Virus record (IMG/VR): IMGVR_UViG_3300025162_000016
Span: 304,759 to 368,758 of that record
Reading direction: 5' to 3' (one strand)
Length of the DNA stretch: 64,000 nucleotides
Shown: positions 1 through 64,000 of the stretch, piece after piece
Position numbering within the stretch: the first letter of the stretch is position 1
How the letters are laid out: the number at the start of each line of letters is the position of its first letter
The notes under the pieces: generated by a model
The model's input: only the letters and a program-made list of their open reading frames with translations
Databases searched by the model: none
What the model was told of the DNA's origin: nothing
Translations under genes and position numbers: made by a program

Positions 1-361
1 GTATTTCACCAATTTATTTTTATAAAAATAAATATTAACTCTAAGAATGGTATTTCACCAATTTATTTTATAAAAATAATTATTAATTCTAAAAATGGTA
101 TTTCACCAATTTATTTTTATAAAATAAATATTAACTCTAAGAATGGGTATTTCACCAATTTATTTTTATAAAATAAATATTAACTCTAAGAATGGGTATT
201 TCACCAATTTATTTTTATAAAATAATTAATAACTCTAAGGTTAGAGTTATTTTTTTTTTTAATAAATCTAAGGTTAGAATTAATCGGTGAAAATACCACT
301 TGACGGGATAACTCTAAGGTTAGAGTTAATGAGAGGAATAAATCTAAGGTTAGAGTTGATC
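1..361. repeat. Tandem ~50-bp AT-rich repeats (GTATTTCACCAATTTATTTTTATAAAA..TAACTCTAAG) grading into palindromes
   Basis: About 5 near-identical units at 1-250, then 4 copies of TAA(C/A)TCTAAGGTTAGA(G/A)TT; runs off the left edge. Confidence 0.9.
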
Positions 362-492
362 GGGATATGGGTATAGTTGTACGTACTGGGAGGGAGAGAG
401 GGAGGGAGGGGAGAGAGCGGGATATTTGGATTGGAAAGATTGCGGAAAGAATAGCTTGCTTTTTTACGAGGGAGTAGTAAGATGTAAGGAAT

Positions 493-678
493 ATGATAAC
501 TAAATATAAATGTCCTCTATGTGATGGGTCAATGACGGCGATACCGGATAAGAAGGGTGTTATGGTGAAGTGCTATAATGAACCTTGTGATCCACAATGT
601 AAGGAGAATGTCTTTGGACATGGGAAGAATGAAAAAGATGCTTGGGAAACGGCGTGTGAGAAATATCCGAAGAAATAA
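493..678 (+). CDS. Small Cys-rich (Zn-ribbon-like) phage protein
   Basis: CPLC..C..C motifs; TTGCTT/TAAGAT promoter just upstream. Confidence 0.6.
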   Translation: MITKYKCPLCDGSMTAIPDKKGVMVKCYNEPCDPQCKENVFGHGKNEKDAWETACEKYPKK

Positions 679-774
679 AACAATCTGGTTGACAAAAACA
701 AATAAATCGGTATAGTTTGAAGTGTAATAGATAAACACGGTAAACAAAAAGCAGAATCGAAAGAAACAAAAATT

Positions 775-1803
775 ATGGCGCATCGCATCTTTGAGTATGA
801 CAGGCAGCAGGGTAAGGAGCAAGCATGGCACGGTAAGACGGTAATCACGCCGGATTTGACATTGGACAACAATTGGTTGCGGGAATGGGATTTGGTTCCT
901 CGCAAGATTGCGGATTTGGAAAATAACGAAGAATTGCCTTGGGTGTATCTGCGTTGTTCGGATAATTCGGTTATTCGTGTTGGCCAGCCATATAATCCGG
1001 CGACTTTTCAGCCGGTGAACAATGCGGATTTCTTGGATATGATTAAGGCCAGCATATCGGGCACACCGCATACGGTGAGTTCAGTAGGTTCCTTGCGCAA
1101 TCGGGGCCGGGTATTTGTGAGCATTGAATTGATGGGAATGGAGAAATTCAAGGCGGCGGGCCGGGATTTTGGTGCATTCCTGAATTTCGGTAATGGACAT
1201 GATAAGTCTTCGGTACTTTGGGTCAATACCAGCAACATTTGTACGGTTTGCGACAATACGTTTTCGTGCAATCTGGTATCTGTAGAAAATAAGGTGACTA
1301 AGACGGATGATGATAACGTCCGAATCAGCCAGCGGCATACTAAGAATGTTAAATTGCGGTTGCCGGACATTGCTTCAATGGTAGATAAGGCTATTAGGGT
1401 ACAGGCGGAATTCAAGCTGGAAATGGACAAGCTAGCTGCAATAGCCGTAAGCCGAAACGGAGTTACCCAGCTCTTTGCTGGGTTCATTGGGCGCAATGTA
1501 TCGGATAAAGCCAAGGGGTTATCAACTAGGGCGGTCAACACGGTTGCCAAGTTGGATGATTTGTTTGTCAATGGGCGGGGAAACAGGGGTGAAACGTTGG
1601 CCGATGCGTTTTCAGCTACCACGGACTTTTACACTCACTTTTCTTCTGGCGGTGAAAATGTGATGCGACAAATGGTATCGAGCGATTATGGGTCTGGTCA
1701 AGCCAACAAAGCAGAATTCTGGAATCTGGTTAGGAATGGGGAATTGCGGGAAACAACCAGAGCACGGGGCGAAGAATTGTTAGTGAATACTGCTAAAGAT
1801 TAG
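775..1803 (+). CDS. DUF932 family phage/plasmid protein
   Basis: MAH..AWHG, GSLRNRGRVF, NGHD, TVCDNT motifs; TTGACA/TATAGT promoter at 689-716. Confidence 0.85.
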   Translation: MAHRIFEYDRQQGKEQAWHGKTVITPDLTLDNNWLREWDLVPRKIADLENNEELPWVYLRCSDNSVIRVGQPYNPATFQPVNNADFLDMIKASISGTPHTVSSVGSLRNRGRVFVSIELMGMEKFKAAGRDFGAFLNFGNGHDKSSVLWVNTSNICTVCDNTFSCNLVSVENKVTKTDDDNVRISQRHTKNVKLRLPDIASMVDKAIRVQAEFKLEMDKLAAIAVSRNGVTQLFAGFIGRNVSDKAKGLSTRAVNTVAKLDDLFVNGRGNRGETLADAFSATTDFYTHFSSGGENVMRQMVSSDYGSGQANKAEFWNLVRNGELRETTRARGEELLVNTAKD

Positions 1804-1816
1804 GGGTGAGGAATCA

Positions 1817-1848
1817 GGGAGGGAGCCTAAAAACCCCCTCTCTTTTTT
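1817..1848 (+). terminator. Intrinsic terminator
   Basis: AGGGAGGGAG-loop-CCCCCTCTCT followed by T tract. Confidence 0.6.
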
Positions 1849-1886
1849 AATTTGACAAAAACAAATAAATCGGTATAATTCTGATA

Positions 1887-2150
1887 ATGAGAAATAAAAC
1901 ATTATATGCAGTGATACATCGTCACGAGTATGGAGCCGGATTTTATCTTGTTCGGTGTGCTCATGTTCCTAAGAAAGAAGAAGTTATTCAACATCTTGAT
2001 ATTGATATTGCTGATACGTTGGACGAAGAAGAAATAATTATCGAAGAAATTATTTCAAAAGAAGCGGTAGAAATCCCTGAACCGGATGGCACTGAGGGAC
2101 AAGACCGAAAGAGCTATACCGATACACAAGACCGTAAAAATTATTACTGA
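1887..2150 (+). CDS. Hypothetical acidic protein (probably leaderless)
   Basis: ATG ~7 nt after TATAAT of a TTGACA/TATAAT promoter. Confidence 0.7.
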   Translation: MRNKTLYAVIHRHEYGAGFYLVRCAHVPKKEEVIQHLDIDIADTLDEEEIIIEEIISKEAVEIPEPDGTEGQDRKSYTDTQDRKNYY

Positions 2151-2324
2151 TTTCGCTTGACTTTTTTTGGTCAATCGGTATAGTGTTATCTGCTCTCTCT
2201 CGGTATAGTGCCGGGAGGGGCATTTTTTATTTATTCACCGGCAACAATTCTAAGGTTAGAGTTGATCAACTGTGGGGGGGGGATATGATTTCGTTTGACT
2301 TTTGCATGTTCTGGAATATGCAAT

Positions 2325-2440
2325 AGTGAAGTGCTGGAACAGACCAGACACTATATCACTAAAAAATGAAACTTTGTAGTTGATAATTTTGAATAAACCG
2401 GTATAATTTATTTAGTGAAGTGCTGGAACAGACCAGACAC
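2325..2440 (+). repeat. Two solitary CRISPR-repeat variants (AGTGA...TCACT form)
   Basis: 2325-2360 AGTGAAGTGCTGGAACAGACCAGACACTATATCACT and a partial copy at 2414-2440. Confidence 0.9.
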
Positions 2441-2536
2441 AATAAGACGTAAGACGAAACAAGTAATCATTGACAAAATAAAAAATATCGGTATAGTTAG
2501 TAAAGTTAAGCGATTAAACAAATAAAACAATAAAAA

Positions 2537-2989
2537 ATGAAAAAACAAAATACGGAAGTAGTTGTTGTGACGGAAACGGAAACGGTAACGGCGACAGAAG
2601 TTAAGCGTGGGCGTGGGCGGCCCAGGTTTGAAATTAAGAAGCCGGAGACAAATACGTGGACAATGAATGATGTTAAGGCATTGAACCCTGATGTTTGTGC
2701 ATTGAGTTTATATCAGCATAAGAATAGGTGGATTGCGGAAAATTGGTGTGTGGATAGTGGGGAGCGAATTCCTACGGGCGGGGTGGGAAAGCCATTGACT
2801 GTGTTTATTGCGGTTGCGGCATTGCAACGGTCTAAGGCGGCAAAGAAGGCTGCAAAGACTCGTAAGATGAACAGCAAGCTTCCGGTGGCCCCTCCGGTGG
2901 ATATGGTTGCGGTTCCGGTGACTGATACGGTTGCGGTGACTGATGCGGTTCCGGTGACTGATGCGGTGGAGAATCTGGTGACGGTATAA
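2537..2989 (+). CDS. Putative DNA-binding protein (AT-hook RGRGRPR plus wHTH-like segment)
   Basis: AT-hook motif; segment similar to C-terminus of 5396-6046; VPVTDA repeats. Confidence 0.6.
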   Translation: MKKQNTEVVVVTETETVTATEVKRGRGRPRFEIKKPETNTWTMNDVKALNPDVCALSLYQHKNRWIAENWCVDSGERIPTGGVGKPLTVFIAVAALQRSKAAKKAAKTRKMNSKLPVAPPVDMVAVPVTDTVAVTDAVPVTDAVENLVTV

Positions 2990-3074
2990 TGGTTTACAAT
3001 AAAGACGGCGAGAAAAGTAAAATATTCTTTCCGTCTTTTCTTGACTTTTTATATTATATTCATACACTATACCC

Positions 3075-3884
3075 ATGAATAAAACAAAATTAAGTTTCAC
3101 TCACGGCAATGCAAAGTTATCAAAAGACACTGCAATTCTTTCCCTTCCGGCAGGATATACATGTCCTTTTGCGAACGAGTGCCGGTCTTGTTCGGATAAA
3201 GTTACCGGCAAGATTAAAGATGGTCCACATACGCAATTCCGTTGTTATGCCACAACGGCAGAGTGTTTATTTCCTAACATACGGAGAAGTCGGTGGAATA
3301 ATTTTGAGCTTATTAAAAACGCTAAAACAACAATCGGTATGGCAAATTTGATTGAACAATCTTTGGAAGGGAAGAAAAAAATCAAATTGGTTAGATTTCA
3401 TCAAAGCGGCGATTTCTTTTCGCAAGCATATTTCGATGCTTGGCTTATGGTTGCTCAAAATCATTCTAATCTAATTTTCTATGGTTATACTAAGGCATTG
3501 CCTTATTGGGTAAAGCGATTAGAGGCAATTCCTGCTAATTTTAGGATTGTAGCCTCAAGGGGTGGGACGCATGACAATTTGATTGAAATGTTTGGGTTGC
3601 GGTCGGTGCGGGTTGTGTTATCTGAGCGAGAGGCACGCCGGAAATGGAAGCTTCAAATTGACCATGATGATTCGCATGTCTGGAATTATGACAAGGACTT
3701 TGCCATTGTCATACATGGCATCCAACCGGCGGGAACAAAGGCTAGTAAAGCATGGCAGAAAATTAAAACGCATGGCAAAGGTGGATATAAAGCCAAATAT
3801 TTTGGTGACAAGAAAGTTAAAAAGCAGAATAGTGCAGAAGGCTGGAAAGTTAAACGAGTTTTTGCCGATAAAATAGCGGCATAA
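3075..3884 (+). CDS. Gp88-like phage protein
   Basis: GNAKL, SLPAGYTCP..C, CYA, RFHQSGDF, FYGYTK motifs. Confidence 0.8.
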   Translation: MNKTKLSFTHGNAKLSKDTAILSLPAGYTCPFANECRSCSDKVTGKIKDGPHTQFRCYATTAECLFPNIRRSRWNNFELIKNAKTTIGMANLIEQSLEGKKKIKLVRFHQSGDFFSQAYFDAWLMVAQNHSNLIFYGYTKALPYWVKRLEAIPANFRIVASRGGTHDNLIEMFGLRSVRVVLSEREARRKWKLQIDHDDSHVWNYDKDFAIVIHGIQPAGTKASKAWQKIKTHGKGGYKAKYFGDKKVKKQNSAEGWKVKRVFADKIAA

Positions 3885-3935
3885 AAAACACTAAATACCG
3901 TTGACTTTAATCAAGTTAACGGTATTCTTTTATTT

Positions 3936-4124
3936 ATGAGAACAATACTTGGTCCCGGTGCAAAGTGCCGGGGATATGTTAAAGAGACTGCTAATGGTAA
4001 GGAATTGCTTTCTTCTGGCGGTACCTTACTGGGATACTATAATGAAGATACTGATCAAACACTTGAGCCAGGGGGAAACTTGTATTCCTATGGTGATTGT
4101 CTTATCGAATTGCTTGAAGATTAA
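3936..4124 (+). CDS. Hypothetical protein
   Basis: ORF directly after TTGACT/TATTCT promoter. Confidence 0.6.
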   Translation: MRTILGPGAKCRGYVKETANGKELLSSGGTLLGYYNEDTDQTLEPGGNLYSYGDCLIELLED

Positions 4125-4134
4125 TGTTAACACT

Positions 4135-4452
4135 ATGAACATGAATAATAGAGTTACCCTACAGCGAACAATATTTACTAATTGGAACACCCAAAATCAG
4201 ACTTACGGATACCGTGCGTATGATGATCAAGGGCAAACGTACGGGAATTGTTTTTCTCTTTTGCAAATGAATTTGCCGGATGATCAATTCTTTAGATTGG
4301 TTTATTCGCAGTGTGATGAAATGGTGGCGGCAATGGTAGATTCCTGTTATGAGAATGCGCTTGGAATTGAAATTGATGGGGACGATAAATCGTATGAATG
4401 GGTGAAAGAAACACTTGCAAAAGAGACAGAAATCAGTAATATGACGGTATAA
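4135..4452 (+). CDS. Hypothetical protein
   Basis: ATG at 4135 in frame with track ORF 3949-4452; follows the previous gene. Confidence 0.6.
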   Translation: MNMNNRVTLQRTIFTNWNTQNQTYGYRAYDDQGQTYGNCFSLLQMNLPDDQFFRLVYSQCDEMVAAMVDSCYENALGIEIDGDDKSYEWVKETLAKETEISNMTV

Positions 4453-4465
4453 GAATAATAAAAAC

Positions 4466-4771
4466 ATGAAAATTACATTGAATCAAGCATATCGGTTATT
4501 GGAAGATTGTTCGGCGGTTATTTGGGCGGATTATTTTCTTACATTCCCAGCATTGCAAGATGAGGATAATGAGCCAAAAATGTTTTTGTCCTTAGACTCT
4601 ACGGATGAACACGGGAAAGTGTTTCTGGTGGAATTCTATCGACAAGATAATCAAGAAGTTAAAGCGATTGGGAATTCTTTATTTCTCACGGATACAACGG
4701 GTGAAGAAATTCAACTAACATTATTGCATGCAATGAACACGGAAATTTATTTGGATGGAAAACCGGATTAA
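4466..4771 (+). CDS. Hypothetical protein
   Basis: ORF in operon order. Confidence 0.6.
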   Translation: MKITLNQAYRLLEDCSAVIWADYFLTFPALQDEDNEPKMFLSLDSTDEHGKVFLVEFYRQDNQEVKAIGNSLFLTDTTGEEIQLTLLHAMNTEIYLDGKPD

Positions 4772-4851
4772 TTAAATCTATTAGTTTCCCGTCTATAACA
4801 GGGCGGGGAACTAAGTCTTGACAAAACAGAAATGTAGTATATTATCCTAAT

Positions 4852-5064
4852 ATGATTATTAACAAAATTACCTATGGGTTTGTAGTTCAACAATGGGATA
4901 CAGAAAAAAAACAATGGGTTGGACAAGACTTTGTTGCCGGGGACGTGGTTGAATTTGAAGATGAAACGGGGGATATGATTGATGATGCGGAAATGGAAGA
5001 AATCGAGAGCAAGCCAGCATTATCATTTAAAATGGTTCAACCAGAAAACGAAGCAAAGGCTTGA
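4852..5064 (+). CDS. Hypothetical acidic protein
   Basis: ORF after TTGACA promoter. Confidence 0.65.
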   Translation: MIINKITYGFVVQQWDTEKKQWVGQDFVAGDVVEFEDETGDMIDDAEMEEIESKPALSFKMVQPENEAKA

Positions 5065-5136
5065 CAATTCCAACTAAAGCAGTATAATTTAAGTCGGTGG
5101 TTGCATGTTCTGGAATATGTGCTATATATGATAGAC

Positions 5137-5356
5137 AGTGAAGTGCTGGAACAGACCAGTTACTATATCACTTTATGTTGTTATCTTTTTTAAATTTATC
5201 CCTTGTGAATAAATCTAAGGTTAGAGTTAAAATAACTTGCATGTTTCGGGGATAAGTGCTATATATGATAGACAGTGAAGTGCTGGAACAGACCAGTCAC
5301 TAAAACACTGGGAATATGTGCTACTGTATGCGATAATGAAGTGCTGGAACAAACCG
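5137..5356 (+). repeat. Cluster of three solitary CRISPR-repeat variants
   Basis: 5137-5172, 5274-5309 and degenerate 5335-5356; first two preceded by TTGCATGTT..GTGCTATATATGATAGAC. Confidence 0.9.
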
Positions 5357-5395
5357 ACATTGAAAATAGTTGACTTTTGATGGTGTATCGGTATA

Positions 5396-6046
5396 ATGAG
5401 CAAGATGAAACAAATTGAAGTTGAATTCAAAACTAATGCCAATGGCACCGGGATGCAATTTTTCCGGCAAATTAAAAAAGGTTTTACCCCTAAAGGTAAA
5501 GCTGTATACATATATGAACGTATTCATGCGATTGGAGATAAAGAAGGGGAAACATTTGGATTTGAAGTTATTGCGCCTTCGATAAAGAAGGCAGGAACGT
5601 ATTCGTTACCTGGTGGCAAATCAATTACGTATGCTGAGGATTTTGAGGAATATCCTGGGGCGTCTAAGTTTGGAATATCAGCCTGGTCGTATCCCGCTTA
5701 TCAAGCTGGCGGGGCACGATGGAAATTTGAACAGCTTACAAAAGAACTAATAGAAATTGAAGAAATCGAAGAAACTAATAATATGATTGAAAACGATAAT
5801 GTAGATACAAATGAAGTGCCGTCTAATGTTACTAAGTCGAGGGGACGGCCCAAGAATGATCGTCCGTTGCTAAGTATTCCGTCGGGGGAGTTTAGTACAA
5901 CGGAGCTATGTAAACTAAACAATACTGATTATTCTGTGGCGGCAGTGTTTTTGAGGGACTGTGAAGCGGCTGGGACGGTAAAGCGAACCCGTACCGAGAG
6001 GCGTAATGCTAAGGGGAAGGAAACTCAATTGTTTCAAGTTGTGTAA
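5396..6046 (+). CDS. Hypothetical protein with C-terminal AT-hook (RGRPK) and wHTH-like domain
   Basis: 216-aa ORF after TTGACT/TATAAT promoter. Confidence 0.65.
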   Translation: MSKMKQIEVEFKTNANGTGMQFFRQIKKGFTPKGKAVYIYERIHAIGDKEGETFGFEVIAPSIKKAGTYSLPGGKSITYAEDFEEYPGASKFGISAWSYPAYQAGGARWKFEQLTKELIEIEEIEETNNMIENDNVDTNEVPSNVTKSRGRPKNDRPLLSIPSGEFSTTELCKLNNTDYSVAAVFLRDCEAAGTVKRTRTERRNAKGKETQLFQVV

Positions 6047-6048
6047 AT

Positions 6049-6372
6049 ATGAAATCGAATAAGCCTATCCCTGAAACATATACGAACCGTGTAGCTCAAT
6101 TTAACAAGACTGAGCAACGATTGCCTAATGTTCCTGTTAAAGGCAAGGAGCCGGGTTCTACGCTCACGGATACGACCAAAGAAAACCCTTATATGATTGC
6201 TCGTCTTAAAGTTCTTAATGACTATAAAGAGGGTAGGCGTATTGAAGTGTTGGCAATGGAAAGAGATAATAGAATTGATCACCGGCATTATGAGGAATTC
6301 GTTACCGATGTTCTTAGGGTAGCCGGGGATATTCCTTCTCTGGCTATCCGAAATCGAATCAAAGGAATCTAA
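6049..6372 (+). CDS. Hypothetical protein
   Basis: Coupled to previous gene; terminator at 6395-6424. Confidence 0.6.
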   Translation: MKSNKPIPETYTNRVAQFNKTEQRLPNVPVKGKEPGSTLTDTTKENPYMIARLKVLNDYKEGRRIEVLAMERDNRIDHRHYEEFVTDVLRVAGDIPSLAIRNRIKGI

Positions 6373-6431
6373 TCTAATCTAATCTAATCTACAAATCCCC
6401 TGTCAAGTGACGGGGGATTTTTTATATATTT

Positions 6432-7020
6432 AGTGAATTACTGGAACAGACCAGTCACTATCAACTCTAAGATTAGAATTAAAACGAATTGCATTTTTTT
6501 GAAATTTCTAGTGAATTACTGGAACAGACCAGTCACTAAAACACTACCGGAGAAGGAGTAATAATTTTTTATCACCCTTCTCCGGCATATATGTAGTGAC
6601 GTGCTGGGATATATCAGTCACTAAAACACTCAGACTGTACGGTAAAGGTATCAGCACTTTCCCAACTAAAATGATCTACGATTGCTTTACCGGCAGCATC
6701 ATCTTGATCAAATGCCAATTTGGGTTCAAAATCCGCTTGTTCCGCTTTATTCATAGCAAATTTATAATGATACCCATTATCGTAATCATCTTCGGTACAG
6801 ATTAATTTACAAAAGTAAAAGTCTGGTTCTCCATTACTGTTAATCCCGGCTACCATCATCTTTAAGTCAAGCATAAAGTCAAGCATATTTTTGTTTTTAA
6901 TCGGTTAATTGTTTTTTTACTGTGATATGATTATACGGATTTACGGATAGGAGTCAACTAATAAATGTATATATTTAGTGACGTGCTGGAACAGACCAGT
7001 CTCTATATCTCTATATCACT
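6432..7020 (+). repeat. Four degenerate solitary CRISPR-repeat variants
   Basis: Starts at 6432, 6510, 6595, 6977 (AGTGAATTACTGGAACAGACCAGTCACT / AGTGACGTGCTGG forms). Confidence 0.85.
6614..6886 (-). CDS. Hypothetical acidic protein
   Basis: 90-aa ORF; minus-strand TTGACT/TATAAT promoter at ~6930-6958. Confidence 0.6.
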   Translation of the reverse strand: MLDFMLDLKMMVAGINSNGEPDFYFCKLICTEDDYDNGYHYKFAMNKAEQADFEPKLAFDQDDAAGKAIVDHFSWESADTFTVQSECFSD

Positions 7021-7031
7021 AAATTACTAAA

Positions 7032-7217
7032 TTATTCTTCTTCTAATTTTTCTAGGCGATATTGGCGCAAAGCTTCATTGGTTTGCATTTCGTCTATAAT
7101 ATCGCATTCTTGGGGTTGAAATAATCCCATTATACCGACATTTTCGGCATCTATTGATCCGATGATTTCACCGAATTCATTAACTTCTACGTTTTTATTC
7201 TTTCTCGGTCTGCCCAT
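7032..7217 (-). CDS. Small protein with N-terminal AT-hook (GRPRK)
   Basis: 61-aa ORF with A-rich leader. Confidence 0.6.
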   Translation of the reverse strand: MGRPRKNKNVEVNEFGEIIGSIDAENVGIMGLFQPQECDIIDEMQTNEALRQYRLEKLEEE

Positions 7218-7531
7218 AATTTTGTTTTTGGTTTAATTGTTTTTCAACTATGATTTCACCAATTTATTGATTTCGGGATGAAAGTCAACAATTTTCTTCA
7301 ATTATTTTTCAGATTTCACCGATTTCACCGAATCTATTTTTTCCTATTTCACCGGCGATTTTCATTATACCGATTTTTTCAGAAAGTCAAGCTCCGGTTT
7401 TTATTAAATCTAAGGTTAGAATTGATCCCGTGGGGTGACTTCTAGTATGCCATAATGGCAGGAACCCGCTTTGCCGTGAAATAGTTTTGATATTTCGTTG
7501 ACTTTTTTTATGGTATCGGTATGATGGCGAC

Positions 7532-7858
7532 ATGATTAAAAACAATAAAAACCTTATCACGGTGGCCTTCAATCCAACTTGTTCGGTTGGACAAGATGGT
7601 GATTGGGCCGAGGGCAATAGCAAATTGGCGGCGATAGAACAGGCTTACGAAAACATATCGGGGACTCATGATTCAACCGAATCGCTTGCTAAGCTAAGCT
7701 ATGAAATTGTTAATCTTTGGGAATTACCGGATGTAAGTTATAATGCCTTTTCCCGTTTGCATGCACAATGGCGTCTTGCTCGTCATAATGGATGGACGAG
7801 CGATGAGGCCGATAAAATAATGATGGAAGAACTCGTTCGCCGGGAAGAAGAGGGTTGA
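7532..7858 (+). CDS. Hypothetical protein
   Basis: ATG just after TTGACT/TATGAT promoter. Confidence 0.6.
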   Translation: MIKNNKNLITVAFNPTCSVGQDGDWAEGNSKLAAIEQAYENISGTHDSTESLAKLSYEIVNLWELPDVSYNAFSRLHAQWRLARHNGWTSDEADKIMMEELVRREEEG

Positions 7859-7889
7859 CTTTGTTAAAACAATTCATATACTTTGAAAT

Positions 7890-8159
7890 ATGAAATTATT
7901 CACTGATATTGATGTTACGCCACACGGGGCAATTGTGGGTGCCGGTTCACTTTCGGTTAATCGATCGGAATTGATTACGGACATGCTACCTTGGCAAGAA
8001 CGGTGTTTACAGGAAACCGCTACTGGCTACGGTGCTAAATTGACTACAAGTCTTAAAATTAATTTTAATGGCAAGCTGTTTAGGATTTATAGCACTTGCT
8101 ATGGCAATGCCGGTTCATGTTGGTTCATTGCAAAGAAACGAAAAATATTTGTGTATTAA
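7890..8159 (+). CDS. Hypothetical phage protein
   Basis: TATGYGAKL..CYGNAGS; own promoter, duplicated at 8162-8205. Confidence 0.65.
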   Translation: MKLFTDIDVTPHGAIVGAGSLSVNRSELITDMLPWQERCLQETATGYGAKLTTSLKINFNGKLFRIYSTCYGNAGSCWFIAKKRKIFVY

Positions 8160-8473
8160 TGTTGACTTTGTTAAAACAGTTCATATACTTTGAAATATGA
8201 AATTCAACGTTAAGTACCGATCCAGCACTTCTTTTTTAGCACCAAAGGTTTACCGTGTTATAGTTGAAGCTGCCGACATGGAAACTTGTAAGACAGCAAT
8301 AAATTCATGGAGAGTGCGTGAACTTCGACTTGGTAATAAATTTACAATAATTTCCATCACGGAGACTTGACTTTGTTAAAACAATTCAAGCTGATTATCT
8401 TTCGGAAGTTAAATATTACCGTTGACATTCATTAAAAATCCGGTATGATTATAGATAGTTCTAATAAAACAAT

Positions 8474-8725
8474 ATGAAATATAGATTCACAATGCCGACA
8501 CAAGCACAATGTGATGCGTTATGTATTAAACGAGATGGATTGTATGGTCGTACTCAAATGTGGTTATTGGGAGCAGCAACGGCAGTATCTTGGGTAACTA
8601 AGATCAATTTGATGTTGTCTTTTCCGGGAAATTCATTTATCATGGAAACCAGTAGCGAAATCGTGGTAGATGGTATTACCGAACGATTAGAATCTTATGG
8701 GTTCATTCGGGAAGAAATGAAATAA
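8474..8725 (+). CDS. Hypothetical protein
   Basis: ORF after TTGACA/TATGAT promoter. Confidence 0.55.
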   Translation: MKYRFTMPTQAQCDALCIKRDGLYGRTQMWLLGAATAVSWVTKINLMLSFPGNSFIMETSSEIVVDGITERLESYGFIREEMK

Positions 8726-8730
8726 GAATT

Positions 8731-8985
8731 TGATTTCACCAATTTCCCAGTCGATTTCACCAATCGACTGGGAGACAGTTTTCTCCTTTTTTTCACCGCT
8801 CATTCAATATTCCGGTATTTCTCAAAAAAACAAGCAATTTTATTAACTCTAACCTTAGAGTTGATCGGCAAGTGTGGGAGAGACTGTGAGACTGTGAGAG
8901 TGGGAGAGAAATTGCCGGTGGCTAAAATAGAGTAAAATAAGTCTTGCAATACCGGGAATAATCCGTAGAATGTTGACAATGAAAC
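8731..8985 (+). promoter_or_regulatory. Repeated hairpin-palindrome-promoter cassette (copies at ~10061-10305 and ~10860-11056)
   Basis: Near-identical ~250-bp blocks ending TTGCAATACCGGGAATAATCCGTAGAATG upstream of unrelated genes. Confidence 0.85.
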
Positions 8986-9377
8986 GAATAACAATCAATC
9001 TTATACGTGCCGATGGCGAAGTCTTTTGGAAGGGTCAAACCGAATTCGGGAGCGTTGTCTTGTGTAAGTCCCCTATTGACAACATATTTCCTATTGCGTT
9101 GAATCTTAATTCATTGCAAATGGTTATATCTTCAAATGAACAGCCGGGGTTTTCTTTGATAAAACTATGTCAATCGGGTGGTTATTGGGCCTGGAACCTA
9201 TCCGGTATGGAACAACAACCGACTCTCTTAAACGGTCGCCTCTATTTCCCTTCAGCGCACTATTTTGGATTTGCGGAATCAACTATAGATGCGATTTTAC
9301 GAAGACTAATGGGCAAAGGAAAGAATTATTCTCTTTCCGGGAATCGTAAAGTGTGGATAAAATTCAATACTATTTGA
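8979..9377 (+). CDS. Hypothetical protein
   Basis: ATG 7 nt after TAGAAT -10 box. Confidence 0.55.
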   Translation: MKRITINLIRADGEVFWKGQTEFGSVVLCKSPIDNIFPIALNLNSLQMVISSNEQPGFSLIKLCQSGGYWAWNLSGMEQQPTLLNGRLYFPSAHYFGFAESTIDAILRRLMGKGKNYSLSGNRKVWIKFNTI

Positions 9378-9440
9378 CTTCCCGGCAATAACTCATATAC
9401 TACTCATAGTTAATTAAACAAATAAAGCTAAACAAATATT

Positions 9441-10013
9441 ATGGGCTGGACATTTACAAATAAAGGTTCACAGACAACCAAAGAATTCTTCGAGCGAGCA
9501 TTCAACTATGACAAGCCGGACGAGGGCCGAAGCGGTAATATCATCCGGTTTTCTTCTACGTGGACAACCGCTTATATTGCGTATGAAGTTAAAATTCCGG
9601 CAACGGCGGAATCGCCAGCCAAAAGAGATGTTATCGCAATTGTATGTTTGCTTCGCCATGTTCCTAATGCTAAAGACGGCTACACTTTTGGCTATAAGGA
9701 CATGACGGAAAATATGGGGCCATACGAAAGCAAGTGCCCGAAAACAATTTTGAATTTGCTTACCCCAACAACGAGCGAGTATGCTATTAATTGGCGTAAG
9801 CGGTGCTGGGATAGAATTAACAGGAAAGCTAATGCGCCTAAAGTGAAAGCCGGTGACTTGGTTAAATTTACTGAAATTATTTCTTTCCAACATGGAATAA
9901 AAACGGATTTCCTGACATGGGTTAAAGGTAGTACCTTTCGATATGGGTATAGCCTATGTCGAATTCCCAATTGGAAAGAACGGGAATATATTAACCTTGG
10001 CGCAATTGTTTAG
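9441..10013 (+). CDS. DUF6927-like protein
   Basis: MGW start, GYKDMTENMGP..CP..IL..L..A..WR.RC motif. Confidence 0.7.
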   Translation: MGWTFTNKGSQTTKEFFERAFNYDKPDEGRSGNIIRFSSTWTTAYIAYEVKIPATAESPAKRDVIAIVCLLRHVPNAKDGYTFGYKDMTENMGPYESKCPKTILNLLTPTTSEYAINWRKRCWDRINRKANAPKVKAGDLVKFTEIISFQHGIKTDFLTWVKGSTFRYGYSLCRIPNWKEREYINLGAIV

Positions 10014-10047
10014 TGAAGTGCTGGAACAGACCAGTTACTATATCACT
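10012..10047 (+). repeat. Solitary CRISPR repeat (AGTGA...TCACT form)
   Basis: Full 36-mer overlapping the TAG stop of 9441-10013. Confidence 0.9.
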
Positions 10048-10298
10048 CTATATCACTAGTGGATTTCACCAATTTCCCAGTCGATTTCACCAATCGACTG
10101 GGAGACATTTTTCTCCTTTTTTTCACCGCTCATTCAATATTCCGGTTTTTCAACAAATAGCAAGCAATTTTATTAACTCTAACCTTAGAGTTGATCGGCT
10201 ACTGTGAGAGACTGAGAGCGGGGGGGAAAGTTGTCGGTGCTGGAAAATAGAGTAAAATAAGTCTTGCAATACCGGGAATAATCCGTAGAATGTTGACA

Positions 10299-10637
10299 AT
10301 GAAAAAACAAATACTTCCTCGCACTGGAAATTATTACGGTATGTCCATTGTCCCGACGTATGGGACGGGCACAACTACATGGGTCGAAGGAGAAATGATG
10401 AACACTGATTACGGTCAATTCCGTAGAAGGGGGATAGTGATTCATGCGGGCACACAGGAACTTGTAATGGTAAGATTAGATGTTCCTGATACTTTTTTCA
10501 GTATCCCAGCCACCACAAGAGCAGAACATGGATATGTCACCACGAATGCGAAGGGTGAATTTGAATTCCGCCCGCATACTACCCAAACCGTTTCCCCAGC
10601 ACAATTTCGGAAAGATACTAAACACGCATACAAATAA
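10299..10637 (+). CDS. Hypothetical phage protein
   Basis: PDTFFSIPA motif; cassette promoter. Confidence 0.65.
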   Translation: MKKQILPRTGNYYGMSIVPTYGTGTTTWVEGEMMNTDYGQFRRRGIVIHAGTQELVMVRLDVPDTFFSIPATTRAEHGYVTTNAKGEFEFRPHTTQTVSPAQFRKDTKHAYK

Positions 10638-11074
10638 TATTTGACTTTCCAACAATAACCTATAGAATATCAACAATGAAACAAACATTTGAACAATGGC
10701 TGGATAGAGTAGATGCTGAAATTCAAGCGATAGCGGGAGTGTCTTTACTCGATCTTCCCGATTGTTGCTATCAAGATTGGTACAACGATGAAATATCAGT
10801 GAAAAGGGCAGCGAAAAAAGCGATTCGTACTGCCCAAGAATAAAACCTAGATAAAACAAATTTCCCGCTTGATTTCACCAGTCAAGTGGGAAACTCTTTT
10901 TTCCTCGTGTTCCAATCATTTCGGTTTTTCTCAAAAAAGCAAGCAATTTTATTAACTCTAACCTTAGAGTTGATCGGCTACTGTGAGAGAGAAATTGCCG
11001 GTGGCTAAAATAGAGTAAAATAAGTCTTGCAATACCGGGAATAATCCGTAGAATGTCCATAGTTAAATAAATAT

Positions 11075-11266
11075 ATGCCATACGACGATAACTTCGGTAA
11101 TTGGGAACTGGACGGCGAGGATAGAGACGAAACAATGTCGTTCTATCGCCACTGCCAGAATAATTCAGTGGAGAAAGTGTGCTCCATTTGCGGTCGTCAT
11201 GTAATGTTGATGCCCCAATACGACAAGTGTGATGCGTGTTGCCGTCGCATTGAAAACGGTTATTAG
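11075..11266 (+). CDS. Small Zn-finger-like protein
   Basis: CSICG..CDAC; terminator at 11288-11311. Confidence 0.65.
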   Translation: MPYDDNFGNWELDGEDRDETMSFYRHCQNNSVEKVCSICGRHVMLMPQYDKCDACCRRIENGY

Positions 11267-11515
11267 TCTTAATCGCCCACAAATCATGCTCCCTTCGGGG
11301 AGCCTTTTTTTTGTACTTTTCACCGAACAATCAGCAATTTTATTAACTCTAACCTTAGAGTTGATCACTCGTCCTGGTACAGTATAATTGCCGATATATC
11401 GGCGATTAATTGGCGTATGGCATCATCTATGCTTAGTTGCCGGGGGAAAGCCGGAAAGAGTAAAATAAGTTGCGAATATTCTTGCAAATTAACCGGCAAC
11501 CCGTAAGATTAGGAC

Positions 11516-12142
11516 ATGCTAAATAAAACTACTGATACGGGAGCGGTGCTAGACTTCACTGCCCTTGTCAGCTTACTGGACGGTAACAAGTCGGCCCGTT
11601 TCATTTCTTTGCTCTATCGGACAAAGGAAAGCGGGGAAGTGGCTCGTCATACGCTGCTGTTAAACGTCAAGCGGGAGCGGTGCTTGAAAGTTGACCTGGC
11701 TAGCCTTACTGCCTTGCGCCCTAGCCTTACGGGCATTGAAGCGCAAGCCTGTGATGAATTGGTGGCCAGCATTACGGAGTCTTTGACAACGGGCAGCAAC
11801 AAGCTTTATACAAAGAAGGGTTATTACACTGCCGAGGGTAACGGTAACGTCCAGGTGTCGGTAAAGGACATTGCCTACGTGCGAGGGTATTCCATCGGCA
11901 AAGAGGTTATTACGGAAGGCACCTATAAGAAAGTTAAGTCTAGTGACAAGACTATCGCCAAAAACAAGCTTCGCAAGGGGCTTAAGAATACCAGGGTTCG
12001 GGAATTCGTTATCACGCCAGCAAATTTCATTATGGCTCGTCATAATGGCAAATCCATTGAAATTAATGCACTGCGAACCGATTTCAATTCTTTGGCGGAA
12101 TTGCCCCCAATAACAATCGCCAGTCCTGCCGTTGCAGTGTAA
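11516..12142 (+). CDS. Hypothetical protein
   Basis: 208-aa ORF after TTGCAA/TAAGAT promoter. Confidence 0.7.
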   Translation: MLNKTTDTGAVLDFTALVSLLDGNKSARFISLLYRTKESGEVARHTLLLNVKRERCLKVDLASLTALRPSLTGIEAQACDELVASITESLTTGSNKLYTKKGYYTAEGNGNVQVSVKDIAYVRGYSIGKEVITEGTYKKVKSSDKTIAKNKLRKGLKNTRVREFVITPANFIMARHNGKSIEINALRTDFNSLAELPPITIASPAVAV

Positions 12143-12413
12143 GACGGGTTAACAGGGAGCGTTCCAGCATTGGGCTGGACGCTCTTTTTATTTGCTTTAT
12201 TTCGGTAACGTTATCGGAATTAGACCAGGATAGGTACACGTACAATGTACCGAAAACCGTACGAAAAGTCAATCGAAATTTCAATTTATTTGAAATTAAA
12301 TCTAAGGTTAGAGTTGATCGACAAGAGCGAGCGAGAAATTGCCGGTGAAATAGGTTAAAATAAATTGTAGAAAGTATTTGACTTCAAACCGGAAAACCGG
12401 TATCGTGTTGACA

Positions 12414-12704
12414 ATGAAATCAATACCTATGGAACAGATAACGATAGAAGACAGGAATCTCCGTATCGGTGATGTCGTGCGACTCCTATGTACTGGAGAA
12501 GTAGTAGATACTGGATTTAATCAGCTTGTCGTCATCAACAAGACGGAAGAAGCAATTACCTTTTTTCGTCCTTACGTGAGCTTAGGGGACTTTACATATA
12601 CTGGAGGGGTAATACCCTATATCGGAATTGAGCGGTTCGACGCTCCGTTCCGGGGAGCCGTTTACATACTCCTGGATAATATCTATCGGGAAAAAGCAAT
12701 TTAA
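12414..12704 (+). CDS. Hypothetical protein
   Basis: ATG after promoter cassette duplicated at 12745-12897. Confidence 0.6.
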   Translation: MKSIPMEQITIEDRNLRIGDVVRLLCTGEVVDTGFNQLVVINKTEEAITFFRPYVSLGDFTYTGGVIPYIGIERFDAPFRGAVYILLDNIYREKAI

Positions 12705-12938
12705 TCATTGGAGCCGCTCATAAAGATGGGCGGCTCCAATAGTTTATTTGAAATTAACTCTAAGGTTAGAGTTGATCGACAAGAGCGAGCGAGAAATTGC
12801 CGGTGAAATAGGTTAAAATAAATTGTAGGAAGTATTTGACTTTAAACCGGAAAACCGGTATCGTGTTGACAATGAAATCAATACCTACGGAACAGAAAAC
12901 GATAGTAGACATTTTATAATAATTAACTAAATACATAT

Positions 12939-13409
12939 ATGGGATACAACACGCAGTTTACTGGTCAGTTCAATCTAAACAAACCTCTTTCCGAAAAGGA
13001 TAAAGAGTTTCTAACCACGCTTTCGGAGACACGCCGGATGGCTCGTAAGGTTGATGCAAAGTATGGTATTGAAGGGGAATTCTATGTAGATGGGGCCGGG
13101 ATATTTGGTCAGGATAAGGATGAAACCATTCTTGACAATAACTGCCCTCCCAAAACTCAACCTGGATATTGGTGCCAATGGGTGCCAAACGATGATGGAA
13201 CGGCTATTATCTGGGATTGCAATGAGAAGTTCTATGAATACATTGAATGGATTAACTATTTGATTAAGAATCTTATTGAACCTCGGGGATATTCACTTAC
13301 GGGAGATGTTGAATGGCAGGGAGATGAACCGGATGATTTTGGGATTATCTCTATCAAAGACAACACGGTGCGGATTGGTCAAGGTGTGCGGAGCTATATC
13401 TACAGTTGA
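12939..13409 (+). CDS. Conserved phage hypothetical protein
   Basis: MGY.T.F.G.F, PPKTQPGYWCQW, EKFY.Y.EW, W.G.E motifs. Confidence 0.75.
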   Translation: MGYNTQFTGQFNLNKPLSEKDKEFLTTLSETRRMARKVDAKYGIEGEFYVDGAGIFGQDKDETILDNNCPPKTQPGYWCQWVPNDDGTAIIWDCNEKFYEYIEWINYLIKNLIEPRGYSLTGDVEWQGDEPDDFGIISIKDNTVRIGQGVRSYIYS

Positions 13410-13757
13410 TCCTTTTTAGTCTGCCGCCGAAAGTTTGACGGCAGACTTGACATTTTAGAATAATTCTGATAGTATCAGAAAAGAGGAATTTGATCTGATT
13501 TCAGATTCTGACTCTTTTCCCAACGAATTTACACTAGTAATTGTGGAAATTAACGTAGTTTAACGGCCCACTTTTTCACGGTCAGGATAGTTTGTCGGCC
13601 CACTTTTTCACACCCACCCTAAAAACGTGGGCTTTTTTTGTACATCAATTCCATTAACTCTAACCTTAGAGTTGATCGCTTATGCTGACAACGCCGGTGT
13701 CTAAAATATTTTCAAAAGGTGTTTGACTTCAAACCGGGAAAACGGTATCGTGTTGAC

Positions 13758-13964
13758 ATGAACAAAATCTACGGAAGTCGAACAGAAAAATTGCAACGGT
13801 ATCAAGCAGCCGTCAAGACAATGACGCAAGAACAAGTCGATGCCTGTGCCTGGTTGTTCGGTGGGTATGGTTCTGCCTGGACCCCAGCGAATTGTGCGGC
13901 TCGGTATCAAGAAATTCTAGATCAAGAAATTTCAGAACGAGGGGAAGATAAAACGGGAAATTAA
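13758..13964 (+). CDS. Hypothetical protein
   Basis: ATG right after cassette promoter. Confidence 0.55.
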   Translation: MNKIYGSRTEKLQRYQAAVKTMTQEQVDACAWLFGGYGSAWTPANCAARYQEILDQEISERGEDKTGN

Positions 13965-14008
13965 AAATAATTCTTGCTTTTTTCAATATAACCAGTAGAA
14001 TAACAACC

Positions 14009-14446
14009 ATGAAACTTACATTAACAGTATCGGAGTTAACCGCAATCGTCCGGCACCATTACGCTTTACCGGAACTAACAATCGAAATCGAGGGACTGAA
14101 CGCTATACCCGTTTCCCATGCTATCACGGCAGACAATTTGATTGCCGACCTGCACCACCGCCCATACCCGGCCACGAACGTCTTCAATCCCGCCATCACG
14201 GCAGACAATTTGATTGCCGATCTGCACCACACTAATTGCTTTGATGTTAACAACAATATTGCGCTCGATCATAAGATCGCCGCAATAAAAATCTTGCGGG
14301 AAGTGGTTTGTAACTCCGCCCCCAATACGCAATGCGGACTGGCACAGGCTAAGTGGGCGATAGAGGACTGGCATAGGTTCATTAAATACGTCCGCCAGAA
14401 TGGATTTCCCAAAATGGGAACAGATGACAATAAGAATTGGAGTTAG
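14009..14446 (+). CDS. Hypothetical protein with ribosomal L7/L12 C-terminal-like motif
   Basis: KIAAIKILRE..GLAQAK..IE; internal duplication AITADNLIADLHH. Confidence 0.6.
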   Translation: MKLTLTVSELTAIVRHHYALPELTIEIEGLNAIPVSHAITADNLIADLHHRPYPATNVFNPAITADNLIADLHHTNCFDVNNNIALDHKIAAIKILREVVCNSAPNTQCGLAQAKWAIEDWHRFIKYVRQNGFPKMGTDDNKNWS

Positions 14447-14751
14447 TACATCTTGAATACACGGAGCACTTGGCGGTGCTCTTTGTCCTTCCCTCGCTTG
14501 ACTGGTAATCTTGCGAGGGACTTTTTTTGTTGATTTCACCAGAAAAAAACTAAGTTTCACCAGATAGTTTTTTCCTCCTCCTCCTTCCTCCACTTTCACC
14601 ATTCTTCCGGTATTTCACCGAAAAGCAAGCAAATTTATTAACTCTAACCTTAGAGTTGATCGCTTATGCTGACAACGCCGGTGTCTAAAATAATTTGAAT
14701 TATTTTGATATTCCAATTGACATTCAAATACTTTCTGATACTCTCTTGAAC

Positions 14752-14991
14752 ATGAACATAAACACAGTCCGAATCGCACGTAAATTAAATAAAATCAGTG
14801 TCGCAACTTCTGCCCGCCTTATGCGAAGGCTGGGAAGGGTCAACCCCAAAGCAAATAATTGGGAAGCTTTTTGTGCCTTGCGGGCATCTATCATGCGGGA
14901 AGTTAAACCTCAAATTCAAGCCGCAAGGGATGCCGAGGAATGGATGGAATCACGGCACCGCACGACAAAGCGCCGGTACATAGACGCATAA
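14752..14991 (+). CDS. Hypothetical basic protein
   Basis: ATG after TTGACA/GATACT promoter; terminator at ~15005-15033. Confidence 0.55.
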   Translation: MNINTVRIARKLNKISVATSARLMRRLGRVNPKANNWEAFCALRASIMREVKPQIQAARDAEEWMESRHRTTKRRYIDA

Positions 14992-15150
14992 GCCACCCAA
15001 AACAGTGCTCCGCAAGTGCGGGGCCTTTTTTTTGTACATCAATTCCATTAACTCTAATCTTAGAATTAATCGCCCTCCTGGCGAAGCCGGTGTCTAAAAT
15101 AATTGAAATTATCTCTTGCAATTCATGTCATAATTAGTATATTGTTAAAC

Positions 15151-15396
15151 ATGAACGCTATGTTTACTGAAAAACAAAAACAATTAATTGCCGACCTTGC
15201 GATTGACCTTGCGCCCGAAATGGCGCAAATAGAGGCGAAGCCGGAAACAACCCAGCACCATTATGCGGATTATGGTGCCTTGCTCTCACGGTTAGCTAAG
15301 GGCAATCGTACGGTGGCGATGGTCCTGGCGCACGCTTTCATCAAAGCCGGAGCACACCCAGTGGGTGTAGCCAATGGGCTAAAAATCTTTGTATAG
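15151..15396 (+). CDS. Hypothetical protein
   Basis: ATG after promoter; terminator at 15411-15438. Confidence 0.6.
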   Translation: MNAMFTEKQKQLIADLAIDLAPEMAQIEAKPETTQHHYADYGALLSRLAKGNRTVAMVLAHAFIKAGAHPVGVANGLKIFV

Positions 15397-15664
15397 TTTA
15401 TCCCCACGCATGCCCACCCTAAAAAGGTGGGCTTTTTTATGTACATTTCACCGATAAGTTAGAGTTATTCCACCAATCTATTAATTTCACCAAAACATCA
15501 ATGATTTCGCCAAAATTAACTCTAACCTTAGAGTTAATAAACCTTGCTTCTGTAAACATCGCATTTATAGGTATTTACAGATATTTTGCAAAATTAGAGT
15601 TATTCCCTTGCTTTATTTTGCGAAACGTATAATCTCTGAATAGTTCAAATTAAATAATCAAAAT

Positions 15665-16150
15665 ATGACTGCAAAATCACTCTTCGGACCTAGGCTGGAA
15701 AATGGTGCGGAATACCAGAATGCAATTCGGACGGCGGCAACGGAACTGGCTTCCGTACAGGCCGGTATGGGTATCCCTAGCCTATTTCGCCCGTGCTGGA
15801 CGGATTGCGAGAGTGGCGGGAATGGTTGCCGCAATTTAATCGCCCGCATTCTCATCGAAAACGGTGCCGTCATTGACGGTACCGCCAAAAACGTACATCA
15901 GGGAATGACTACAGAGGCCATCATCTCCGCCGCCAGGGCCATAAACGGCTACGACAAGTATCCCGATCGGACATTTGAACAAAATCTCTCCGTCGTTATG
16001 ACGGAAAGCGGGCAGGCAATCGGTATCCAAATGAGCAATGAAGAGGATGCGGATCGGAATTCCGATGCAAGCAAGGAAGGGAGAATCAGTCGACGCAAAA
16101 ACGCAATTGCAAAAAAGCCCAGGAAATCATGGTTTTTGGTCCTAGAATAG
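15665..16150 (+). CDS. Hypothetical protein
   Basis: 161-aa ORF; terminator at 16180-16207. Confidence 0.6.
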   Translation: MTAKSLFGPRLENGAEYQNAIRTAATELASVQAGMGIPSLFRPCWTDCESGGNGCRNLIARILIENGAVIDGTAKNVHQGMTTEAIISAARAINGYDKYPDRTFEQNLSVVMTESGQAIGIQMSNEEDADRNSDASKEGRISRRKNAIAKKPRKSWFLVLE

Positions 16151-16551
16151 GCCAATAGAATAGGCCAATAGAATTCACTGGATCGCCAAGGGGCGATCCT
16201 TTTTTTTGTACATACCCACATACCAGACTAAAATCCAATCGCCACCATCGGCACGTAGACGCCAGCAAATGCCTATCCTGTAGCCTATGCCATAGGGGGG
16301 GGGGGGGGGGGGGGGGGGGGGGGTAGGTGATTCTAGCTGGAGAGAGGGGGGGAGTGCCCCCGCCCCTCAAGGTTATTTTACTATATGTCTTCATTTTTCG
16401 TGGAGTTTTCTTATACGTATATATGTAGAGATATATATAGTGATATAACAACTGAATTATTTCGACATTTTACGGTGTATGAGGATTAAGGGTGTTGGGG
16501 TGGGGGGTAAAAAAAACTGGGAAAAATTTTTTTATGGCAGGGATTTTATGT

Positions 16552-16758
16552 TTATGGGGAGGGATATTCGCTAGTAGAGGTAATGGATTCGATTTGGTCT
16601 TTTTTGAAGGTACGGATAGCATGGGAGTGGTAGCAGTAGGAGGTAATGGAGTCTTCGGTTTGGGAGATGGGGACGATGATTCGGGAAGTTTTCTCATTTT
16701 TGGCATCGACGTAAGAAATTTTGTAGAGGGTAGGATTAGGGATGCAGATATTTTTCAT
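16552..16758 (-). CDS. Stand-alone WYL-like domain protein
   Basis: ISYVDAKNEKTSRIIVP...YC....IRTFKKDQI matches the WYL consensus. Confidence 0.65.
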   Translation of the reverse strand: MKNICIPNPTLYKISYVDAKNEKTSRIIVPISQTEDSITSYCYHSHAIRTFKKDQIESITSTSEYPSP

Positions 16759-16794
16759 AATTTTTTATTTTTATATTATTCACCGGAGATTATT

Positions 16795-17034
16795 TTATTG
16801 GGGGGGAATATTTTCAATTTTCAGGGCATTATAGATAGCGGTAGAGAGTTCGGTAGCTATTTCGGCACCCCGCATGAAGCCATGAGACCAGAGAGTTTTT
16901 ATAAATTCGAGTTCAGTTGGGGGTGAGTTTTGGAATTTGGAGAGTTTCAATTCGGTCCAGGCGGATTCTTTGAGGGACTCGACGTAGAGTGTTTTATTGG
17001 AAGTATATTCCTGTATATTAATTTGCATGTTCAA
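16795..17034 (-). CDS. Hypothetical protein
   Basis: 79-aa ORF co-oriented with the WYL gene. Confidence 0.5.
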   Translation of the reverse strand: MNMQINIQEYTSNKTLYVESLKESAWTELKLSKFQNSPPTELEFIKTLWSHGFMRGAEIATELSTAIYNALKIENIPPQ

Positions 17035-17145
17035 AGGTTATCAGATATTGGATGAGAAGTCAAGCTAGAAATGTTTGAATTTCATAATCTTCACTTCGTT
17101 GCGGAAACCCCTATCCCTTTAGGGTAGGGGAGGAGCAACGAAAAC

Positions 17146-17433
17146 TTATCCCTGAGTTTGTATGTATTTTTTGATTGTTTCTGGAGATGCTTCTCCAATG
17201 GAACAAGCGAAGTATCCATCAGAGAATAGAGTATTTTCTTTCCAATAATGCCCTTTGAGAAATGCTCTATGTTTTTTGTATATTCTAAATGTTGAAATGG
17301 ACTTGAAGTTATTGACCATTTCCAATACCGACTTTGTAGGAGGATAGTTAACCATTAGGTGTATGTGGTCTTGGTCTGTCTCCATTGCTTTGATGATAAT
17401 ATCCTTCTCATTAGCAATATCATACATAATCAT
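17146..17433 (-). CDS. tnpA: IS200/IS605 TnpA (Y1 HUH transposase), probably N-terminally truncated
   Basis: DHIHL HUH motif, FKSIS, SDGYF, IKKYIQTQ; only 95 aa. Confidence 0.85.
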   Translation of the reverse strand: MIMYDIANEKDIIIKAMETDQDHIHLMVNYPPTKSVLEMVNNFKSISTFRIYKKHRAFLKGHYWKENTLFSDGYFACSIGEASPETIKKYIQTQG

Positions 17434-17804
17434 AAATACTTCAAAAACTTTACTTCAAACCCGTCAATGTTCATTTCTTTGGCAATTTTAATTGCTTCTT
17501 CCTCAAAATTGATTTGGTCGTAAGCAATCTCTTTGAAGTTGTCTTCCTGAAATCCATTCAATCTTTGGGAAAATACTTTGTTCTTTTTCCACCACGATTT
17601 GATGTCATCAATTTTATTTTTACCACCTTGAAACTTATACCAACCCGCTTTCATAGCGTTCTGTTTGGTCTTGTATCCATAACCGCCAGCGTCATCCAAG
17701 AGTTTATCATTTCCATCAACAATAATCCATCTTGTTTCTGGTGGAATACCACTTTCAGGTTCTCTGCTCGGATACACCTTTTCTATAACTTTGAAATCAC
17801 TCAT
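17430..17804 (-). CDS. Hypothetical cargo protein
   Basis: LDDAGGYGYKTKQNA motif; overlaps the tnpA start. Confidence 0.65.
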   Translation of the reverse strand: MSDFKVIEKVYPSREPESGIPPETRWIIVDGNDKLLDDAGGYGYKTKQNAMKAGWYKFQGGKNKIDDIKSWWKKNKVFSQRLNGFQEDNFKEIAYDQINFEEEAIKIAKEMNIDGFEVKFLKYL

Positions 17805-17835
17805 AATGGGAAGTATAACACGAAAAATAAAAAGG

Positions 17836-18015
17836 TCAAGAACAATCGGTTTTATTTATTTTATATTCGGCATATAGTTCTTTTTGATATCGTTTCAGTT
17901 TTTCAATTATTTCGGGTGGTTGAATAACTGAGAATCTTTTCCAACCATCTTTCAATTTTCGTTCTATCCACATTTTTTGAGATTTCTTAATATAATTTGG
18001 TGTTTTTGTTTTCAT
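17836..18015 (-). CDS. Small basic TnpB-associated protein
   Basis: Similar to 48097-48246 (KTP.Y...Q..W.E...K.G...KLK..EL). Confidence 0.6.
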   Translation of the reverse strand: MKTKTPNYIKKSQKMWIERKLKDGWKRFSVIQPPEIIEKLKRYQKELYAEYKINKTDCS

Positions 18016-18039
18016 CTTGTATATATATAGAAGACTAAT

Positions 18040-18525
18040 ATGAAACACAAGAGAAATTTTTGTAAATGTGGAAAAGAAAAAGACATGCGGTCAGAATGGT
18101 GTCGTGATTGTTTTCTCTCTCTTTATAAAAACGGAGAAATTGAAATATTGACCGAAAAAACAAAAGAAGTTATGAGGCATAAACAAAGACATTTACCTCC
18201 ATTTCGTTCCTTATATAATTTTCTTTTAAATTCTCAAAAACATAGAAAGAAAAATATTATTGTAGATTTAACTTTTGATGAATTTCTCGAATTAACAAAA
18301 ATTTCCAATTGTCATTATTGTGGAGAATTAGTTAAATGGGAACCATATCGAAAGGTAGGTGCCACCTGTGCTTATAATTTAGATAGGAAAAATAATAAAA
18401 TTGGTTATACAAAAGATAATTGTGTGGTTTGTTGTAAAGGATGTAATATGTTAAAATCTTATTATGATGATAACGAATTCCTTTCACGAATACAAAAAAT
18501 ATCCAAAAATCTAAAACTATGTTGA
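18040..18525 (+). CDS. HNH endonuclease
   Basis: CHYCG..LDRKNNKIGYTKDNCVVCCKGCNMLK. Confidence 0.85.
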   Translation: MKHKRNFCKCGKEKDMRSEWCRDCFLSLYKNGEIEILTEKTKEVMRHKQRHLPPFRSLYNFLLNSQKHRKKNIIVDLTFDEFLELTKISNCHYCGELVKWEPYRKVGATCAYNLDRKNNKIGYTKDNCVVCCKGCNMLKSYYDDNEFLSRIQKISKNLKLC

Positions 18526-19664
18526 GTTATACGACCACACTTTTAGGAGATTGTCAAGAACTGAAAAAGTTACTTGAATACGAAAGGTTTGTATTCAACC
18601 TTGCTTCCAAGGAACAACTCCCAGAAACAAAGAACTCTCTTGTAGTTCTTCACTCCAAAGTGTATAAAAATGTTCGTAAGTCAAATCCAGAAATCCCATC
18701 CCAAGTAGTAATCAAAGCAGAACAAGAAGTCCTTGCTTCCTATCGTTCTACGAAATCCAATAAACATAAGAAAACTCTCATTGTAAAAAAGAACCTCTCA
18801 ATGAGGTTGGATAAACGATTGTATTCCATTCCCAATAAGTTTTCAATTCGTATAACAGGAGCAACGGAAGGACGAAAAGAATACAAGTTTGTTGTCTATC
18901 CACGACTCAAAGAGTTGATGGAAAAGTATCCATTCCAAGACCCACTTATTTACGAACATAATGGAAAGATTTGTATTGCTTTCTCCTTTGAGAATAAAGT
19001 TGAAAAAGTGAAACAAAGATTGGCATTAGGTGTTGATATTGGCATTCGTAGGAGTGCTGCTTGTTCGGATGGACGACTTATCATTGACAAAAAATTCAAT
19101 GGTGAGAAAAGAGGATTACGACATCTCAAAGATGACTTGAAATCCAAAGGCAGTAAGAGTGCTCGTAAGAAACTTCGTTATTCGTTGCGAAGAAAAGAAC
19201 GCAATAGGAATAAGAACCAAACCCATTTGATTGCCAATGCGGTTCTCTGCACAGACGCAGACACGATTTGTCTTGAAAACCTCAAGAGCATAAAAAGAAA
19301 AAAGAACAAATACCAAAACAAAAGAAGTATATCACAAGTTCCAATGTTTGAACTTCGTAGAGTAATAACCTATAAGGCACAGAACCAAGGAAAGACGGTT
19401 CTGCTTGTTTGCCCTTCTTTCACATCACAACGGGACTCGGTAACGGGTAAAGTTGAAGGTGAAAGAAGAGGTTGTAGATTTTATTCTAAGAATGGAATGA
19501 TATACGACTCGGACATAAATGCTGCCATTAACATTGGCAAAATGTCCAAACATCCCGTATCACAGACACAAAATCTGACTTATGGGCAGGCGTCAGTCAA
19601 TACGCCAAATGAATATAAGTCCCCGCTCATCGGGGCCGTTCAAGCACCTATCCCTTTAGGGTAG
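18519..19664 (+). CDS. tnpB: TnpB RNA-guided nuclease (Zn-finger-less variant)
   Basis: RuvC motifs LGVDIG, ICLENL, DSDINAAINI; 3' end overlaps the right-end hairpin. Confidence 0.9.
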   Translation: MLSYTTTLLGDCQELKKLLEYERFVFNLASKEQLPETKNSLVVLHSKVYKNVRKSNPEIPSQVVIKAEQEVLASYRSTKSNKHKKTLIVKKNLSMRLDKRLYSIPNKFSIRITGATEGRKEYKFVVYPRLKELMEKYPFQDPLIYEHNGKICIAFSFENKVEKVKQRLALGVDIGIRRSAACSDGRLIIDKKFNGEKRGLRHLKDDLKSKGSKSARKKLRYSLRRKERNRNKNQTHLIANAVLCTDADTICLENLKSIKRKKNKYQNKRSISQVPMFELRRVITYKAQNQGKTVLLVCPSFTSQRDSVTGKVEGERRGCRFYSKNGMIYDSDINAAINIGKMSKHPVSQTQNLTYGQASVNTPNEYKSPLIGAVQAPIPLG

Positions 19665-19762
19665 GTGTTGTTGACTTTAGTTATAATATCAATAAATTTA
19701 ATCATCTATTAATATACCGGAAATTTTATGATATTTTTGGATTGGGGGATATACATATAGGA

Positions 19763-20008
19763 ATGAGAATAAGCATTACGAAGATTAAGGGTTGGGATTT
19801 TCAGACACGGTTACAAGAGATTGACAAGCGATTAAAGGTATGTCAAGAGGAATACGGAGAAAGTTCCAAGCGGAAGGAAATTTATTCTGAGGTATTTGAG
19901 GATACAATGAATGAAGTTTGTCAAATTGTTATGTATTGGAAGAGTCATATAAAAAGTAAAGAAGACAAGCCAAAGAAAAGGAGAGTGAAATCGGTTAATA
20001 TTTTTTAG
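19763..20008 (+). CDS. Hypothetical protein
   Basis: ORF from the track, ATG start chosen. Confidence 0.5.
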   Translation: MRISITKIKGWDFQTRLQEIDKRLKVCQEEYGESSKRKEIYSEVFEDTMNEVCQIVMYWKSHIKSKEDKPKKRRVKSVNIF

Positions 20009-20135
20009 ATTATGTTAACATATTACGTTCATTATTTTAACGTTCATGTTTATTACGTAGCGTTTGCGATTTTTTGGTTATAAGGTTGACATTTGCCGGG
20101 AATCTGATATAGTTATAAGAGTTAGCAAACAGATC

Positions 20136-20526
20136 GGGCCTGAACTGGTATCGATCCAGATCATTGACAATTCGGAGCACGTAGAGGATGAGCGTTGGCC
20201 TCTTTAAGCATCGTTCAAAAAACCAAATGGCAAACTGAATAAGTTAGCTGGCCTTGAAGTTTCCTTAGTGGAAGACTCTGAGGCTGTGTTAGTCTGATTG
20301 ACTAATCCGTCATATTGTTTGACTCCTGCTAGAGCAAATGTGGCGTAAAACAGCAGGGCAACCGGTTGTAGTTGTAAATGCAACACTGATTAGCGGCTCT
20401 GTTAGTCGCATATACCTGACGCCAGTTTTTTTTATTTATAGTTAGGTGAATTGCAAAATAGGAATAAACGTGTAGTGCTGGGTTGGAGATTATTTGGAGA
20501 CCGGAGTTCGACTCTCCGCAGGTCCA
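20136..20526 (+). ncRNA. ssrA: tmRNA
   Basis: 5' GGGCCTG pairs with 3' CAGGTCC-A including G3.U; T-arm GGAG-TTCGACT-CTCC; tag ORF 20229-20297; promoter at 20086-20113. Confidence 0.9.
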
Positions 20527-20613
20527 GACCGTATATAAATTGACGCCTCCACGGGGCTACGGTTGGGTAATGCTAAGATCAATTGAGGAGACATGGATGT
20601 CTTCATGTACGAG

Positions 20614-20648
20614 AAAACCGCTTCTTTTTGGATGGAGGCGGTTTTCTT
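20614..20648 (+). terminator. Intrinsic terminator after tmRNA
   Basis: AAAACCGCTTC...GGAGGCGGTTTTCTTT. Confidence 0.7.
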
Positions 20649-20683
20649 TGTACTAATCTTCTTTCCGGCTATATTTATACAAT

Positions 20684-21646
20684 ATGGCTAATTTAATAAA
20701 AGAACTTCAATTAAGGTATTCTCCGGAGGGAGGATCACCCCGACAAGTGTCGCATGATTATTTCGCAATGTTTGCTCTTTGGAGAGCAGAAGGAAGTGGT
20801 GGAGACGGGGGAGCTACATCTATTGGAAGGAGTCGATTAGTTGATGATGTATTTAGGCAAGTGGCAGAAGCAATGGGATTAAAATATGCGGAAGGAAGGC
20901 AACTAGCGGGACGAGAAGTGATAAAAAAAGATATTGGGCAATTGAATCATTATCTCAAGATGGAAGATTGGATGAATTTCCACGGAGTGGTGAAAGATAT
21001 CCTTAGGAAAACGGTGGTATCGACTAGGTTTCAGGAATTGTCAAAGATGGAGACAAATCCAAAAGCACATTTGGATGATTTTAGCAGAATGATTAGAGAG
21101 CTTGTTCGTTCATCCAGAGTTCTTCCAGATGCACCGGGGGCGTCAACTAAGTCTGAGCCCGAGCCAGCATATAAACAATTTGATAAACCATTAACTGCTC
21201 CACCGGCAGCATTATCACCGGAACTCCCAATGAAAGGTGCTCAAATGCATTTGCCGCTTAAACCACAGGAAAAAATTCCGGTTCCTGATTTAACTGGGGT
21301 AAAACCATTAGGGGCACCTATGGCAGGAGATGAGCCAAAGCAAGCACCGCCGATGACGGAAATGTTTTTGAAAAAATATGGATATGAATGGAGTGAAGCA
21401 GATAAAGCGTATAAGAACGATGCTCGAAAATATAAAATACAATTTTTTCCGGATAATTCAGTAGTGGTTACTTCTTCAAGTGGCAAGACCAAAGAATTTA
21501 AAAATATTGGGTTATTATTTCGGGCATTAGCGCACAATAAAAAGAAACGACATCCCGCAAATACACCGGAAGTTCCCGCCGGAGAGCCGAAGGCAGGAGT
21601 AACGACAGAGAATTTTAAGATGTTATACGAATTTCTGTATCATTAA
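20684..21646 (+). CDS. Hypothetical protein with Pro-rich linker (possible virion protein)
   Basis: 320-aa ORF preceded by TATTTATA. Confidence 0.7.
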   Translation: MANLIKELQLRYSPEGGSPRQVSHDYFAMFALWRAEGSGGDGGATSIGRSRLVDDVFRQVAEAMGLKYAEGRQLAGREVIKKDIGQLNHYLKMEDWMNFHGVVKDILRKTVVSTRFQELSKMETNPKAHLDDFSRMIRELVRSSRVLPDAPGASTKSEPEPAYKQFDKPLTAPPAALSPELPMKGAQMHLPLKPQEKIPVPDLTGVKPLGAPMAGDEPKQAPPMTEMFLKKYGYEWSEADKAYKNDARKYKIQFFPDNSVVVTSSSGKTKEFKNIGLLFRALAHNKKKRHPANTPEVPAGEPKAGVTTENFKMLYEFLYH

Positions 21647-21658
21647 TTGTTATCATTT

Positions 21659-23941
21659 ATGAGTAATATTACATTATCACTCATTTTAGAGCTTCTAAAT
21701 CATGATGCTATTCAAGCCGCATTAGCTAAAGCGGGAAAATCAAATTATTCTCGTAAAATTATTGATCTTGATCCAACTAAAGATAAAAATGCAGTTTATT
21801 CCATTAAGTTAACCAAGTTTTTCCTTGAACCTAGATCTGGTAACGACGATCAATTCTATGATATTCTCAAGTCTTATTTTGAAAAATTTCTCCTTTTTAA
21901 AAATAGAAAATTACTGAAAGGTAAAGACGCTGATCTCAATTCAATAAAATCTTTCAAAGATTTTCATAATTTAGTGGATGCAACCGAAGCAGAACTCAAA
22001 AGAAATAAACCGGCAGATATAGTAGCTAAAATTGCTGATCCAGAGAAAGTTGAAGATCAGGGAAATAGAATGGATGTATTAGGTAAGAAGATAGATAAGA
22101 AAGATATTACTTATATCGATCCGACGGTTGTTGTTATTCGGGCAGATAATTCATCGAAATCCAAGAGATATGGTGGTGGATTTAGTAACTGGTGTACGGC
22201 AAGAAAGACCGGAAATTTATTTTATGATTATCGATTTAAAGAGCCACCACAAACGATGTTTTACGTATATTTTTTAAATAAAGATAAGAATGATAATGAA
22301 TTAGTATTACATTTTGGAGTTGATGAAGATAGAGACATTTCTTATACCGACAGATTAAACAAAGAAAGTAGACAAACATTAGATTGGTTAGTGAAAAAGT
22401 TTCCAGAGTTGAAACCTGCATTAGATAAAAATGCATTTGAATTGGTTCCATTGACAGCAACTGAAATAAGAGTTAAAAAGTTACCAGATACGTTATCGGT
22501 GGAACAATTTAATGGATTAAGTTACGATGAGAAAGAGATGTGGTTTCAGTCTGGAGATAGAGAGGCTACATTAGAGGTATGGAATTTAATGGATGAGAAT
22601 TTCAAGAATTTGTATGTGAGAGAATTTTCAGATAGGGAGGATGATATTAACTATGCAGTATATGATACAATAAAAGGGACAAAGTATGAAAAGTTATATA
22701 TGGAAGGAATACAGGAGAGGATAGAAGATGGGATATCCGAGTCGGAGACACATACTATAGATCAATGTAGTCCACATGATTGGGAATTTATCAAGACCAG
22801 TCCGGGGTTGATTAATAAATTAAATTGTAGAGAAGGAATTTATTATACCTTATTTTATTCGCCGAATAAAAAAGAAACGGCCAGTCTACTTGGTGCTGCA
22901 AAGATAGATAGATTATCCGATTGGGAGGTGAAAGATTTGATAGATCGTTCTCAAAACAAAGAGGAAATGATTGAAATTATTTTACAATATAAAGGAAATA
23001 AATTAAGTGATGATAATGTTTATAATTTATTACAAAATTCATCAAATAAAGAGGAAATGATTAAATTTATTTTACAATATAAAGGAAAGAATTTAACCGA
23101 TTCCAATGTAAATGATATATTAACGCATTCTAAAAATAAAGAGGAAATGATTGAAATTATTTTAAAATATACCGGAAATAATTTAAGTGATAATAATGTA
23201 AATGATATATTAACGCATTCTAAAAATAAAGAGGAAATGATTAAAATTATTTTACAATATAAAGGAAATAATTTAACCGATTCCAATGTAAACGATATGT
23301 TAAAGCATTCTCAAAATAAAGAGGAGATGATTAAATTTATTTTAAACTATACCGGAAATCAATTAACCGATTCCAATGTAGAAAGTTTATTTTGGCATTC
23401 TAAAAATAAAAAGGAATTTATTAAAATTGTTTTACACTATAACGGAAATAATTTAACCAGTACGGCTATGAGATATTTGGTAGTGGCTTCTCAAAATAAA
23501 GAGGAGATGATTAAAATTATTTTAAAATATACCGGAAATAAATTAACCGATGAGAATGTAGATCAACTGATAGCGGCTTCATACGACGAGGACGGGTGTG
23601 TAGACGGGTATGTAGAAAATTTAGCCAAAATATTTGTGGCAAATAAGCATAAATTCAGTGAATCTCAAATTATGAATTTTTTGTATAGTAGCCGATACCC
23701 CCAAGAAATTGCTAGAATATTGGGTCAAAAAAATATAAACAAATTAAGTGAATCGAGCATTTTTTCCATATTGTCTACTTATGAACATAAAGAAACGTTT
23801 GCCAAACTTTTAATAACATATATATATCCCAATAGAATGACGCAGTTTAAGTTAAAATTTCCCGAATATAGGGAATTGTTGAACGTTCAAGCTGAGGATG
23901 AGGATGAATGGCATCCAAATTATAAATCTTATTTTAAATAA
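21659..23941 (+). CDS. Large protein with conserved N-domain (YGGG.SNWCTA) and ~30-aa helical tandem repeats; paralog of 49771-51870
   Basis: Repeats NKEEMIxxILxYxGNxLxDxNV; N-terminal ~400 aa nearly identical to the paralog. Confidence 0.85.
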   Translation: MSNITLSLILELLNHDAIQAALAKAGKSNYSRKIIDLDPTKDKNAVYSIKLTKFFLEPRSGNDDQFYDILKSYFEKFLLFKNRKLLKGKDADLNSIKSFKDFHNLVDATEAELKRNKPADIVAKIADPEKVEDQGNRMDVLGKKIDKKDITYIDPTVVVIRADNSSKSKRYGGGFSNWCTARKTGNLFYDYRFKEPPQTMFYVYFLNKDKNDNELVLHFGVDEDRDISYTDRLNKESRQTLDWLVKKFPELKPALDKNAFELVPLTATEIRVKKLPDTLSVEQFNGLSYDEKEMWFQSGDREATLEVWNLMDENFKNLYVREFSDREDDINYAVYDTIKGTKYEKLYMEGIQERIEDGISESETHTIDQCSPHDWEFIKTSPGLINKLNCREGIYYTLFYSPNKKETASLLGAAKIDRLSDWEVKDLIDRSQNKEEMIEIILQYKGNKLSDDNVYNLLQNSSNKEEMIKFILQYKGKNLTDSNVNDILTHSKNKEEMIEIILKYTGNNLSDNNVNDILTHSKNKEEMIKIILQYKGNNLTDSNVNDMLKHSQNKEEMIKFILNYTGNQLTDSNVESLFWHSKNKKEFIKIVLHYNGNNLTSTAMRYLVVASQNKEEMIKIILKYTGNKLTDENVDQLIAASYDEDGCVDGYVENLAKIFVANKHKFSESQIMNFLYSSRYPQEIARILGQKNINKLSESSIFSILSTYEHKETFAKLLITYIYPNRMTQFKLKFPEYRELLNVQAEDEDEWHPNYKSYFK

Positions 23942-23966
23942 TAGAAAGCTATACGAGTTTTTTCAT

Positions 23967-25294
23967 AATTTTTGGAGGAAGGAAACCCCGACGGCTTTAG
24001 CCTCGGGGAGGAATTCCGACCATTCTTAACATTCTACACCAACCACCTCAATTTGTCAACCACAAAAATATTTTAACTTTTTCGATGTTTTTGATATTTT
24101 CATCACTATGTATTGTGTAGTAATGATAACATATAATACCAAACTGAAATTTGAGAAACAAGAAGATTTCAATAATCTCCTTGAATCTCTCAAATTAAAT
24201 CAATCGGCTTGGAATATCATAAGTCAAGAAAGATTTTCTATGACCGGTGGAATATTGAAAATTCTTCACGACAAATGTTATTATAAAGTTAAAAAAGCCC
24301 TGCCAACTATTCCATCGCAGTTTATCATTAAAGCGGAACAAGATGTCATTGCTACTTACAAAACAATTAAATCCAATAAACATAAACTTGATTCTCCCGC
24401 TACAAAAAAGAATTTATCCATTCAATTAGATAAAAGAATCTACAAGTGGATAGACAAAACACACTTAAAAATCACCACATTAAATAAACAAGCAATTGTG
24501 TCGTTTGATGTATATGAAAAGTTAAATGAATTAGATTTTTCCAAATTAAAAGACCCCAAATTATTTTTCAAAAATGGGAATTTCTATCTAAGTTTGATTT
24601 TCGATATTCAGCTTCCGTTTATTGATAATAATAAAATCGTAGGAATTGATGTAGGATTAAAAAGATTAATTTCCACGAGTGAAGGAAATATTGTTAAAGG
24701 CAATGAATTCAATGGGCATAAACGTAAAATTCGTTGGAATAAAAGAAAATTTCAATCTAAAAAGCACTCACATTCAGCGAGAACAAATCGTAAGAAACTC
24801 AGAAAAAAAGAAGCAAATTTTAGTAGAAATTATATACATAATGTTACTAAAAATGTAATTCTAAATACCAATGCAAATATTTTAGTGATAGAAGATTTAA
24901 GTAAAATTAAAAGTAAAAATAAAGGTAAACGATTCAATAATAGATTAAGTCAATTACCATTTTTCGCATTCAGAACTATATTAACATACAAGGCACAACT
25001 TTACGGAAAAAAAGTTGCAACAGTTAACCCCGCCTTTACAAGCCAAATAGATCATAGAGGTTTAGTTGGTGGAAAAAGAAGGGGATGTAGATATTATGGT
25101 TCGGACAATGTAGTATTAGATGCGGATGTAAATGCCGCAATCAATATTGCTAACAGATATGTAGACAATTTGAGTTTACATAAACACTCCGTTTTGTGTT
25201 GCAAAGCACTGGATGGACAGGCTGCGGTCAATCAGCCAATCGTCGGAAGTTCTTTCCGGCAAGCCCCTATCCCTTTAGGGTAGGGGTTGTTGAC
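23967..25294 (+). mobile_element. IS605/IS1341-type element (tnpB only)
   Basis: Left hairpin CCCCGA..TCGGGG, right hairpin CCCCTATCCCTTTAGGGTAGGGG-TTGTTGAC; TTCAT precedes the left end. Confidence 0.8.
24108..25283 (+). CDS. tnpB: TnpB RNA-guided nuclease (Zn-finger-less variant)
   Basis: VGIDVG, VIEDL, DADVNAAINI. Confidence 0.9.
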   Translation: MYCVVMITYNTKLKFEKQEDFNNLLESLKLNQSAWNIISQERFSMTGGILKILHDKCYYKVKKALPTIPSQFIIKAEQDVIATYKTIKSNKHKLDSPATKKNLSIQLDKRIYKWIDKTHLKITTLNKQAIVSFDVYEKLNELDFSKLKDPKLFFKNGNFYLSLIFDIQLPFIDNNKIVGIDVGLKRLISTSEGNIVKGNEFNGHKRKIRWNKRKFQSKKHSHSARTNRKKLRKKEANFSRNYIHNVTKNVILNTNANILVIEDLSKIKSKNKGKRFNNRLSQLPFFAFRTILTYKAQLYGKKVATVNPAFTSQIDHRGLVGGKRRGCRYYGSDNVVLDADVNAAINIANRYVDNLSLHKHSVLCCKALDGQAAVNQPIVGSSFRQAPIPLG

Positions 25295-25567
25295 CGTCGA
25301 TCGTTCTATTTTTTTCAAGCATTCGTGGGCAATTTTGTTTATTTCGACAAATGTTTCTTTATGGGGGCTTTCTTTGCAATGAGGAAAGCTCTCTTTTAGG
25401 ATTTTTTTAAGACCTTCGATTATATCGATTTGAATAGTGGTTTGATTTTGCATTTTAAATAAATATCATATTTCCGGTGTTTTTGTTAACATATAGCTAT
25501 GTATTATAAAAGAGCAAACATTTTATTGAAAAATGTTGACATTTGTTGAAATTCTGCTATAGTAATT

Positions 25568-25731
25568 CCAGTTCTAATAAAATAAACAGTTGTGCGTTGA
25601 TGAATAGAAATATTCCAGCACGGAGCTTATAGTCCCGAGTGTTTTGAAAACCTAAATTTAGTAAGAATAAATTTTAATAGAACAGGTAACTATATGGTGA
25701 AGTGCTGGAACAGACCAGTTACTATATCACC
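25568..25731 (+). ncRNA. Putative scaffold RNA copy A (internally shortened) fused to one CRISPR repeat (25696-25731)
   Basis: TTGACA/TATAGT promoter at 25536-25563; sequence shared with the 45.6, 56.8 and 63.7 kb copies. Confidence 0.6.
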
Positions 25732-25945
25732 TACCAATAATGGGAGTAATCGTAGTGGAAATCAATCGAAGCAAAAAGTGGTGGGAAGAAATGCTTTTGA
25801 AATTCGTCAAGATATTATAGAAAACGCTATAGAAATCATGCGGATGTCCAATCCGAAATCTTCGTTGAATATAGAAGATATGACCGACGACATATTAAAA
25901 ATATCATCAAAATTATATGATTTTGTTGAAAATAAATACCGGTAA
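25694..25945 (+). CDS. Small phage protein whose N-terminus is now encoded by a CRISPR repeat
   Basis: NAFEIRQDII..IL....KLYDFVENK resembles a small T4-like phage protein family. Confidence 0.5.
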   Translation: MVKCWNRPVTISPTNNGSNRSGNQSKQKVVGRNAFEIRQDIIENAIEIMRMSNPKSSLNIEDMTDDILKISSKLYDFVENKYR

Positions 25946-25950
25946 AATAT

Positions 25951-26583
25951 ATGAATTTAAGTTTAACAAATATTATACGGGATAATCCCGATTTAACTAA
26001 AAGATTAGAAGAAGGAACAAAAGAAGTTCGAAAAAGTAAAACTAATTTAGTTCAGGCGGCAAACAATTTCAACAATAAATATACCGATGAGATAGAAGAA
26101 GGAACTCGGCGGCGGCAAATACTTTTGGAAAATGGTAAGGAGGTTGGTAAAACCGAGGAAGAAGTTCTAGGAACATGTGGCGGATTTATTCCTTCGGTTA
26201 GAACTCCTATAATGAATTTTCTGTTTTTTATGATGAGAGATGGAAATCGTTCGGATTGGGTGGGTATTCAAAAAGATCTTAATGAGCAATATGGGCATAT
26301 AGATACAAATTTAGAAGAAGTAGTTTCAGAAAAAGAATTGGATCAGATATATGGGCAATTGATACATGATGATGCGCAATATAAGAATGTAAACGAACCG
26401 GAAGAAATGGACCGATTCATTTATGGAGATATGTCACATGATTTATTTATTAAGATAAAAAAATTAAAAGCTCTATCCCGAAGTGATAATCAAAACGAAG
26501 CGTTTTTAGCATATCAAATATGCATGCGATTATGTCGAAAGTTTGGATTAGAAATAGATAAAATTCCTTGTAACATAAAATAA
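25951..26583 (+). CDS. DUF2786-like domain protein
   Basis: C-terminal KIKKLKALSRSDNQNEA..A....L..KFGL. Confidence 0.7.
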   Translation: MNLSLTNIIRDNPDLTKRLEEGTKEVRKSKTNLVQAANNFNNKYTDEIEEGTRRRQILLENGKEVGKTEEEVLGTCGGFIPSVRTPIMNFLFFMMRDGNRSDWVGIQKDLNEQYGHIDTNLEEVVSEKELDQIYGQLIHDDAQYKNVNEPEEMDRFIYGDMSHDLFIKIKKLKALSRSDNQNEAFLAYQICMRLCRKFGLEIDKIPCNIK

Positions 26584-26594
26584 GTTTTTTTATA

Positions 26595-26814
26595 ATTTTT
26601 GGATGTCTGATATGGATATGAGACTTTTATGTTAATTTGCGAGCGGTTAGGTGGTGTCAAATATGCCGTAGCCGCTCGCAACTTGTAACTCACTGATAAT
26701 GTGGAACTTACGAAATATGATATTTGATGTTGACAAATCGAGGATAATAGAATACACTACCGCTCGCAAATTGATACACAGTTCTTTGACAATACGATAG
26801 TTGCGAGAGACACA
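26595..26814 (+). promoter_or_regulatory. CRISPR leader 1
   Basis: TTGCGAGCGG..CCGCTCGCAA motifs, TTGACA/TAGAAT promoter; near-identical to leader 2. Confidence 0.85.
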
Positions 26815-27352
26815 GGTGAAGTGCTGGAACAGACCAGTTACTATATCACCGGTTGAACTCTGTCATATCTATGTCCACGTTAATCAGGTGAAGTGCTGGA
26901 ACAGACCAGTTACTATATCACCGATCTCTTCCGATGTTTGCTCAAGAGAAGCTTGTTTGGGTGAAGTGCTGGAACAGACCAGTTACTATATCACCTAGGG
27001 TTGCTATAAATGTAACAACCAAACTAGCAGATGGTGAAGTGCTGGAACAGACCAGTTACTATATCACCCAGTACTGGAGTACGGTTAAACCGGACACTAT
27101 ACCCGAGGTGAAGTGCTGGAACAGACCAGTTACTATATCACCAATAAACACTGTTCATCCGTTTCCGTTTCCGGTTTCGTTTGAAGGGTGAAGGTGAAGT
27201 GCTGGAACAGACCAGTTACTATATCACCCGAAAATGGAATATCTCTGCTATAGTTATGTTTGTAAGGTGAAGTGCTGGAACAGACCAGTTACTATAACAC
27301 CATCCTTGGACCAACCATCCAACCATCCAAACAGACCAGTTACTATATCACC
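26815..27352 (+). CRISPR. CRISPR array 1: 7 full repeats plus 1 partial
   Basis: Repeats start at 26815, 26887, 26960, 27033, 27107, 27193, 27266; spacers 36-38 nt (one 50 nt); degenerate distal end. Confidence 0.97.
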
Positions 27353-28057
27353 CTATATCATCCTAAGAAAAGTTATAAATCTTGGAGATATATTTGAAAG
27401 GGTATATATTCCATCTTTAAATAAAGGGTCATCAAACAATCTCAGTTGTGGATTATCTTCCATGGCGGCATTAATATCTATTTTATAAAGAGAAAATTCT
27501 TTGAGTGTATTATTTAATTCAAAAAATCTATTTGCAATTAATTCTGCTTCGTCTTCCGTTCTAGTGAAATATATTCTTTCGGGATGATAACTTATTTTAC
27601 TTAAACTTTTTGGGACCAATCCTATTTTTCGTATTTTATTATCATTGATGGAAGGGGTTGCATGATATAAAACCGAAAATTCCATATCAGTTAATTCCGG
27701 ATCAAATTTTGCTTCGGCTTGAATTGCTATTAATATGTTTAACAATGGGCTATTATTTTTGAAATCATTTTTATCAAATTTTTTCCATTTCATATTTTCT
27801 TTGTTTAATAAACCGGCGGAAATGTACCATCCTAAATTATTAATTAATTTCAATAAGTTATCCAGTTCTTTTTCGGAAGGCGGTTTAATAAAAGAAATGG
27901 TAATAATGTTTCCATTTTTAGGAACTATTTTTATTTTTTCAGTCGAAATTGCCCATCGATTAATCATATCATTGAATTTTGTTTTTGAAACCGAATAGAT
28001 TAATCCTTCGTATAATAAATGATCTCGGATTAGGTGGTTTAGCTTAATCATCTGCAT
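27353..28057 (-). CDS. Putative ADP-ribosyltransferase-fold (Tpt1/KptA-like) protein
   Basis: LYHATP..N...I.KIGLVPK...RIYFT...LYKID...YT..NISP. Confidence 0.6.
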   Translation of the reverse strand: MQMIKLNHLIRDHLLYEGLIYSVSKTKFNDMINRWAISTEKIKIVPKNGNIITISFIKPPSEKELDNLLKLINNLGWYISAGLLNKENMKWKKFDKNDFKNNSPLLNILIAIQAEAKFDPELTDMEFSVLYHATPSINDNKIRKIGLVPKSLSKISYHPERIYFTRTEDEAELIANRFFELNNTLKEFSLYKIDINAAMEDNPQLRLFDDPLFKDGIYTLSNISPRFITFLRMI

Positions 28058-28090
28058 ATATATATATGCCGGTTAAAATAAAACGTCTAC

Positions 28091-28305
28091 AATTTTTGGA
28101 TGTCTGATATGAGACTTTTATGTTAATTTGCGAGCGGTTAGGTGGTGTCAAATATACCGTAGCCGCTCGCAACTTGTAACTCACTGATAATGTGGAACTT
28201 ACGAAATATGATATTTGATGTTGACAAACCGGGGATAATAGAATACACTACCGCTCGCAAATTGATACATAGTTCTTTGATAATACGTTACTTACGAGGG
28301 ATACA
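28091..28305 (+). promoter_or_regulatory. CRISPR leader 2
   Basis: Duplicate of leader 1. Confidence 0.85.
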
Positions 28306-29152
28306 GGTGAAGTGCTGGAACAGACCAGTTACTATATCACCCAATGATCCAACCGCAAACTTTATAAACTGTTGTGTTGGGTGAAGTGCTGGAACAGACC
28401 AGTTACTATATCACCAATATTACTACGTCGTATTTATATATCGAATGATAATGTTGGTGAAGTGCTGGAACAGACCAGTTACTATATCACCCAAGTCTAT
28501 CCATGCAACCTAATACATATCGTTGTGAGGTGAAGTGCTGGAACAGACCAGTTACTATATCACCGGAGAGAGATAAACCTCTACATGGTATGGTTCGGCC
28601 AGTGTGGTGAAGTGCTGGAACAGACCAGTTACTATATCACCTTCCCATATTCTTCGGAGTTACTCGAATTATCCGAGGTGAAGTGCTGGAACAGACCAGT
28701 TACTATATCACCTGTATGTGGTAACTTTTGTTCCTATAGCATCAACAAGGTGAAGTGCTGGAACAGACCAGTTACTATATCACCGTCAACAGTTGACATA
28801 CCTTGAATTCCCGGCGCTGTTGGTGAAGTGCTGGAACAGACCAGTTACTATATCACCTAATGATCCAACCGCAAACTTTATAAACTGTTGTGTTGGGTGA
28901 AGTGCTGGAACAGACCAGTTACTATATCACCAATATTACTACGTCGTATTTATATATCGAATGATAATGTTGGTGAAGTGCTGGAACAGACCAGTTACTA
29001 TATCACCTAGCATACTGGTATGATAGGATCTAAGAAGTAATCTTGGTGAAGTGCTGGAACAGACCAGTTACTATATCACCGACCATCGAGGGGATAACCG
29101 ACACGATTGACCTTACGGCGAATTACTGGAACAGACCAGTCACTATATCGCC
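28306..29152 (+). CRISPR. CRISPR array 2: 12 repeats, 11 spacers
   Basis: 36-bp repeats, 35-41-nt spacers; terminal variant GGCGAATTACTGGAACAGACCAGTCACTATATCGCC. Confidence 0.98.
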
Positions 29153-29179
29153 GCACCTTATAAAATATACGAAAAAAAT

Positions 29180-29389
29180 ATGAAAAAGAAATCTACAAAA
29201 AAAGTTTCAACATTACCCACCGCAGCGGAGGTTTTGAATATTGAAGGAATATATCTTCCTTTAGAAACCGCCAATGTATTATATGCATATTTTCATGCAT
29301 TTTTAGCAAAAGGGTTTACTCAAGAACAATCATTTAAACTCACGGAAAGAATAGCCGGATTTTATTTTAGGTCATCGCCTCTATCCTAA
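29180..29389 (+). CDS. Hypothetical protein
   Basis: KGFTQEQSF motif. Confidence 0.55.
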   Translation: MKKKSTKKVSTLPTAAEVLNIEGIYLPLETANVLYAYFHAFLAKGFTQEQSFKLTERIAGFYFRSSPLS

Positions 29390-29425
29390 CCAAATAGGCT
29401 AGAGTAATATCATTCTCCAAAAATT

Positions 29426-29626
29426 ATGAACATGCATGTACCAGAAGAAATTAGATTGAAATATCCACAGATGGAGTTTCGTGGAAAACAACGGAAGTTG
29501 CATAATCGTACCATGATTGATGCGGAAAATCATCAGACCGGGATGAGTTTCTACTATTCTTTTGAGGAAGATTTCTTCTGGTTCAAAAATTGTGAAATTC
29601 CCGATTGGTTCATAAAAAAAGAATAA
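29426..29626 (+). CDS. Hypothetical protein
   Basis: Operon order. Confidence 0.6.
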   Translation: MNMHVPEEIRLKYPQMEFRGKQRKLHNRTMIDAENHQTGMSFYYSFEEDFFWFKNCEIPDWFIKKE

Positions 29627-29629
29627 AAT

Positions 29630-29932
29630 ATGGAAATCAAAACTAAACTCATTGCAAACACAAATCTTCTTCGTGGTTATGGATGTGGTTATATTGGTGT
29701 TCCCAAAGGTCATCTGTGGCATGGAATGGAGTATGATGATCTACGTGACGTTGATGTTCATGGTGGGCTAACATGGAGCGATAATTATATTCGTGGCGAT
29801 GAAGAGGCCGGTTGGTGGTGGGTTGGATTCGACACTTCTCACAGTGGAGATGATCAGATCAATTGTGATGAAAATTATTGTAATGAGCAAATTAAGAAAC
29901 TTAAACAACAAGCATTGAAAGTTATTGTATGA
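29630..29932 (+). CDS. Conserved phage hypothetical protein
   Basis: CGYIGVP..H, VHGGLTW, WWVGFDT.H motifs. Confidence 0.75.
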   Translation: MEIKTKLIANTNLLRGYGCGYIGVPKGHLWHGMEYDDLRDVDVHGGLTWSDNYIRGDEEAGWWWVGFDTSHSGDDQINCDENYCNEQIKKLKQQALKVIV

Positions 29933-30159
29933 CTGTAAAACAATTAATTGAAAAATTAGGTGAGTATGATCCTGAGATGCCGGTTATGAGTAATGGATAT
30001 GAGGGTGGTTTGAATGATATTGATTCATTTGAAAAACGTGATGTGGTGCTTAATTATCACGAAGCATGGTATTATGGTAAACACGAAAGCGTTGATGGGA
30101 TTCATGGGGAAGGTGATGCTTTGAAAAACACTACGGTTAAAGCATTGATCATCGCATAA
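29929..30159 (+). CDS. Hypothetical protein
   Basis: MTVKQLIEKL..YDPEMPV...GYEGG; ATGA overlap. Confidence 0.7.
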   Translation: MTVKQLIEKLGEYDPEMPVMSNGYEGGLNDIDSFEKRDVVLNYHEAWYYGKHESVDGIHGEGDALKNTTVKALIIA

Positions 30160-30162
30160 AAT

Positions 30163-30987
30163 ATGAAATGTACATGGATAGTAGAAAATTTTGTTAAAGA
30201 ACAGTCGTTTAAAGGTCTTATAGAAGCCGTTAAATCGCTTAATTATCCTTTATTGGAGATTAAAGGTGATTACACAAAATCGACATTAGATCAAATAACG
30301 AGTAAGTGTGTTATGTTGAACGGGTCGATTAAAATGGTTAAGCTAGTTAAACAAGACCTTCCATCCGATTGTTATCCTGTAGTTTATTGTAATTTTGAGA
30401 AATACAAATGTTCCTCGTATTATTCTCATTTCGGGTCATATTTGTTTAATGATAAATATTGTATGATGTCATTGAAGGAGTTGGGGAGACAGAAGTTTGA
30501 TGTGTGGGGTCATTATGGGAAGGATGCTTTAATATTTATTCGTCCCGATTCAGGGGAGAAAACTTTTCAAGCGGGATTATTAGATATTATTGATGTGGAT
30601 ACTCTTAATGAATCGAATAAAGAGTATGAACATGAAATGGTATTGGTATCCACTCCCAAAACCATTATATGGGAAGGTCGGTTTGTGGTATCAAGGTTCA
30701 AAGAAATAATTGCATCTTCCACCTACAGATTTCAAGGACAAGTAAGCTTGATTCCGAGCGTACCAACTGAGACAACCAAGTTTTGCAAAGAATTGTTGGA
30801 TAAAACAGATTATAACCCGGACTCGGTTTTTTGTATGGATTTATGTCAGGACAGTGATAAAAACGTGTGGCTTCTTGAGTTAACTAGTTTTTCGAGTGCG
30901 GGTTTGTATGCTACTGACAAGGTTCAGATTGTAAAACGGGTTTCGGAAATTGCTGAGGAAGAGTATAAAAAATATGAAAATTGCTGA
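30163..30987 (+). CDS. ATP-grasp domain protein (DUF4343/R2K-like)
   Basis: FIRP....K.F, E.RFVV, MD....LLEL..FSSAGLY. Confidence 0.75.
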   Translation: MKCTWIVENFVKEQSFKGLIEAVKSLNYPLLEIKGDYTKSTLDQITSKCVMLNGSIKMVKLVKQDLPSDCYPVVYCNFEKYKCSSYYSHFGSYLFNDKYCMMSLKELGRQKFDVWGHYGKDALIFIRPDSGEKTFQAGLLDIIDVDTLNESNKEYEHEMVLVSTPKTIIWEGRFVVSRFKEIIASSTYRFQGQVSLIPSVPTETTKFCKELLDKTDYNPDSVFCMDLCQDSDKNVWLLELTSFSSAGLYATDKVQIVKRVSEIAEEEYKKYENC

Positions 30988-31189
30988 ATTTGTAGAACTA
31001 TGTGTGTGGGATGCTGATCGAGCAGCGAATTTTCCAACGATGATTAATTTAGCAAAGGTTTCTCAAATTGCGTCATGTGGTGAAAGAAAGTTTACCAGAA
31101 TAATTTTTGAGAATCAAACAGAAATCATAATTAATGGAAAATTTGATGCGGTTAAAATGGAGATAAAACATCAATTGGAATCCGAATGA
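30974..31189 (+). CDS. Hypothetical protein
   Basis: Overlapping operon ORF. Confidence 0.55.
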   Translation: MKIAEFVELCVWDADRAANFPTMINLAKVSQIASCGERKFTRIIFENQTEIIINGKFDAVKMEIKHQLESE

Positions 31190-31392
31190 GAATATTAATA
31201 GAATTTGAAGTGACTGGATGTAAGTCGCAGGACGAAGCCAAAGAGAGTGGGAAAGAGTGGGTTAGGAATAATAATATCACAGTCAAATATGGTGAATGTG
31301 AATTAACTCCTACGGGAGATGTTTTTGACTTTCAACCGTTTGGTGATACAATATGGAAAAAATATTATGACGACTACTATAAAGAATATTAA
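31186..31392 (+). CDS. Hypothetical protein
   Basis: ATGA overlap. Confidence 0.55.
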   Translation: MRILIEFEVTGCKSQDEAKESGKEWVRNNNITVKYGECELTPTGDVFDFQPFGDTIWKKYYDDYYKEY

Positions 31393-31849
31393 GATTACTC
31401 AAAGCATTCAGTGGACATGTAGGAGATGGGGTGGTGTATTTTTAGGATTACGGATTAATTTTCCTGTGACCATCACTGATTACGATGGTAAAAATAATAA
31501 TTCCGTATGGCGGCACATTTTCATTGGACTAGGCTTTTTCTTTTTCACATGGAATATTGATATTGATTATAATTTCCGGGATGAGCCGGTGAAATAATAA
31601 CCGTTGACTTTCTATAAACTTCGTGGTAGTATTTGAACATGACCGATCAAGAGATTAATATTACAATTGCGGAATTGATGGGAATTCCAATGGAAGGTTC
31701 GTGGTGTGAACATTGGGGTAAGATAGCTAGTTGCAGTGCAAAACAACAAGCTATCGCTTTTTTAAGAGTTAAGGGAATAAAGATTTGACTTTCTATAAAA
31801 TTCGTGGTAGTATAACAAAAAAGTAAAAATAAAAGTATAACAAAAAAAT

Positions 31850-32161
31850 ATGATTAAAGAACTAACAAAAGAACAGAGTGATAAGTTTGGTGAGTATGTC
31901 AAGGTATGGACCGAGAAGGGGTTGACCACCCAACGGCAAACAGAAAGCGATGCTAAGATTGATTTCTGGAATTTTCAAAAGCACATTCTCAAGAAAGAAA
32001 ATCCGGCACCAGTAATTATTTTAGATTCACCGCTAAAATGTTGGATGGCGGTAGTGATGTCGTCCGCCATGAAGAGTTTGCCGGCAGAAAAAATTCAGAA
32101 AAATGTGATGGATAAGATCACGCCTGTAGTGGGCAAACTCTCTGTAAAACATGAAAACTAA
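31850..32161 (+). CDS. Stand-alone N-terminal module of DUF6745-type proteins
   Basis: MIKELTKEQ...Y...W...GL.T....P.IILDSP; own promoter. Confidence 0.65.
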   Translation: MIKELTKEQSDKFGEYVKVWTEKGLTTQRQTESDAKIDFWNFQKHILKKENPAPVIILDSPLKCWMAVVMSSAMKSLPAEKIQKNVMDKITPVVGKLSVKHEN

Positions 32162-32364
32162 AACAACTAAGGAAATTAAAACTAAACTTCCTAAAACTAA
32201 AGTAGTCAACTATACAGTTGATCCTGAACAGGGGTCTATGTTCTTGGCATACGCTGCCCCAAAAGAATACGCCGTTAAATCCATTGATCGTAAAGGAAAA
32301 AAAGCGACGGTCACATATATTATATAAGCACGTTGAATTCTGAGTTCGTGACCGCTAGAATTAC

Positions 32365-34814
32365 ATGAATAATAAATTAATTAATGATCAAATTTATTTA
32401 CAAGTTGAGGATCAAATTAGATCACAAGTGCTGTCACAAGTTGAGTTACAAGTTTGGTCACAAGTCTATTCACAAGTCTATTCACAAATTCGGTCACAAG
32501 TTAGTTCACAAGTCTGGTCACTAGTTAAGTCACAAGTTGAGTCACCGGTTTGGTCACAAGTTGAGTCACAAGTGCGTCAACACGTTAGAAATGAGCTAAG
32601 ATCAAATGAGCATTAAATTAATTATGGATCAAGTTTGGTCGCAAGTTAGGCATCAAATCGAGTCACAAATTTGGGATCAAGTCTGGTCACAAGTTCAGTT
32701 ACAAGTCTATTCACAAGTCTATTTGCAAGTTGCGTTACAAGTTCTGAATAAAGTTAGGTCACAAGTTGCGGATCAATTGCGGTCACAATTAGAATCAAAT
32801 AAATTATAAAGTAATGCGAGGGACAACATAAAAATGGATTTTCCGGATCAAGTAATATTACAAGAGATGGGTAAAATAATGGGACGAGTTGAGTCACAAA
32901 TTGCGTCACAAGTTAGGTCACAAGTTTCGTCACAAGTTGCGAACCAAATTCAGTCACAGATGATGTCACAAATTCGGAATCAAATAGATAAATAGTGATG
33001 TCTCAATTACAGTTACAAGTTCGGACTCAGGTAAGGCATCAACTTGAAAGGTTTCTAATGTATCCGATGGTGGTACAAACTGGAAGTTTAATATCTCAAG
33101 AAGTCAACAACCAAATAGAATCCCAAGTTGGGCGTAAAATATGGGAAACCGTGGAGTTGAACATAGCATATACAATGGAATTCCAAGTTAAAGAACAACT
33201 AGAATTACATGAATAATACATTAATTAATGATCAAGTCTGGTCACAAGTCTATTCACAAGTTTGGCAACAAGTTCGGAATCAAGTTAGTTCACAAGTCTA
33301 TTCACAAGTTGATTCACAAGTCTGTTCACAAGTTTGGGATCAAGCTGGGTCACAAGTGCGGTCACAAATTTGGGATCAAGTAGGGCAACAAATTAGAAAT
33401 GAGCTAAGATCAAATGAGTATTAAATTAATTAATGATCAAGTCACGTCACAAGTTCAGTCACAAATTTGGGATCGAGTTTGGGATCAAGTGATGTCCCAA
33501 GTTTCGTCACAAGTTAGCTCAGAAGTTTGGAAACAAGTCTGGTCACAAGTTGAGTCAGAAGTGGCAGAACAACTCTGGTCACAAGTCAAGGATCCAGTCT
33601 GGTCACAAGTTCGGTCACAACTAGAATTATATGAATAATAAATTAATTAATGATCAAATTTATTCACAAGTTTCGGTACAAGTTGAGGATCAAGTTTGGG
33701 CACAAGTGCTATCACCAGTTCAGTCACGAGTTTCGTCACAACTGATGTCACAAGTTGAGTCACAAGTTGTGGCACAAGTTTGGTATAAATTAATTAATGA
33801 TCAAATTTATTCACAAATTAGATCACAAGTCTATTCACAAGTTGAGTTACAAGTTGAGTTACAAGTGCGGTCACAAGTCTGGTCACAAGTTGATTCAGAA
33901 GTGCGGTCACAAGTTCGGGATCAAGTTAAGTTACAAGTTGCATCACAAGTTAGGTCACAAGTTGGGGATCAAGTTGGGGATCAAGTTGGGGATCAAGTGA
34001 TGTCCCAAGTTTCGTCACAAGTTAGCTCAGAAGTTTGGAAACAAGTCTGGTCACAAGTTGAGTCACAAGTCTGGTCACAAGTTCAATTAATTAATGATCA
34101 AATTTATTTACAAGTTGAGTCACAAGTCTGGTCACAAGTTAATTCACAAATTCGGTCACAAGTTAGTAATCAAGTTAGGTCACACGTTGCGGATCAATTG
34201 CGGTCACAACTAGAATTACATGAATAATAAATTAATTAATGATCAAATTTATTTACAAGTTGAGGATCAAATTAGATCACAAGTGCTGTCACAAGTTGAG
34301 TCACAAGTCTGGTCACAAGTTCGGCAAGTTGAAGCACAAGTTCGGAAACAAGTTGAGTCACAAGTTTATTCACAAGTCTATTCACAAGTGCTGTCACAAG
34401 TTGAGTCACAAGCCAATTCACAAGTCTGGTCACAAGTTGATTCAGAAGTGCGGGCACAAGTTCGGGATCAAGTTAAGTTACAAGTTGCATCACAAGTTAG
34501 GTCACAAGTTGGGGATCAAGCTGGGGATCAAGTTAGGCAACAAATTATAAATGAACTAAGGTCGCATGAATAATAAATTAATTAATGATCAAATTTATTT
34601 ACAAGTTGAGGATCAAATTAGATCACAAGTGCTGTCACGAGTTGAGAACCAAGTCTGGTCACAAGTTAAGGATCAAGTGGGGCAACAAGTCTGGTCACAA
34701 GTTCGGTTACAAGTTGCGTTACAAGTTAGGGATCAAGTTAGATCACAAGTCTATTCACAAATTCGGTCACAAGTTAGGTTACAAATTTTGTCACAAGTTC
34801 AATCACAATTATAA
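32365..34814 (+). repeat. Block 1 of Gln/Val/Ser-rich (QVxS)n short ORFs (~9 ORFs)
   Basis: 12-bp unit TCACAAGTNNNN; most ORFs start MNNKLINDQ/MSIKLI and end LELHE/LRSNE. Confidence 0.9.
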
Positions 34815-34862
34815 GTGTTGACTTTCTATAAATCCTCTGATAGTATTGGAGGAGTGGAATAA

Positions 34863-35867
34863 ATGAATGTTCAGGATCAAATACATAAAAATGTGTGGTG
34901 TCCGTACGCCGAGGTTTCGGAAAACGTGCCACTTATTATCACATATCATATCGCATTTATATGTGATCAAATAGATAATTCAGTAAGATTTCAAGTAGCT
35001 AACCCACTTGAACTACAAATAAATAATCAAATTAAAAAAGAAACAACAGAAAATATGAATGAAATAGCTAAAGAAATGAATACCGATACGAATGATAAAA
35101 TCCGGGATCAAATTGTAGCCAATATATTGTCTCAACTAAAATCAAAAGTGACGGATGATGAAACCGAAATCGGGAATCAAGTAAAACTCGAAGTGGCAGA
35201 AGAAATCAAATCACATATTATGGCTCAAATGACATCAGAAGACAACAAATTCGTATATCCCTACTTCGATTGCCAGTTCTGGGCATCTTGGTTCAGTTTC
35301 TATGAATTTATGAAGACTGAACTAGGTATTGAATTCCCGAATGAAAAGGAATATAATATCCTCAAAGATTGTCAGAAATATGGCATGGTATTTCCTTTGG
35401 ATGACCTTTGTGTCGTATGTCAGCCGCCGACAATTATTAAAAAGAATAATTCAGGGTTGCACTGTGAGAATGGTCCGGCACTCAGTTATAACGGAGACAA
35501 CGAGATATTTGCATTGAACGGGGTGGTAATGCCTAAAGAATATGTATTAACTCCTGCTAGAGATATTACCGCAGAGACGGTTATGAAGGAGACCAATGTA
35601 GAGATTCGCCGGGAATTACTTAGGAAGGTAGGTATTGAGCGGCTAATGAATGATTTGCCACATAAACTGTTGGAGACCCGTGGTAACTACGAATTGTATA
35701 GTATTGATCTAAGTAATGAAATTAAAGATGCACGTTATCTGAAAATGCAGAACCCATCCATCGGAGTTTTTCATTTGGAGGGACTAGCTCCTGGTATTAA
35801 TACAATTGAGGAAGCTCTTAAATGGAGGAATAATAATTTGTTTGTTGACGCCGAAATTCTAACGTAA
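34863..35867 (+). CDS. DUF6745-type protein
   Basis: W.SFYEF, LHCENGPAL.Y....FALNGV, ETNVEIRRE....GIER, L.M.NPS; own promoter at 34818-34846. Confidence 0.75.
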   Translation: MNVQDQIHKNVWCPYAEVSENVPLIITYHIAFICDQIDNSVRFQVANPLELQINNQIKKETTENMNEIAKEMNTDTNDKIRDQIVANILSQLKSKVTDDETEIGNQVKLEVAEEIKSHIMAQMTSEDNKFVYPYFDCQFWASWFSFYEFMKTELGIEFPNEKEYNILKDCQKYGMVFPLDDLCVVCQPPTIIKKNNSGLHCENGPALSYNGDNEIFALNGVVMPKEYVLTPARDITAETVMKETNVEIRRELLRKVGIERLMNDLPHKLLETRGNYELYSIDLSNEIKDARYLKMQNPSIGVFHLEGLAPGINTIEEALKWRNNNLFVDAEILT

Positions 35868-35885
35868 ACCTAATGTTAAAACCTA

Positions 35886-38800
35886 ATGTTAAAGCTAATG
35901 ACACAAGTTGAGTCACAAGTTAGCTCACAAGTTTGGGATCAAGTTATGGATCAAGTTCGGTCACAAGTCTGGTCACAAGTTGCGTCACAAGTCTATTCAC
36001 AAGTTTGGAAGCAAGTTATGGATCAAGTTCGGTCACAAGTTGAGATTCAAGTGGGGCAACACGTTATAAATGAACTGGGGTCGAATGTATAATAAATTAA
36101 TTGATGATCAAGTTCGGTCACAAGTTAGGGATCGAGTTTGGAAACAAGTTGAGTTACAAGTTTCAACTCAAGTGTCGTCACAAGTTAGTTCAGAAGTGAG
36201 GTCGCAAATTTGGGATCAAGTTTGGAAACAAGTCTATTCACAAGTTCAGTCACACGTCTGGGATCAAGTCGAAGCACAAGTTCGGAATCAACTTCGGTTA
36301 CAACTAGAATTACATGAATGATATAATTAGATATCAAATTAGGGATCGAGTTAGGTCACAAGTTGTGGATCAAGTCTGGTCACAAGTTTCGGCACAAGTT
36401 GATTCAGAAGTGAGGTCGCAAGTTTGGGATCAAGTGATGTTACAAGTTCAGTCACAAGTTGCGAACCAAATTCGGTCACAACTAGAATCACATGAACATT
36501 AATAAATTAATTAATGATCAAGTCTGTTTACAAGTTTGGGATCGAGTTAGGTCGCAAGTTTCGTCACAAGTTACGTTACAAGTCACGTCACAAGTTGAGG
36601 ATCAAGTGATGTCCCAAGTTCAGTCACAAGTTCAGTCACAAGTCTATTCACAAGTCACGTCACAAGTTCAGTCACAAGTTTGGGATCGAATTAGGTCACA
36701 AGTTCAGTCACGAGTTGCGTCACAAGTCTGGTCACAAGTTGAGTTACAAGTCACGTCACAAGTTGTGTTACAAGTTCGGAATCAAGTTAAATCACAAGTG
36801 CGGTCACAACTAGAATTACATGAATGATATAATTAAATATCAAATTAGGGATCGAGTTAGGTCACAAGTTGCGGATCAAGTTCGTTCACAAGTCTGGTCA
36901 CAAGTTAGGTCACAAGTTCTGAATAAAGTTAGGTCACACGTTGCGGCACAAGTTGGGGTAAAAGTTGGGGTGAAAGTTGAGTCACAAATTAGGGATCAAG
37001 TTATGAATCAAGTTAGGTCACAAGTTAGTGATCAAGTTGCGACACAAGTGCGGACACAAGTGCAGAATCAAGTGCGGTCACAACTAGAATTACATGAATG
37101 ATATAATTAAAAACCAAATTCTTGATCAAGTTAGGTCACAAGTTGAGAACAAAGTCTGGTCACAAGTTAGGGATCAAGCTTGGGCACAAGTCACGTCACA
37201 AGTTAGGGATCAAGTCTGGTCACAAGTTGGGTCACAAGTTGGGGCACAAGTTCGGTCACAAGTTCGGGTACAAGTAGCTGAACAAGTTGGGTCACAAGTT
37301 GGGTCACAAGTTGGGGCACAAGTTCGGTCACAAGTTCGGGTACAAGTAGCTGAACAAGTTGGGTCACAACTAGAATTACATGAATGATATAATTAAATAT
37401 CAAATTTTTGATCGAGTTAGGTTACAAGTGCAGGATCAAGTTTGGTCACAAGTTGACGTTCAAATTTGGGATCAAATCTGGTTACAGGTAATGTCACAAG
37501 TGTTGTTACAAGTTGAGTTACAAGTTCGGAATCAAGTAATTAATCAAGTTCAGTTACAAGTGATGACTCCATTGATAAAACGAATGGATGAACATGTGGA
37601 TGATCAAGTTTGGACCCACGTTTGGAATCAAATTGGGTTACAAGTGGCACAGCAAATTCAATCCCAAGTCAGAAATCAAGTTAGGTCACAACTCGAATCA
37701 CATGAATAATCTAATTAGATACCAAATTAGATCACAAGTTGATTCACAAGTGCGGTCACAAGTTATAACACTCTGGTCCCAAGTTACGTCACAAGTGCGG
37801 CCACAAGTCTGTTCACAAGTTTTGGATCAAGTTGCGTCACAAGTTCGGTCACAAGTGTGGTCACAAGTTAGTGATCAAGTTGCGACACAAGTTGGGGCAC
37901 AAGTTCGGAATCAAGTAATGTTACAACTCGAATCACATGAATAATCTACTTAAAAACCAAATTTGGGATCAAGTTGAGGCACAAGTTGAGTTGCAAGTGG
38001 GATATCAAATTTGGGATCAAGTTAGGTCACGAGTTGAGTCACTAATGATGTTACAAGTTCGGAAACAAGTTGAGTCACAAGTTTATTCACAAATTCGGTC
38101 ACAAGTTAGGGATCAAGTGGGGCAACAAGTTCAGTCACAAGTCTGGTCACAAGTTATGTCACAACTAGAATCACATGAATGATATAATAAGGAATAAAAT
38201 TGGGAAACAAGTTCTGGTACAAGTGATGTCCCAAGTTGATGAACAAGTTAGTTCACAAGTTAGGGATCAAGTCTGGTCACAAGTTAAGTCACAAGTCTAT
38301 TCACAAGTCTATTCACAAGTTGAGGATCAAGTTAGTTCACAAGTCTATTTGCAAGTTGAGTTACAAGTCTATTCACAAGTCACGTCACAAGTTAGGTCAC
38401 AAGTTATGTCACAAGTCTGTTCACAAGTTAGGGATAAAGTAATGTTACAACTCGAATCACATGAATAATCTACTTAAAAACCAAATTTGGGATCAAGTTG
38501 AGGCACAAGTTTGGAATCGAGTTAGGTCACAAGTTCGGAATAAAGTTAAGTTACAAGTTGCATCACAAGTCTGGTCACAAGTTCGGAATCAAGTAATGTT
38601 ACAAGTCTGGGATCAAGTGCGGTCACACGTTTCGTCACAACTCGAATCACATGAATAATCTACTTAAAAACCAAATTTGGGATCAAGTATGGTCGCAAGT
38701 CACGTCACAAGTTCTGTTACCTGTGATGTCCCAAGTTGATGAACAGGTTGGGGTTCAAATCTGGTCACAAGCTAAGTCACAAGTTGAGTCGGAAGTGGCA

Positions 38801-41800
38801 GAACAAGTCTGGTCACAAGTTCGGAATCAAGTAATGTTACAACTCGAATCACATGAATAATCTACTTAAAAACCAAATTTGGGATCAAGTTGAGGCACAA
38901 GTTGAGTTGCAAGTGGGGGATCAAATTTGGGATCGAGTTAGGTCACGAGTTGAGTCACTAATGATGTTACAAATTTGGGATCGAGTTAGGTCACGAGTTG
39001 AGAACCAAGTCTGGTCGCAAGTTAAGGATCAAGTGGGGCAACAAGTTATAAATGAACTAAGGTCGCATGAATAATAAATTAATTAATGATCAAGTTTGGA
39101 ATCAAGTTAGGCAACAAGTCTATTCACAAGTTGAGTTACAAGTTGAGTTACAAGTGCGGTCACAAGTTGGGCAACAAGTTAGGGATCAAGTCTTGATACA
39201 AATCCGGTTACAAATTTGGTCACAGATTCAGTTACAAGTTCGGTCACAAGTCGAGTCAGAAGTAGCAAAACAAGTGTGGTCACAAATTAGAAATCACGTT
39301 ATGTCACAATTAGAATCACATGAATGATATAATAACGAATAAAATCGGGAAACAAGTTCAGTCACAAGTTTGGCAACAAGTTGAGTACCCAATGTTGAAA
39401 CACCTCGTATCACAAGTTACGTCAAGAGGTCGGGATAAAGTTAGGCAACAAGTTAGTAATCAAGTCTGGTCACAAATTAAGTCACAGGTCAATTCACAAG
39501 TTCAGTCACGAGTTGCGTCACAAGTCTGGTCACAAGTCCGGTTACAAGTTTCGTCACAAGTCTGGTTACAAATTTGGCAACAAGTTATAAATGAACTAAT
39601 ATCGCATGAATAATATAATAACGAATAAAATCGGGAAACAAGTTCAGTCACAAGTTAGTTCACAAGTCTGGTCACAACTAGAATTACATGAATAATCAAA
39701 TTAAAGATCAAATTTGGGGTCGAGTTTTGTCACAAGTTTCAGCACAACTTCACCTAATTGATGCTCAAGTCTGGTCACAAGTTAGGTCACAAGTTGAGAA
39801 CCAAGTCTGGTCACAAGTTTCGTCACAAGTTATGTTAAAAGTTGAGTCACAAGTTGAGTCACAAGTTATAAATGAACTGGGGTCGCATGAATAATAAATT
39901 AATTAATGATCAAGTCTGGTCACAAGACTATTCACACATCTATTCACAAGTTCCGTTACGAGTTTGGGTTCAAGTCTGGTCACAAGTCCGGGATCAAGTT
40001 CGGAAACAAGTCTGGCAAGTTGAGGATCAAGTTACGTCACAAGTTTCGTCACAAGTTTGGGATCGAGTCTGGTCACAAGTTCAGTCACAAGCCAATTCAC
40101 AAGTTGAGGCTCAAGTTCGTTCACAAGTCTGGTCACAAGTTATGTCACAAGTTACGTCACAAGTTGATGAACAAGTCTGGTCACAAGTTCGGGATCAAGT
40201 GATGTTACAAGTTCAGTCACGAGTTGCGTCACAAATCTGGTCACAAGTCTGGTCACCAGTCGGGGCACAAGTTTCGTCACAAGTTAGCTCACAAGTTAGC
40301 TCACAAGTTTGGCAACAAGTTGAACAAGTTAGCTCACAAGTTCCGTCACAAATTAGGTCGCACGTTGAGTTACAAGTTAGGAACCGAGTTATAAATGAAC
40401 TAAGATCGCATGAATAATAAATTAATTAATGAACAAGTCTGGTCACAAACTTGGGATCAAGTTGCGGCACAAGTTGTGGATCAAGTTAACTCACAAGTTA
40501 TGTTAAAAGTTGAGTCGGAAGTGGCAGAACAAGTCTGGTCACAAGTTCGGAATCAAATTATGTCACAAGTCTATTCACAAGTTGCGTTACAAGTGCAGGA
40601 TCAAGTTAGTTCACAAGTTAGGAATCAAGTTTGGGATCGAGTAATGTTACAAGTTCGGAATAAAGTTAAGTCACAAGTTCAGTCGCAAGTTTGGGATCGA
40701 GTAATGTTACAAGTTGCGTCACAAGTTATAAATGAACTGGGATCGAATGTATAATAAATTAATTAATGATCAAGTCTGGTTACAAGTTTGGGATCGAGTT
40801 AGGTCGCAAGTTAGTTCACAAATTTGGGATCGAGTCTGGTCACAAGTTAAGTCACAAGTTGCGGCACAAGTTGATTCACAAGTGCGGTCACAAGTAAATA
40901 GTCAAGTTATAGCACAAATTAGAAATAAGCTAAGATCAAATGAGTATTAAATTAATTGATGATCAAGTCTGGTCACAAGTTCAACCAGAAATTTGGGATC
41001 GAGTTAAATCGCCAATGGTGAAACATCTAGTATCACAAGTCACATTACAAGTCACGTTACAAGTTGAGTCACAAGTTATGTCACAAGTTTGGCAACAAAT
41101 TTGGCAACAAGTTTCGTCACAAGTTCGGTCACAACTAGAATCACATGAATAATACATTAATTAATGATCAAGTTTGGCAACAAGTTAGCTCACAAGTTTG
41201 GCAACAAGTTGAACAAGTTAGCTCACAAGTTGCGTCACAGGTTTCGTCACAAGTCAAGGATCCAGTCTGGTCACAAGTTCGGTCACAACTAGAATTATAT
41301 GAATAATAAATTAATTAATGATCACTTTTGGGATCAAGTCTGGTCACAGGTGATATCACAAGCTTCGTTACAAATTGAGTTACAAGTTAGCTCACAAGTT
41401 ATATCACAAGTCGGGTCACAAGTTCGGTCACAAGTTTGGAAGCAAGTTCAGTCACAAGTTAGTAATCAAGTTAGGCAACAAATTATAAATGAACTGGGGT
41501 CGAATGTATAATAAATTAATTAATGATCAAGTTTGGAATCAAGTTAGGCAACAAGTCTATTCACAAGTTGATTCACAAGTTGCGGCACAAATAAATAATC
41601 AGATTAAGTCACAAGTTCAGAATCAAGTTGCGTCACAAGTTTGGAAGCAAGTTCAGTCACAAGTTAGTAATCAAGTTATAGCACAAATTAGAAATGAACT
41701 GGGGTCGAATGTATAATAAATTAATTAATGATCAAGTCTATTCACAAGTGCTGTCACAAGTTTGGGAGCAAGTTGCGTCACAAATAAATAATCAGATTAA

Positions 41801-44800
41801 GTCACAAGTTCAGAATCAAGTGATAGCACAAGTCACGTCACAAGTTTGGGATCAAGTTTCAAATCAAGTTTTGGAACGAATTATATCTCAAGTTTCGGAA
41901 CAAGTTTCGGAACAAGTTGAGTTATACGTTTTGGATCAAGTTAGAGCACATGTAGTGAGTAAACTTTGGGTAAGTAAATAATCAAATATATAATAACTTG
42001 TTACGAATTATGAAGGAGAAAATGATATATCAAGTGTCGAGGGACGTGCAGAATCAAGTGCGGGATAAGGTTTGGAATCAAGTTGAGTTACACGTTTTGG
42101 ATCAAATTTCGTCACAAGTCAATTCACAAGTCAATTCACAAGTCTGGTCACAAGTCTGGTCACAAGTCTGGTCACAAGTGGGGGATCAAGTTCGGTCACA
42201 ATTAGAATCACATGAATAATAAATTAGTTAATGATAAAATCTGGTCACAAATTTGGGATCGAATTAGGTCACAAGTTCAGTCACGAGTTAGCTCACAAGT
42301 TAGCTCACAAGTTTGGCAACAAGTTATGAATCGAGTTACGTCACAAGTTAATGATCAAGTCTATTCACAAGTTATGTCACAAATTTGGGATCGAGTCACG
42401 TCACAAGTTGAGGATCAAGTTGCGGCACAAGTTCGGTCACAACTAGAATTACATGAATAATAATAAATTAGTTAATGATCAAGTCTATTCACAAGTTATG
42501 TCACAAGTTGAGTCACAAGTTTCAACTCAAGTGTCGTCACAAGTTGAGTTGGAAGTTGTGTTACAAGTTGCGGTACGAGTTAGTTCACAAGTTAGGAATC
42601 AAGTTTGGGATCGAGTTAGTTCACAAGTTAGGAATCAAGTTTTGGATCGAGTTAGGTCACAAGTTGATTACCCAATGATGAAACACCTCCTATCACAAGT
42701 TACGTCACAAGTTAGGTCACAAGTTAGGTCACAAGTCTATTCACAAGTCCGGTCACAAGTTAGCTCGGAAGTTTGGAAACAAGTTTCGTCACAAATAGCA
42801 GAACAAGTGCGGTCACAATTAGAATTACATGAATGATATAACTAACTATCAAATTTGGGTTCAAGTTAAGTCACAAGTCTGGTCACAAGTTAAGTCACAA
42901 GTTGAGGATCAAGCTTGGGCACAAGTCACGTCACAAGTAGCAGAACAAGTTTGGGATCAAGTCTGGTCACAAGTTCGGAATCAAATCACGTTACAAGTCA
43001 ATTCACAAGTAGCAGAACAAGTAGCAGAACAAGTGCGGTCACAAATATCTTCCAATGGACAATTTATATAATCAAGTTCAGTCACAAGTTGCATCCCACG
43101 TTGATTCCCAAGTCTGGTCACAAGTTTCAACTCAAGTCTCGTCACAAGTTGAATTAGAAGTGAGGTCGCAAGTCTATTCACAAATTGAGGATCAAGTTCG
43201 TTCACAAGTCAATTCACAAGTTGCGTCACAAGTAGCAGAACAAGTGCGGTCACAAATATCTTCCAATGGACAATTTATATAATCAAATTATTGATCAAGT
43301 TGAGTTACACGTTTTGGATCAAGTTTCGTCACAAGTCTGGTCACAAGTCTGGTCACAAGTCTGGTCACAAGTTGATTCAGAAGTGCGGTCACAAGTTCTG
43401 AATAAAGTTAGGTCACAAGTTTCGTCACAAGTTTGGGATCAAGTTTGGTCACAAGTTAGGGATCAAGTGATGTTACAAGTTTCGTCACAAGTTTGGGATC
43501 AAGTGATGTTACAAGTTGCGTTACAAGTTCTGAATAAAGTTAGGTCACAAGTTGCGGATCAATTGCGGCACAATTAGAATCAAATAAATTATAAAGTAAT
43601 GCGAGGGACAACATAAAAATGGATTTTCCGGATCAAGTAATATTACAAGAGATGGGTAAAATAATGGGACGAGTTAGGTCACAAGTTGCGGATCAAGTTC
43701 GGTCACAAGTGAGGACACAAGTTTGGGATCAAGTTTGGAATCGACTTATTAAAGCTGGTGGATCACAAGTTAAATCAGAAATTGAGTCACAAATATCTTC
43801 CAATGAACAATTTATATAAACAAGTTCAGTCACAAGTAGCAGAACAAGTGCGGTCACAAGTTGATTCACAAGTTGCGACACAAGTTCGAATTCAAATCAA
43901 TTCACAAGTTACGTCACAAGTCTATTCACAAGTTGCGGATCAAGTTTCGGAACAAGTCTGGTCACAAGTCTGGTCACAAGTTTCGCCACAAGTCCATTCA
44001 CAAGTATGGTCACAAGTTCGGTTACAAGTTGCGTTACAAGTTTGGGATCAAGTTAGATCACACGTTGCGGCACAAGTCTATTCACAAGTGCTGTCACAAA
44101 TTAGAGATCAAGTTATAAATAAGCTAAGATCACATGAATAATACATTAATTAATTATCAAACCTATTCACAAGTTTGGGATCGAGTGAGGGGACACGTTG
44201 CGGATCAAATAATGTTACAAGTGATGACTCCATTGATAAAACGAATGGATGAACAAGTTGCGTCACAAGTTTCGTCACAAATTTCGTCACAAGTCACGTC
44301 ACAAAATGAATTTGGGTCGCATGAATAATAGATTAATTAAAGACCAAATCGAGTCACAAATCTATTCACAAGTCACGTCACAAGTTAGGGATCAAGTCTG
44401 GTCACAAGTCACGTCACAAGTAGCAGAACAAGTGAGGTCACAAGTCTGTTCACAAGTTCGAATTCAAGTTAGGTCACAAGTTGCGTTACAAGTTGAGTTA
44501 CAAGTTCGGTTACAAGTAAATGAGCAGATTCGGAATCAAGTTGCGGCACAAGTTATAAATGAACTGGGGTCGAATGTATAATAAATTAATTAAAGACCAA
44601 ATCGAGTCACAAGTTTGGCGACAAGTTGAAGCACAAATCGAGTCACAGGTGGTATACCCAATGTTCGGACACCTCGTATCACAAATTGCGTCACAAGTTT
44701 CATCTCAAGTTATGTCACGAGTTGAGCCACAAGTTAGGACACAAGTGAATGAGCATGTTGCGGATCAATTGCGGTCACAATTAGAATTACATGAATAATA

Positions 44801-45196
44801 AATTAGTTAATGATCAAGTCTATTCACAAGTTTCGACTCAAGTTTCGGAACAAGTCTGGTCACACGTTGTGTCACAAGTTTCGTCACAAGTTGATGATCA
44901 AGTTTGGGATCAAGTTAGATCACACGTTGCGGCACAAGTTAGTTCACAAGTTCGGTCACAACTAGAATTACATGAATAATAATCGAATTATTGATCAAGT
45001 TTCGACTCAAGTTTGGTCACAAGTTTGGGATCAAGTTGAGTCACAAGTTAGCTCACAAGTCTGGTCACAAGTTCGGTTACAAGTTGCGTTACAAGTTAGG
45101 AATCAAGTTTGGTCACAAGTTGCGGCACAAGTTAAGGAAAATGTTGAATCACAAATTAGAAGCCACCTCGCCCGCTCTATTTTGTTTGTTGACTAG
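35886..45196 (+). repeat. Block 2 of (QVxS)n short ORFs (~38 ORFs, ~30-180 aa, mostly overlapping)
   Basis: Successive ORFs mostly joined by 8- or 11-nt start/stop overlaps (ATGAATAA, ATGAATGA, ATGTATAA, ATGAGTATTAA). Confidence 0.9.
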
Positions 45197-45248
45197 TTAT
45201 GGGTTTTGTGGTTGACAAATTGAGGTAGTTGGTGTAGACTATTAAAGC

Positions 45249-45449
45249 ATGAGAACTGCTGAAGAAATAATTAAAGAAAATGGATGGGATGAATATAAGA
45301 CAGTGGCGGAAATTAAAGCCATTCAAGCCGATGCGTGGCAAGACGCCATTAAACACGCAATTTCCATAGCTAAAAGATATAGTAAAGATGATTCATGGGG
45401 TCAGGAAAAAATCATAGTGAAAGAACTCGGTAATCTTCTTGAAAAATAA
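45249..45449 (+). CDS. Hypothetical protein
   Basis: ATG just after TTGACA/TAGACT promoter. Confidence 0.6.
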   Translation: MRTAEEIIKENGWDEYKTVAEIKAIQADAWQDAIKHAISIAKRYSKDDSWGQEKIIVKELGNLLEK

Positions 45450-45654
45450 TATGAATACTGATTATGAACAAGGATGGGATGCTTATATGTCCGGCCTATA
45501 TAAAGAGGATTGCCCACACACAAACAACCTCTCACAAGGTGGAGATTGGTTAGATGGTTGGTGGGCGGCACAAATACAATTGAGAGATTCCAATGTAGTA
45601 GCAGAAAAACCAACACTAAAACCAATACCATGTAAGTGCGGTAAAGAATATTAA
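45439..45654 (+). CDS. Hypothetical protein, possibly truncated by the scaffold insertion
   Basis: YEQGWDAY..G....CP...W..GW motif; stop lies inside the scaffold copy. Confidence 0.55.
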   Translation: MKNNMNTDYEQGWDAYMSGLYKEDCPHTNNLSQGGDWLDGWWAAQIQLRDSNVVAEKPTLKPIPCKCGKEY

Positions 45655-45817
45655 TAAACATAGGTTAATTGACTAACAAAAAGATGAGAATAGAAATATT
45701 CCAGCACGGAGCTTATAGTCCCGAGTGTTTTAAAAACCTAAATTTAGTAAGAATAAATTTCAATAGAACAGGTAACTATATGGTGAAGTGCTGGAACAGA
45801 CCAGTTACTATATCACC
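45640..45817 (+). ncRNA. Putative scaffold RNA copy B (5'-truncated) fused to one CRISPR repeat (45782-45817)
   Basis: Near-identical to 63859-64000, followed by an exact 36-bp repeat. Confidence 0.6.
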
Positions 45818-46117
45818 CAAATGAGTTATATAAACACGAAACGGATGAAGAACGAATTATTCGTATGATAAAAGCTAGATCGGCAGAAGATACATATGCT
45901 TATTGTATCATGAGACTTCAAAATTTAGGACGAATTTGAAAATTTAAAAATATGAGACTTAAACGAAATAACGTGCTTTTGACTAGTATTAGTTTCATTT
46001 TGGCGAGTGTGGTATTGTGGATATCGCCGTCCACAAGTTTCAATGTTGAATTTGCGATTTTTGATTTGAAATTAGCATCGATATTGTTTGCGGCATATCT
46101 GTGCATGGATAAAAAAT

Positions 46118-46612
46118 ATGAAACTAAATAAAATGTATCTAGTATTGGGCGATTCATCCGACGATGGACACGGTAAGTATGAGAAAGTTTTACTTAATAG
46201 TAACGTTAAAGTAGACTCAATTCGGTACGCCTACAAGGCATCATGTAAGCTTACAGGGGTGAGTTTTAATCATAGCACAGACTATACAGAGGTTGGTAAT
46301 AAGAATCAAATTGCGACTAAATATGAGGATGGCGTGCTTCATAAAAAAGTTTTTGATATTCTTGCTAAACATGGGCTTACTAAGGACATGTTGAGAGAAT
46401 GGGACGTGTGCGATTATTTCGAGGAAGGAGATTTTGAAGATGGTCAATTTGGGTTGTATGCAGAAATTTTCGTTAGTCTTTGGATTTGGTTTGTTAAACT
46501 GAGCTTACCTGAGGTAGTAATATTAGAACGTGACATTCCTAAAGAGGTGATTCCGAATATTAATGGCTGTAAAAATCTATCTAGTCAATTTGGTTACGGA
46601 TTATATATTTAA
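46118..46612 (+). CDS. Conserved phage hypothetical protein
   Basis: LGD.S.DGHG...AYKASC..TG; FGYGLY C-terminus. Confidence 0.7.
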   Translation: MKLNKMYLVLGDSSDDGHGKYEKVLLNSNVKVDSIRYAYKASCKLTGVSFNHSTDYTEVGNKNQIATKYEDGVLHKKVFDILAKHGLTKDMLREWDVCDYFEEGDFEDGQFGLYAEIFVSLWIWFVKLSLPEVVILERDIPKEVIPNINGCKNLSSQFGYGLYI

Positions 46613-46624
46613 AATGATTAATAT

Positions 46625-46954
46625 ATGGGAACTAATTTAGACATTAACGAAATTTATAAAATTTTAAGTGAACATAAGTTGTTTGTGGGAAGAATGATTT
46701 CTTCTTATAAAAAATCTCCAAAGGGATGTACATGCGTTTGGAATGGAAACATTGTAACTCGCACATATGGAAAGATTTGGTATGGTGATTTGAATCTAAC
46801 CAAAGAAGGTGATATTTTGAAGGAAATTGCTAATTGTATTGGAGAACCTCTTTATATTCTACGGGAAAGTGATTGTCGTTTTGGATCGGAGAATGATCCA
46901 ATTGATACGATTATTGGTAGAAGTATTTGGAACACAACTCAGAACCTTGTTTAA
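46625..46954 (+). CDS. Conserved phage hypothetical protein
   Basis: GRMIS..K, KIWYGDL.LT, LYILRE.D.RF. Confidence 0.7.
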   Translation: MGTNLDINEIYKILSEHKLFVGRMISSYKKSPKGCTCVWNGNIVTRTYGKIWYGDLNLTKEGDILKEIANCIGEPLYILRESDCRFGSENDPIDTIIGRSIWNTTQNLV

Positions 46955-47023
46955 AAAAGAGCACACATTTTGTTGAAAATCTCGAACTGTTAGAAGAATT
47001 CTCAGAGTCATTATTGAAATAAT

Positions 47024-47248
47024 ATGGGTGAAATTGCTATTGGAGATTTGTTTAAGCATAAGAAATATGGATTTACCGGTAAATTGATTTGCGTTGATCA
47101 TTTCTCCAATATCCATGTAATCCAATCGGCAGATAACCGAGAGCCAAAATATTATTCCGATGAATTATATGAAGGGATAGAATATCCACCAACTCTTACA
47201 TGGAAAGGTCTGGAATATCAGATGGAAGAAGATTTTGAAAAAATATGA
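47024..47248 (+). CDS. Hypothetical protein
   Basis: ORF track. Confidence 0.5.
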   Translation: MGEIAIGDLFKHKKYGFTGKLICVDHFSNIHVIQSADNREPKYYSDELYEGIEYPPTLTWKGLEYQMEEDFEKI

Positions 47249-47434
47249 AAATAAACGACATTATCAGATATCAAAATTATACATCGGATGATCGTAAGTC
47301 ATCGATTAGAAAAATGAGGATAGTAGAGATGCGATTGCTCGGTGACCCCAAAAACCTTACAGAACGTTTTATTGGAGAAACTTTGAGTGGTAAAGATAAA
47401 CAATGGATTTATGAGGATCAAATTGTCAAATAAA

Positions 47435-47791
47435 ATGAAGAATAGAGAAATTAAATTTAGAGTATGGCATCATTCGTTTTCGAGATTCCTGACGCCGGAT
47501 GAATGGTTTCTAGCGTTGGATGGTAAGTTACTATTTACTGATTTTACCACGGATGAATGGAGGATTGTAGATTCGGATTATACTATTCAACAATATACCG
47601 GACTTAAAGATAAAAACGATAAAGAAATCTATGAGGGTGATATTGTTAAAACTGAATTTGGTCATATGTTTAGTAGTAATATTCATGTGGTAGAGTATAT
47701 AAAAAATAGATTTGTCCCCGATGATGTGTGTGATACTGATGGTGTAGAAGTTATCGGGAATATTTTTGAGAATTTAGATTTGGTAAAATAA
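47435..47791 (+). CDS. YopX family protein
   Basis: REIKFRVW..QYTGLKDKN.KEIYEGDI..EVIGNIFEN. Confidence 0.9.
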   Translation: MKNREIKFRVWHHSFSRFLTPDEWFLALDGKLLFTDFTTDEWRIVDSDYTIQQYTGLKDKNDKEIYEGDIVKTEFGHMFSSNIHVVEYIKNRFVPDDVCDTDGVEVIGNIFENLDLVK

Positions 47792-48096
47792 TATGAGTAA
47801 AACGAAATATTACATCAAAATAGTGCTGCCCGAAAATGATCACGGCTCTGTGCTAGGATTAGAACTAACAGAAAAAATCAGGACCGAGTTGGATAATTAT
47901 CTTAACCAAGTGTTCAATAATTTTGAAGTTAAAATAATAACTGAAGTTTCTAGTTCGTAAAATAATGTCTTGAGTCATTTCATTGATTATTAGGTAATTT
48001 ATACCAAATCATAGAAAACTATACCACAAATATAAAAAATTGTCAAGAAGTATCACTCTTTTTGCTCTTTGAGATTTCTAAGCAATATATATTGCT

Positions 48097-48246
48097 ATGA
48101 AAACACCTATATATACAAAAATTGCACAGCGAAACTGGATGGAAAAGCGAAAGAAAGCGGGATATTGCTGGGCTACTTTCTTTACCACCAAGGAGAACGT
48201 AGCTAAATTAAAGGAGTTCTACGCTGAACTCAAAAAGTCCAAATGA
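48097..48246 (+). CDS. Small basic TnpB-associated protein (49 aa, not in track)
   Basis: MKTPIYTKIAQRNWMEKRKKAG...KLKEFYAEL; ATGA overlap with 48243. Confidence 0.65.
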   Translation: MKTPIYTKIAQRNWMEKRKKAGYCWATFFTTKENVAKLKEFYAELKKSK

Positions 48247-49493
48247 TCCGCTCATCAAACCATACAACAAAATTTGCAAATCCTCTCAAACTAAAGAGGT
48301 TGTCCAGATTCGTTGACGAATACAGGCGAGTTGGCCAAATCATTATCGATACTATCTGGGCCAACGGTTATGACAGCTTTATTCCATTAAAGGATCAACT
48401 TAATTGCCCAAAATACCTTGACTACAATCGGTTTGACGTGGAAACAGACATTTCCCCAAGAGCAATGAGTTCGCTCACAACCCAAATATGTGCTGCCCTA
48501 TCAGCATCCACAAAAAAACGAAAGAAACTTCTATATACAAAATCCAAACTAATAGATGAAAATATACCAACAAAATCTATCGATAGACTGTTGACAAAAT
48601 ACATAATCGTAAAACCAGACTGCCGTTACATGAATCCAGAACTTAGTTCCAAATGTAGCGACATCGAATCTGGAAAATCCTTCGACTACTTTCTACGAAT
48701 AAAATGTATCGGTAAATCTTATGGTCACATAAAAATTCCACTAAAACATACCAAAATGAGCCTAAAATGGCTCAAATCAGGAAAACCACTCACATCATAT
48801 TCTTTAACTACATCTTCTATTACACTGAGGTTTGAAATTAAACCTTTACGCACAACCATTGGAACAAAGGTTATTGGTGTTGATCAAGGGATGAAAGACG
48901 TTGCTACTTGTTCTGATTCCCAAACAACCCCCAAAACCGATGCTCATGGACACTCGCTTGAATTTATAATAAACAAACTGTCAAGAAAAAAGAGGGGTAG
49001 CAGAGCATTTGAAAAAACACAGTCTCACAGAAAAAATTTTATTAATTGGTCAATCAATCAATTAAATTTTAATGATGCCAAAGAAATTCGATTGGAAAAA
49101 ATATGGAACATTGGCTACAAAAATCGAACGTCAAGAAAGCTTTCACATTGGACAAACACGTTGATTAGAGATAAAATTATTGGAAAATGCGAAGAACTGG
49201 AGGTTCCAGTCATCGAGCAGGATTCCACTTATCGTTCCCAACGTTGTTTTAATTGCGGATTGGTACGAAAAGCCAATCGGAAAGGTAAATTATACAAATG
49301 TAAGAAATGTGGGTATGAGGCGGATGCTGATTTCAATGCAAGCCTAAACCATAGTATTGATTTGCCTGATATCGATTGGCGGTTTCGTGGTAAAGGACAC
49401 AATCTAGGCAAGGGGTTCCGATGGACTCCTACCGGATTGTTCAACCTTGACGGATCGGAGCTTAGAGTCCCGGTTTCCAACAAACAAGGATAA
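48243..49493 (+). CDS. tnpB: TnpB/Cas12f-like RuvC nuclease
   Basis: IGVDQG, IRLEKI, SQRCFNCG..CKKCG, DADFNASLN. Confidence 0.85.
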   Translation: MIRSSNHTTKFANPLKLKRLSRFVDEYRRVGQIIIDTIWANGYDSFIPLKDQLNCPKYLDYNRFDVETDISPRAMSSLTTQICAALSASTKKRKKLLYTKSKLIDENIPTKSIDRLLTKYIIVKPDCRYMNPELSSKCSDIESGKSFDYFLRIKCIGKSYGHIKIPLKHTKMSLKWLKSGKPLTSYSLTTSSITLRFEIKPLRTTIGTKVIGVDQGMKDVATCSDSQTTPKTDAHGHSLEFIINKLSRKKRGSRAFEKTQSHRKNFINWSINQLNFNDAKEIRLEKIWNIGYKNRTSRKLSHWTNTLIRDKIIGKCEELEVPVIEQDSTYRSQRCFNCGLVRKANRKGKLYKCKKCGYEADADFNASLNHSIDLPDIDWRFRGKGHNLGKGFRWTPTGLFNLDGSELRVPVSNKQG

Positions 49494-49770
49494 TTTTCTA
49501 TAAATTATCTAACTCTACATCATATACTATGGAAAGTTGTTACGTATGCAAACGTGCTAAATCCAACCAAGAAAATCCATATATTTGTAATACTTGTAGT
49601 AAATTAGGATATATAGAAAATAAATGTTTACCAATCGGATTTTTTGATTTTGTTTGTTGGAAACCATTCGTCAAACTCCCATTAGGCAATTGAATTAATA
49701 TGCAAAGAGAAATTAAAATTAGAGTATGAAGAATTAAAGGTTTTTTGTTTATAATTACATATTTATTTAT

Positions 49771-51870
49771 ATGATAATAAAATTAAATGAAATAAAAAGT
49801 GTAATACGGGAACTCCTCTTAGAACTTTTTAATAAAGACGCCTCCAAAACCGCATTAGCTAAAGCGGGAAAATCAAAATATTTTGATAAAATTATTGATC
49901 TTGATCCAACTAAAGATAAAAATGCAGTTTATTCCATTAAATTAACTAAATTTTTTCTTGAACCCAGATCTCAATCCGATGATCAATTCTTAGAATTACT
50001 CAAATCTTATTTTGAAAAATATCTTCTTTTTAAAAATAGAAAACTATTAAAAGGTAAAGACGCTGATCTCAATTCAATAAAATCTTTCAAAGATTTTCAT
50101 AATTTAATTGATGCAACCGAAGCGGAACTCAAAAGAAATAAACCCGTCGATGTCGTTGCTAAAATTGCGGAACCGGAGAAAGTTGATGATCAGGGAAGCA
50201 TAATAGAAGCATTAGGTAAGAAGATAGATAAGAAGGATATTACCTATGTTGATCAAAATGTTATTGTTGTTCGGGCAGATAATTCATCGAAATCGAAGAG
50301 ATATGGTGGTGGATTTAGTAACTGGTGTACGGCGAGAAAGTCCGGAAATTTATTTTATAATTATCGATTTGAAGAGCCACCACAAACGATGTTTTACGTA
50401 TATTTTTTAAATAAAGATAAGAATGATAATGAATTAGTGTTGCATTTCGGAGTTGATGAAGATAGAGACATTTCTTATACCGACAGATTAAACAAAGAAA
50501 GTAGACAAACATTAGATTGGTTGGTGAGAAAGTTTCCCGAATTAAAACCTGCGTTGGCTTCTAATGCATTTAAACTAGTTCCATTGACAGCGACAGAGAT
50601 AAGAGTTAAAAAGTTACCAGATACGTTATCGGTGGAACAATTTAATGGATTAAGTTACGATGAGAAAGAGATGTGGTTTCAGTCTGGAGATAGAGAGGTT
50701 ACATTAGATGTATGGAATTTGATGGATGAGAATTTCAAGAATTTGTATGTGAGAGAATTTTCAGATAGGGAGGATGATATTGATAATGAGATATTTAATA
50801 TAATAAGAGGGACAAAGTATGAAAAATTATATATGGAAGGAATACAGGAGAGGATAGAAGATGGGATATCCGAATCGGAGACACATACTATAGATCAATG
50901 TAGTCCGCATGAGTTGGAATTTATCAAGACCAGTCCAGGGTTGATTAATAAATTAAGTGATTATACTGTTTATAGTTTATTAGATCAATCACAGAATAAA
51001 GACGAGATGGCTCGGATATTGGGTCCGGAGAATATAAATAAATTAAATAGTGATAATGTTTATAAAATATTAGATTATTCACAGAATAAAGACGAGATGG
51101 CTCGGATATTGGGTCCGGAAAATATAAATAAATTAAGTGATGATAATGTTTATAGTTTATTACAAAATTCATCAAATAAAGACGAAATGTCCAAAATTAT
51201 TTTACAATATAAAGGAAATAATTTAAGTGATAATAATGTTTATAATTTATTACACTATTCATCAAATAAAAACGAGATGGCTAAAATACTTGGTAGTGAA
51301 AATATAAATAAATTAAGTGATAATACTGTTTATTATTTATTATACTATTTACTGAATAAAGACGAGATGGCTAAACTTATTTTACAATATAAAGGAAATA
51401 ATTTAAGTGATAATAATGTTTATAATTTATTACACTATTCACAGAATAAAGACGAGATTGCTAAGATATTGGGTCCGGGGAATATAAATAAATTAAATAG
51501 TGATAATGTTTATAAAATATTAGATTATTCACAGAATAAAGACGAGATGGCTCGGATATTGGGTCCGGAAAATATAAATAAATTAAGTAATAATAATGTT
51601 TATTATTTATTACACTCTTCACTGAATAAAGAAGAGATGGCTAAAATACTTGGTAGTGAAAATATAAATAAATTAAGTGATAATACTGTTTATTATTTAT
51701 TATACTATTCACTGAATAAAGAAGAGATGGCTAAGATTTTGATGAATTATTTAAGTTCCGATAGGATAGAGCAATTTAAATTAAAATTTCCGCAACAAGC
51801 GAAGTGGTTTAATGCGTCACCTACTCCAATTAGGGAGCGTCATTCCAATTATAAATCCTATTACAGTTGA
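49771..51870 (+). CDS. Paralog of 21659-23941 with a different set of ~30-aa repeats
   Basis: Shared N-domain; repeats NKDEMAxILGxENINKLxDxxVYxLL. Confidence 0.85.
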   Translation: MIIKLNEIKSVIRELLLELFNKDASKTALAKAGKSKYFDKIIDLDPTKDKNAVYSIKLTKFFLEPRSQSDDQFLELLKSYFEKYLLFKNRKLLKGKDADLNSIKSFKDFHNLIDATEAELKRNKPVDVVAKIAEPEKVDDQGSIIEALGKKIDKKDITYVDQNVIVVRADNSSKSKRYGGGFSNWCTARKSGNLFYNYRFEEPPQTMFYVYFLNKDKNDNELVLHFGVDEDRDISYTDRLNKESRQTLDWLVRKFPELKPALASNAFKLVPLTATEIRVKKLPDTLSVEQFNGLSYDEKEMWFQSGDREVTLDVWNLMDENFKNLYVREFSDREDDIDNEIFNIIRGTKYEKLYMEGIQERIEDGISESETHTIDQCSPHELEFIKTSPGLINKLSDYTVYSLLDQSQNKDEMARILGPENINKLNSDNVYKILDYSQNKDEMARILGPENINKLSDDNVYSLLQNSSNKDEMSKIILQYKGNNLSDNNVYNLLHYSSNKNEMAKILGSENINKLSDNTVYYLLYYLLNKDEMAKLILQYKGNNLSDNNVYNLLHYSQNKDEIAKILGPGNINKLNSDNVYKILDYSQNKDEMARILGPENINKLSNNNVYYLLHSSLNKEEMAKILGSENINKLSDNTVYYLLYYSLNKEEMAKILMNYLSSDRIEQFKLKFPQQAKWFNASPTPIRERHSNYKSYYS

Positions 51871-51963
51871 AAACATTTCTGGTAGAACGTTAATTATCTG
51901 AACCCGGTGTTCAACAATTTCAAAGTTAAAATAGTAACTGAAGTTTCAAGTTAGTAAAATAAT

Positions 51964-52416
51964 ATGCAAAGAGAAATTAAATTTCGAGTTTGGGATGTCG
52001 ATGGAAAGAAATTCATTGATCCGCAACATTATGATATCGGACAAGTTCTACTTGATTTTGCGGGCAATATCAGAATTGCAGCATGGTCACAAGGTAATGG
52101 AGATAATGCCGCCGATTCTGTATATTCTCCCGTAGGCAATCAAAGTAATTATACTATTCAACAATATACCGGACTTAAAGATAAAAATAACAAAGAAATC
52201 TATGAGGGTGATATTCTCGTGTATTCAGAAAATGATCCAACCTCCACTGCTGATAGAACATTGGTGCGTGTAGAATATAAAGGGAGCGGTTTTTGTTATA
52301 GAGATTTAGCTACAAATAAACTCGACTCTATTCATTCCATCATCGGAATTGTTGAAGTTGATGTTGACGCAGAAATTATTGGTAATATCTTTGAAAATGT
52401 CTATTTGTTGCCATAA
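51964..52416 (+). CDS. YopX family protein
   Basis: REIKFRVW..QYTGLKDKNNKEIYEGDI..IIGNIFEN. Confidence 0.9.
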   Translation: MQREIKFRVWDVDGKKFIDPQHYDIGQVLLDFAGNIRIAAWSQGNGDNAADSVYSPVGNQSNYTIQQYTGLKDKNNKEIYEGDILVYSENDPTSTADRTLVRVEYKGSGFCYRDLATNKLDSIHSIIGIVEVDVDAEIIGNIFENVYLLP

Positions 52417-52418
52417 TT

Positions 52419-52640
52419 ATGCTTAAAAAAGTTATATATCGAATTTCAGAACGAGTTATAGATCAAGTCTATTTACGAGTTGGGGCACAAGTTCAGAATC
52501 AAGTTGAGTCACAAGTCTGGTCACAAGTTGAGTCACAAGTTCAGTCACAAGTTAAAGAGCAAGTTATGTCACAAGTTGAGGGTCAAGTTTGGGTACAAGT
52601 CAGGGATAAAATTATGGCTCAGATTCATAGTCAGATTTAG
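52419..52640 (+). CDS. Isolated (QVxS)n short ORF
   Basis: Same tetrapeptide repeat as at 32-45 kb. Confidence 0.75.
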   Translation: MLKKVIYRISERVIDQVYLRVGAQVQNQVESQVWSQVESQVQSQVKEQVMSQVEGQVWVQVRDKIMAQIHSQI

Positions 52641-52964
52641 TTAAAATCCCACTGGAATCAGTACTGTGTCAAAAAATATGAAGTCGTCAAAAAATAAACG
52701 GAAATGGCCTACTTTAGAAGGTAGACTTAATCACCCACTAACATCTCGGGGCGCTGGCTTGAAGCAAATGAAGGCAAATGGAGATATTTTAACTCCATTA
52801 GCCGAAAAAGAACTGGAAAAATATTTGTCAAAATCAAACAAATCAATTGCGGACTGAACCGTCTGACGGTACGCACTGAAAATAAAAAATGAACTCTTGA
52901 CAAAAACGATAAACTAGTGTAGATTGGAGATAGTTATAAACAAACAGATAGTAATAATAAAATT

Positions 52965-53300
52965 ATGAATAAAAACAGAAATACAGCAAAAATTAATGCA
53001 CAGCAGGGTGATGTAATTCTAAAACGTCTCACGGCTCTCCCATCCGGCGAAGCAAAGCTAATTTCTAAAGGCAAATTGGTCCTTGCGGATGGGGAAAGTA
53101 CCGGGCATTATCACGGATTATTTGAAGAAAACAGTGAATTGCGTCAGTACGGCAACACAATGGTCCTCGATCTAAAAGAGGAAGCGACATTGACTCATCA
53201 AGAGCATGGACCGATTACCTTGGAGCCGGGGTTGTGGGAAGTTGGCAAGGTTCAGGAGTATGATTATTTTGCTCAAATGAAGCGTCCGGTGATGGATTAA
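52965..53300 (+). CDS. QGDV/TGH.H beta-rich protein, usual partner of DUF6745 genes
   Basis: QQGDVIL..LVLADGESTGHYH..LTHQEHGPITL.PG.W.V...QEYD. Confidence 0.75.
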   Translation: MNKNRNTAKINAQQGDVILKRLTALPSGEAKLISKGKLVLADGESTGHYHGLFEENSELRQYGNTMVLDLKEEATLTHQEHGPITLEPGLWEVGKVQEYDYFAQMKRPVMD

Positions 53301-53330
53301 CATATAAATGCGGCAGATTAATTATAAATT

Positions 53331-53549
53331 ATGAGCAATAGTAATAATGTATGCATTAACTGCCGCATTTCCTCAAAACGATATGGGATGATATGTGGAA
53401 AGTGTGGAACAGAGATGGTGGGTATAGGTAAGAAATGGGGGGTGCCGAGGAAGGCTGATATTAAGGGTTGGAGGGATGTAGGGGCTATGGTAAGGGATAT
53501 ATTGGCTGAGAAGGCTAGGACGAGATATGGAGTTAATGCAGTAGAATAA
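53331..53549 (+). CDS. Small Zn-ribbon protein
   Basis: CINCR..CGKCG. Confidence 0.65.
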   Translation: MSNSNNVCINCRISSKRYGMICGKCGTEMVGIGKKWGVPRKADIKGWRDVGAMVRDILAEKARTRYGVNAVE

Positions 53550-53717
53550 ACAAGTTATGACCGACCGAGAATTTGTAACACTGGTTGACAAATTAAAAAA
53601 TGACGAGCCGTTTACTGATAAAGATGAAAAACTTTTGAGATATTGCGTTGAAGAAGGGTTCCTTGAAGTTACAGAAGACGAAGATAATAATAGTTACGAA
53701 TAAATTATGGCAATTAT

Positions 53718-53954
53718 ATGAAGTTTAGAGTTTGGAGTAATAAGTATAAAATGTATCACGATGATGCAATGTGGCCTAATAATCAACGGTCGATGCAACT
53801 ATTCTTTTTAGATCCGAATGGAAAGCTGCATGAGATGGTATGGTTTAGTGATACACCGGGGGAGTGTCTTACTGAGGTAACCATTGATAAAAATGATTAT
53901 GTTGTGGAACTAATAGGTGGTGGCAAGAAAAAAAGTAAACATGAAAAACTTTGA
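53718..53954 (+). CDS. Hypothetical protein (YopX-like N-terminus)
   Basis: MKFRVW; flanked by ~94-bp direct repeats. Confidence 0.55.
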   Translation: MKFRVWSNKYKMYHDDAMWPNNQRSMQLFFLDPNGKLHEMVWFSDTPGECLTEVTIDKNDYVVELIGGGKKKSKHEKL

Positions 53955-54022
53955 GATATTGCGTTGAAGAAGGCTTCCTTGAAGTTACAGAAGACGAAGA
54001 TAATAATAGTTACGAATAAGTT

Positions 54023-54586
54023 ATGGCAATTATACTACCGACACCAAAAGACCGCAGTTTAATATTTAGCAAAACCGTCAATAATGACAGTGTTGCTGAA
54101 CTGACAAAAACACTGCTTGATATTAGCACCGATGATGCGTATATCTCAAAAATATATAATGTTCATGATATTGCATACAAACCGCAACCCATCAAAATTC
54201 ATATTGATAGTTATGGTGGATCAGTATATCAAGGATTAGGTCTTTTGAATATAATGAAGAACTGTACCACCCCAATTCATACCATTGTTACGGGGTGTGC
54301 TATGAGTTGTGGATTTTTGATCTCTATCAGTGGGCATAAACGATTTGCTTATCAACATTCAACTTTTATGTACCATCAAGTAGCAAGTTATGAGTTTGGA
54401 AAGTTGAAAGATATTGAGGATGGAGTTATAGAAACAAAACGATTGCAACATATCATCGAACAACATACAATTAGCCAGACGAAAATTCCTATTGCCAAAT
54501 TAACTGAGGTTTACAATAAAAAAGAAGATTGGTATATGGACTCGAAGCAAGCTCTTAAACTAGGGGTAATTGATGAAATTATATAA
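54023..54586 (+). CDS. clpP: ClpP-like serine protease
   Basis: IDSYGGSV, GCAMSCG, FMYHQ, WYM....A..LG.IDEII. Confidence 0.9.
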   Translation: MAIILPTPKDRSLIFSKTVNNDSVAELTKTLLDISTDDAYISKIYNVHDIAYKPQPIKIHIDSYGGSVYQGLGLLNIMKNCTTPIHTIVTGCAMSCGFLISISGHKRFAYQHSTFMYHQVASYEFGKLKDIEDGVIETKRLQHIIEQHTISQTKIPIAKLTEVYNKKEDWYMDSKQALKLGVIDEII

Positions 54587-54617
54587 ATGTTTTTAGAAAC
54601 TAAATTTCGACTGTGAT

Positions 54618-55766
54618 ATGGCATCTACACGATATGTAAGAAGAAATATGATTGAAGAAGGATTATACGACAATGAACCGAGTTATGTAAGGGCAACCAT
54701 ATACGAACGAGTATTTGGAAAAGTCCCTTTTGCCGGGTTTGAAGCTCATGATTTTTTGGTCTGCCGAGAGAAACTTCAGGAGTGGATTAATAGTAATGGA
54801 TTTACATTGCTTCATGCTAAATTAGCGGTTTATCATGATGATGGAGAAGAGCGACTTACTCGATATTACGTTAATAATGAGACCAAGGTAATGATTACCC
54901 TACGTCGTAGTTATAACAATCCGGATATGGAACGAGATGTTTTAATTAGCGACGGTGATCCCAGTGACCGAAACAAGAATCCCAATAAATTCGTATGGCT
55001 TTCTTATTATGGGCCGACTGAAGAAATTACTTTAGCATTTAAAAAAGTAATGGATGGTCTTCGGATTAAAGAAGATACCAAGAATAAGTTATACATGCTT
55101 AAATCGACGGATTATGGTGGGTTGGAATTAGATTCGTTTCCAACTAACTGTGAAAATATATCATTGGAGTTAAATTATGGAAAGGCTTTTGCAAAAGTGC
55201 ATAAGCATATTATAGAAAATCTTACAGGTAAGAAATCGGGGTTGTATATTTTTCATGGACCACCAGGCACTGGGAAAACTTCTATAATTAAATATCTTAC
55301 TACTATAGTAGAAACCAGAAAGTTTATTTTTGTTCCCAATACATTAATTTCGGAATTGTTTTCCCCCAAATTAGTTGACAAATTATATGCATTTAAGAAT
55401 TCGGTATTAGTTCTTGAAGATGCTGAGATTTGTGTATTTAAACGGAATGGACAAAATAATGAATTGGTCTCGGGAATTCTCAATATTACAGATGGATTAT
55501 TGAAAGATTTATTAAATATTTCTATTATCGTAACATTTAATTCCGCAGATATTGATGAGTTAGATACTGCTCTGTTGAGAAAAGGACGACTCAAAGTGAT
55601 TCATAAGTTTGATTTACTTTCAATTGAAGAATCTAAAAAACTGGCTAAACATTTGAAGAAGAAGAAAGAAGTTACTAAATCACTATCGTTAGCCGATATT
55701 TATAATTTAGATGAGGAAACCGGTGTAGAAGATGTTCCTGAGAAAAAAGTTGGATTTGGCGGATAA
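54618..55766 (+). CDS. AAA+ ATPase
   Basis: Walker A GPPGTGKT, Walker B VLEDAE, D.ALLRKGRL. Confidence 0.9.
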   Translation: MASTRYVRRNMIEEGLYDNEPSYVRATIYERVFGKVPFAGFEAHDFLVCREKLQEWINSNGFTLLHAKLAVYHDDGEERLTRYYVNNETKVMITLRRSYNNPDMERDVLISDGDPSDRNKNPNKFVWLSYYGPTEEITLAFKKVMDGLRIKEDTKNKLYMLKSTDYGGLELDSFPTNCENISLELNYGKAFAKVHKHIIENLTGKKSGLYIFHGPPGTGKTSIIKYLTTIVETRKFIFVPNTLISELFSPKLVDKLYAFKNSVLVLEDAEICVFKRNGQNNELVSGILNITDGLLKDLLNISIIVTFNSADIDELDTALLRKGRLKVIHKFDLLSIEESKKLAKHLKKKKEVTKSLSLADIYNLDEETGVEDVPEKKVGFGG

Positions 55767-55812
55767 ATGTGTTTTTTAAAATTTGAAACGATATTTAAAT
55801 GTGGCAAGAAGT

Positions 55813-55885
55813 CGCAGGGCTGCTGGGTGCAGAGTTGTTTTTCATATGAATGACGTGGTGGGTTCGAACCCCATATCTGCGACCA
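55813..55885 (+). tRNA. tRNA-Met/Ile(CAT)-like, atypical
   Basis: T-arm GTGGG-TTCGAAC-CCCAT, loop TTCATAT, ACCA end; weak D-arm and wobble-rich stems. Confidence 0.55.
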
Positions 55886-55895
55886 AATTTTACAT

Positions 55896-55969
55896 GCATC
55901 ATTAGCATAAAAGTAATGTCCGAGTTTTCCAAACTCGTAAAGTCGGGGCAGTACCGACATGGTGCTCCA
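55896..55969 (+). tRNA. tRNA-Gly(TCC)
   Basis: Acceptor GCATCAT/ATGGTGC, U73-CCA, anticodon arm CGAGT-TTTCCAA-ACTCG; T-loop GGCAGTA. Confidence 0.85.
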
Positions 55970-56102
55970 AATTATTAATAACGGTGACTAGTTCACCTCA
56001 TGCTTGGTAATTTAAAAAAAAAATAGCGAATTGATAAATCGCAAATGCTGGCTCTAATCCAGTCCAAGTATATTTTAATTTTTTTCTGATATAGTTAGCC
56101 CT

Positions 56103-56576
56103 ATGATTACGTATATAGAATTAAATGCGGTATTAACAGATAGCGGAATTCGTCAAGAGGCAATTCAAATCTTCGATGAGGAATTTGTTCTTCCGACCTC
56201 CCATTGGATAACGCACGATTTAGGCGCATCTCTAGATAAATTTTTCTTCGATACCGGAATAAAATTTGGATATAACCAATATGAATGTAATAAGTTTGCT
56301 AAAACTGCAACTACAATAGCGGATTGGTCTTGGGCTAAAACTAAAACCCGAGACGTCGCATTGGCATTTGGTATGTTTGGTTATATTGGAGGCGTGGATG
56401 GGCATATGATTAATATTGCCGTTCACAGAGATTCCGCCAGCAAATTATATTTAGCTTTTTACGAACCTCAACCCTTTGTTGCCGAAGGTGAAATGGCATC
56501 TCGACTTGTATGTTTAACTCAAAAAACTCTTTCAAAAGAAGATATTCGGTCTTGTATCTCGTGCTTATTTTTATAA
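56103..56576 (+). CDS. Putative Cys-protease/transglutaminase-like (agglutinin C-terminal-like) protein
   Basis: ECNKFA...GHMIN....FYEPQ. Confidence 0.55.
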   Translation: MITYIELNAVLTDSGIRQEAIQIFDEEFVLPTSHWITHDLGASLDKFFFDTGIKFGYNQYECNKFAKTATTIADWSWAKTKTRDVALAFGMFGYIGGVDGHMINIAVHRDSASKLYLAFYEPQPFVAEGEMASRLVCLTQKTLSKEDIRSCISCLFL

Positions 56577-56767
56577 GCTTTCTATCAGTAACGGGATGTA
56601 CAACTACTTCCCCTACAGTAAATTTACCTCCGGTTGAATTTACCGAGTGAACTATATTTATATTTTGTCATATCCCCGCCGCCTCTAGGCTGTACAGTAA
56701 CGACAGTTAATGCGTAATTGCGGGGATTTTATATTGGACCATCGTAACTCCAACTGGTACTATTAGA

Positions 56768-57030
56768 ATAGTTACCTGTTCTATTGAAATTTATTCTCGC
56801 TAAATTTAGGTTTTTAAAACACTCGGGACTATAAGCTCCGTGCTGAAAATATTTCTATTCTCATCTTTTTGTTAGCCAATTAACCTATGTTTATTAATAT
56901 TCTTCACCGGAAAAATATATTAAAACAAGCGATTTATTGACAGAATTTCACTTCGGTTGCAGTTTTAATGTTGACGCAGTGGACACCACCTACTCGTCAA
57001 CCCACAACTGTTTATTTTATTAGAACTGAA
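56768..57030 (-). ncRNA. Putative scaffold RNA copy C (full length, no CRISPR repeat)
   Basis: Reverse complement of 63740-64000; promoter at ~57034-57061. Confidence 0.6.
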
Positions 57031-57104
57031 GTTACTATAGCAGAATTTCTATAAATGTCAACATTTTTCAATAAAATGTTTGCTCTTTTCTGATACTTAT
57101 AAAC

Positions 57105-57605
57105 ATGAAAACAAAATTTATATTTCTTATAATAAGTTTCTTACTGTTGGTAGGATGTAACACCGTTCCTAGTTTTACTTCTAATAATATTCTTAATTTA
57201 AGAGTGGTAGATGCTTCTCAAAACATACTGAGAGGTGGTCAACCAGATGCGAAGGGATTTATATATTTGAAATCACTTGGTATAACTAATATTATTAAAC
57301 TTAATTTAGAAGATAATGAGGATGCGGAGGCAACTGCATTAGGAATGACGGTGGTTTATATTCCTATTAACACATATGATCAGGTAATTCATTTGGAAAA
57401 GTGGAAGTTCGAGGTTGCGGTAATTGCTATAACTCCGAACACTTTCATTCATTGTGCGCATGGACAAGATCGAACTGGGTTGGTTGTAGCGGGATATAGG
57501 ATGGCGAATGGAATGTCTAAAGCAGATGCAGAAAAAGAAATGCTGGCGAATGGATTTCACAAAGAATTGATTGGGTTATGGGGATTTTTTAAAAAAATAA
57601 ATTAA
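57105..57605 (+). CDS. Tyrosine/dual-specificity phosphatase lipoprotein
   Basis: HCAHGQDRTG P-loop; lipobox LLVGC. Confidence 0.85.
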   Translation: MKTKFIFLIISFLLLVGCNTVPSFTSNNILNLRVVDASQNILRGGQPDAKGFIYLKSLGITNIIKLNLEDNEDAEATALGMTVVYIPINTYDQVIHLEKWKFEVAVIAITPNTFIHCAHGQDRTGLVVAGYRMANGMSKADAEKEMLANGFHKELIGLWGFFKKIN

Positions 57606-57638
57606 TGATTTATCTTTTTCTGTTGATATTTAAGATAT

Positions 57639-59357
57639 ATGACAGAAAAACAATCACTCCCATCAAGCGTTTATAATTGGAAGAGACAAAAGCCAGATTC
57701 TCGTGATTATAAATTTGCAGAAATACCTTCGGTGAAACGATTAAAAGTAACAACTCCACCACCGGTTGTTAATTTACGAAAATGGTGTTCTGAAGTAGAA
57801 AATCAAAAATCTTTAGGTAGTTGTTTTACCGGCGATACTTTAATTCCTCTTTTGAATGGAAAGATAGCTACACTGAAAGAACTTACAGATGGGATGTATG
57901 GGAAAACTTTTTGGGTATATGGAAATAAAAATGGAAGAATGGTTCCTGCGTTAGCATCCGCATCTCTTACACAGTATATCGCACCCATTTATAATGTCAC
58001 ATTAGATAATGGGAGAACAATAAAATGTACTGCTGATCATCAGTTTTTGATGCGAGATGGTAATTACAAAAAAGCAATGGAATTAGTATCTGGGGATAGT
58101 TTAATGTCATTTAGAAGAAAATATAATAAATTGGGATATGAGTATGTTTTTTGCCACAGTGACCACAAATATCATCTTACACATTGGTTAGTCGGAAGTT
58201 ATATACATGATTATTCTGTTAATAAAAATGGAGTAGAAGTGATACATCATAAGGATTTTATTAAAAATAATAATACTCCGGAAAATTTGGTAGGAATGAC
58301 AATACAAGAACATTCAATATATCAAAATAAAACGGCGGAATGTAAATTAAAACGTTTTATCGCAGCGAAAAATAGATGGAAAGATATAACGCCGGAAGCT
58401 ATGAGTCGTGTTGTAGATTCCGCAGAAATACGTTTGGGGGCAGTGGGAACACGAAGTCAGATAGCAAAAACAGCAAACGAGGTATTTCTTAAATGTGGAA
58501 ATATTTCTAAAGAACAATGGGAAACGACGGACGTAACAAAACGATTTAAGTTTGAAACGGCGATGAAATATTTTGGAAACCAAGACGAGTTATTGATTGC
58601 TGCACAAAATTATAATCATAAAGTCGTATCGGTCATTAATAGTAATACATCCGAAGATGTTTATTGTCTCACGGTACCAGATACTCAAAATTTTGCACTT
58701 AATGATGGAGTTTATGTTCATAATTGTACCGGCCAGGCGTGGGTGGGTTTAATGGAGTGGCATGAGAATTTCATGGGAAGAGGAGGAAAGGCATTTCAAA
58801 ATCTTAGTCGGTTGTTTGTTTATTATAATGAACGGGAACTTGAAGGAACCATCAATGAGGATGCCGGTGCCGAATTAAGAAGTGGAGCAAAAGCATTGGC
58901 TACGTGGGGGGTTTGTTATGAAAAAAGTTGGCCTTATAACATTGATACTTTCACACAAAAACCAAGTCCAATATGTTATCAGGATGGAGCTATTCATAAA
59001 ATTAATAGTTATTATTCTATCAGTACATTTAATCATCTTAAAATGTGTTTGGCAAACAATTTGCCGGTGGTATTTGGATTTATGGTATATTCGAGTTTTG
59101 ATTCCGATGTGGTTGCTAAAACCGGTATAGCTTCTATGCCAGATATTAAAAACGAGGAATTGCTGGGGGGACACGCCGCAATGATTGTGGGATATAATAA
59201 TTATGAGAAGCGATTTTTAGTAAGAAATTCGTGGGGGAAAAATTGGGGACTTAAAGGAATTAATGCCGGTTATTTTACGCTTCCCTACGATTATGTGGCT
59301 AATCCCAATCTTGCCAGTGATTTTTGGACGGTGGTTCGTATTGTCGAAGACGCATGA
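57639..59357 (+). CDS. C1 (papain) family cysteine peptidase interrupted by an intein
   Basis: Q..LGS|C, LSRLFVYYNER, GGHA..IVGY, VRNSWG..WG..GYF. Confidence 0.9.
   Translation: MTEKQSLPSSVYNWKRQKPDSRDYKFAEIPSVKRLKVTTPPPVVNLRKWCSEVENQKSLGSCFTGDTLIPLLNGKIATLKELTDGMYGKTFWVYGNKNGRMVPALASASLTQYIAPIYNVTLDNGRTIKCTADHQFLMRDGNYKKAMELVSGDSLMSFRRKYNKLGYEYVFCHSDHKYHLTHWLVGSYIHDYSVNKNGVEVIHHKDFIKNNNTPENLVGMTIQEHSIYQNKTAECKLKRFIAAKNRWKDITPEAMSRVVDSAEIRLGAVGTRSQIAKTANEVFLKCGNISKEQWETTDVTKRFKFETAMKYFGNQDELLIAAQNYNHKVVSVINSNTSEDVYCLTVPDTQNFALNDGVYVHNCTGQAWVGLMEWHENFMGRGGKAFQNLSRLFVYYNERELEGTINEDAGAELRSGAKALATWGVCYEKSWPYNIDTFTQKPSPICYQDGAIHKINSYYSISTFNHLKMCLANNLPVVFGFMVYSSFDSDVVAKTGIASMPDIKNEELLGGHAAMIVGYNNYEKRFLVRNSWGKNWGLKGINAGYFTLPYDYVANPNLASDFWTVVRIVEDA
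57822..58724 (+). mobile_element. Intein (301 aa) with HNH homing endonuclease
   Basis: Starts CFTGDT, block B CTADH, IHHKDF.K.NN.PENL, ends VYCLTV...VHN|C. Confidence 0.9.
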
Positions 59358-59893
59358 AAATAGCGTTTTATAAAGGAACTAGTTGGTTTAGTAAAGCAAT
59401 CATGCGAATTTCCCGTGGGGGTTATTCTCATGCGGCGGTTCAATTAAACGACGGAACCATTGTTGAAGCGGGTGTAAAAAATGGGGTATGTCTGAGAAAA
59501 AGTTTATTGGACGACGTGGATATTAATACTACGGTCGATGTATTTGATGTTCAAACTACGCCGGAAGAAGATGAAATTATTTGTGATTTCTTGATTCGAC
59601 AAATGGGGAAGGGGTATGATTTCTGGAATATAATTGGGTTTGTATTATATTCATCTAAAGAAGGAAGAAAAGGATATGATCGGTGGTTTTGTAGTGAATT
59701 GGTAGTGGCGGCTTTTCGACAAGCCGGAATCAATCTACTCACACGAGTTGACGCATGGAAAATATCACCCACGATTTTATCTTATAGTCCTCTCCTAAAA
59801 AGCGGACAGAGAATGCAGATTACAAAAAGTAAACGATTCGGTGGCATAAAACACTCAAATTCAATACATACGACAACTGAAAACTTAGGATAA
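59354..59893 (+). CDS. Permuted papain-like NlpC/P60 (YiiX/YebB-like) protein
   Basis: YSHAA..EA, GKGYD, WFCSELV, ISP. Confidence 0.85.
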   Translation: MKIAFYKGTSWFSKAIMRISRGGYSHAAVQLNDGTIVEAGVKNGVCLRKSLLDDVDINTTVDVFDVQTTPEEDEIICDFLIRQMGKGYDFWNIIGFVLYSSKEGRKGYDRWFCSELVVAAFRQAGINLLTRVDAWKISPTILSYSPLLKSGQRMQITKSKRFGGIKHSNSIHTTTENLG

Positions 59894-59976
59894 TAGTTTA
59901 TTTGCGGGCACAAGGACATCATTTTAATGGTTTTTGAATAATTTGAACTATTTATAGGATGAACTATAGATAAAAT

Positions 59977-61368
59977 ATGCATATCATTACACCGTATAAT
60001 CCGTGGGCTCCTAAAAAGAAAAAAACTTGGCAGGAAGAGTTGTGGGAACAGCAAACCATTGCGGAGGCTGAAGCAAGAATGTTAGCAGAAGCTAGTAGCA
60101 GGACATTACCCAATAATTCTCCTAATACTTCAATGGCAACGGTTGGACCAATGGCAAATACTATGGCAGGCGGTGGCGGTAAACCCGTTTATGCATTTTT
60201 TAGCGCCGGTTCAGACGTGGTAAATTTCGATCGGAGTCCTGCTAGTGGAGATGGCCCAGTCACGGTCAATTTTATAAATTTAACTACAACTCCTCAGTTC
60301 GATTCATATAAATGGAGATTTAGTGATAATACTACTAGTACGGATGTAAATCCGGTTCATATATTTCAAAGCGGAAGTACTAATTCAACCATTTATATCG
60401 CATCGTTGGAAGTAAGTAATTCTGTAACCGGTGCGCCGGGTGGAAGAAGTCCAGATGTTTTTATTGTGGTAGGAGTTCCTAGTGTAACTGCCAGTTATAC
60501 GTATACAACTACATCCAAGGTAGCGCCTTTCTCGGCGTCGTTTACTAATACTTCGATTAATACAAGTCAAACAAAAACGACTTCGTATGTTTGGATAATC
60601 AAAAACGACAATAATACATACACGTCTACGGCGACCGATTTTGAGGTTAGAATTGATAGTGGAAGTGTTACCGCATCGCTCGGAATGACTGGATCGTATG
60701 GATTAACTAGTTTGACTAATTCAATGTTTAAGGCGGCAGCACCCACATTATTAGTATCCTACACCGTGGTCACTTCGTCTAAATATGCTCCCGCTAATGT
60801 AACGTTATCAAGTTCATATAGCTATACCGGAATCGGAACTCTTAGTGGACTCTGGCGTGAAGGAGAGTATCAGGAAAATGGCACGGAATATGTGGTTGGA
60901 TATCCCGGTGCAAAAGTTATTGGGCCGGAAGTTTTCAATACGAAATCGATTTCGGGCGGTGATGGAAAATTCACCTCATCATTAGCAATTACTGAGTCTA
61001 TATACGGAATTACCGCTTTCTATACTCAGAGTTTCCAGCTTAAATTGCCAACGTTGGAACTGTCATTCGTCACTCGTTCATTTGGTAACGGTGGAATAGA
61101 GAATTCTTATATGGAGCCGGTTTCAATGTCGTACACTTCGAGTATCGTTACGGAAGGTATGTATGGGGCGAATTACACATTCCTTTGGGATTTCGGTGCG
61201 GCAAGTTTCACAAACTCTCAAGGAGTTTATGCTGGGACTGCAACAACTCAAGGACCGCATTTCCGATCTGATTATGCTCCCGGTTCATACACGGCATCAC
61301 TGGAAGTTACATCGAGCATTTATGGATTGTCGGTGAGATCAACTCAAAGTTTCGTTGTCGGATCTTAA
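59977..61368 (+). CDS. PKD-domain Ser/Thr-rich protein (probable virion surface protein)
   Basis: SGDGPVTVNF...YKWRF.D...ST..NP.H.F; WDFG; YTASLEV. Confidence 0.75.
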   Translation: MHIITPYNPWAPKKKKTWQEELWEQQTIAEAEARMLAEASSRTLPNNSPNTSMATVGPMANTMAGGGGKPVYAFFSAGSDVVNFDRSPASGDGPVTVNFINLTTTPQFDSYKWRFSDNTTSTDVNPVHIFQSGSTNSTIYIASLEVSNSVTGAPGGRSPDVFIVVGVPSVTASYTYTTTSKVAPFSASFTNTSINTSQTKTTSYVWIIKNDNNTYTSTATDFEVRIDSGSVTASLGMTGSYGLTSLTNSMFKAAAPTLLVSYTVVTSSKYAPANVTLSSSYSYTGIGTLSGLWREGEYQENGTEYVVGYPGAKVIGPEVFNTKSISGGDGKFTSSLAITESIYGITAFYTQSFQLKLPTLELSFVTRSFGNGGIENSYMEPVSMSYTSSIVTEGMYGANYTFLWDFGAASFTNSQGVYAGTATTQGPHFRSDYAPGSYTASLEVTSSIYGLSVRSTQSFVVGS

Positions 61369-61499
61369 TTTAAACACTCATTATAAAATCAAAGACAAGG
61401 CGTTAGTAAAATAACGCCTTTTCTTTTTTGTAACATAATCGTAACATAGATTCATCAATTTCGTTTGCGGTTCTTCATAGTTATTTGCAAATTAAAATT

Positions 61500-62186
61500 A
61501 TGATGAAAAATCTAAAAGTATATGTTTATGTCGCCGCCCTGATCATGGTCGGTGTTTTTAATGTTAATGCTCAAACTAATGTTGTATCAACGGGTTCCAC
61601 AAATAAACCTGTACATAAAACATTTAAAACCTTTGATTTGAGTAATTTCGTCTTTACAGTTGAAAACGAGTTCCGTGCTAAAGACACGGGCACCTCCTTC
61701 TTCTATGAACATAATGATATTCAAGCTAAATATCTTTTGATAGACAAATATTTTGATATCTTCACTGATTATCGACTTATTTTTAAAAACAGTGCCGAAG
61801 GTAATAATTGGAAAAATCAAAGTATGTTTCTTGAAGGCTTTAATATAAAATATCCCGAACAAACGTGGGGTAAAATTAACCTCCGTCAACGACTTGAAAT
61901 TGGACTGAACCATGCTCCTACAAAAGACACTTATCAGTGGAATGTGTTTCCCAAATATAATACCCCATGGAAACTTACTAAATATGAAATCAATCCATTC
62001 GTAGCCGATGAATCCTTCTTTGACACCCAGCAATCTATGGGCTTTGTAAAAAATCGAGTCTATGCTGGTATAGATTATAAGTTTACTCCCAAAATCAAAG
62101 GTGGTACTTGGTACTACTATGAAACCGCTGCTCATTCATCATCAACCGCAAATGTCCTCGTTACCCAGATTAAATTCGAATTTTAA
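61500..62186 (+). CDS. Outer-membrane beta-barrel (DUF2490-like)
   Basis: Signal peptide, R.RLE, PFVADE.F, NRVYAG, terminal Phe. Confidence 0.7.
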   Translation: MMKNLKVYVYVAALIMVGVFNVNAQTNVVSTGSTNKPVHKTFKTFDLSNFVFTVENEFRAKDTGTSFFYEHNDIQAKYLLIDKYFDIFTDYRLIFKNSAEGNNWKNQSMFLEGFNIKYPEQTWGKINLRQRLEIGLNHAPTKDTYQWNVFPKYNTPWKLTKYEINPFVADESFFDTQQSMGFVKNRVYAGIDYKFTPKIKGGTWYYYETAAHSSSTANVLVTQIKFEF

Positions 62187-62192
62187 ATTAAT

Positions 62193-63068
62193 ATGAAATA
62201 TCTTTTTATAAGTGCTATTCTCAGTCTGTTAATGGTAGGTTGTAATAAATCTAATAACATCGTGACAACCCCAACCACTACCATCCAAGTAAAAGGCTCA
62301 GATACAATGGTTAATCTGGCTCAAGCATGGGCAGAAGAATATGTAAAAACAAATCCTGCCATCAATGTGGAGGTTTGTGGCGGCGGGTCTGGTGTTGGTA
62401 TTGCTGCCCTCGAAAAGGGAATCATTGATATAGCGAATAGTAGCCGTAATATGAAACCCGACGAAATTGATGCTACTAAAAAAATAACAGGTAAGTTACC
62501 AGTGGAGTTCGTAGTCGGTTATGACGCTCTTGGTGTATATGTTCATATTGATAATCCCATTAATGAAATTACCATCGAACAACTCGCCCAAATCTATGTG
62601 GCAAATGGTAAAATTAATAAATGGTCGGATATTGGTATCAAAATTCCCAATGGAGAAGATAACATTGTCCTCGTCAATAGACAATCTAGTTCGGGAACAT
62701 ATGAGTTCTTCAGAGAACATGTTCTAAACAAAAAAGACTTCCGCCTCGGTTCGAGGGATATGAATGGTTCAAAAGAAGTGGTTGAATTAGTTTCATTTAC
62801 AAAAGCCGCTATCGGCTATAGTGGTATGGGGTATAATATACCGGGAAAAGTAAAAATGTTGAAAATAGCTAAAGCTGCCGGTATCCCATCCGTCGAACCT
62901 ACAATGATAAATGCATTAAATAAATCATACCCTCTATCTCGTTCACTATTATGTTATACTCTAGGAGAACCCGCTGGTGAACTGAAAAAATATCTTGATT
63001 GGTGCGTATCTCCTCCCGGTCAAAAAATAGTAGAACAAACGGGATATGTTCCACTCCCAATTAAATGA
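62193..63068 (+). CDS. pstS: Phosphate ABC transporter substrate-binding protein
   Basis: KGSDTM, GGGSGVGI, SSR, R..SSGTYEFF, YPLSR.L; lipobox. Confidence 0.93.
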   Translation: MKYLFISAILSLLMVGCNKSNNIVTTPTTTIQVKGSDTMVNLAQAWAEEYVKTNPAINVEVCGGGSGVGIAALEKGIIDIANSSRNMKPDEIDATKKITGKLPVEFVVGYDALGVYVHIDNPINEITIEQLAQIYVANGKINKWSDIGIKIPNGEDNIVLVNRQSSSGTYEFFREHVLNKKDFRLGSRDMNGSKEVVELVSFTKAAIGYSGMGYNIPGKVKMLKIAKAAGIPSVEPTMINALNKSYPLSRSLLCYTLGEPAGELKKYLDWCVSPPGQKIVEQTGYVPLPIK

Positions 63069-63097
63069 GCGGCAATTATCATTTTGTTTCTATTTAT

Positions 63098-63308
63098 TTT
63101 GAAGGAAGCAGAAAACCCATCTGCTTCCAGCGGATGGGATGAATGCGACCCATTGAAAAATAGTTTGATGTTTCTCATTTCTCAAAAATATATATTCTTG
63201 TAGAAAGCAATCTTCGGATTAGCATTCTCAAGGGCTGGAAGAGTCCTATAGAAACTCTAATGTTAGAGACAAGTGGAAACCCACTTGCTTTAGCGGGTGG
63301 GTACTTCA
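63098..63308 (+). mobile_element. Non-coding IS200/IS605 miniature element (PATE-like)
   Basis: Left hairpin CCCATCTGC-TTCCA-GCGGATGGG; right hairpin CCCACTTGC-TTTA-GCGGGTGGG-TACTTCA; no transposase or tnpB between. Confidence 0.7.
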
Positions 63309-63313
63309 TAAAT

Positions 63314-63688
63314 ATGATTAAACTAAAAGATATTTTGTTTGAGCTTATTGATAAGAATGCGATATTATATTTAGGATGGGTTAAACGCAATAACCATGAT
63401 GTTATGGGAATGGACATTCAGTCTGGGGAGGATGAGACGCATCATAATTATATGCTCGGATTGCCTCCGGAATGGAGAAATGAATTTGATAGTAATTTAT
63501 TGAGATGGAGATATCGAAAAGATATTAATATTGTCTATTGGTGGGAGTTTGGTAATCCAACCGATGACGAGAAAGAGGCGGTAGAACACTGGATTGAAAA
63601 AAAATTAAATCAAAAAAATCCTTCTCATAAAATTATTCCTACCGATAAAAATAATATGACTTTTTGGAAATCTCATGGAGAAGATTAA
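63314..63688 (+). CDS. Hypothetical protein
   Basis: Likely start MIKLKDILFE just after the IS end. Confidence 0.65.
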   Translation: MIKLKDILFELIDKNAILYLGWVKRNNHDVMGMDIQSGEDETHHNYMLGLPPEWRNEFDSNLLRWRYRKDINIVYWWEFGNPTDDEKEAVEHWIEKKLNQKNPSHKIIPTDKNNMTFWKSHGED

Positions 63689-63739
63689 CAATGTCAAATT
63701 TTGATGTTGACATTTATAGAAATTCTGCTATAGTAATTC

Positions 63740-64000
63740 CAGTTCTAATAAAATAAACAGTTGTGGGTTGACGAGTAGGTGGTGTCCACTGCGTCAACAT
63801 TAAAACTGCAACCGAAGTGAAATTCTGTCAAAAAATCGCTTGTTTTAATATATTTTTCCGGTGAAGAATATTAATAAACATAGGTTAATTGACTAACAAA
63901 AAGATGAGAATAGAAATATTCCAGCACGGAGTTTATAGTCCCGAGTGTTTTAAAAACCTAAATTTAGCGAGAATAAATTTCAATAGAACAGGTAACTATC
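63740..64000 (+). ncRNA. Putative scaffold RNA copy D (full length; 3' flank outside window)
   Basis: TTGACA/TATAGT promoter at 63707-63734; multiple hairpins. Confidence 0.6.

What the first reader, a model, noticed from the sequence alone, without database searches (positions are those of the whole stretch)
26595..29152. Twin leader-bearing CRISPR arrays with no cas genes in the window
Seen: a duplicated ~215-bp leader with identical repeats but no shared spacers, so each array acquired spacers separately. The 36-nt repeat has complementary ends plus an inner stem. I could not assign a subtype, and no cas1/2/6/7/9/13 is recognisable in 64 kb. Established: huge phages carry arrays that use host Cas or compact type V effectors against competing elements.
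Basis: partly seen in the sequence, partly recalled or inferred. Interest (0 to 1): 0.65.

Follow-up and report, generated by a model that had tools for sequence, protein, structure and literature searches.

The report
Phage CRISPR arrays serving Cas12–Cas3
The two repeat arrays are real CRISPR arrays of a 369-kb lake phage, and they most likely feed a rare phage-encoded Cas12 nuclease paired with a Cas3 helicase-nuclease that lies just outside the window, while extra single copies of the same repeat sit in front of many other phage genes.

Summary
Array A (26815-27301, plus a truncated repeat at 27330-27352) and array B (28306-29152) share a 36-nt repeat and a roughly 210-bp leader.

The "no cas genes" reading reflects where the window starts. 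The window is the last 64 kb of a 368,758-bp phage record. A 1003-aa Cas12 with an intact RuvC triad ends 830 bp before window base 1. It sits divergent to a type I-C-like Cas3, which is followed by a third array with the same repeat and leader. A fourth array lies at 9.1 kb.

Cas1, Cas2, Cas5 and Cas7 are absent from the genome. In all ten contexts examined, counting this phage (Cas12 profile E ≤ 3e-22), Cas3 is adjacent. The repeats co-vary, and a leader motif (a TTGCGAG…CTCGCAA palindrome plus a CTCGCAAA box and promoter abutting repeat 1) is conserved.

The closest solved relatives are Cas12X and Cas12o1, which use 36-nt-repeat crRNAs without a tracrRNA. A Cas12–Cas3 hybrid was noted in 2023 with shorter Cas12 proteins described as Cas12m, which is not known to cleave DNA.

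Two things are new here. About 16 solitary repeats lie in intergenic DNA, several directly behind promoters. The genome also carries 15 intact TnpB-like genes, three of them in the window. No protospacer was found, so the targets and the PAM remain unknown.

The parts
26595..26814 (+). Leader of array A. It holds the palindrome TTGCGAGCGG…CCGCTCGCAA, a TTGACA-N17-TACACT promoter-like site, a third CCGCTCGCAAA box, and a proximal TTGATA-N16-TACGAT site that ends 16 nt before repeat 1.
   Evidence: The same leader (91-92% identical) precedes all four arrays of the genome. The motif architecture recurs in distant Cas12+Cas3 loci.
26815..27352 (+). CRISPR array A: 7 repeats, 6 spacers (36-38 nt, one of 50 nt), and a truncated 3' repeat fragment at 27330-27352.
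27353..28057 (-). 234-aa ORF between the arrays, on the opposite strand. Function unknown.
   Evidence: No Pfam, NCBIfam, PHROG or PADLOC match. The Atlas gives only sub-threshold leads to ADP-ribosyltransferases.
28088..28305 (+). Leader of array B, a duplicate of leader A.
28306..29152 (+). CRISPR array B: 11 perfect repeats plus a degenerate terminal repeat (29117-29152, with a compensatory C3-G34 pair) and 11 spacers. Spacers 1-2 are duplicated as spacers 8-9.
25696..25731 (+). Solitary perfect repeat, 413 nt downstream of the TnpB-like ORF. It is preceded by a ~94-nt stretch of a dispersed element that is also found before the repeat at 45782 and at the terminal-repeat edges.
45782..45817 (+). 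Solitary perfect repeat behind the same dispersed promoter-like/5'-leader element.
2325..7012 (+). Cluster of solitary or paired repeat variants (AGTGA…TCACT ends, pairing kept) at 2325, 2414, 5137, 5274, 6510 and 6977. Several sit behind sigma-70-like promoters.
10012..10047 (+). Solitary repeat variant between the stop codon of ORF 9441-10013 and a hairpin followed by a T-run.
24108..25283 (+). TnpB/Cas12f-like ORF (391 aa). The RuvC D/E/D residues are present; the CxxC zinc ribbon is absent. It is probably not the effector of the arrays.
   Evidence: NF040570 1e-39; PF07282; alignment to ISDra2 TnpB. TnpB-like genes are not conserved next to arrays in related loci.
18519..19664 (+). TnpB-like ORF (381 aa).
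48243..49493 (+). TnpB-like ORF (416 aa).

Best explanation
The twin arrays are two of four dispersed crRNA-producing arrays of a phage-encoded, adaptation-less type V system. Its effector module, a 1003-aa Cas12 with an intact RuvC site and a type I-C-like Cas3 helicase-nuclease, lies immediately upstream of the window.

Proposed working:
- Each array is transcribed from a promoter in its conserved leader that abuts repeat 1 (inferred).
- The transcript is cut into units of one full 36-nt repeat hairpin plus a 34-41-nt spacer, as in the structurally closest enzyme Cas12o1. No tracrRNA is needed (inferred by analogy).
- Cas12-crRNA finds matching DNA of competing phages or other elements in the same host (inferred).
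- Cas12 cuts with RuvC and/or hands the R-loop to Cas3 for processive degradation (inferred).

Shown here: the arrays, leaders and repeat structure; the presence and conserved pairing of cas12 and cas3; the intact catalytic residues; and the absence of Cas1, Cas2, Cas5 and Cas7.

The solitary repeats are most simply single-guide or regulatory derivatives, or collapsed remnants, of the same system.
For: - The window is bases 304759-368758 of a 368,758-bp virus record. The same repeat forms arrays at 9141-9612(-), 297365-298344(-), 331573-332059(+) and 333064-333910(+). All four have the same leader.
- Cas3 (298524-300800): TIGR01587 1e-29, PADLOC Cas3c 1e-88, PDB 8zns/8g9u.
- Cas12 (300917-303928): the RuvC motifs GIDLG, AMENL and HADVNA are present. 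D550 and E796 are invariant, and D873 is kept in at least 90% of 24 homologues.
- The AlphaFold model has mean pLDDT 82. Its best PDB matches are Cas12X 8zqh (E 3.5e-26, TM 0.60/0.65) and Cas12o1 8xca.
- Cas3 is adjacent to the Cas12 homologue in all ten contexts examined, counting this phage.
- Related loci L009 and L010 carry arrays next to cas3 with homologous 36-nt repeats whose stems co-vary.
- The leader palindrome and CTCGCAA box are conserved in L016, L017, L018 and L026.
- No Cas1, Cas2, Cas5 or Cas7 is found in the genome.
- The repeat family is absent from bacterial and archaeal genomes.
- Cas12o1 uses a 36-nt repeat crRNA (PMC13717751).
- Unique flanks of the locus are 100% identical in lake metagenomes from two studies, 2017 and 2020.
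Against: - No RNA data exist. No RNA run holds the locus, so transcription, processing and crRNA orientation are inferred.
- No protospacer was found. GenBank phages gave no hit to either array, two spacer cores gave no foreign hit in IMG/VR, and there are no self-matches. Targets and PAM are therefore unknown.
- No physical Cas12-Cas3 interaction was tested.
- With an intact RuvC site, Cas12 may not need Cas3.
- The source of spacers without Cas1-Cas2 is unexplained.
Confidence: 0.78

Rival explanations
1. The arrays borrow host Cas proteins, as orphan arrays that mimic a host CRISPR system.
For: The window has no canonical cas gene. The phage lacks Cas1 and Cas2, so some host contribution to adaptation cannot be excluded.
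Against: A degenerate pattern covering the repeat family found only two lone matches, probably chance, across one genome each of 185,579 species. The phage encodes its own Cas12 and Cas3 next to an array with the same repeat and leader. Repeat and effector co-vary across related contigs.
Confidence: 0.04
2. One of the compact TnpB/Cas12f-like proteins in the window, for example the 391-aa ORF at 24108-25283, is the effector that uses the arrays. This would be a hypercompact type V system.
For: Three such ORFs lie in the window, and the nearest is 1.5 kb upstream of array A. Its RuvC triad is intact. A solitary repeat lies 413 nt downstream of it.
Against: The genome holds 15 intact TnpB-like ORFs scattered through it, most of them far from any repeat. 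In related contigs the arrays travel with Cas12+Cas3, not with TnpB-like genes. The sequence between this ORF and the solitary repeat is a dispersed element that also occurs without any TnpB.
Confidence: 0.05
3. The arrays and solitary repeats are decaying relics. Without an adaptation module the arrays only shrink or duplicate, and single repeats are collapsed arrays whose leader promoters now read into neighbouring genes. They have no present function.
For: There is no Cas1 or Cas2. Arrays show internal duplications and truncated ends. Two solitary repeats (genome 229885, 282075) keep the promoter half of the array leader. L008 has a leader plus one repeat where L009 has an array.
Against: 39 of 41 array repeats are identical, and four leaders are 91-96% identical with their motifs intact. 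The effector genes are intact with conserved catalytic residues. Diverged solitary copies keep the fold through compensatory changes. The flanks of the locus are unchanged in samples three years apart.
Confidence: 0.1
4. Cas12 acts alone on the arrays, and the neighbouring Cas3 has an unrelated job, such as degrading host DNA.
For: The RuvC triad is intact, so Cas12 could cleave on its own. The characterised relatives Cas12o1 and Cas12X edit DNA as single proteins. The one Cas12X-like contig examined shows no Cas3 in its 1.3 kb of upstream sequence.
Against: Cas3 is the immediate neighbour in all ten contexts examined, counting this phage, down to about 20% Cas12 identity and in both divergent and co-directional layouts. 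In this phage, L009 and L010 the array sits directly downstream of cas3.
Confidence: 0.2

Closest known systems
Cas12-Cas3 'class 1-2 hybrid' loci (Altae-Tran et al. 2023, Science; PMC10910872)
   Same: A Cas12 gene sits next to a type I-C-like Cas3 and a CRISPR array, with no Cascade. Our Cas3 best matches the PADLOC Cas3c model. The paper reports that Cas12 co-purifies with a processed crRNA.
   Different: The paper's Cas12 genes encode 684-742 aa and are described as Cas12m, which is not known to cleave DNA. This lineage is 864-1007 aa, has a conserved D-E-D triad, and is structurally nearest to Cas12X and Cas12o. None of the paper's listed contigs is one of ours. The sequences could not be compared directly.
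Cas12o1 / Cas12X (PDB 8xca, 8wru, 8zqh)
   Same: They are the best sequence and fold matches (profile E 8e-11 over RuvC; Foldseek E 3.5e-26, TM 0.60/0.65). Cas12o1 is guided by a crRNA made of a 36-nt repeat plus spacer, and the structures contain crRNA only.
   Different: Identity is only about 14%. Ours is longer and always next to Cas3. The one Cas12X-like contig examined shows no Cas3 in its 1.3 kb of upstream sequence. The PAM here is unknown; for Cas12o1 it is ATG.
CasPhi (Cas12j) and Cas-lambda systems of huge phages
   Same: These are phage-encoded type V effectors with arrays and no Cas1/Cas2, thought to target competing elements (own knowledge; PMC7162821 was listed).
   Different: They are weak fold matches (TM 0.17-0.23). 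Those effectors are about 700-800 aa and act alone. To my knowledge no Cas3 partner, no four dispersed leader-bearing arrays and no genome-wide solitary repeats are described for them.
Stand-alone repeats and mini-arrays giving cr-like regulatory RNAs (Shmakov et al. 2023; bioRxiv 10.1101/2023.03.03.530964), and RNA anti-CRISPRs (Racr)
   Same: Single repeats and two-repeat mini-arrays lie near cas genes. In L010 a mini-array sits in the cas12 5' leader, and its spacer partly matches cas12 itself. In this phage the sequence after the repeat downstream of cas12 matches a promoter-like site 130 nt upstream.
   Different: Here the copies are spread over more than 300 kb of a phage genome, in front of unrelated genes. 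The matches spare the repeat-proximal end of the guide, where Cas12 seeds normally lie. Racr copies mimic a host repeat, and no host with this repeat was found.

Membership tests
CRISPR array | At least three near-identical direct repeats of 23-55 nt, regularly spaced by unique spacers of similar length | tested here: met
   7 and 12 repeats of 36 nt; spacers mostly 35-41 nt, all unique apart from one internal duplication.
CRISPR array | An AT-rich leader with a promoter on one side and repeat decay at the far end | tested here: met
   A conserved ~210-bp leader with promoter-like sites. The terminal repeats are degenerate or truncated.
Type V CRISPR-Cas | A single large effector with a C-terminal tripartite RuvC-like domain and a Cas12 fold | tested here: met
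   D550/E796/D873 motifs. The model (pLDDT 82) matches Cas12X, Cas12o1, Cas12h and Cas12b over its full length.
Type V CRISPR-Cas | The effector gene lies next to an array with the same repeat | tested here: met
   cas12 is divergent from cas3, which is followed by array 297365-298344. A repeat fragment and a solitary repeat lie just downstream of cas12.
Type V CRISPR-Cas | An adaptation module (Cas1, Cas2, with or without Cas4) | tested here: not met
   No Cas1 or Cas2 match in the complete record. This is usual for phage-borne systems and is not required for interference.
Type V CRISPR-Cas | crRNA bound by the effector and guide-dependent cleavage next to a PAM | not testable with these tools
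   No RNA runs hold the locus and no protospacers were found.
Cas12-Cas3 hybrid (Altae-Tran 2023) | Cas12 adjacent to a type I-C-like Cas3, without Cascade genes | tested here: met
   Cas3c 1e-88. No Cas5 or Cas7. Adjacency holds in all ten contexts examined, counting this phage.
Cas12-Cas3 hybrid (Altae-Tran 2023) | The Cas12 partner is a short (~700 aa) Cas12m-type protein, not known to cleave DNA | tested here: not met
   864-1007 aa with a conserved catalytic triad. No Cas12m structure is among the 50 best fold matches. The paper's gene lengths are 684-742 aa.
Type I CRISPR-Cas | Cascade subunits (Cas5, Cas7, Cas8) together with Cas3 | tested here: not met
   No Cas5 or Cas7 in the genome. 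The ORFs between cas3's array and thyX have no Cas family match.
RNA anti-CRISPR (Racr) / host-mimicking solitary repeat units | The repeat is identical or near-identical to a host CRISPR repeat | tested here: not met
   Only two lone matches, probably chance, in 185,579 species genomes.
cr-like autoregulatory RNA | A stand-alone repeat or mini-array near a cas gene whose spacer partly matches a cas promoter or gene | tested here: inconclusive
   The L010 mini-array spacer matches cas12 codons in 30 of 37 positions, with the 3' 20 nt perfect. The guide after the repeat at genome 304154 matches a promoter-like site in 25 of 26 positions. In both cases the repeat-proximal bases mismatch.
IS200/IS605 TnpB (the window's TnpB-like ORFs) | A RuvC triad, a zinc-ribbon TNB domain, and an omega RNA at the 3' end with transposon ends | tested here: inconclusive
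   NF040570 1e-39 and the triad is present, but the CxxC pairs are lost in ORF 24108-25283. No omega RNA or transposon ends were identified, and Rfam finds none.

The most novel reading that the evidence does not exclude
The phage uses its CRISPR repeat as a general cis element. About 16 solitary repeats lie in intergenic DNA, several directly behind their own promoters. They would make transcripts begin with a complete 36-nt Cas12 handle followed by the 5' leader of a phage gene. The Cas12(-Cas3) module would then defend against rivals and also bind or process the phage's own transcripts. That could time their expression, or arm single guides against relatives that lack the repeat at that locus. 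The conserved CTCGCAA-box palindrome in the leaders would be the switch that couples array and gene expression.
Probability: 0.2. Interest if true: 0.85.

Novelty: new variant of a known kind. Interest (0 to 1): 0.62.

Why it matters
A nuclease-competent Cas12 that is always linked to a Cas3 shredder would be a second, independent class 1/class 2 hybrid. It raises a testable question: does a single-protein effector recruit Cas3 the way Cascade does?

The system is small (two genes and a 36-nt repeat), so it could be a route to programmable long-range deletions.

The four dispersed arrays with a conserved, motif-rich leader, and the many promoter-linked solitary repeats in a phage that owns the matching effector, offer a natural case for asking whether CRISPR repeats are reused for gene regulation in viruses.

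For the scan itself, the case shows that "orphan arrays" near a window edge need a check of the whole genome.

Tried and rejected
- Large ORFs near the arrays: the 764-aa ORF (21647-23941) and the 699-aa ORF (49771-51870) looked like candidate compact Cas12s. They are paralogues (62% identical) with C-terminal ~30-aa tandem repeats and no Cas or PDB match, so they were rejected.
- Spacer targets: both arrays searched against GenBank phages (blastn, E ≤ 1) gave no match. Two 24-nt spacer cores in IMG/VR found only the phage itself. There were no hits to the related loci fetched and no self-targets.
- Relatives of the phage: the exact repeat in IMG/VR returned only fragments of the same genome. 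Pattern scans with the Cas12 alignment in IMG/VR, JGI metagenomes and GTDB genomes added nothing beyond L009.
- Expression and strain variation: no RNA run holds the locus. Logan contigs break at every repeat, so spacer content in other samples could not be read.
- Rfam: no CRISPR-DR, tracrRNA or omega RNA family hit; only a tmRNA and a tRNA.
- tracrRNA: no clear anti-repeat was seen by eye in the leaders. This was not searched exhaustively.
- Omega-RNA idea: the conserved ~140-nt element upstream of the solitary repeats at 25696 and 45782 was considered as a TnpB omega RNA. It also occurs without any TnpB and not after the other paralogues, so this was rejected.
- Genes behind solitary repeats: Pfam gives only DUFs or nothing.
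- Cas12-Cas3 complex prediction: not sent. The two proteins together (1761 aa) exceed the size limit, and there was no basis for choosing domains.
Full report
**Observation.** The 36-nt repeat GGTGAAGTGCTGGAACAGACCAGTTACTATATCACC occurs 22 times in the window at up to 3 mismatches, against none expected by chance.
- Array A has seven repeats and six spacers at 26815-27301, followed after 28 nt by a 23-nt 3' fragment of the repeat at 27330-27352.
- Array B has eleven perfect repeats from 28306, a degenerate twelfth at 29117-29152, and eleven spacers.
- The sequences upstream are duplicates: 26615-26850 and 28106-28341 are 96% identical over 236 nt.
- Spacers are 34-41 nt, with one of 50 nt. None is shared between arrays, but array B repeats its first two spacers as spacers 8-9.

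On 14 variants from this phage and from two related contigs, 85% of cells pair and eight of 13 pairs change on both sides. No shuffle out of 500 reaches the observed covariation score, and slid registers collapse. The structure is therefore selected, not accidental.

**Where the window lies.** It is the last 64 kb of a 368,758-bp virus record with 7,102-bp identical ends.

The same repeat forms two further arrays, at 9141-9612(-) and 297365-298344(-). It also occurs about 16 times singly or in loose pairs, always on the + strand.

All four arrays have the same leader, 91-92% identical to leader A.

**cas genes.**
- Directly upstream of the 297-kb array lies a 758-aa Cas3 with HD and helicase parts: TIGR01587 1e-29, PADLOC Cas3c 1e-88, PDB 8zns and 8g9u.
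- Divergent from it is a 1003-aa ORF (300917-303928) that ends 830 bp before the window begins. It carries RuvC motifs (GIDLG, AMENL, HADVNA) and matches Cas12o1/Cas12X in that region.
- In an alignment of 24 homologues, D550 and E796 are invariant and D873 is nearly so.
- An AlphaFold model (mean pLDDT 82) matches Cas12X 8zqh (E 3.5e-26, TM 0.60/0.65), Cas12-2/Cas12o1, Cas12h and Cas12b over its full length.
- Cas1, Cas2, Cas5 and Cas7 profiles find nothing in the complete record, while the controls respond.

**Is the pairing real?** The word-based search found only three other clusters at 55-58% identity. The exhaustive profile search found 122 clusters, ten of them at E ≤ 1e-30.

I looked up nine further contexts, with profile E-values from 0 to 3e-22. 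With this phage that makes ten, and in all ten a Cas3 gene is the immediate neighbour, either divergent or co-directional. One of them is a 168-kb phage contig that also carries rIIB, EF-Ts and Thg1.

A Cas12X-like member at the far edge of the family shows no Cas3 in its 1.3 kb of upstream sequence.

Where DNA beyond cas3 or cas12 was available, arrays or mini-arrays follow. L009 and L010 have 36-nt repeats homologous to ours, with compensatory stem changes.

The leader is also conserved. L016, L017, L018 and L026 show a palindrome of the form TTGCGAGYR…YRCTCGCAA, then a CTCGCAAA box about 15 nt upstream of a TTGATA-N16/17-TAnnnT promoter-like site. That site ends 0-16 nt before repeat 1. This phage has the same layout.

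A box sequence kept across effectors that share only about 20% identity points to sequence-specific recognition by some factor. I could not identify the factor.

**How it most likely works.** The arrays are guide stores for the phage's own Cas12.

The closest characterised enzyme, Cas12o1, uses a crRNA made of the whole 36-nt repeat plus at least 18 nt of spacer, with no tracrRNA in the solved complexes. That fits a repeat whose two ends pair, and a promoter that starts transcription at repeat 1. These steps are inferred; no RNA run holds the locus.

Cas12 has what it needs to cut. The invariant neighbour Cas3 suggests that the R-loop is also handed to a processive helicase-nuclease, as in type I systems. 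That step is inferred from synteny alone.

Targets are unknown. No spacer matched GenBank phages, IMG/VR (two cores tried), the related loci or the phage itself.

Use of host Cas is unlikely. A degenerate pattern covering the repeat family hit only two isolated sites among 185,579 species genomes.

The TnpB-like ORFs in the window are unlikely effectors. The genome has 15 intact TnpB-like ORFs scattered through it, and they do not travel with arrays in related contigs.

**Comparison with what is known.** Altae-Tran et al. (2023) listed a "Cas12-Cas3" class 1-2 hybrid. It has seven loci, a Cas12 described as Cas12m (not known to cleave DNA), a type I-C-like Cas3, and crRNA co-purification.

Our Cas3 is also I-C-like. 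But the Cas12 genes in that cluster encode 684-742 aa, whereas this lineage is 864-1007 aa, keeps the catalytic triad, and is closest in fold to Cas12X/Cas12o. None of the paper's contigs is ours.

I could not align the two sets, so "same family" versus "sister lineage" stays open. On either reading, the kind of system is already known from bioinformatics and its mechanism is not. I therefore class this as a new variant of a known kind.

**Beyond the finding: the solitary repeats.**
- Two (genome 229885 and 282075) keep the promoter half of the array leader plus one repeat, and a start codon follows 40 and 18 nt later.
- Two in the window (25696 and 45782) sit at the end of a ~140-nt dispersed promoter-like/5'-leader element that also marks the edges of the terminal repeat.
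- A cluster at window 2325-7012 and 10012 has AGTGA…TCACT ends, a double change that keeps the pairing.
- Six of the 16 have a sigma-70-like site scoring at least 10 of 12 within 110 nt upstream, against 3.5% of random positions. In two of them the -10 box ends 6 nt before the repeat, so the RNA would start with the repeat.
- One (window 10012) lies between a stop codon and a terminator-like hairpin, so not all of them are in 5' leaders.
- Next to cas12 there is a possible regulatory loop. The 26 nt that follow the repeat at genome 304154 match, in 25 of 26 positions, a promoter-like site 130 nt upstream that has a TTTT 5' flank. In L010, a two-repeat mini-array in the cas12 leader carries a spacer that matches cas12 codons in 30 of 37 positions, with a TTT 5' flank.
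- In both cases the repeat-proximal bases mismatch. That is the wrong end for a Cas12 seed, so this remains unexplained.

Stand-alone repeats and mini-arrays near cas genes, including cas12a, are known. A genome-wide set in a phage that owns the matching effector is, to my knowledge, not described.

The simplest rival is that they are collapsed arrays. The phage has no adaptation genes, arrays show duplications and truncations, and L008 has a leader plus one repeat where L009 has an array.

**Limits.** All functional steps are inferred from sequence, structure prediction and synteny. Logan contigs from four lake metagenome runs (two studies, 2017 and 2020) cover the unique flanks at 100% identity but break at every repeat. 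They show persistence of the phage, not spacer turnover.

Noticed in passing
window 2325-2360, 2414-2449, 5137-5172, 5274-5309, 6510-6545, 6977-7012, 10012-10047, 25696-25731, 45782-45817 (more copies upstream in the genome): Solitary or loosely paired copies of the CRISPR repeat lie in intergenic DNA, all on the + strand. Several sit behind sigma-70-like promoters. A local variant has compensatory AGTGA…TCACT ends.
   Followed up: partly
window 18519-19664, 24108-25283, 48243-49493 (12 more elsewhere in the genome): The 369-kb phage carries fifteen intact TnpB-like ORFs. The one nearest the arrays keeps the RuvC triad but has lost the CxxC zinc ribbon. No TnpA, transposon ends or omega RNA were identified.
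   Followed up: partly
window 21647-23941 and 49771-51870: Two paralogous proteins (764 and 699 aa, 62% identical) have a conserved N-terminal half and C-terminal tandem ~30-aa repeats. Each lies beside a TnpB-like gene. No family or structure match was found.
   Followed up: partly
window 45640-45781 and 25602-25695; also 63859-63999 and 56768-56909(-): A ~140-nt dispersed element (a promoter-like site plus a 5' leader) ends exactly where flanks diverge. Copies sit at both edges of the 7,102-bp terminal repeat, which suggests the contig ends were set by this repeat.
   Followed up: partly
L010:5028-5137 and 5400-5436; L001:14024-14049 and 14190-14220: Guides next to cas12 partly match cas12 itself (L010) or a promoter-like site downstream of cas12 (this phage). 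Both have a T-rich 5' flank, and both have mismatches at the repeat-proximal end.
   Followed up: partly
window 26640-26685, 26766-26776 and the same places in leader B; L016:6742-6790; L017:12758-12806; L018:5244-5290; L026:~3990-4035: A palindrome TTGCGAGYR…YRCTCGCAA and a further CTCGCAAA box are conserved in leaders across very divergent Cas12+Cas3 loci. They are a candidate operator or RNA switch.
   Followed up: partly
window 27353-28057 (-): An unknown 234-aa ORF lies between the two arrays. It has only sub-threshold language-model leads to ADP-ribosyltransferases. L016 has a weak ART-PolyVal ORF upstream of its cas3.
   Followed up: partly
window 20136-20529 and 56001-56071: A phage-encoded tmRNA (Rfam 93.8 bits) and a tRNA are found by Rfam but missed by ARAGORN.
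   Followed up: no
window 57639-59357: A papain-like cysteine protease is interrupted by an intein that contains an HNH endonuclease. It lies inside the terminal repeat.
   Followed up: no
window 27330-27352; L001:13943-13966: Two truncated repeats both begin at the loop (AACAGA… and AACATA…) and keep only the 3' 23 nt. One ends array A and one follows the cas12 stop codon. The shared break point is unexplained.
   Followed up: no

What the first reader, a model, noticed from the sequence alone, without database searches (positions are those of the whole stretch)
31850..35867. Split DUF6745-type gene whose internal Q-rich linker appears to have been externalised
From my recall of the family, DUF6745 proteins run N-domain (LT.EQ...W....DSP), then a low-complexity QV.. 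repeat, then W..FY / LH...GPA domain, and lie next to a QGDV..TGH.H gene. Here the N-domain (31850-32161) and C-domain (34863-35867, own promoter, only vestigial Q-pattern) are separate genes. The repeat segment exists as dozens of free ORFs. The QGDV partner (52965-53300) lies 17 kb away, close to one more QVxS ORF (52419-52640). Inference: a modular complex in which the variable part is supplied in trans.
Basis: partly seen in the sequence, partly recalled or inferred. Interest (0 to 1): 0.75.

Follow-up and report, generated by a model that had tools for sequence, protein, structure and literature searches.

The report
Split phage gene amid tetrad-repeat genes
In a 369-kb lake-water jumbo phage, a conserved phage gene of unknown function (DUF6745) is naturally cut in two at its variable repeat, and around the halves lie 47 tandem small genes that encode the same four-residue repeat as free proteins.

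Summary
ORF 31850-32161 aligns to the N-terminus of single-chain DUF6745 proteins (62% identity, E 1e-25). Residues 130-334 of ORF 34863-35867 align to their C-terminus (79% identity, E 5e-133; Pfam PF20530, 50.5 bits). The single-chain relatives carry 0 to about 68 (S-Q-V/L-x) units exactly where this gene is cut.

The split was assembled independently on at least 24 contigs from several samples. Both halves keep the family's near-invariant residues. Each is preceded by the same promoter-like element, and the halves are predicted to reassemble (ipSAE 0.74, best control 0.01).

Forty-seven small genes (32365-45196) encode free tetrad-repeat proteins with their own heads, tails and stop/start overlaps. 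They are coding: 0 stop codons at the hypervariable codon against about 47 expected, and synonymous variation at Val.

The "externalised linker" reading is only partly supported. Similar free arrays sit beside unsplit DUF6745 genes in other phages, and the C half keeps its own decayed linker. An expanding neighbouring gene family most likely broke the gene by recombination. The QGDV partner, adjacent in 58 of 66 related loci, lies 17 kb away here. The function is unknown, the fold has no PDB relative, and supply of the variable part in trans is untested.

The parts
31785..31813 (+). Promoter-like element (TTGACT, 17 nt, TAGTAT with TG) upstream of the N ORF. A further copy lies at 31604-31632.
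   Evidence: the 15-nt core occurs only 3 times in the 369-kb genome.
31850..32161 (+). N half of the split DUF6745 gene (103 aa): N-domain in residues 1-68, then a short tail.
   Evidence: E 1e-25 to P0017 1-67; the near-invariant family residues are all kept; exact sequence on at least 24 contigs; single copy.
32151..32327 (+). 58-aa ORF with no known relatives. It overlaps the stop of the N ORF and is part of the DNA that separates the halves.
   Evidence: no family hit; present in all independent contigs.
32365..34814 (+). Array part A: 9 tandem small genes that encode free tetrad-repeat (x-Q-V-x) proteins, between the two halves.
   Evidence: coordinates, heads, tails, overlaps; coding signature; order reproduced in independent assemblies.
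34818..34846 (+). Third copy of the promoter-like element, followed by GGAGGAG at 34849-34855, ahead of the C ORF.
34863..35867 (+). C half of the split DUF6745 gene (334 aa): residues 1-129 are a decayed tetrad linker, residues 130-334 the conserved C-domain.
   Evidence: PF20530, 50.5 bits; E 5e-133; lag-4 periodicity, z 5.5; contigs from two studies, 0 differences; 98% identical copy with the same layout in L002.
35886..45196 (+). Array part B: 38 further tandem tetrad-repeat genes. Across the whole array, 41 of 46 junctions are stop/start overlaps, 34 of them the 8-nt ATGNATAA type.
   Evidence: The order beyond about 38.2 kb rests on this assembly alone.
52419..52640 (+). Lone diverged tetrad-repeat ORF (73 aa) just upstream of the partner.
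   Evidence: about 50% identical to array members.
52965..53300 (+). Partner gene (111 aa; QQGDV, GESTGHYH and HQEH motifs), normally adjacent to DUF6745.
   Evidence: alignable to the L004 107-aa gene; adjacent in 58 of 66 loci; phrog_27831; structural match to part of a 366-aa DUF6745 cluster.

Best explanation
This is a naturally split DUF6745 gene embedded in a hugely expanded family of stand-alone tetrad-repeat genes.

Shown:
- Single-chain DUF6745 proteins consist of an N part of about 75 residues, an optional (x-Q-V/L-x)n insert of very variable length, and a C part of 205 residues.
- Here the N part and the C part are separate, intact, single-copy genes. Each sits behind a copy of the same promoter-like element.
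- The 2.7 kb between them holds a 58-aa ORF and 9 members of a 47-gene tandem family.
- The family members are protein-coding. Q and V are under purifying selection and x is hypervariable.

Inferred:
- The two halves are co-expressed and reassemble non-covalently into the one compact fold of the family. The cut lies in the loop between two helices from which the repeat emerges. AlphaFold models the repeat, at low confidence, as a helical hairpin stalk.
- The small genes are free-standing versions of that stalk. They are translated by termination-reinitiation through their 8-nt stop/start overlaps.
- The family expanded by unequal recombination, like a gene accordion. Recombination between the gene's own repeat DNA and the neighbouring array broke the gene and pushed its partner 17 kb away.

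The biochemical role of the DUF6745/partner module is unknown. My working guess is a host-interaction (arms-race) module in which the repeat rods present variable surfaces.
For: - Alignments: the two ORFs match the two ends of single-chain homologues, and those homologues have repeats at that exact site.
- Integrity: the near-invariant N-part residues of the family are all present in the N ORF.
- Independent support: at least 24 contigs carry the same layout, colinear at 99.99-100%, and contigs from two studies match.
- Promoter: the same promoter-like 15-mer occurs only before the 51-aa ORF, the N ORF and the C ORF.
- Fold: AlphaFold2 of the unsplit homologue P0017 gives one compact fold (pLDDT 91.5, pTM 0.80).
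- Reassembly: in the complex prediction the N ORF scores ipSAE 0.74 against a best control of 0.01. That mark was reached by 51 of 78 solved complexes and 2 of 108 mismatched pairs. The interface covers N residues 2-72 and C residues 134-213.
- Stalk: the repeat of P0003 is modelled as the hairpin H79-125 / H131-173.
- Coding signature of the array: 0 TAG/TAA/TGA at the variable codon against 36.8 + 3.9 + 6.8 expected. Entropy at Val third base is 1.40 bits against 0.30-0.66 at bases 1 and 2.
- Protein-level conservation across lineages: Ser is encoded by TCA, TCG, TCT or AGC, and the hydrophobic residue by GTT, GTC, CTC, CTA, CTT or TTG.
- Free arrays beside unsplit genes: L006 and L008.
- Array-length differences between samples.
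- Partner adjacency in 58 of 66 loci.
Against: - No expression or binding data exist, and no RNA run was listed.
- The complex score may only reflect that the two chains come from one fold, so it shows compatibility, not binding.
- The stalk model has pLDDT 51-62, and a four-residue period does not fit a canonical coiled coil.
- The array is fragmented in short-read contigs with many repeat joints, so copy number and order beyond about 38 kb are uncertain.
- The unusual 17-kb separation from the partner could instead signal decay of the module.
- The recombination scenario is inferred from layout alone.
Confidence: 0.6

Rival explanations
1. One reading: a modular complex in which the small tetrad-repeat proteins are supplied in trans. 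They would take the place of the internal linker between the N and C halves and give combinatorial variability.
For: The N and C halves are predicted to bind. The free proteins carry the same repeat as the internal linker. Their x position is hypervariable. The weak similarity of the C ORF head to array members (E 2e-7 to 9e-4) could allow pairing.
Against: Free arrays also accompany unsplit DUF6745 genes, so they are not a substitute for a lost linker. The C ORF keeps its own linker. Repeat-less family members are common, so the linker is dispensable for the fold. No interaction of a small ORF with N or C was scored.
Confidence: 0.2
2. A decaying locus: the DUF6745 gene was destroyed by runaway expansion of a selfish minisatellite-like gene array. 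The two halves would be non-functional remnants.
For: The partner is displaced by 17 kb, whereas it is adjacent in 58 of 66 loci. The linker in the C ORF head is degenerate. A TnpB-like element lies nearby.
Against: Both halves are full-length open frames that retain the near-invariant residues. The C-domain is 79% identical to that of an unsplit relative. The N ORF is identical across many samples and years. Both halves have a promoter-like element, and the C half also a GGAGGAG site.
Confidence: 0.13
3. The array is one giant gene read through by programmed +1 frameshifting at every junction, not 47 genes.
For: The frame advances by +1 at nearly every junction, and 34 of 46 junctions share the same 8-nt overlap.
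Against: Every unit starts with ATG and has a conserved head directly after it. Stop/start overlaps of this kind are ordinary translational coupling. The arrays in L006 use 4-nt ATGA overlaps instead.
Confidence: 0.03
4. The 12-bp periodic DNA works as DNA or RNA (a satellite, a protein-binding array or DGR-type variable DNA), and the ORFs are incidental.
For: Ten of the 12 nucleotides are nearly fixed. TCA makes up 94% of Ser codons against 20% genome-wide, and G is the third base of the x codon against 15% genome-wide. The genome does encode a DGR.
Against: No stop codon occurs at the variable codon against about 47 expected. The synonymous site of Val is variable. Other lineages encode the same peptide with different codons, including AGC for Ser. 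The DGR template shares no 12-mer with the array, and its changes are adenine-specific.
Confidence: 0.02
5. Assembly artefact: repeats misjoined by a short-read assembler created an apparent split.
For: Short-read contigs break and cross-join inside the array.
Against: The same layout is found in ENA, JGI and Logan assemblies of different samples. The unique junctions from the array into the C ORF (34748-35900) are covered without a mismatch in two studies.
Confidence: 0.02

Closest known systems
Pfam DUF6745 (PF20530) single-chain proteins, for example Microcystis phage Ma-LMM01 gp174 (YP_851188.1) and Mycobacterium phage prophiGD102-1 gp38 (QSM05137.1)
   Same: They have the same N part and C-domain. 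gp38 has about 50 x-Q-L-x units at the same site. The QGDV-type partner is adjacent (gp175 and gp37).
   Different: Those proteins are single chains with the partner next door and no free repeat genes. Here the gene is in two pieces, the partner is 17 kb away, and 47 free repeat genes surround the pieces. None has a known function, and no paper in the searched library mentions DUF6745.
Free tetrad-repeat ORF arrays beside unsplit DUF6745 in IMG/VR contigs (L006 = UViG_3300035187_001784; L008 = UViG_3300027573_000779)
   Same: They are tandem 60-85-aa ORFs with Q-V/I-x-x repeats, their own heads and tails and overlapping stops and starts, immediately upstream of DUF6745 plus partner.
   Different: Those arrays have 3 to 10 copies and the DUF6745 gene is intact. 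Here there are 47 copies and the array interrupts the gene.
Phage genes split by inserted DNA whose halves still work together (from my own knowledge: Aeromonas phage Aeh1 nrdA split by mobE; T4 topoisomerase genes 39 and 60)
   Same: A phage gene is cut by inserted DNA into two separately translated pieces that are expected to form one protein complex.
   Different: The inserted DNA here is a repeat-gene array and not a homing endonuclease. Function of the reassembled product has not been shown.
Poxvirus gene accordions (from my own knowledge: K3L amplification under host pressure)
   Same: A small viral gene is amplified in tandem, with copy-number differences between close isolates.
   Different: The copies here are old and diverged and stably present across samples. 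No selective agent is known.
Pentapeptide-repeat proteins (Pfam PF00805)
   Same: They have a short-period repeat with a small residue at i-2, a polar residue at i-1 and a hydrophobic residue at i, the same order as S-Q-V.
   Different: The period here is 4, not 5. There is no Pfam hit, and the repeat is modelled as helix rather than beta-helix.

Membership tests
DUF6745 (PF20530) | Match to the Pfam model above the gathering score | tested here: met
   C ORF: 50.5 bits against a cut-off of 27, E 2e-13. It is the only such match in the genome.
DUF6745 (PF20530) | N-terminal part (LT..Q...W...GLT...DSP..CW) on the same chain as the C-domain | tested here: not met
   The N part is present but on a separate ORF 2.7 kb upstream.
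DUF6745 (PF20530) | QGDV / GE.TGH.H partner gene immediately adjacent | tested here: not met
   The partner is adjacent in 58 of 66 IMG/VR loci. Here it lies 17,098 nt downstream of the C ORF stop.
DUF6745 (PF20530) | Tetrad repeat (x-Q-V/L-x)n between the N and C parts (optional in the family) | tested here: met
   A decayed form is present in C ORF residues 1-129 (lag-4 z 5.5). The pristine form is seen in relatives.
Diversity-generating retroelement target | Template repeat near a reverse transcriptase that matches the variable region, with adenine-specific differences | tested here: not met
   The genome has a DGR (RT, a TR at 116922-117026 and two VRs), but its TR shares no 12-mer with the array. 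The array varies at two positions with all four bases.
Pentapeptide repeat (PF00805) | Five-residue period and a match to the Pfam model | tested here: not met
   The period is 4. Pfam gives no hit at E below 1.
Known anti-phage defence or NCBIfam-named families | Profile match | tested here: not met
   There is no PADLOC or NCBIfam match for N, C, the partner or P0017. The small ORF gives only sub-threshold noise.
Any solved fold | Structural match of the DUF6745 model to a PDB chain | tested here: not met
   Foldseek best E 0.38. VIA-align wide best Z 4.1 over 63 residues. AlphaFold DB hits are other DUF6745 proteins, and some carry LRR or '17 kDa surface antigen' fusions.

The most novel reading that the evidence does not exclude
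The phage runs a protein-level diversity system that is distinct from its DGR. A split DUF6745 scaffold (N plus C) would recruit any of about 47 free tetrad-repeat rods, each displaying a different column of hypervariable x residues. This would give a combinatorial set of surfaces aimed at host factors (defence proteins or receptors). The array would be kept diverse by unequal recombination.
Probability: 0.15. Interest if true: 0.85.

Novelty: new variant of a known kind. Interest (0 to 1): 0.62.

Why it matters
DUF6745 and its small partner form one of the more widespread two-gene modules of unknown function in phages. They occur in phages of cyanobacteria, in mycobacterial prophages, and in freshwater T4-like and jumbo phages.

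This locus is a natural experiment on that module.
- It shows where the protein can be cut.
- It shows that the tetrad repeat also exists as a free-standing gene family.
- It shows that the family can grow to 3.5% of a jumbo-phage genome.

The locus also gives concrete reagents for a first functional study: an N/C pair to co-express, 47 natural repeat variants, and a partner that may bind metal. In addition it is an example of gene-family expansion breaking a neighbouring gene that carries the same repeat.

Tried and rejected
- Near-identical DNA in the GenBank phage collection: no match.
- The search for related loci with the single C-domain protein: nothing confirmed. An alignment query worked.
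- Homology search with a small ORF (36820-37098): 149 candidates, none at E 0.001 or better, probably because of low-complexity scoring. The Atlas feature search gave only unnamed small viral clusters.
- Pfam, PHROG, PADLOC and NCBIfam on the N ORF, the 58-aa ORF and the small ORFs: nothing meaningful.
- PDB sequence search with the partner: nothing.
- Fold searches of the DUF6745 model against the PDB: no relative.
- Literature: no paper mentions DUF6745, and two keyword searches found nothing relevant.
- DGR as the source of variability: rejected.
- Non-coding satellite: rejected.
- Assembly artefact: rejected.
- Other stand-alone N-domain ORFs: most short hits in the 1.84-billion-protein search stop inside the repeat at contig ends, so they are not evidence of further splits.
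- C-only calls P0014 and P0015 could not be checked because no DNA was available.
- RNA runs: none was listed.
- My first codon script used a wrong regular expression and returned nothing. It was corrected.
Full report
**Setting.** The window is the last 64 kb of a 368,758-bp viral record with direct terminal repeats, that is, a jumbo phage. Lake-water and freshwater metagenome runs from two studies each hold at least 90% of the sampled words of the locus. Almost all genes in the window are on the + strand.

**The observation.**
- ORF 34863-35867 (334 aa) matches Pfam DUF6745 (PF20530) at 50.5 bits against a gathering score of 27. It is the only such match in the genome.
- A search of 5.8 billion proteins returned 153 relatives.
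- The run length ranges from none to 56 in-register Q[VIL] pairs among the 120 listed, and reaches 68 in the IMG/VR locus L005.
- The window's ORF 31850-32161, residues 1-68, aligns to residues 1-67 of the repeat-less homologue P0017 (62% identity, E 1e-25). Residues 130-334 of the C ORF align to P0017 83-287 (79% identity, E 5e-133).
The two ORFs do align to the two ends of single-chain relatives, and those relatives do have the repeat.

**Is the split real?**
- The exact 103-aa N product is recorded in 39 blocks of the assembly collection. The 24 contigs read include ENA, JGI and other assemblies. The six shown all carry the N ORF, the 58-aa ORF and the small ORFs, and the four that extend far enough continue into a 334-aa (or 313-aa as called) DUF6745 ORF followed by more small ORFs.
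- L073 is colinear with window 29001-38161 with one mismatch. L074 is identical over 6.7 kb. L071 and L074 differ by a 100-nt insertion inside the array, and L072 by a rearrangement inside it.
- A more distant strain (L002, C ORF 98% identical) has the C ORF flanked by small ORFs on both sides, but with different units.
- Logan contigs from two studies cover 34748-35900 without a difference. Inside the array, short-read contigs are 100-470 nt long and show many repeat joints.
- The split and the first 6 kb of the array are therefore solid. The exact order and copy number further on rest on this one assembly.

**State of the two halves.**
- Both are single-copy.
- The N ORF retains every near-invariant N-part residue of the family alignment (I2 L5 T6 Q9 K12 Y16 W20 G24 L25 T27 A35 F39 F42 L47 V S P).
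- Residues 1-129 of the C ORF are a decayed tetrad repeat. Hydrophobic residues recur at lag 4 (22 pairs against 9.5 expected, z 5.5) and at lag 8 (z 3.9), unlike the C-domain control. This region also has weak similarity to array members (E 2e-7 to 9e-4).
- The 15-mer TTGACTTTCTATAAA, part of a TTGACT-17-TAGTAT element with an extended -10 TG, occurs only three times in the 369-kb genome: before a 51-aa ORF (31604), before the N ORF (31785) and before the C ORF (34818). At the last site it is followed by GGAGGAG. This is a consensus match and not proof of promoter activity, but it fits co-regulation of the halves.

**Structure.**
- AlphaFold2 on an alignment of 50 mostly repeat-less relatives gives one compact fold for P0017 (pLDDT 91.5, pTM 0.80). 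A strand and helix of the N part (E54-57, H60-75) are followed, after a loop at residues 76-89, by H90-107.
- The repeat is inserted in that loop. In the repeat-bearing P0003 it is modelled as a helical hairpin (H79-125, H131-173), but only at pLDDT 51-62.
- The fold has no relative in the PDB (Foldseek best E 0.38; VIA-align best Z 4.1). AlphaFold DB hits are other DUF6745 proteins, some fused to LRR or to '17 kDa surface antigen' regions.
- A complex prediction was run with C residues 121-334, one small ORF and the N ORF as the scored partner. It gave ipSAE 0.74 against a best control of 0.01. That mark was reached by 51 of 78 solved complexes and 2 of 108 mismatched pairs. About 150 confident contacts join N residues 2-72 and C residues 134-213.
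- This supports the view that the halves can reassemble. It does not prove binding, and it says nothing about the small ORF.

**The small ORFs.**
- Between 32365 and 45196 there are 47 ORFs of 29-198 aa (mean 84), and all start with ATG.
- Heads fall into a few classes (24 MNN.., 7 MND.., 5 MYN.., 3 MSI..), and so do tails (..ELHE, ..ESHE, ..GSNV, ..RSHE).
- Of the 46 junctions, 41 are stop/start overlaps. Thirty-four of these are the 8-nt ATGNATAA type, so the frame advances by one at each gene.
- A few long members contain internal head motifs, which means fused units.
- Outside this array the only tetrad ORF in the genome is 52419-52640.

**Are they coding?** Yes, on three counts.
1. At the hypervariable codon x, found with a frame-agnostic DNA pattern in 570 units, no stop codon occurs. 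Independent base frequencies predict 36.8 TAG, 3.9 TAA and 6.8 TGA, and TAT is common.
2. Conditional on the preceding unit, the next unit has Q in 83% and V/I/L in 95% of cases. The synonymous third base of Val has 1.40 bits of entropy against 0.66 and 0.30 at bases 1 and 2, while x1 and x2 are near maximal at 1.97 and 1.79 bits.
3. Across lineages the same peptide is written with different codons: TCG CAA GTC NNG, TCT CAA CTA NNT, AGC CAA GTC NNG, TCA CAG CTT NAC, TCG CAG TTG NNT.

Within a lineage the 12-nt unit is almost fixed except for two bases. Here TCA makes up 94% of Ser codons against 20% genome-wide, and G is the third base of x against 15% genome-wide. This is the mark of rapid turnover by slippage or unequal recombination. 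Repeat number differs among otherwise near-identical relatives (P0003, P0005, P0007, P0010, P0013).

**Externalised linker, or a parallel family?** Three facts speak against externalisation in the strict sense.
- The free ORFs have their own heads, tails and coupling signals.
- The C ORF still has its own decayed linker.
- Free arrays exist next to unsplit DUF6745 genes. L006 has about ten 64-85-aa ORFs (heads MKRENLI.., tails ..LRNNL, 4-nt overlaps) directly upstream of a 352-aa DUF6745 gene and its partner. L008, from a 209-kb contig, has several Q-I/V-W ORFs upstream of a 339-aa DUF6745 gene and its partner.

Such arrays were seen in 3 of 66 IMG/VR loci (two lineages), so they are uncommon but recurrent. 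The simplest history is that a neighbouring free-repeat family expanded, and that recombination with the homologous repeat DNA inside the gene placed nine units and a 58-aa ORF into the linker.

**The partner.**
- ORF 52965-53300 (motifs QQGDV, GESTGHYH, HQEH) aligns to the 107-aa gene that directly follows DUF6745 in L004.
- tblastn with six partner sequences finds a homologue immediately beside the DUF6745 gene in 58 of 66 loci.
- The same pairing holds in Ma-LMM01 (gp175/gp174) and in Mycobacterium phage prophiGD102-1 (gp37/gp38, the latter with about 50 x-Q-L-x units).
- A 366-aa DUF6745 cluster in the ESM Atlas matches a model of the partner's closest Atlas cluster at TM 0.77, which suggests fusions.
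- In the window the partner is 17,098 nt from the C ORF stop. In between lie 38 array genes, a 7.2-kb stretch that includes a TnpB-like gene, the lone tetrad ORF and a 63-aa ORF. The lone ORF beside the partner suggests that the array once reached the partner.

**Other explanations tested.**
- The genome encodes a genuine DGR about 190 kb upstream of the window: a reverse transcriptase, a 105-nt template and two variable regions with 14 of 15 differences at template adenines. Its template shares no 12-mer with the array, and the array's variable bases are not adenine-specific. The DGR does not explain the array.
- A read-through polyprotein made by serial +1 frameshifts is unlikely, given the ATG and the conserved head at every unit.
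- A pseudogene reading is weakened by the intact, conserved, promoter-bearing halves, but it is not excluded.

**Function.** There is no family annotation, no defence-system match, no solved relative and no literature. My commitment is as follows.
- N and C form one protein non-covalently (probability about 0.7).
- The small genes are translated, stand-alone copies of the variable stalk (about 0.85 that they are translated).
- Whether they assemble with the N/C complex is open (about 0.2).
- The scale, diversity and turnover of the array point to a host-interaction role under changing selection. This is inference only.

**Verdict.** The locus is a new variant of a family known only as a DUF, and it offers a clear experimental route.

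Noticed in passing
G000:C1:113638-118215 (outside the window, about 190 kb upstream): A complete diversity-generating retroelement: an RT ORF at 117217-118215, a 105-nt template repeat at 116922-117026, and two variable repeats at the 3' ends of paralogous ORFs 113638-115035 and 115120-116499. Fourteen of 15 differences lie at template adenines. A 116-aa ORF (116552-116902) lies between them.
   Followed up: partly
window 48243-49493 and 24108-25283: Two TnpB / Cas12f-like ORFs (the TNB domain in both; OrfB_IS605 and RuvC-like in the second-listed). The first-listed sits in the 7.2-kb stretch that separates the repeat-gene array from the partner gene.
   Followed up: no
window 57639-59357: A 572-aa ORF in which a papain-like peptidase C1 domain is interrupted by an intein that carries an HNH endonuclease.
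   Followed up: no
window 31604-31632, 31785-31813, 34818-34846: A promoter-like element whose 15-nt core occurs only at these three places in the 369-kb genome. A related copy lies at genome position 279517.
   Followed up: partly
window 54023-55766, 62193-63068, 30163-30987, 51964-52416: A ClpP-like protease followed by an AAA ATPase, a PstS-like phosphate-binding protein, an R2K-type ATP-grasp protein and a YopX protein.
   Followed up: no
G000:C1:120009-128570 (outside the window): A 2,853-aa ORF with extensive internal DNA repeats and related repeats scattered over 106-133 kb. It was seen only as BLAST self-hits.
   Followed up: no
proteins P0014, P0015 (T4-like contigs, no DNA available): C-domain-only DUF6745 gene calls (212 and 220 aa) that start inside the repeat, with the partner directly downstream. 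They may be further natural breaks or assembly frameshifts in the repeat.
   Followed up: partly
proteins P0130, P0148, P0159, P0163, P0170: The linker of some DUF6745 relatives uses other tetrads (D-S-V-x, A-K-V-x, N-E-V-x). The constant feature is a hydrophobic residue at every fourth position, not the Gln.
   Followed up: no

Follow-up and report, generated by a model that had tools for sequence, protein, structure and literature searches.

The question raised by this locus was whether a dense array of very short open reading frames (ORFs), all built from one tetrapeptide repeat, in a 369-kb freshwater phage represents genuine coding sequence and, if so, from which protein the repeat derives. 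The analysed window comprised 64,000 nucleotides (positions 304,759 to 368,758 of IMG/VR record IMGVR_UViG_3300025162_000016). Between positions 32365 and 45196 of this window, 47 ATG-to-stop ORFs of 29–198 codons (median 78 aa, about 3,890 codons in all) were identified on the + strand. Each consisted of a start cap, a run of Q-V/I-x-S/D/N/L units and an end cap. An earlier note, based on the sequence alone, had described this array, and its observation was confirmed, with two corrections. Firstly, the downstream ORF was located in the +1 frame of the upstream one (42 of 46 junctions) rather than in the −1 frame. Secondly, the array was found to be interrupted at 34815–35885 by a 334-aa gene, while a further isolated member was located outside it. 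The following features were distinguished, with coordinates referring to the window:

31604–31632 (+): promoter-like motif, copy 1 (TTGACTTTCTATAAA, then 5–6 nt, then TGnTAGTAT), upstream of a 51-aa ORF (31633–31788); an exact 15-mer and one of 3 exact copies in the 369-kb genome, all at this locus.
31785–31813 (+): promoter-like motif, copy 2, upstream of the N-half ORF.
31850–32161 (+): N-half of the DUF6745-family protein (103 aa) as a separate ORF, the only copy in the genome.
32151–32327 (+): 58-aa ORF of unknown function that overlaps the N-half stop by 11 nt and is absent in a related contig (L226).
32365–34814 (+): upstream sub-array of 9 micro-ORFs (32365–32616, 32606–32809, 32834–32995, 32998–33216, 33209–33424, 33414–33638, 33631–34227, 34220–34573, 34566–34814), each checked to be open from ATG to stop.
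34818–34846 (+): promoter-like motif, copy 3, followed by GGAGG and the ATG of the C-half gene, and located between two in-frame stops that separate the last upstream micro-ORF from the C-half.
34863–35867 (+): C-half gene (334 aa), with about 130 aa of decayed arm repeats followed by the DUF6745 domain, the only copy in the genome.
35886–45196 (+): downstream sub-array of 38 micro-ORFs with starts at 35886, 36085, 36314, 36492, 36820, 37094, 37380, 37702, 37937, 38175, 38461, 38651, 38853, 39067, 39320, 39606, 39688, 39887, 40410, 40747, 40940, 41145, 41299, 41504, 41709, 42010, 42212, 42453, 42829, 43055, 43266, 43619, 43803, 44134, 44321, 44574, 44791 and 44972; eight of them also have a further upstream in-frame ATG (36070, 37588, 39872, 40732, 41489, 41694, 44249, 44559).
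52419–52640 (+): isolated 73-aa member of the same repeat family, outside the array, recognized by a DNA match to the array and by its translation.
52965–53300 (+): 111-aa protein (phrog_27831, unknown function), homologues of which lie directly downstream of canonical DUF6745 genes in related phages.

The 12-nt unit underlying the repeat was strongly strand-specific. The pentamer CAAGT occurred 585 times in the array on the + strand and 4 times on the − strand, and 51 times in the other 51 kb of the window; about 14 are expected from base composition. Of the spacings, 410 were exactly 12 nt. Heads (MNNKLINDQ, MNDII, MSIKLI, MDNLY) and tails (LELHE, LESHE, ELRSHE, ELGSNV) were as described in the note. 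ORFs overlapped at 41 junctions, by 8 nt (34 junctions), 11 nt (4) or 17 nt (3), while four junctions showed short gaps. Overlaps of 23 nt in a raw ORF list shrank to 8 nt when the inner ATG of MNWGRM-YNKLI was used. Q and V/I were fixed, whereas the third residue of the unit (x) was highly variable (R 130, W 126, S 69, E 63, A 49, Y 37 and others).

To investigate whether the array is maintained as coding sequence, its codons and reading frames were examined. No stop occurred at 685 variable codons, whereas 58 (TAG alone 41) were expected from position-wise base frequencies, and TAT (Tyr) was used where TAG would arise. Pro (2 against 20 expected) and Gly (24 against 73 expected) were depleted, while W, R and Y were enriched at x. 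The pattern was far beyond chance: of 674 anchor spacings, 626 were multiples of 3, every exception was located at an ORF junction or a spurious anchor, and no frame-breaking indel was found inside any ORF. Although paralogues were at most 78–87% identical, all 47 ORFs were intact; in simulations, 5% random substitution left 17 of 47 and 10% left 7 of 47 intact. Three independent related contigs (L011, L225 and L226) carried 17 further complete micro-ORFs, intact and with the same caps and overlaps, but with different unit numbers and order. These results indicated that the micro-ORFs are discrete genes under selection for translation, as the note had proposed, rather than one long gene or neutral satellite DNA.

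A role primarily at the level of DNA or RNA, such as a phased protein-binding array or a structured long RNA, would be consistent with the extreme strand asymmetry, the invariant CAAGT core and the third base of the x codon. This base was G in 74% of cases, against 15% G at third positions genome-wide, and was conserved in every lineage examined. Q was encoded by CAA in 98% of cases. This unusual uniformity of synonymous-type positions counts against the preferred, peptide-level reading and points either to recent homogenization or to a constraint at the nucleic-acid level that a protein-only model does not explain. However, stop avoidance, frame conservation and amino-acid biases were specific to one reading frame, the other frames were repeatedly broken, no Rfam match was found, and the same repeat is unquestionably coding inside canonical DUF6745 genes. 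A primary nucleic-acid function was considered improbable.

Inflation or mis-ordering of the array by short-read assembly was also considered. In four public runs, from 2 studies, the region broke into unitigs of 175–376 nt with many alternative joints, and the related contigs were short (1.1–3.9 kb). Nevertheless, all unitigs placed on the region matched with 0 differences in the 4 runs, at about the same depth as the single-copy C-half gene, and one piece (34748–36092) spanned the C-half into both sub-arrays. Only one stretch of 100 nt or more within the array exceeded 88% identity to another (101 nt, 96%), so that most ORFs carried unique sequence, and three independent contigs showed the same architecture. 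An artefact is thus very unlikely, although order and total length of the array rest on one metagenome assembly and the unitigs confirm the local sequence only.

The origin of the repeat, which the note had not recognized, was found in proteins of the DUF6745 family (Pfam PF20530). In canonical phage and bacterial homologues, such as P0002–P0004 and gp38 of the Mycobacterium prophage prophiGD102-1, an N-terminal domain of about 75 aa, 0 to about 80 tetrapeptide units (Q-V/L-x-S/D/G/N, with W/R/G/E at x) and a C-terminal DUF6745 domain of about 200 aa are encoded by one ORF. In close relatives, the codons were also the same (TCACAAGT). In the window, this gene is split. The ORF at 31850–32161 was 60% identical to residues 1–70 of P0002 and was detected by hmmsearch with the N-domain profile (E 7e-36). 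The gene at 34863–35867 matched PF20530 (E 2e-13), gave a single genomic hit, had 153 homologues and was 99.0% identical in nucleotide sequence to that of L011, with 9 of 10 changes at third codon positions. The arm is present as free, amplified genes on both sides of the C-half, rather than as one in-frame insertion inside a single gene. The 111-aa protein at 52965–53300, which the note had proposed for co-folding with the peptides, is not part of the repeat family. The DUF6745 family has no known function, and no paper on it was found in the library searched.

AlphaFold2 predicted the one micro-ORF modelled (36820–37101) as a single uninterrupted helix (residues 2–92, mean pLDDT 87). The in-gene arm of P0003 was predicted as a helical hairpin at pLDDT 50–60, and its only structural matches were generic helical hairpins. 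No solved relative of the DUF6745 fold was found. Other short-period repeats with fixed and variable positions, such as pentapeptide-repeat proteins and the NANP repeats of the Plasmodium circumsporozoite protein, are beta-helical or disordered and sit inside single long proteins, whereas the present repeat is predicted to be alpha-helical and is distributed over many small genes.

The architecture was not unique to this phage. Smaller arrays of 2–12 capped, repeat-only, same-strand ORFs of 50–120 aa flanked arm-less DUF6745 genes in other uncultivated phages (loci L025, L070, L101, L127, L150 and L162). Arrays in L025, L070 and L101, and smaller sets in L136, L146, L150, L162 and L164, were located beside DUF6745 genes. 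Many of the smaller arrays showed stop/start overlaps of 8, 11, 14 or 17 nt, while some had spacers of about 200 nt; their cap sequences differed from those in the window and their DUF6745 genes were whole rather than split. Among 69 non-redundant loci, free micro-ORFs occurred beside 0 of 34 genes with the arm and 7 of 35 without it (Fisher p = 0.011), although some of these loci were fetched through the repeat itself, so that ascertainment was not clean. No published description of such arrays was found in the literature that could be searched.

This distribution bears on the possibility that the array is a selfish or near-neutral coding satellite, in which the 12-nt repeat expands by slippage, stop/start junctions merely cap peptide length so that products are harmless, and selection acts only against nonsense codons, through polarity on downstream cistrons or mRNA decay. 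Consistent with such a satellite, synonymous positions were homogeneous within a locus but differed between loci (the third base of Val is T, C or G in different phages), the CAAGT core was nearly invariant (Q third-base difference rate of 0.008), array order was mosaic between close relatives whose C-half is 99% identical, and the array was 4–20 times larger than any other found. However, Pro and Gly were depleted and W, R and Y enriched at x, free-standing homologues with their own spacers of about 200 nt exist in distant phages, and the strict either/or distribution with the in-gene arm is not expected for junk. In addition, caps differed least between paralogues (0.01–0.03 per site, against 0.15–0.23 at synonymous-type sites), although those local alignments were anchored on the junctions. 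This explanation was considered unlikely, but remains the strongest alternative. Tandem gene amplification in large DNA viruses (poxvirus 'genomic accordions', multigene families) similarly involves local expansion of same-strand paralogues, with rapid changes in copy number and order between close strains. In those viruses the copies are whole conventional genes, whereas here the amplified unit is a domain fragment, made of an internal 12-nt repeat, with overlapping stop/start junctions.

The micro-ORFs might alternatively be silent donor cassettes for recombination into an expressed arm, to vary length and sequence of the DUF6745 arm, as in pilin (pilE/pilS) or VlsE antigenic variation, where partial, homologous, same-strand segments lie next to a related expressed gene and strains are mosaic. 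The micro-ORFs are homologous to the arm and on the same strand, and close strains were mosaic in a way that looks like gene conversion. However, every cassette keeps an ATG, a conserved cap and a stop, which silent donors do not need. The only possible recipient, the arm of the C-half gene, is decayed and poorly matches the units, and no invertible or recombinase signal was seen. Absence of nearby cassettes from genes that carry an arm is the opposite of what a donor system predicts. This reading was regarded as improbable.

Variation was concentrated at x, and its confinement to codon positions 1 and 2, with a fixed third base, resembles the logic of AAY codons in diversity-generating retroelements (DGRs). 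The genome encodes a bona fide DGR elsewhere, with a reverse transcriptase, an accessory gene, a template repeat and two variable repeats. However, the template repeat (genome 116922–117026) matched only its two neighbouring targets, with 14/15 and 10/12 mismatches at template adenines, and nothing in the array. All four bases occurred at both variable positions, the variation is not adenine-specific, no invariant template copy with AAG exists, and the variation covers hundreds of sites over 13 kb rather than one variable region of about 100 nt. Differences between close strains were block exchanges rather than point changes at x. The same pattern occurred in loci from unrelated phages, a comparison that left their reverse transcriptase content aside. 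Targeted hypermutation is thus largely refuted for the resident DGR and, overall, was the least likely alternative.

No promoter-like or terminator-like signal beyond chance was found inside the array, which fits long polycistronic messages. Since a promoter-like motif precedes the gene at 34863, there appear to be two transcription units rather than the one polycistron inferred in the note. Shine-Dalgarno motifs are rare genome-wide, which renders their absence here uninformative. The uniform +1 step at 42 of 46 junctions, and the shared frame of the last upstream micro-ORF and the C-half, separated by two stops, could in principle reflect one or a few giant proteins made by repeated programmed +1 frameshifting or hopping, which could rejoin N-half, arm and C-half. 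However, each junction has a conserved in-frame ATG, and in the commonest junction type the old frame carries several stops (TAA TAA .. TAA TGA). A promoter-like motif and a GGAGG sit between the last micro-ORF and the C-half, homologous arrays elsewhere use 4-, 14- or 17-nt overlaps or spacers of about 200 nt, and dozens of serial shifts would leave a negligible yield. Such giant proteins were considered very improbable.

Taken together, the interpretation in the earlier note was partly supported. Its inference of selected, discrete ORFs, its suggestion of helices (for the one peptide modelled, as a prediction) and its statement that it knew of no described system of this form were supported by the analysis, while its suggested roles as decoys, interchangeable subunits or recombination donors remain hypotheses, of which the donor role fits poorly with conserved start codons and caps. 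The analysis itself establishes that the region is a battery of 47 real small genes, each encoding a short conserved N-cap, 3 to about 40 four-residue units and a short conserved C-cap. It further establishes that these genes are free-standing paralogues of the variable-length, predicted helical arm that, in most phage DUF6745-family proteins, is inserted between the N- and C-terminal domains, and that, in this phage lineage, the gene is split and the arm has been released and amplified. Growth, transcription, translation and function of the array are inferred from sequence alone; there is no expression evidence, and no RNA run was listed. In this view, the array grew by unequal recombination or slippage between 12-nt units and between whole cap-repeat-cap modules; copying of the stop/start junction with each module would explain the regular +1 frame step. 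Two long messages would be transcribed from the sigma-70-like promoter motifs in front of the N-half and the C-half. Ribosomes that terminate at the TAA embedded in codons 2–6 of the next gene would restart at the ATG 5–14 nt upstream, and neighbours would then be made in roughly equal amounts.

The overall reading was assigned a probability of about 0.55, and its functional part is held with low confidence, in the absence of experimental or structural evidence for any interaction between the peptides and DUF6745 proteins. As a best guess, the peptides are co-translated, detachable arms that work with the DUF6745 halves and may pair helix-to-helix with the residual arm of the C-half, with the C-terminal tail of the N-half, or with each other. 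The variable residue would set the binding surface. In this way, the peptides would supply in trans, and in many sequence variants, what the fused arm supplies in cis in other phages.

The virus record of 368,758 bp, of which the window is the last 64 kb (304759-368758), has direct terminal repeats and was judged complete, and the public sequencing runs that hold it are lake and freshwater metagenomes, with no RNA run listed. Relatives of its genes were found on T4-like phage contigs carrying rIIB, DNA ligase, and NAPRTase. Shine-Dalgarno motifs were rare throughout the genome, with 213 of 235 long ORFs having none.

Analysis of the repeat region confirmed the observation in the earlier note of an array of about 47 mostly overlapping micro-ORFs. 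Between 32365 and 45196, 47 ORFs of 29-198 codons were present on the + strand, each of which was verified to run from ATG to stop without an internal stop codon. The motif CAAGT occurred 585 times on the + strand of the array and 4 times on the - strand, against about 14 expected, and 410 of the spacings were exactly 12 nt. Overlaps were found at 41 of 46 junctions (34 of 8 nt, 4 of 11 nt, and 3 of 17 nt), and no terminator-like site was detected inside the array, as expected from the layout of a translationally coupled polycistron. At 42 of 46 junctions the next ORF was in the +1 frame, whereas the earlier note had described a shift of -1. The junction DNA fell into a few conserved types, such as ..CTAGAATTAC-ATG-AATAATAAATTAATTAATGATCAA, in which the upstream TAA lies inside codons 2-3 of the next gene. 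With respect to programmed frameshifting into one or a few long products, the sequence showed a regular +1 step, an ATG at each junction, and, in the commonest junction type, several stops in the old frame. Two micro-ORFs (32834-32995 and 43619-43819) shared an atypical head (MDFPDQVILQEMGKIMGRV) and a non-overlapping start preceded by GAGGGA. These ORFs are located in the best multi-ORF duplicated block of the array (32630-32938 versus 43416-43723, 87% identity) and may mark internal restart points.

The array was shown to be coding sequence under selection rather than non-coding satellite DNA. At the 685 variable codons (position x of the tetrapeptide unit) no stop was found, against 58 expected from the position-wise base frequencies; TAG alone would account for 41, and TAT (Tyr, 37 cases) appears in its place. 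Pro and Gly were depleted, while Trp, Tyr, Glu, Met, and Ala were enriched. Of 674 anchor spacings, 626 were multiples of three, and every exception was located at an ORF junction or a spurious anchor, so that no frame-breaking indel lies inside any ORF. The paralogues are old: only one stretch of 100 nt or more exceeded 88% identity, and the best longer matches were 78-87% identical. All 47 ORFs were nevertheless intact, whereas in simulations 5% random substitution left 17 of 47 intact and 10% left 7. The other two + frames and the - strand were open only in short, irregular pieces. No Rfam family was found in 30000-47000. The interpretation in the earlier note, of a selected, diversifying peptide library made from one polycistron, was partly supported by these and the following results.

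The features of the locus that link the array to a protein family, together with those noted in its surroundings, were as follows.

30163-30987: R2K-clade ATP-grasp domain protein (PF18299, E 1e-7), just upstream of the locus
31604, 31785, and 34818: promoter-like motif (TTGACTTTCTATAAA, 5-6 nt, TGnTAGTAT); near matches at genome 279517 (+) and 312134 (-)
31850-32161: 103-aa ORF, N-half of the DUF6745-family protein
32365-45196 (+): array of 47 micro-ORFs
34863-35867: 334-aa ORF that interrupts the array, C-half of the DUF6745-family protein
52419-52640: isolated 73-aa repeat-only ORF, 7 kb beyond the array
52965-53300: 111-aa protein (phrog_27831), about 300 nt downstream of the isolated repeat-only ORF
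18519-19664, 24108-25283, and 48243-49493: three TnpB / IS605 OrfB-like (Cas12f-like TNB domain) genes within 31 kb of the phage genome end; the related phage contig L012 also carries two
57639-59357: 572-aa ORF combining an intein splicing domain, an HNH endonuclease motif, and a papain-family cysteine protease domain, which looks like an intein-interrupted protease

The C-half scored 50.5 bits against the Pfam family DUF6745 (PF20530), for which the gathering score is 27, and had 153 homologues at E <= 0.001, all of which carried PF20530. These homologues typically consist of a conserved N-terminal domain of about 75 aa (..W..GL..APV..LDSP..CW..), 0 to about 80 units of the same tetrapeptide (the arm), and the DUF6745 domain, as exemplified by the proteins P0002, P0003, P0004, P0090, and P0094 and the phage loci L016 and L021. 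The N-half matched residues 1-70 of P0002 at 60% identity (E 8e-22) and was also found with the N-domain profile (E 7e-36). The genome contained exactly one N-half and one C-half. Instead of a single polypeptide with N-domain, arm, and C-domain, the gene of this lineage is therefore split into two ORFs that lie 2.7 kb apart. Nine micro-ORFs and one unrelated 58-aa ORF lie between the halves, and 38 micro-ORFs follow the C-half. Homologues of the 111-aa phrog_27831 protein sit immediately after canonical DUF6745 genes in the related phage loci L012, L013, L016, and L021, and the ancestral gene pair seems to have been pulled apart in this phage.

The last upstream micro-ORF and the C-half are in the same frame but are separated by two stops, between which a copy of the promoter-like motif followed by GGAGG was found. 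The same motif precedes the N-half and a 51-aa ORF, and these three are the only exact copies in the genome. Insertion of a copy inside the former DUF6745 gene may be what split it. From these motifs, and from the absence of terminator-like sites inside the array, two long transcription units are inferred.

Structure prediction with AlphaFold2 of the DUF6745 protein P0003, using 52 homologues, gave confident N- and C-domains (pLDDT about 90), while the repeat was predicted as a helical hairpin (helices 79-125 and 131-173) at low confidence (pLDDT 50-60). A single micro-ORF (36820-37101), modelled with 11 paralogues, was predicted as one continuous helix over residues 2-92 (mean pLDDT 87). Fold searches with the DUF6745 model gave no PDB match at E <= 0.001 (best Foldseek E-value 0.69), and a wider search matched only generic helical hairpins to the arm, so that no function could be inferred from the fold. 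Among AlphaFold DB clusters, other DUF6745 or unnamed proteins were retrieved, some of the DUF6745 proteins being fused to leucine-rich repeats in cyanobacteria. No convincing periodicity in the chemical class of the variable residue was found along the helix. The net charge of the peptides was near zero, and they therefore do not look like cationic membrane-active peptides.

To investigate whether this architecture occurs elsewhere, IMG/VR was scanned for six phased Gln-Val codon pairs, which returned more than 119 loci. Many of these held repeat-only ORFs of 45-120 aa with their own conserved caps, and several held arrays with stop/start overlaps of 8-17 nt, namely L025 (4 ORFs), L070 (11), L101 (12), and L127 (7). 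The arrays flanked a DUF6745 gene in L025, L070, and L101, while no DUF6745 gene was found within L127. Exact junction motifs of the present array were absent from other IMG/VR contigs, indicating that the junction sequence, but not the architecture, is lineage-specific. A scan of cellular genomes showed mostly single small QV-repeat ORFs and no large arrays. When 80 loci were instead retrieved through the C-domain, most had one gene with an in-gene arm and no micro-ORFs, whereas a few (L146, L150, L162, and L164) had an arm-less gene plus 2-5 separate repeat-only genes, some with spacers of about 200 nt. Over 69 non-redundant loci, free micro-ORFs were found with 0 of 34 arm-bearing genes, against 7 of 35 arm-less genes (Fisher p = 0.011), although part of this set was ascertained through the repeat itself. 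This either/or pattern is a fusion/fission signal and is the main reason for thinking that the peptides work with the DUF6745 protein. It also argues against a silent-cassette variation system, in which the micro-ORFs would be donors for an expressed recipient gene: arm-bearing genes in this set had no cassettes nearby, the arm of the C-half is decayed, and all cassettes retain an ATG, caps, and a stop.

The repeat is old. The only cultured-phage relatives of the DUF6745 gene, both annotated as hypothetical, were gp38 of the Mycobacterium abscessus prophage prophiGD102-1 (locus L223, 1985-3430) and gp174 of Microcystis phage Ma-LMM01 (locus L222, 3491-4627). In gp38, about 50 units of Q-L-x-D/G, with W, R, or G at x, lie between the same two domains, whereas gp174 has no repeat. 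The gp38 gene lies beside a RepA-like replication initiator, and the Ma-LMM01 gene lies among DNA polymerase, uracil-DNA glycosylase, and clamp-loader genes, which hints at an early or replication-associated role.

Three independent metagenome contigs from relatives of this phage, L011 (ENA, 3.9 kb), L225, and L226 (both JGI), carried the same caps and overlaps as the array. The C-half gene of L011 was 99.0% identical in DNA, with 9 of 10 changes at third codon positions, and one orthologous micro-ORF was 98.8% identical. The order and length of the neighbouring micro-ORFs were nevertheless mosaic. The DUF6745 gene was also split in L011 and L226, and in L226 the separate N-half was followed directly by micro-ORFs. 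The array therefore turns over by block exchange and unit gain or loss, while every ORF stays open.

An assembly artefact was considered by comparison with Logan unitigs. Unitigs from four runs in two studies covered 32.2-37.7 kb with no differences and at depths close to that of the single-copy C-half, and one piece of 1,345 nt spanned 34748-36092. The array itself was broken into pieces of 175-376 nt with many alternative joints, so that these data solidly support the local sequence but not the total length and order of the array. Unitig depth was zero in all four runs over 31800-32193, at the N-half ORF, while neighbouring bins were covered; since filtering leaves some records out, this was treated as a hole in the data and not as a finding.

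Within the units of the array, Gln was encoded by CAA in 98% of cases and the third base of Val was T in 66%. The third base of the x codon was G in 74%, although only 15% of third positions genome-wide are G, and the first two bases of x were almost random. In other lineages (L025, L070, L101, L127, L141, L145, L148, L150, L160, and L188, all repeat-bearing loci), the same layout of 10 near-fixed and 2 free bases was found. The third bases of the Gln, Val, and Ser codons were nearly fixed within a locus but differed between loci (for Val, T, C, or G), and G was kept at the third base of x in 61-100% of units in all but L141 (G in 41%, T in 43%). Among the closest paralogue pairs, difference rates per site were 0.41 at x1, 0.37 at x2, 0.15 at x3, 0.23 at V3, 0.15 at S3, 0.008 at Q3, and 0.01-0.03 in the caps. 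These rates, which are not independent of the overall logo because periodic units can be aligned out of register, fit homogenisation by recombination plus diversifying selection, or at least freedom, at x.

A resident diversity-generating retroelement (DGR) could have explained this pattern, but does not. Outside the window, at genome 113638-118215, a classical DGR was identified with the following parts.

113638-115035 and 115120-116499: two paralogous target genes
116552-116902: Avd-like 116-aa ORF
116922-117026: template repeat
117217-118215: 332-aa reverse transcriptase
116375-116479 and 114928-115015: variable repeats, differing from the template at 14/15 and 10/12 adenines

The template repeat matched only these two variable repeats and nothing in the array, and the x codons use all four bases at positions 1 and 2.

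Scans of the micro-ORFs themselves against Pfam, PHROGs, NCBIfam, and PADLOC gave only sub-threshold low-complexity hits (YpjP, GvpQ, MSCRAMM, and REase_II). A HMMER-based search with a single micro-ORF against 5.8 billion proteins gave no hit at E <= 0.001, probably as a result of composition-bias correction, and no column block of the micro-ORF alignment was conserved enough for a search for related loci. A profile of the micro-ORFs hit 2,531 cluster representatives in 1.84 billion proteins, although at least some top hits are eukaryotic low-complexity proteins. The very long hits that were scanned (P0193, P0214, P0218, P0248, and P0267) either matched eukaryotic-type domains (ZP, cornifin, chitin-binding) or matched nothing, and were taken as low-complexity matches rather than relatives. 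A feature search in the ESM Atlas returned 100 clusters of small viral hypothetical proteins with no common Pfam family, of which the best three scored 0.90. Literature searches for DUF6745, for literal repeat strings, and for descriptive phrases found nothing relevant.

Taken together, the analysis demonstrated that the genes are real, that they are homologous to the DUF6745 arm, and that they alternate with it across phages; one of them is predicted to be helical. Growth of the array by unequal recombination of cap-repeat-cap modules, its transcription from two early-type promoters, and its translation by termination-reinitiation at the overlapping junctions, with dependence of each cistron on termination upstream, are inferred. 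More speculative, at a probability of about 0.2-0.3, is the proposal that the peptides are detachable arms that pair with the residual arm of the C-half, with the tail of the N-half, or with each other, and that the variable residue forms the functional surface. None of the alternatives, which are a tolerated selfish coding satellite, donor cassettes, serial frameshifting, a role at the nucleic-acid level, and an assembly artefact, explains the caps, the stop avoidance, and the either/or distribution together.

In a further-reaching version of this proposal, which is not excluded but remains unlikely on present evidence, the array would be a phage-encoded combinatorial set of such arms. Each peptide would dock onto the split DUF6745 halves, or onto another arm, through the invariant Gln/Val stripe and present its own pattern of variable residues (W/R/E/Y...). 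One enzyme or sensor core would then be re-targeted by 47 alternative arms made in fixed proportions from two messages, with the variable residue under diversifying selection in an arms race with the host. This would be a modular specificity system of a kind not described in viruses.

The evolutionary processes involved, domain fission and tandem amplification, are ordinary, whereas the resulting system and its 47-gene extreme in this phage were not found described in any source searched. Small phage proteins are the least understood part of viral gene content, and repeat-only ORFs are routinely dismissed as low-complexity noise. The present results show that such ORFs can be under clear selection and that they belong to a widespread family. 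The layout of 10 near-fixed and 2 free bases per 12-nt unit, conserved across lineages, is an unexplained mutational or selective signature. The fusion/fission pattern with DUF6745, which sits among replication and early genes in Microcystis and Mycobacterium phages, provides a concrete and testable partner for a dark protein family, and the array is also a natural experiment in how a domain fragment becomes a gene family.

What the first reader, a model, noticed from the sequence alone, without database searches (positions are those of the whole stretch)
48097..49493. Orphan TnpB/Cas12f-like nuclease without visible IS605 ends: candidate effector for the scaffold and CRISPR RNAs
Seen: 416 aa with an intact RuvC D-E-D and Zn finger. 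Unlike the other two tnpB genes, I see no subterminal hairpins and no transposase. It is 2.4 kb from scaffold copy B. Established: type V effectors arose repeatedly from TnpB. The link to the arrays is pure inference.
Basis: inference. Interest (0 to 1): 0.6.

Follow-up and report, generated by a model that had tools for sequence, protein, structure and literature searches.

The report
Transposase-less IS607 TnpB element in phage
The "orphan" nuclease gene belongs to a small, recently mobile 1.55-kb IS607-type element that carries its own guide-RNA module, while the phage's CRISPR arrays belong to a separate Cas12-plus-Cas3 locus, so the gene is an ordinary selfish RNA-guided nuclease and not a hidden CRISPR effector.

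Summary
The ORF is real: window 48243-49493, 416 aa, with an intact D214/E285/D363 triad and a CxxC..CxxC zinc finger. Its predicted fold is closest to AsCas12f and TnpB.

The gene does have ends. Metagenome contigs show an empty-site allele that joins 47967 to 49514. The same 1.55-kb unit, 98.6-98.8% identical, sits in at least two other phage contexts. All insertions lie at GTCT, and the element ends in CTCT.

The protein nests among TnpBs that follow serine-recombinase genes (IS607 type). Three paralogs in this 369-kb phage keep that tnpA. A covariation-supported hairpin in the last 40 nt of the ORF, a terminal hairpin and an AACTCT end form a cis omegaRNA/right-end module. The predicted guide starts at 49517.

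The CRISPR arrays belong to a 1003-aa Cas12-like protein paired with Cas3, just upstream of the window. Distant homologs of that protein keep both Cas3 and covarying repeats.

The "scaffold" does share the omegaRNA/right-end module (covariance model, E about 3e-6). However, its junctions (GTAT...CTAT) and left end match a sibling IS607 lineage (paralog p37), so it looks like a protein-less derivative of that lineage.

For the scaffold it is only weakly open.

The parts
47967..47970 (+). GTCT target motif at the left junction. It is the predicted TAM and contains the shared crossover nucleotides.
   Evidence: GTCT precedes the element in the window, in L049, in L050 and in an X6 contig. It is also present in the empty-site allele (...AATAATG TCT ACATCAT...). 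The autonomous relatives p67, L031 and L027 have AGTCT, AGTCT and GGTCT at the same place.
47971..48096 (+). Left end (LE) of the element, about 126 nt.
   Evidence: Identity with L049 and L050 starts at 47965-47967, and the flanks to the left are unrelated. Loose ends of the X6, X7 and X8 contigs fall at 47964/47965.
48011..48022 (+). LE motif ATAGAAAACTAT, a putative serine-transposase binding motif. Its reverse complement, TTTTCTAT, is the loop of the right-end hairpin.
   Evidence: p67 and L031 carry AAATATAGAAAAATATTG, and L027 carries TTTTATAGAAAAATTTAG, 20-25 nt inside their left ends. That this is a binding site is inference.
48018..48046 (-). Outward-facing sigma-70-like promoter inside the LE (TTGACA, 17 nt, TATAGT, with TG).
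   Evidence: Consensus scan: 11 of 12 matches. This is the same promoter type as upstream of the tmRNA and the scaffolds. Function is untested.
48081..48096 (.). Perfect 16-nt palindrome AGCAATATATATTGCT that abuts the ATG of the 49-aa ORF. It may be an operator.
   Evidence: Sequence and a self-reverse BLAST hit. The operator role is inference.
48097..48246 (+). 49-aa ORF carried by the element. It overlaps the tnpB start by ATGA.
   Evidence: The protein is identical in L049 and L050. There is one paralog at window 17851-18006(-) (38% identity, E 2e-4). It has no family hit. There is a weak MazE-like lead only.
48243..49493 (+). tnpB, 416 aa, an RNA-guided nuclease of the IS607-associated clade (P0001).
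   Evidence: Purifying selection: 11 synonymous against 2 non-synonymous changes versus L049.
49453..49475 (+). omegaRNA hairpin 1, inside the last 40 nt of the ORF.
   Evidence: 96% of cells are paired and 4 pairs have changes on both sides. The covariation score is 0.562, against 0.203 in shuffles (0 of 500 reach it) and at most 0.168 when the partners are slid.
49489..49509 (+). Terminal ('guide-adaptor') hairpin of the right end, overlapping the stop codon.
   Evidence: MFE and centroid folds. An equivalent hairpin of different sequence is present in 12 relatives.
49510..49516 (+). Right-end terminus TAACTCT.
   Evidence: Homology with p67 stops at 49517. Identity with L049 and L050 stops at 49516/49515. 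Contig loose ends fall at 49515/49516. The clade consensus is AACT[C/G/A]T.
49517..49536 (+). Predicted guide template, and target in element-free alleles (starts ACATCATATAC...).
   Evidence: Its position directly 3' of the scaffold end follows the TnpB/IS607 paradigm. The sequence differs in each insertion context. The guide length is assumed.

Best explanation
The gene is the RNA-guided nuclease of a compact, non-autonomous IS607-family element (window about 47971-49516, 1546 bp). The element has replaced its serine-recombinase tnpA with a 49-aa ORF.

Proposed mechanism:
1. The tnpB transcript carries a cis omegaRNA. Its 3' module is hairpin 1 (49453-49475), a terminal hairpin (49489-49509) and the end ...AACUCU (49516). 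The adjoining flank, from 49517, serves as the guide.
2. The TnpB-omegaRNA complex is predicted to cut DNA in which a GTCT-type TAM sits directly next to that flank sequence. That is the element-free allele, found in co-infecting related phages or created by excision.
3. Recombinational repair then re-installs or spreads the element (homing and retention).
4. Transposition to new GTCT sites is probably done in trans by a serine transposase of a sister element, such as p67 in the same genome. That element has a nearly identical right end, the same GTCT junction and the same ATAGAAAA end motif.

Shown: the ORF and its catalytic residues, the fold, the clade, the element boundaries, the empty site, the multiple insertion contexts, purifying selection, and the conserved, covarying RNA hairpin.

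Inferred: omegaRNA expression and its 5' end, the identity of the TAM, cleavage activity, trans-mobilisation, and the role of the 49-aa protein.
For: 1. Boundaries and mobility.
- Contigs in runs X6 and X8 join 47967 to 49514. They skip 1546 nt, and 'TCT' fits on both sides.
- The same unit occurs at 98.6-98.8% identity in L049 and L050, with unrelated flanks on both sides. Two further flanks are seen as loose ends.

2. IS607 signature.
- Every insertion is at GTCT and the element ends in CTCT, so the same TCT/CT sits at both junctions and there is no target-site duplication.
- This matches the published core-dinucleotide and TAM logic of IS607. In the published C. botulinum (Cbo) IS607 element the TAM is TGGG and the scaffold ends in UCGG (bioRxiv 10.1101/2023.11.20.567912).

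3. Clade.
- The gene is sister to (L031, p67) with 99/94 support, inside a 14-member clade (100/100). Nine members of that clade directly follow a resolvase-type tnpA.
- Three paralogs in this genome have that tnpA with an ATGA overlap.

4. Cis omegaRNA.
- DNA homology with p67 runs 24 nt past the stop codon and then ends.
- Hairpin 1 covaries.
- Model R1 scores the locus at 76.5 bits.

5. Function retained.
- The D-E-D triad and the zinc finger are intact.
- The AF2 model has pLDDT 90. The best PDB matches are AsCas12f (E 1e-16), ISFba1 TnpB (3.5e-13) and ISDra2 TnpB (3e-11).
- Synonymous against non-synonymous changes are 11:2 and 11:7.

6. Literature.
- Most tnpB genes lack tnpA and are thought to be mobilised in trans (bioRxiv 10.1101/2023.03.14.532601).
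Against: - No RNA data exist. No RNA run holds the locus, so the omegaRNA, its 5' end and its abundance are unverified.
- The fold of the 150-nt region is not more stable than shuffled sequence (z = -1.3).
- Rfam has no matching family.
- The left end shares only a short motif with the left ends of autonomous relatives, with no BLAST-level similarity. Trans-mobilisation is therefore plausible but unproven.
- The TAM rests on four insertion sites and one empty site.
- The empty-site allele rests on single low-depth contigs (depth about 3) from two runs of one study.
- No plus-strand promoter was found in front of the 49-aa ORF and tnpB.
- The scaffold tail is about as similar to this gene's tail (63%) as to p37's (66%). 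Cross-use of scaffold RNA cannot be excluded.
Confidence: 0.75

Rival explanations
1. One reading: the gene is a domesticated, Cas12f-like effector. It is loaded in trans with the dispersed scaffold RNAs and/or crRNAs from the phage's CRISPR arrays.
For: - The 3' 79 nt of every scaffold copy match the omegaRNA/right-end model of this TnpB clade end to end (42-44 bits, E 3e-6 to 7e-6). An independent genuine IS607 right end scores 46.6 bits.
- Scaffolds have their own strong promoter and fold better than shuffled sequence (z = -2.96).
- Copies A and B are followed directly by a CRISPR repeat.
- The protein's closest solved structures are CRISPR-associated Cas12f proteins.
- Protein-less elements (PATEs) that supply omegaRNAs in trans are an accepted idea.
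Against: - The arrays have a dedicated effector locus. A Cas12-like 1003-aa protein and Cas3 lie beside one array, and homologs at 55-58% identity keep Cas3 and arrays with compensatory repeat changes.
- Model R1 does not hit the CRISPR repeats.
- Near-identical copies of this element, and 20 relatives' loci, have no repeat or scaffold nearby.
- The gene is mobile, not immobilised.
- Scaffold junctions are GTAT...CTAT, and the scaffold left end matches p37 in register (16 of 24; 5e-5 of random 24-mers do as well). The predicted TAM therefore differs from this gene's GTCT.
- Only 9 nt of the scaffold are complementary to the repeat.
Confidence: 0.1
2. The 49-aa ORF plus tnpB is a self-sufficient two-gene homing or addiction cassette. 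The small protein would act as regulator or antitoxin. The cassette would spread only by nuclease-triggered recombination between co-infecting phages, with no transposase involved.
For: - The ATGA coupling and the identical 49-aa protein in all three copies.
- A 16-nt palindrome lies at its start codon.
- There is a weak MazE-like lead.
- Another clade member (L034) has a 59-aa RHH-like ORF in the same position.
- A TnpB plus DNA-binding-protein toxin-antitoxin idea exists in the literature (PMC13565253).
- Free-standing homing nucleases are common in phages.
Against: - Three or more unrelated flanks have base-precise junctions at the same GTCT motif. This argues for site-specific recombination, not homology-driven copying.
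- The 49-aa and 59-aa ORFs are unrelated.
- The 49-aa ORF has no family assignment.
Confidence: 0.12
3. The gene is a decaying relic of an IS607 insertion with no remaining activity.
For: It has no tnpA, it scores below the curated cut-off of the TnpB model (75 against 100 bits), and no plus-strand promoter was detected.
Against: - The reading frame and all catalytic and zinc residues are intact.
- Synonymous changes are in strong excess.
- Near-identical copies occur at several sites and there is a present/absent polymorphism, which indicates recent movement.
- The structure model is confident.
Confidence: 0.03

Closest known systems
IS607-family TnpB elements (for example the C. botulinum CboIStron TnpB with the serine transposase TnpA_S)
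   Same: - The TnpB nests among serine-recombinase-associated homologs.
- There is no target-site duplication, and the same short core sits at both junctions.
- The target motif left of the LE resembles the last bases of the RE but differs at one upstream position (GTCT against CTCT here; TGGG against TCGG in Cbo).
- The omegaRNA overlaps the 3' end of tnpB and ends at the RE.
   Different: - This copy has no tnpA. It carries a 49-aa ORF of unknown function instead.
- The target motif is GTCT rather than G-rich.
- There is no group I intron.
- It resides in, and moves between, huge freshwater phages.
Non-autonomous tnpB-only IS200/IS605 elements and PATEs (Meers et al., bioRxiv 10.1101/2023.03.14.532601)
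   Same: - It is a tnpB-only element with conserved ends, presumably mobilised in trans.
- In the same genome there are protein-less derivatives (the 'scaffolds') that keep only the ends and an omegaRNA-like module.
   Different: - The chemistry and ends are serine-recombinase (IS607) type, not Y1/HUH with subterminal hairpins.
- The protein-less derivatives carry their own strong promoter and about 190 nt of extra structured RNA.
AsCas12f / type V-F Cas12f
   Same: - It gives the best sequence and structure match among solved structures (phmmer E 1e-17 over the RuvC/zinc-finger half; Foldseek E 1e-16 over the full length).
- It has a similar size (416 against 422 aa) and the same catalytic residues.
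   Different: - There is no adjacent CRISPR array and no tracrRNA with a real anti-repeat.
- The gene is mobile and its guide comes from the flanking DNA.
- Overall identity is only 17-19%.
TranC (transposon-CRISPR intermediates)
   Same: It is a TnpB-lineage nuclease in a genome that also holds omegaRNA-like RNAs next to CRISPR repeats (scaffold copies A and B).
   Different: - No array is associated with this gene or its relatives.
- The scaffold-repeat junctions are explained by insertion of a p37-type element next to a solitary repeat.
- The repeats belong to a different Cas12+Cas3 system.

Membership tests
IS607-family TnpB element | TnpB with a RuvC D-E-D triad and a zinc ribbon, and a TnpB/Cas12f fold | tested here: met
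   (D214, E285, D363; C335/338/353/356). AF2 pLDDT is 90, and Foldseek gives AsCas12f at 1e-16 and ISFba1/ISDra2 TnpB at 3.5e-13 and 3e-11.
IS607-family TnpB element | Serine-recombinase tnpA directly upstream of tnpB | tested here: not met
   The upstream gene is a 49-aa ORF with no family hit. Sister copies p67, p44 and p37, and 6 of 10 external relatives, do have the tnpA. This copy is therefore filed as a non-autonomous derivative, not a complete IS607.
IS607-family TnpB element | Phylogenetic placement among serine-recombinase-associated TnpBs | tested here: met
   ML tree: sister to (L031, p67) with 99/94 support. The clade of 14 has 100/100 support and is separate from the nine other TnpBs of this genome that were included as outgroup. 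No Cas12f or Cas12n reference sequences were available for the tree.
IS607-family TnpB element | Discrete ends without target-site duplication, with the same core nucleotides at both junctions and a precise donor joint | tested here: met
   There is an empty-site allele with a shared TCT, and three sequenced insertion contexts at GTCT...CTCT.
IS607-family TnpB element | omegaRNA that overlaps the 3' end of tnpB and ends at the RE, followed by the guide | tested here: inconclusive
   The structure and boundary are supported. No RNA data exist, there is no Rfam match, and the 5' end is unknown.
IS607-family TnpB element | [quoted passage not shown] | not testable with these tools
   This needs a TAM-library or plasmid-interference assay.
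Type V-F CRISPR effector (Cas12f) | Conserved association with a CRISPR array | tested here: not met
   The nearest array ends at window 29152, about 19 kb away. No repeat lies within 2.5-3 kb of any copy or relative.
Type V-F CRISPR effector (Cas12f) | A tracrRNA with an anti-repeat that pairs to the repeat | tested here: not met
   The scaffold has only a 9-nt complement to the repeat (sequence). Model R1 gives no hit on the repeats.
Type V-F CRISPR effector (Cas12f) | Immobilised, meaning not part of a transposable unit | tested here: not met
   There is a present/absent polymorphism and there are multiple insertion sites.
TranC (transposon-CRISPR intermediate) | A TnpB-like nuclease that uses guides from an adjacent CRISPR array as well as an omegaRNA-type guide | tested here: not met
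   There is no adjacent array. The arrays co-vary with the Cas12-like P0002 and Cas3.
IS200/IS605 TnpB element | A Y1 (HUH) TnpA and/or subterminal imperfect palindromes of the IS605 type | tested here: not met
   No Y1 tnpA is present. The ends are unlike the shared 3' ends (...CCCTTTAGGGTAGG...) of the window's other two tnpB genes. The protein falls in a different clade in the tree.

The most novel reading that the evidence does not exclude
TnpBs of this IS607 clade have four copies in the phage, including this one. They may be loaded in trans with the promoter-driven, stand-alone scaffold RNAs, which exist as five copies. Two of those copies read directly into a CRISPR repeat of the phage's Cas12+Cas3 system. 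That would give a natural multi-guide TnpB system, or a cross-talk between a transposon nuclease and a CRISPR locus, and would be a live snapshot of how omegaRNA modules detach from tnpB and meet CRISPR repeats.
Probability: 0.12. Interest if true: 0.75.

Novelty: new member of a known kind. Interest (0 to 1): 0.35.

Why it matters
The finding removes a tempting but wrong CRISPR assignment. It shows, with population data, a tnpA-less IS607-type TnpB element that is moving now among huge freshwater phages.

It gives a ready-made test system: defined ends, an empty site, a predicted TAM (GTCT) and a predicted guide. The nuclease's closest solved relatives are the compact editors of the AsCas12f group.

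It also explains the genome's puzzling 'scaffold' RNAs as protein-less IS607 derivatives. If these are expressed, they would be IS607 counterparts of the omegaRNA-bearing PATEs known for IS605.

Tried and rejected
- Megablast of the locus against the phage collection found no match.
- Smith-Waterman alignment of the scaffold against the 3' regions of all 15 tnpB genes gave scores no better than shuffled sequence. The 17-nt motif I first noticed is therefore not significant on its own. Only the covariance model settled the question.
- tblastn and blastn of the scaffold's 5' 190 nt against tnpB genes found nothing beyond a 12-aa stretch at the hairpin. The origin of that part remains unknown.
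- The scaffold is not a simple left-end-plus-right-end copy of p67 or p44.
- Rfam, in both gathering and E-value modes, has no family for the scaffold or for the tnpB 3' region.
- Related IMG/VR contigs from the same sample do not cover this locus.
- No RNA-seq run holds the locus.
- The 49-aa ORF has no PHROG hit, no similarity to the 59-aa ORF of L034, and only a weak MazE-like lead in the ESM Atlas.
- Spacers and predicted guides have no second target in the phage genome. The exception is a 2-mismatch hit of one scaffold flank, which turned out to be a remnant of a tnpA gene.
- One padloc call failed because of a coordinate slip and was not needed afterwards.
- A tree against Cas12f and Cas12n references could not be built, because no such sequences are available as session objects.
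- Not run: complex prediction and the large representative protein search. No claim here depends on them.
Full report
**Setting.** The window is the last 64 kb of a complete 368,758-bp virus record. The record has a 7,102-bp direct terminal repeat and comes from freshwater and lake metagenomes. It has the marks of a huge phage. Genes lie almost only on the plus strand. There is a tmRNA (20136-20529), an intein-bearing protein and a PstS-like gene.

**The observation.**
- The ORF at 48243-49493 encodes 416 aa (P0001).
- It matches TnpB models: NF040570 at 75 bits (below the curated cut-off of 100), and phrog_12300 and phrog_506 at about 1e-21.
- Aligned to AsCas12f, its RuvC residues D214, E285 and D363 and the four zinc-finger cysteines are in place. 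They are invariant or nearly invariant in 46 homologs.
- An AlphaFold model built on those homologs has mean pLDDT 90.
- Its best Foldseek matches are AsCas12f (E 1e-16), OsCas12f, CnCas12f1 and SpCas12f1, followed by ISFba1 TnpB (3.5e-13) and ISDra2 TnpB (3e-11).
- 'TnpB/Cas12f-like, catalytically intact' is therefore correct.
Its stop codon overlaps the tnpB start in ATGA.

**It belongs to the IS607 type.**
- The genome holds about 15 TnpB-like ORFs. Four form one clade: this gene and paralogs at genome 11646 (p67, 67% identity), 181044 (p44) and 76732 (p37).
- Each of the three paralogs directly follows a resolvase-type tnpA of 198-202 aa, with an overlapping start. For p67 this tnpA matches phrog_6620 'transposase' at E 1.6e-52.
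- The protein has more than 1000 database relatives, 47-69% identical and 400-440 aa long.
- In sampled contexts most relatives follow a PF00239 resolvase.
- In a maximum-likelihood tree the window gene is sister to (L031, p67) with 99/94 support. It sits inside a 14-member clade (100/100) in which nine members have the serine recombinase.

**It has ends and it moves.**
- DNA similarity to p67 covers only 48255-49517, that is tnpB plus 24 nt.
- I laid metagenome contigs on 45300-50500. In runs X6 and X8 a contig joins 47967 to 49514. It skips 1546 nt, and three letters (TCT) fit on both sides. This is an empty-site allele.
- Other contigs carry the element at 95-99% identity but run into unrelated sequence exactly at 47964/47965 and at 49515/49516.
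- Members of the protein's 90% cluster led to two sequenced contexts, L049 and L050. There the same 1550-nt unit is 98.8% and 98.6% identical and sits in unrelated flanks.
- Every left junction reads GTCT followed by TGAGTC..., and the element ends in ...TAACTCT (TAACTCC in L050). The empty site reads ...AATAATG-TCT-ACATCAT....
- This is the IS607 pattern: no target duplication, the same core nucleotides at both junctions, and a target or TAM motif that resembles the right-end terminus but differs at one upstream base. In the published C. botulinum (Cbo) IS607 element the pair is TGGG and TCGG.
- The autonomous relatives p67, L031 and L027 also have (A/G)GTCT at their left junction. They share a left-end motif, ATAGAAAA(A)TAT. 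This element keeps that motif at 48011-48022, and its reverse complement is the loop of the right-end hairpin.
- Between copies, tnpB shows 11 synonymous against 2 non-synonymous changes, and 11 against 7.
- I conclude that this is a recently active, non-autonomous IS607 derivative. It is most likely moved in trans by a sister serine transposase. That last point is inference, supported by the general finding that most tnpB genes lack tnpA.

**Its own guide-RNA module.**
- Thirteen clade members were aligned at the right end. They share a hairpin inside the last 25-60 nt of the ORF, a second terminal hairpin of variable sequence, and the terminus AACT(C/G/A)T.
- For hairpin 1 (window 49453-49475), 96% of cells are paired and four pairs change on both sides. 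The covariation score is 0.562. Shuffles average 0.203 (0 of 500 reach the observed value), and slid controls reach at most 0.168.
- By the TnpB paradigm the guide is the flank from 49517. It differs in each insertion context.
- Expression could not be checked, because no RNA run holds the locus.

**The scaffold link.**
- My first impression came from a shared 17-mer, which was not significant by local alignment.
- I then built a covariance model from 11 genuine tnpB tails, with no scaffold included (R1). It finds all scaffold copies end to end: window 25615-25693, 45701-45779, 56846-56768(-) and 63921-63999, plus the 237-kb copy. Scores are 42-44 bits and E-values 3e-6 to 7e-6. The best background hit scores 16 bits.
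- An independent IS607 right end, in L051, scores 46.6 bits.
- So the scaffold's 3' 79 nt are a homolog of this clade's omegaRNA/right-end module.
- The details, however, point to another partner. Full-length scaffolds are about 330-nt units with a TTGACA-17-TATAGT promoter. Their left junction is GTAT and their terminus is CTAT, which matches the right-end terminus and the putative GTAT left junction of p37.
- The first 24 nt after GTAT in copy A match p37's putative left end in register at 16 of 24 positions. Only 5e-5 of random genome 24-mers do as well.
- The hairpin shares p37's A.A mismatch and the following AGTGT.
- Scaffolds thus look like protein-less, PATE-like derivatives of the p37-type IS607, with a predicted GTAT TAM. 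This gene's element uses GTCT.
- The CRISPR repeat that follows copies A and B is best read as the flank of an insertion next to a solitary repeat. B is a 5'-truncated duplicate of A's junction.
- Cross-binding of scaffold RNA by this TnpB cannot be excluded. Tail identity is 63% to this gene and 66% to p37.

**Who serves the arrays.**
- The genome has four arrays of a 36-nt repeat and 36 spacers, with no self-targets.
- Next to the array at genome 297365-298344 lies Cas3 (758 aa; PADLOC Cas3c at 1.2e-88). Divergent from it is a 1003-aa protein (P0002) with a C-terminal RuvC/TnpB-like domain. It ends 830 nt before the window starts.
- Its best solved relatives are crRNA-only phage-type Cas12 proteins (Cas12j19, Cas12X; E 3e-7).
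- It has only three distant homologs (55-58% identity). All are divergent from a Cas3-like helicase.
- Arrays or solitary repeats at those loci are homologous to this phage's repeat. They carry compensatory changes in both the inner hairpin and the terminal stem.
- That conserved triad assigns the arrays to P0002 plus Cas3, not to the 416-aa TnpB.
- Copies and relatives of the TnpB elsewhere have no such repeats nearby.

**Verdict.**
- The object is real and intact. It is a new member of a known kind: a tnpA-less IS607-family TnpB element with a cis omegaRNA module, caught in the act of moving among huge phages.
- The proposed role as effector of the CRISPR arrays is refuted.
- The proposed link to the scaffold is real at the level of homology. 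It is better explained by common descent from IS607 right ends, with p37 as the likelier protein partner.
- Still open: the function of the 49-aa ORF, the outward promoter in the left end, and whether any TnpB uses the scaffold RNAs in trans.

Noticed in passing
L020:8525-13929 (genome 298524-303928, just upstream of the window): A Cas3 (758 aa) lies divergent from a 1003-aa Cas12-like protein, next to a 14-repeat array. The pairing with a Cas3-like helicase and with homologous, covarying 36-nt repeats is conserved in the only three distant homologs (L051-L053). I did not find a class 2 effector paired with Cas3 in the few papers I consulted.
   Followed up: partly
window 25505-25693 (A), 45639-45779 (B), 57092-56768 minus strand, 63707-63999 (C); also L004: The 'scaffold' is a unit of about 330 nt. 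It has its own TTGACA-17-TATAGT promoter, about 190 nt of structured RNA (z = -2.96) and an IS607 right-end/omegaRNA-like 3' module. Its junctions are GTAT...CTAT. It looks like a protein-less IS607 derivative of the p37 lineage. Copy A has an internal deletion and copy B lacks the promoter.
   Followed up: partly
window 2325-2449, 5137-5309, 6432-6545, 6977-7012, 10012-10047, 25696-25731, 45782-45817; genome 12987, 229885, 282075, 282812, 304154, 304355: Solitary, often slightly degenerate copies of the CRISPR repeat (AGTGAAG...CACT variant) are scattered in intergenic regions. They could be single-guide units, RNA-processing sites or regulatory sites for the Cas12-like protein.
   Followed up: no
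genome 1-7102 = 361657-368758 (window 56899-64000): The 7,102-bp terminal repeat starts inside one scaffold copy and ends inside another, inverted, copy. The repeat may therefore reflect recombination or an assembly break at these elements.
   Followed up: no
window 48018-48046 (minus strand): A near-consensus promoter (11 of 12 matches, with TG) lies inside the element's left end. It fires outward, antisense to the upstream phage genes, and its -10 box overlaps the ATAGAAAACTAT end motif.
   Followed up: no
window 47784-47929: The empty-site contigs also lack 146 nt upstream of the element, with a 10-nt repeat at the edges. This removes most of a small phage ORF and is a second indel polymorphism at this locus.
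   Followed up: no
window 18040-18525: The ORF in front of the first tnpB (18519-19664) is HNH/endonuclease VII-like (phrog_1035, 1e-14), not a Y1 transposase. A paralog of the 49-aa ORF lies just upstream on the other strand (17851-18006).
   Followed up: no
genome 361508-361530 (window about 56750-56772, minus strand): The flank directly 3' of the minus-strand scaffold copy is an antisense remnant of a serine-transposase HTH region (..PTGTI..). It matches p67's tnpA at 20 of 22 positions, which suggests past rearrangement between IS607 copies.
   Followed up: partly
genome 12919-13022 (L014): The autonomous paralog p67 is followed, 68 nt after its right end, by a solitary CRISPR repeat. An 11-nt string (TCTATTAAACA) is identical at its left and right junctions.
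   Followed up: no
window 32000-45200: About 13 kb are filled with dozens of small ORFs built from a 12-nt (4-aa) periodic repeat (consensus TCACAAGTTNGG). The family is large and unexplained.
   Followed up: no
window 21647-23941 and 49771-51870: Two paralogous proteins (764 and 699 aa) are 86% identical at the DNA level in their N-terminal region and have seven to nine 30-aa tandem repeats. Neither has a family hit. One lies directly downstream of the element.
   Followed up: no
window 56001-56071: Rfam calls a tRNA here (43 bits), which ARAGORN did not report.
   Followed up: no
L034:2825-3004: A clade member in a 332-kb contig has a 59-aa RHH/NikA-like ORF in place of tnpA. It overlaps the tnpB start but is unrelated to the 49-aa ORF here. 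Small DNA-binding-type ORFs may replace tnpA recurrently.
   Followed up: partly
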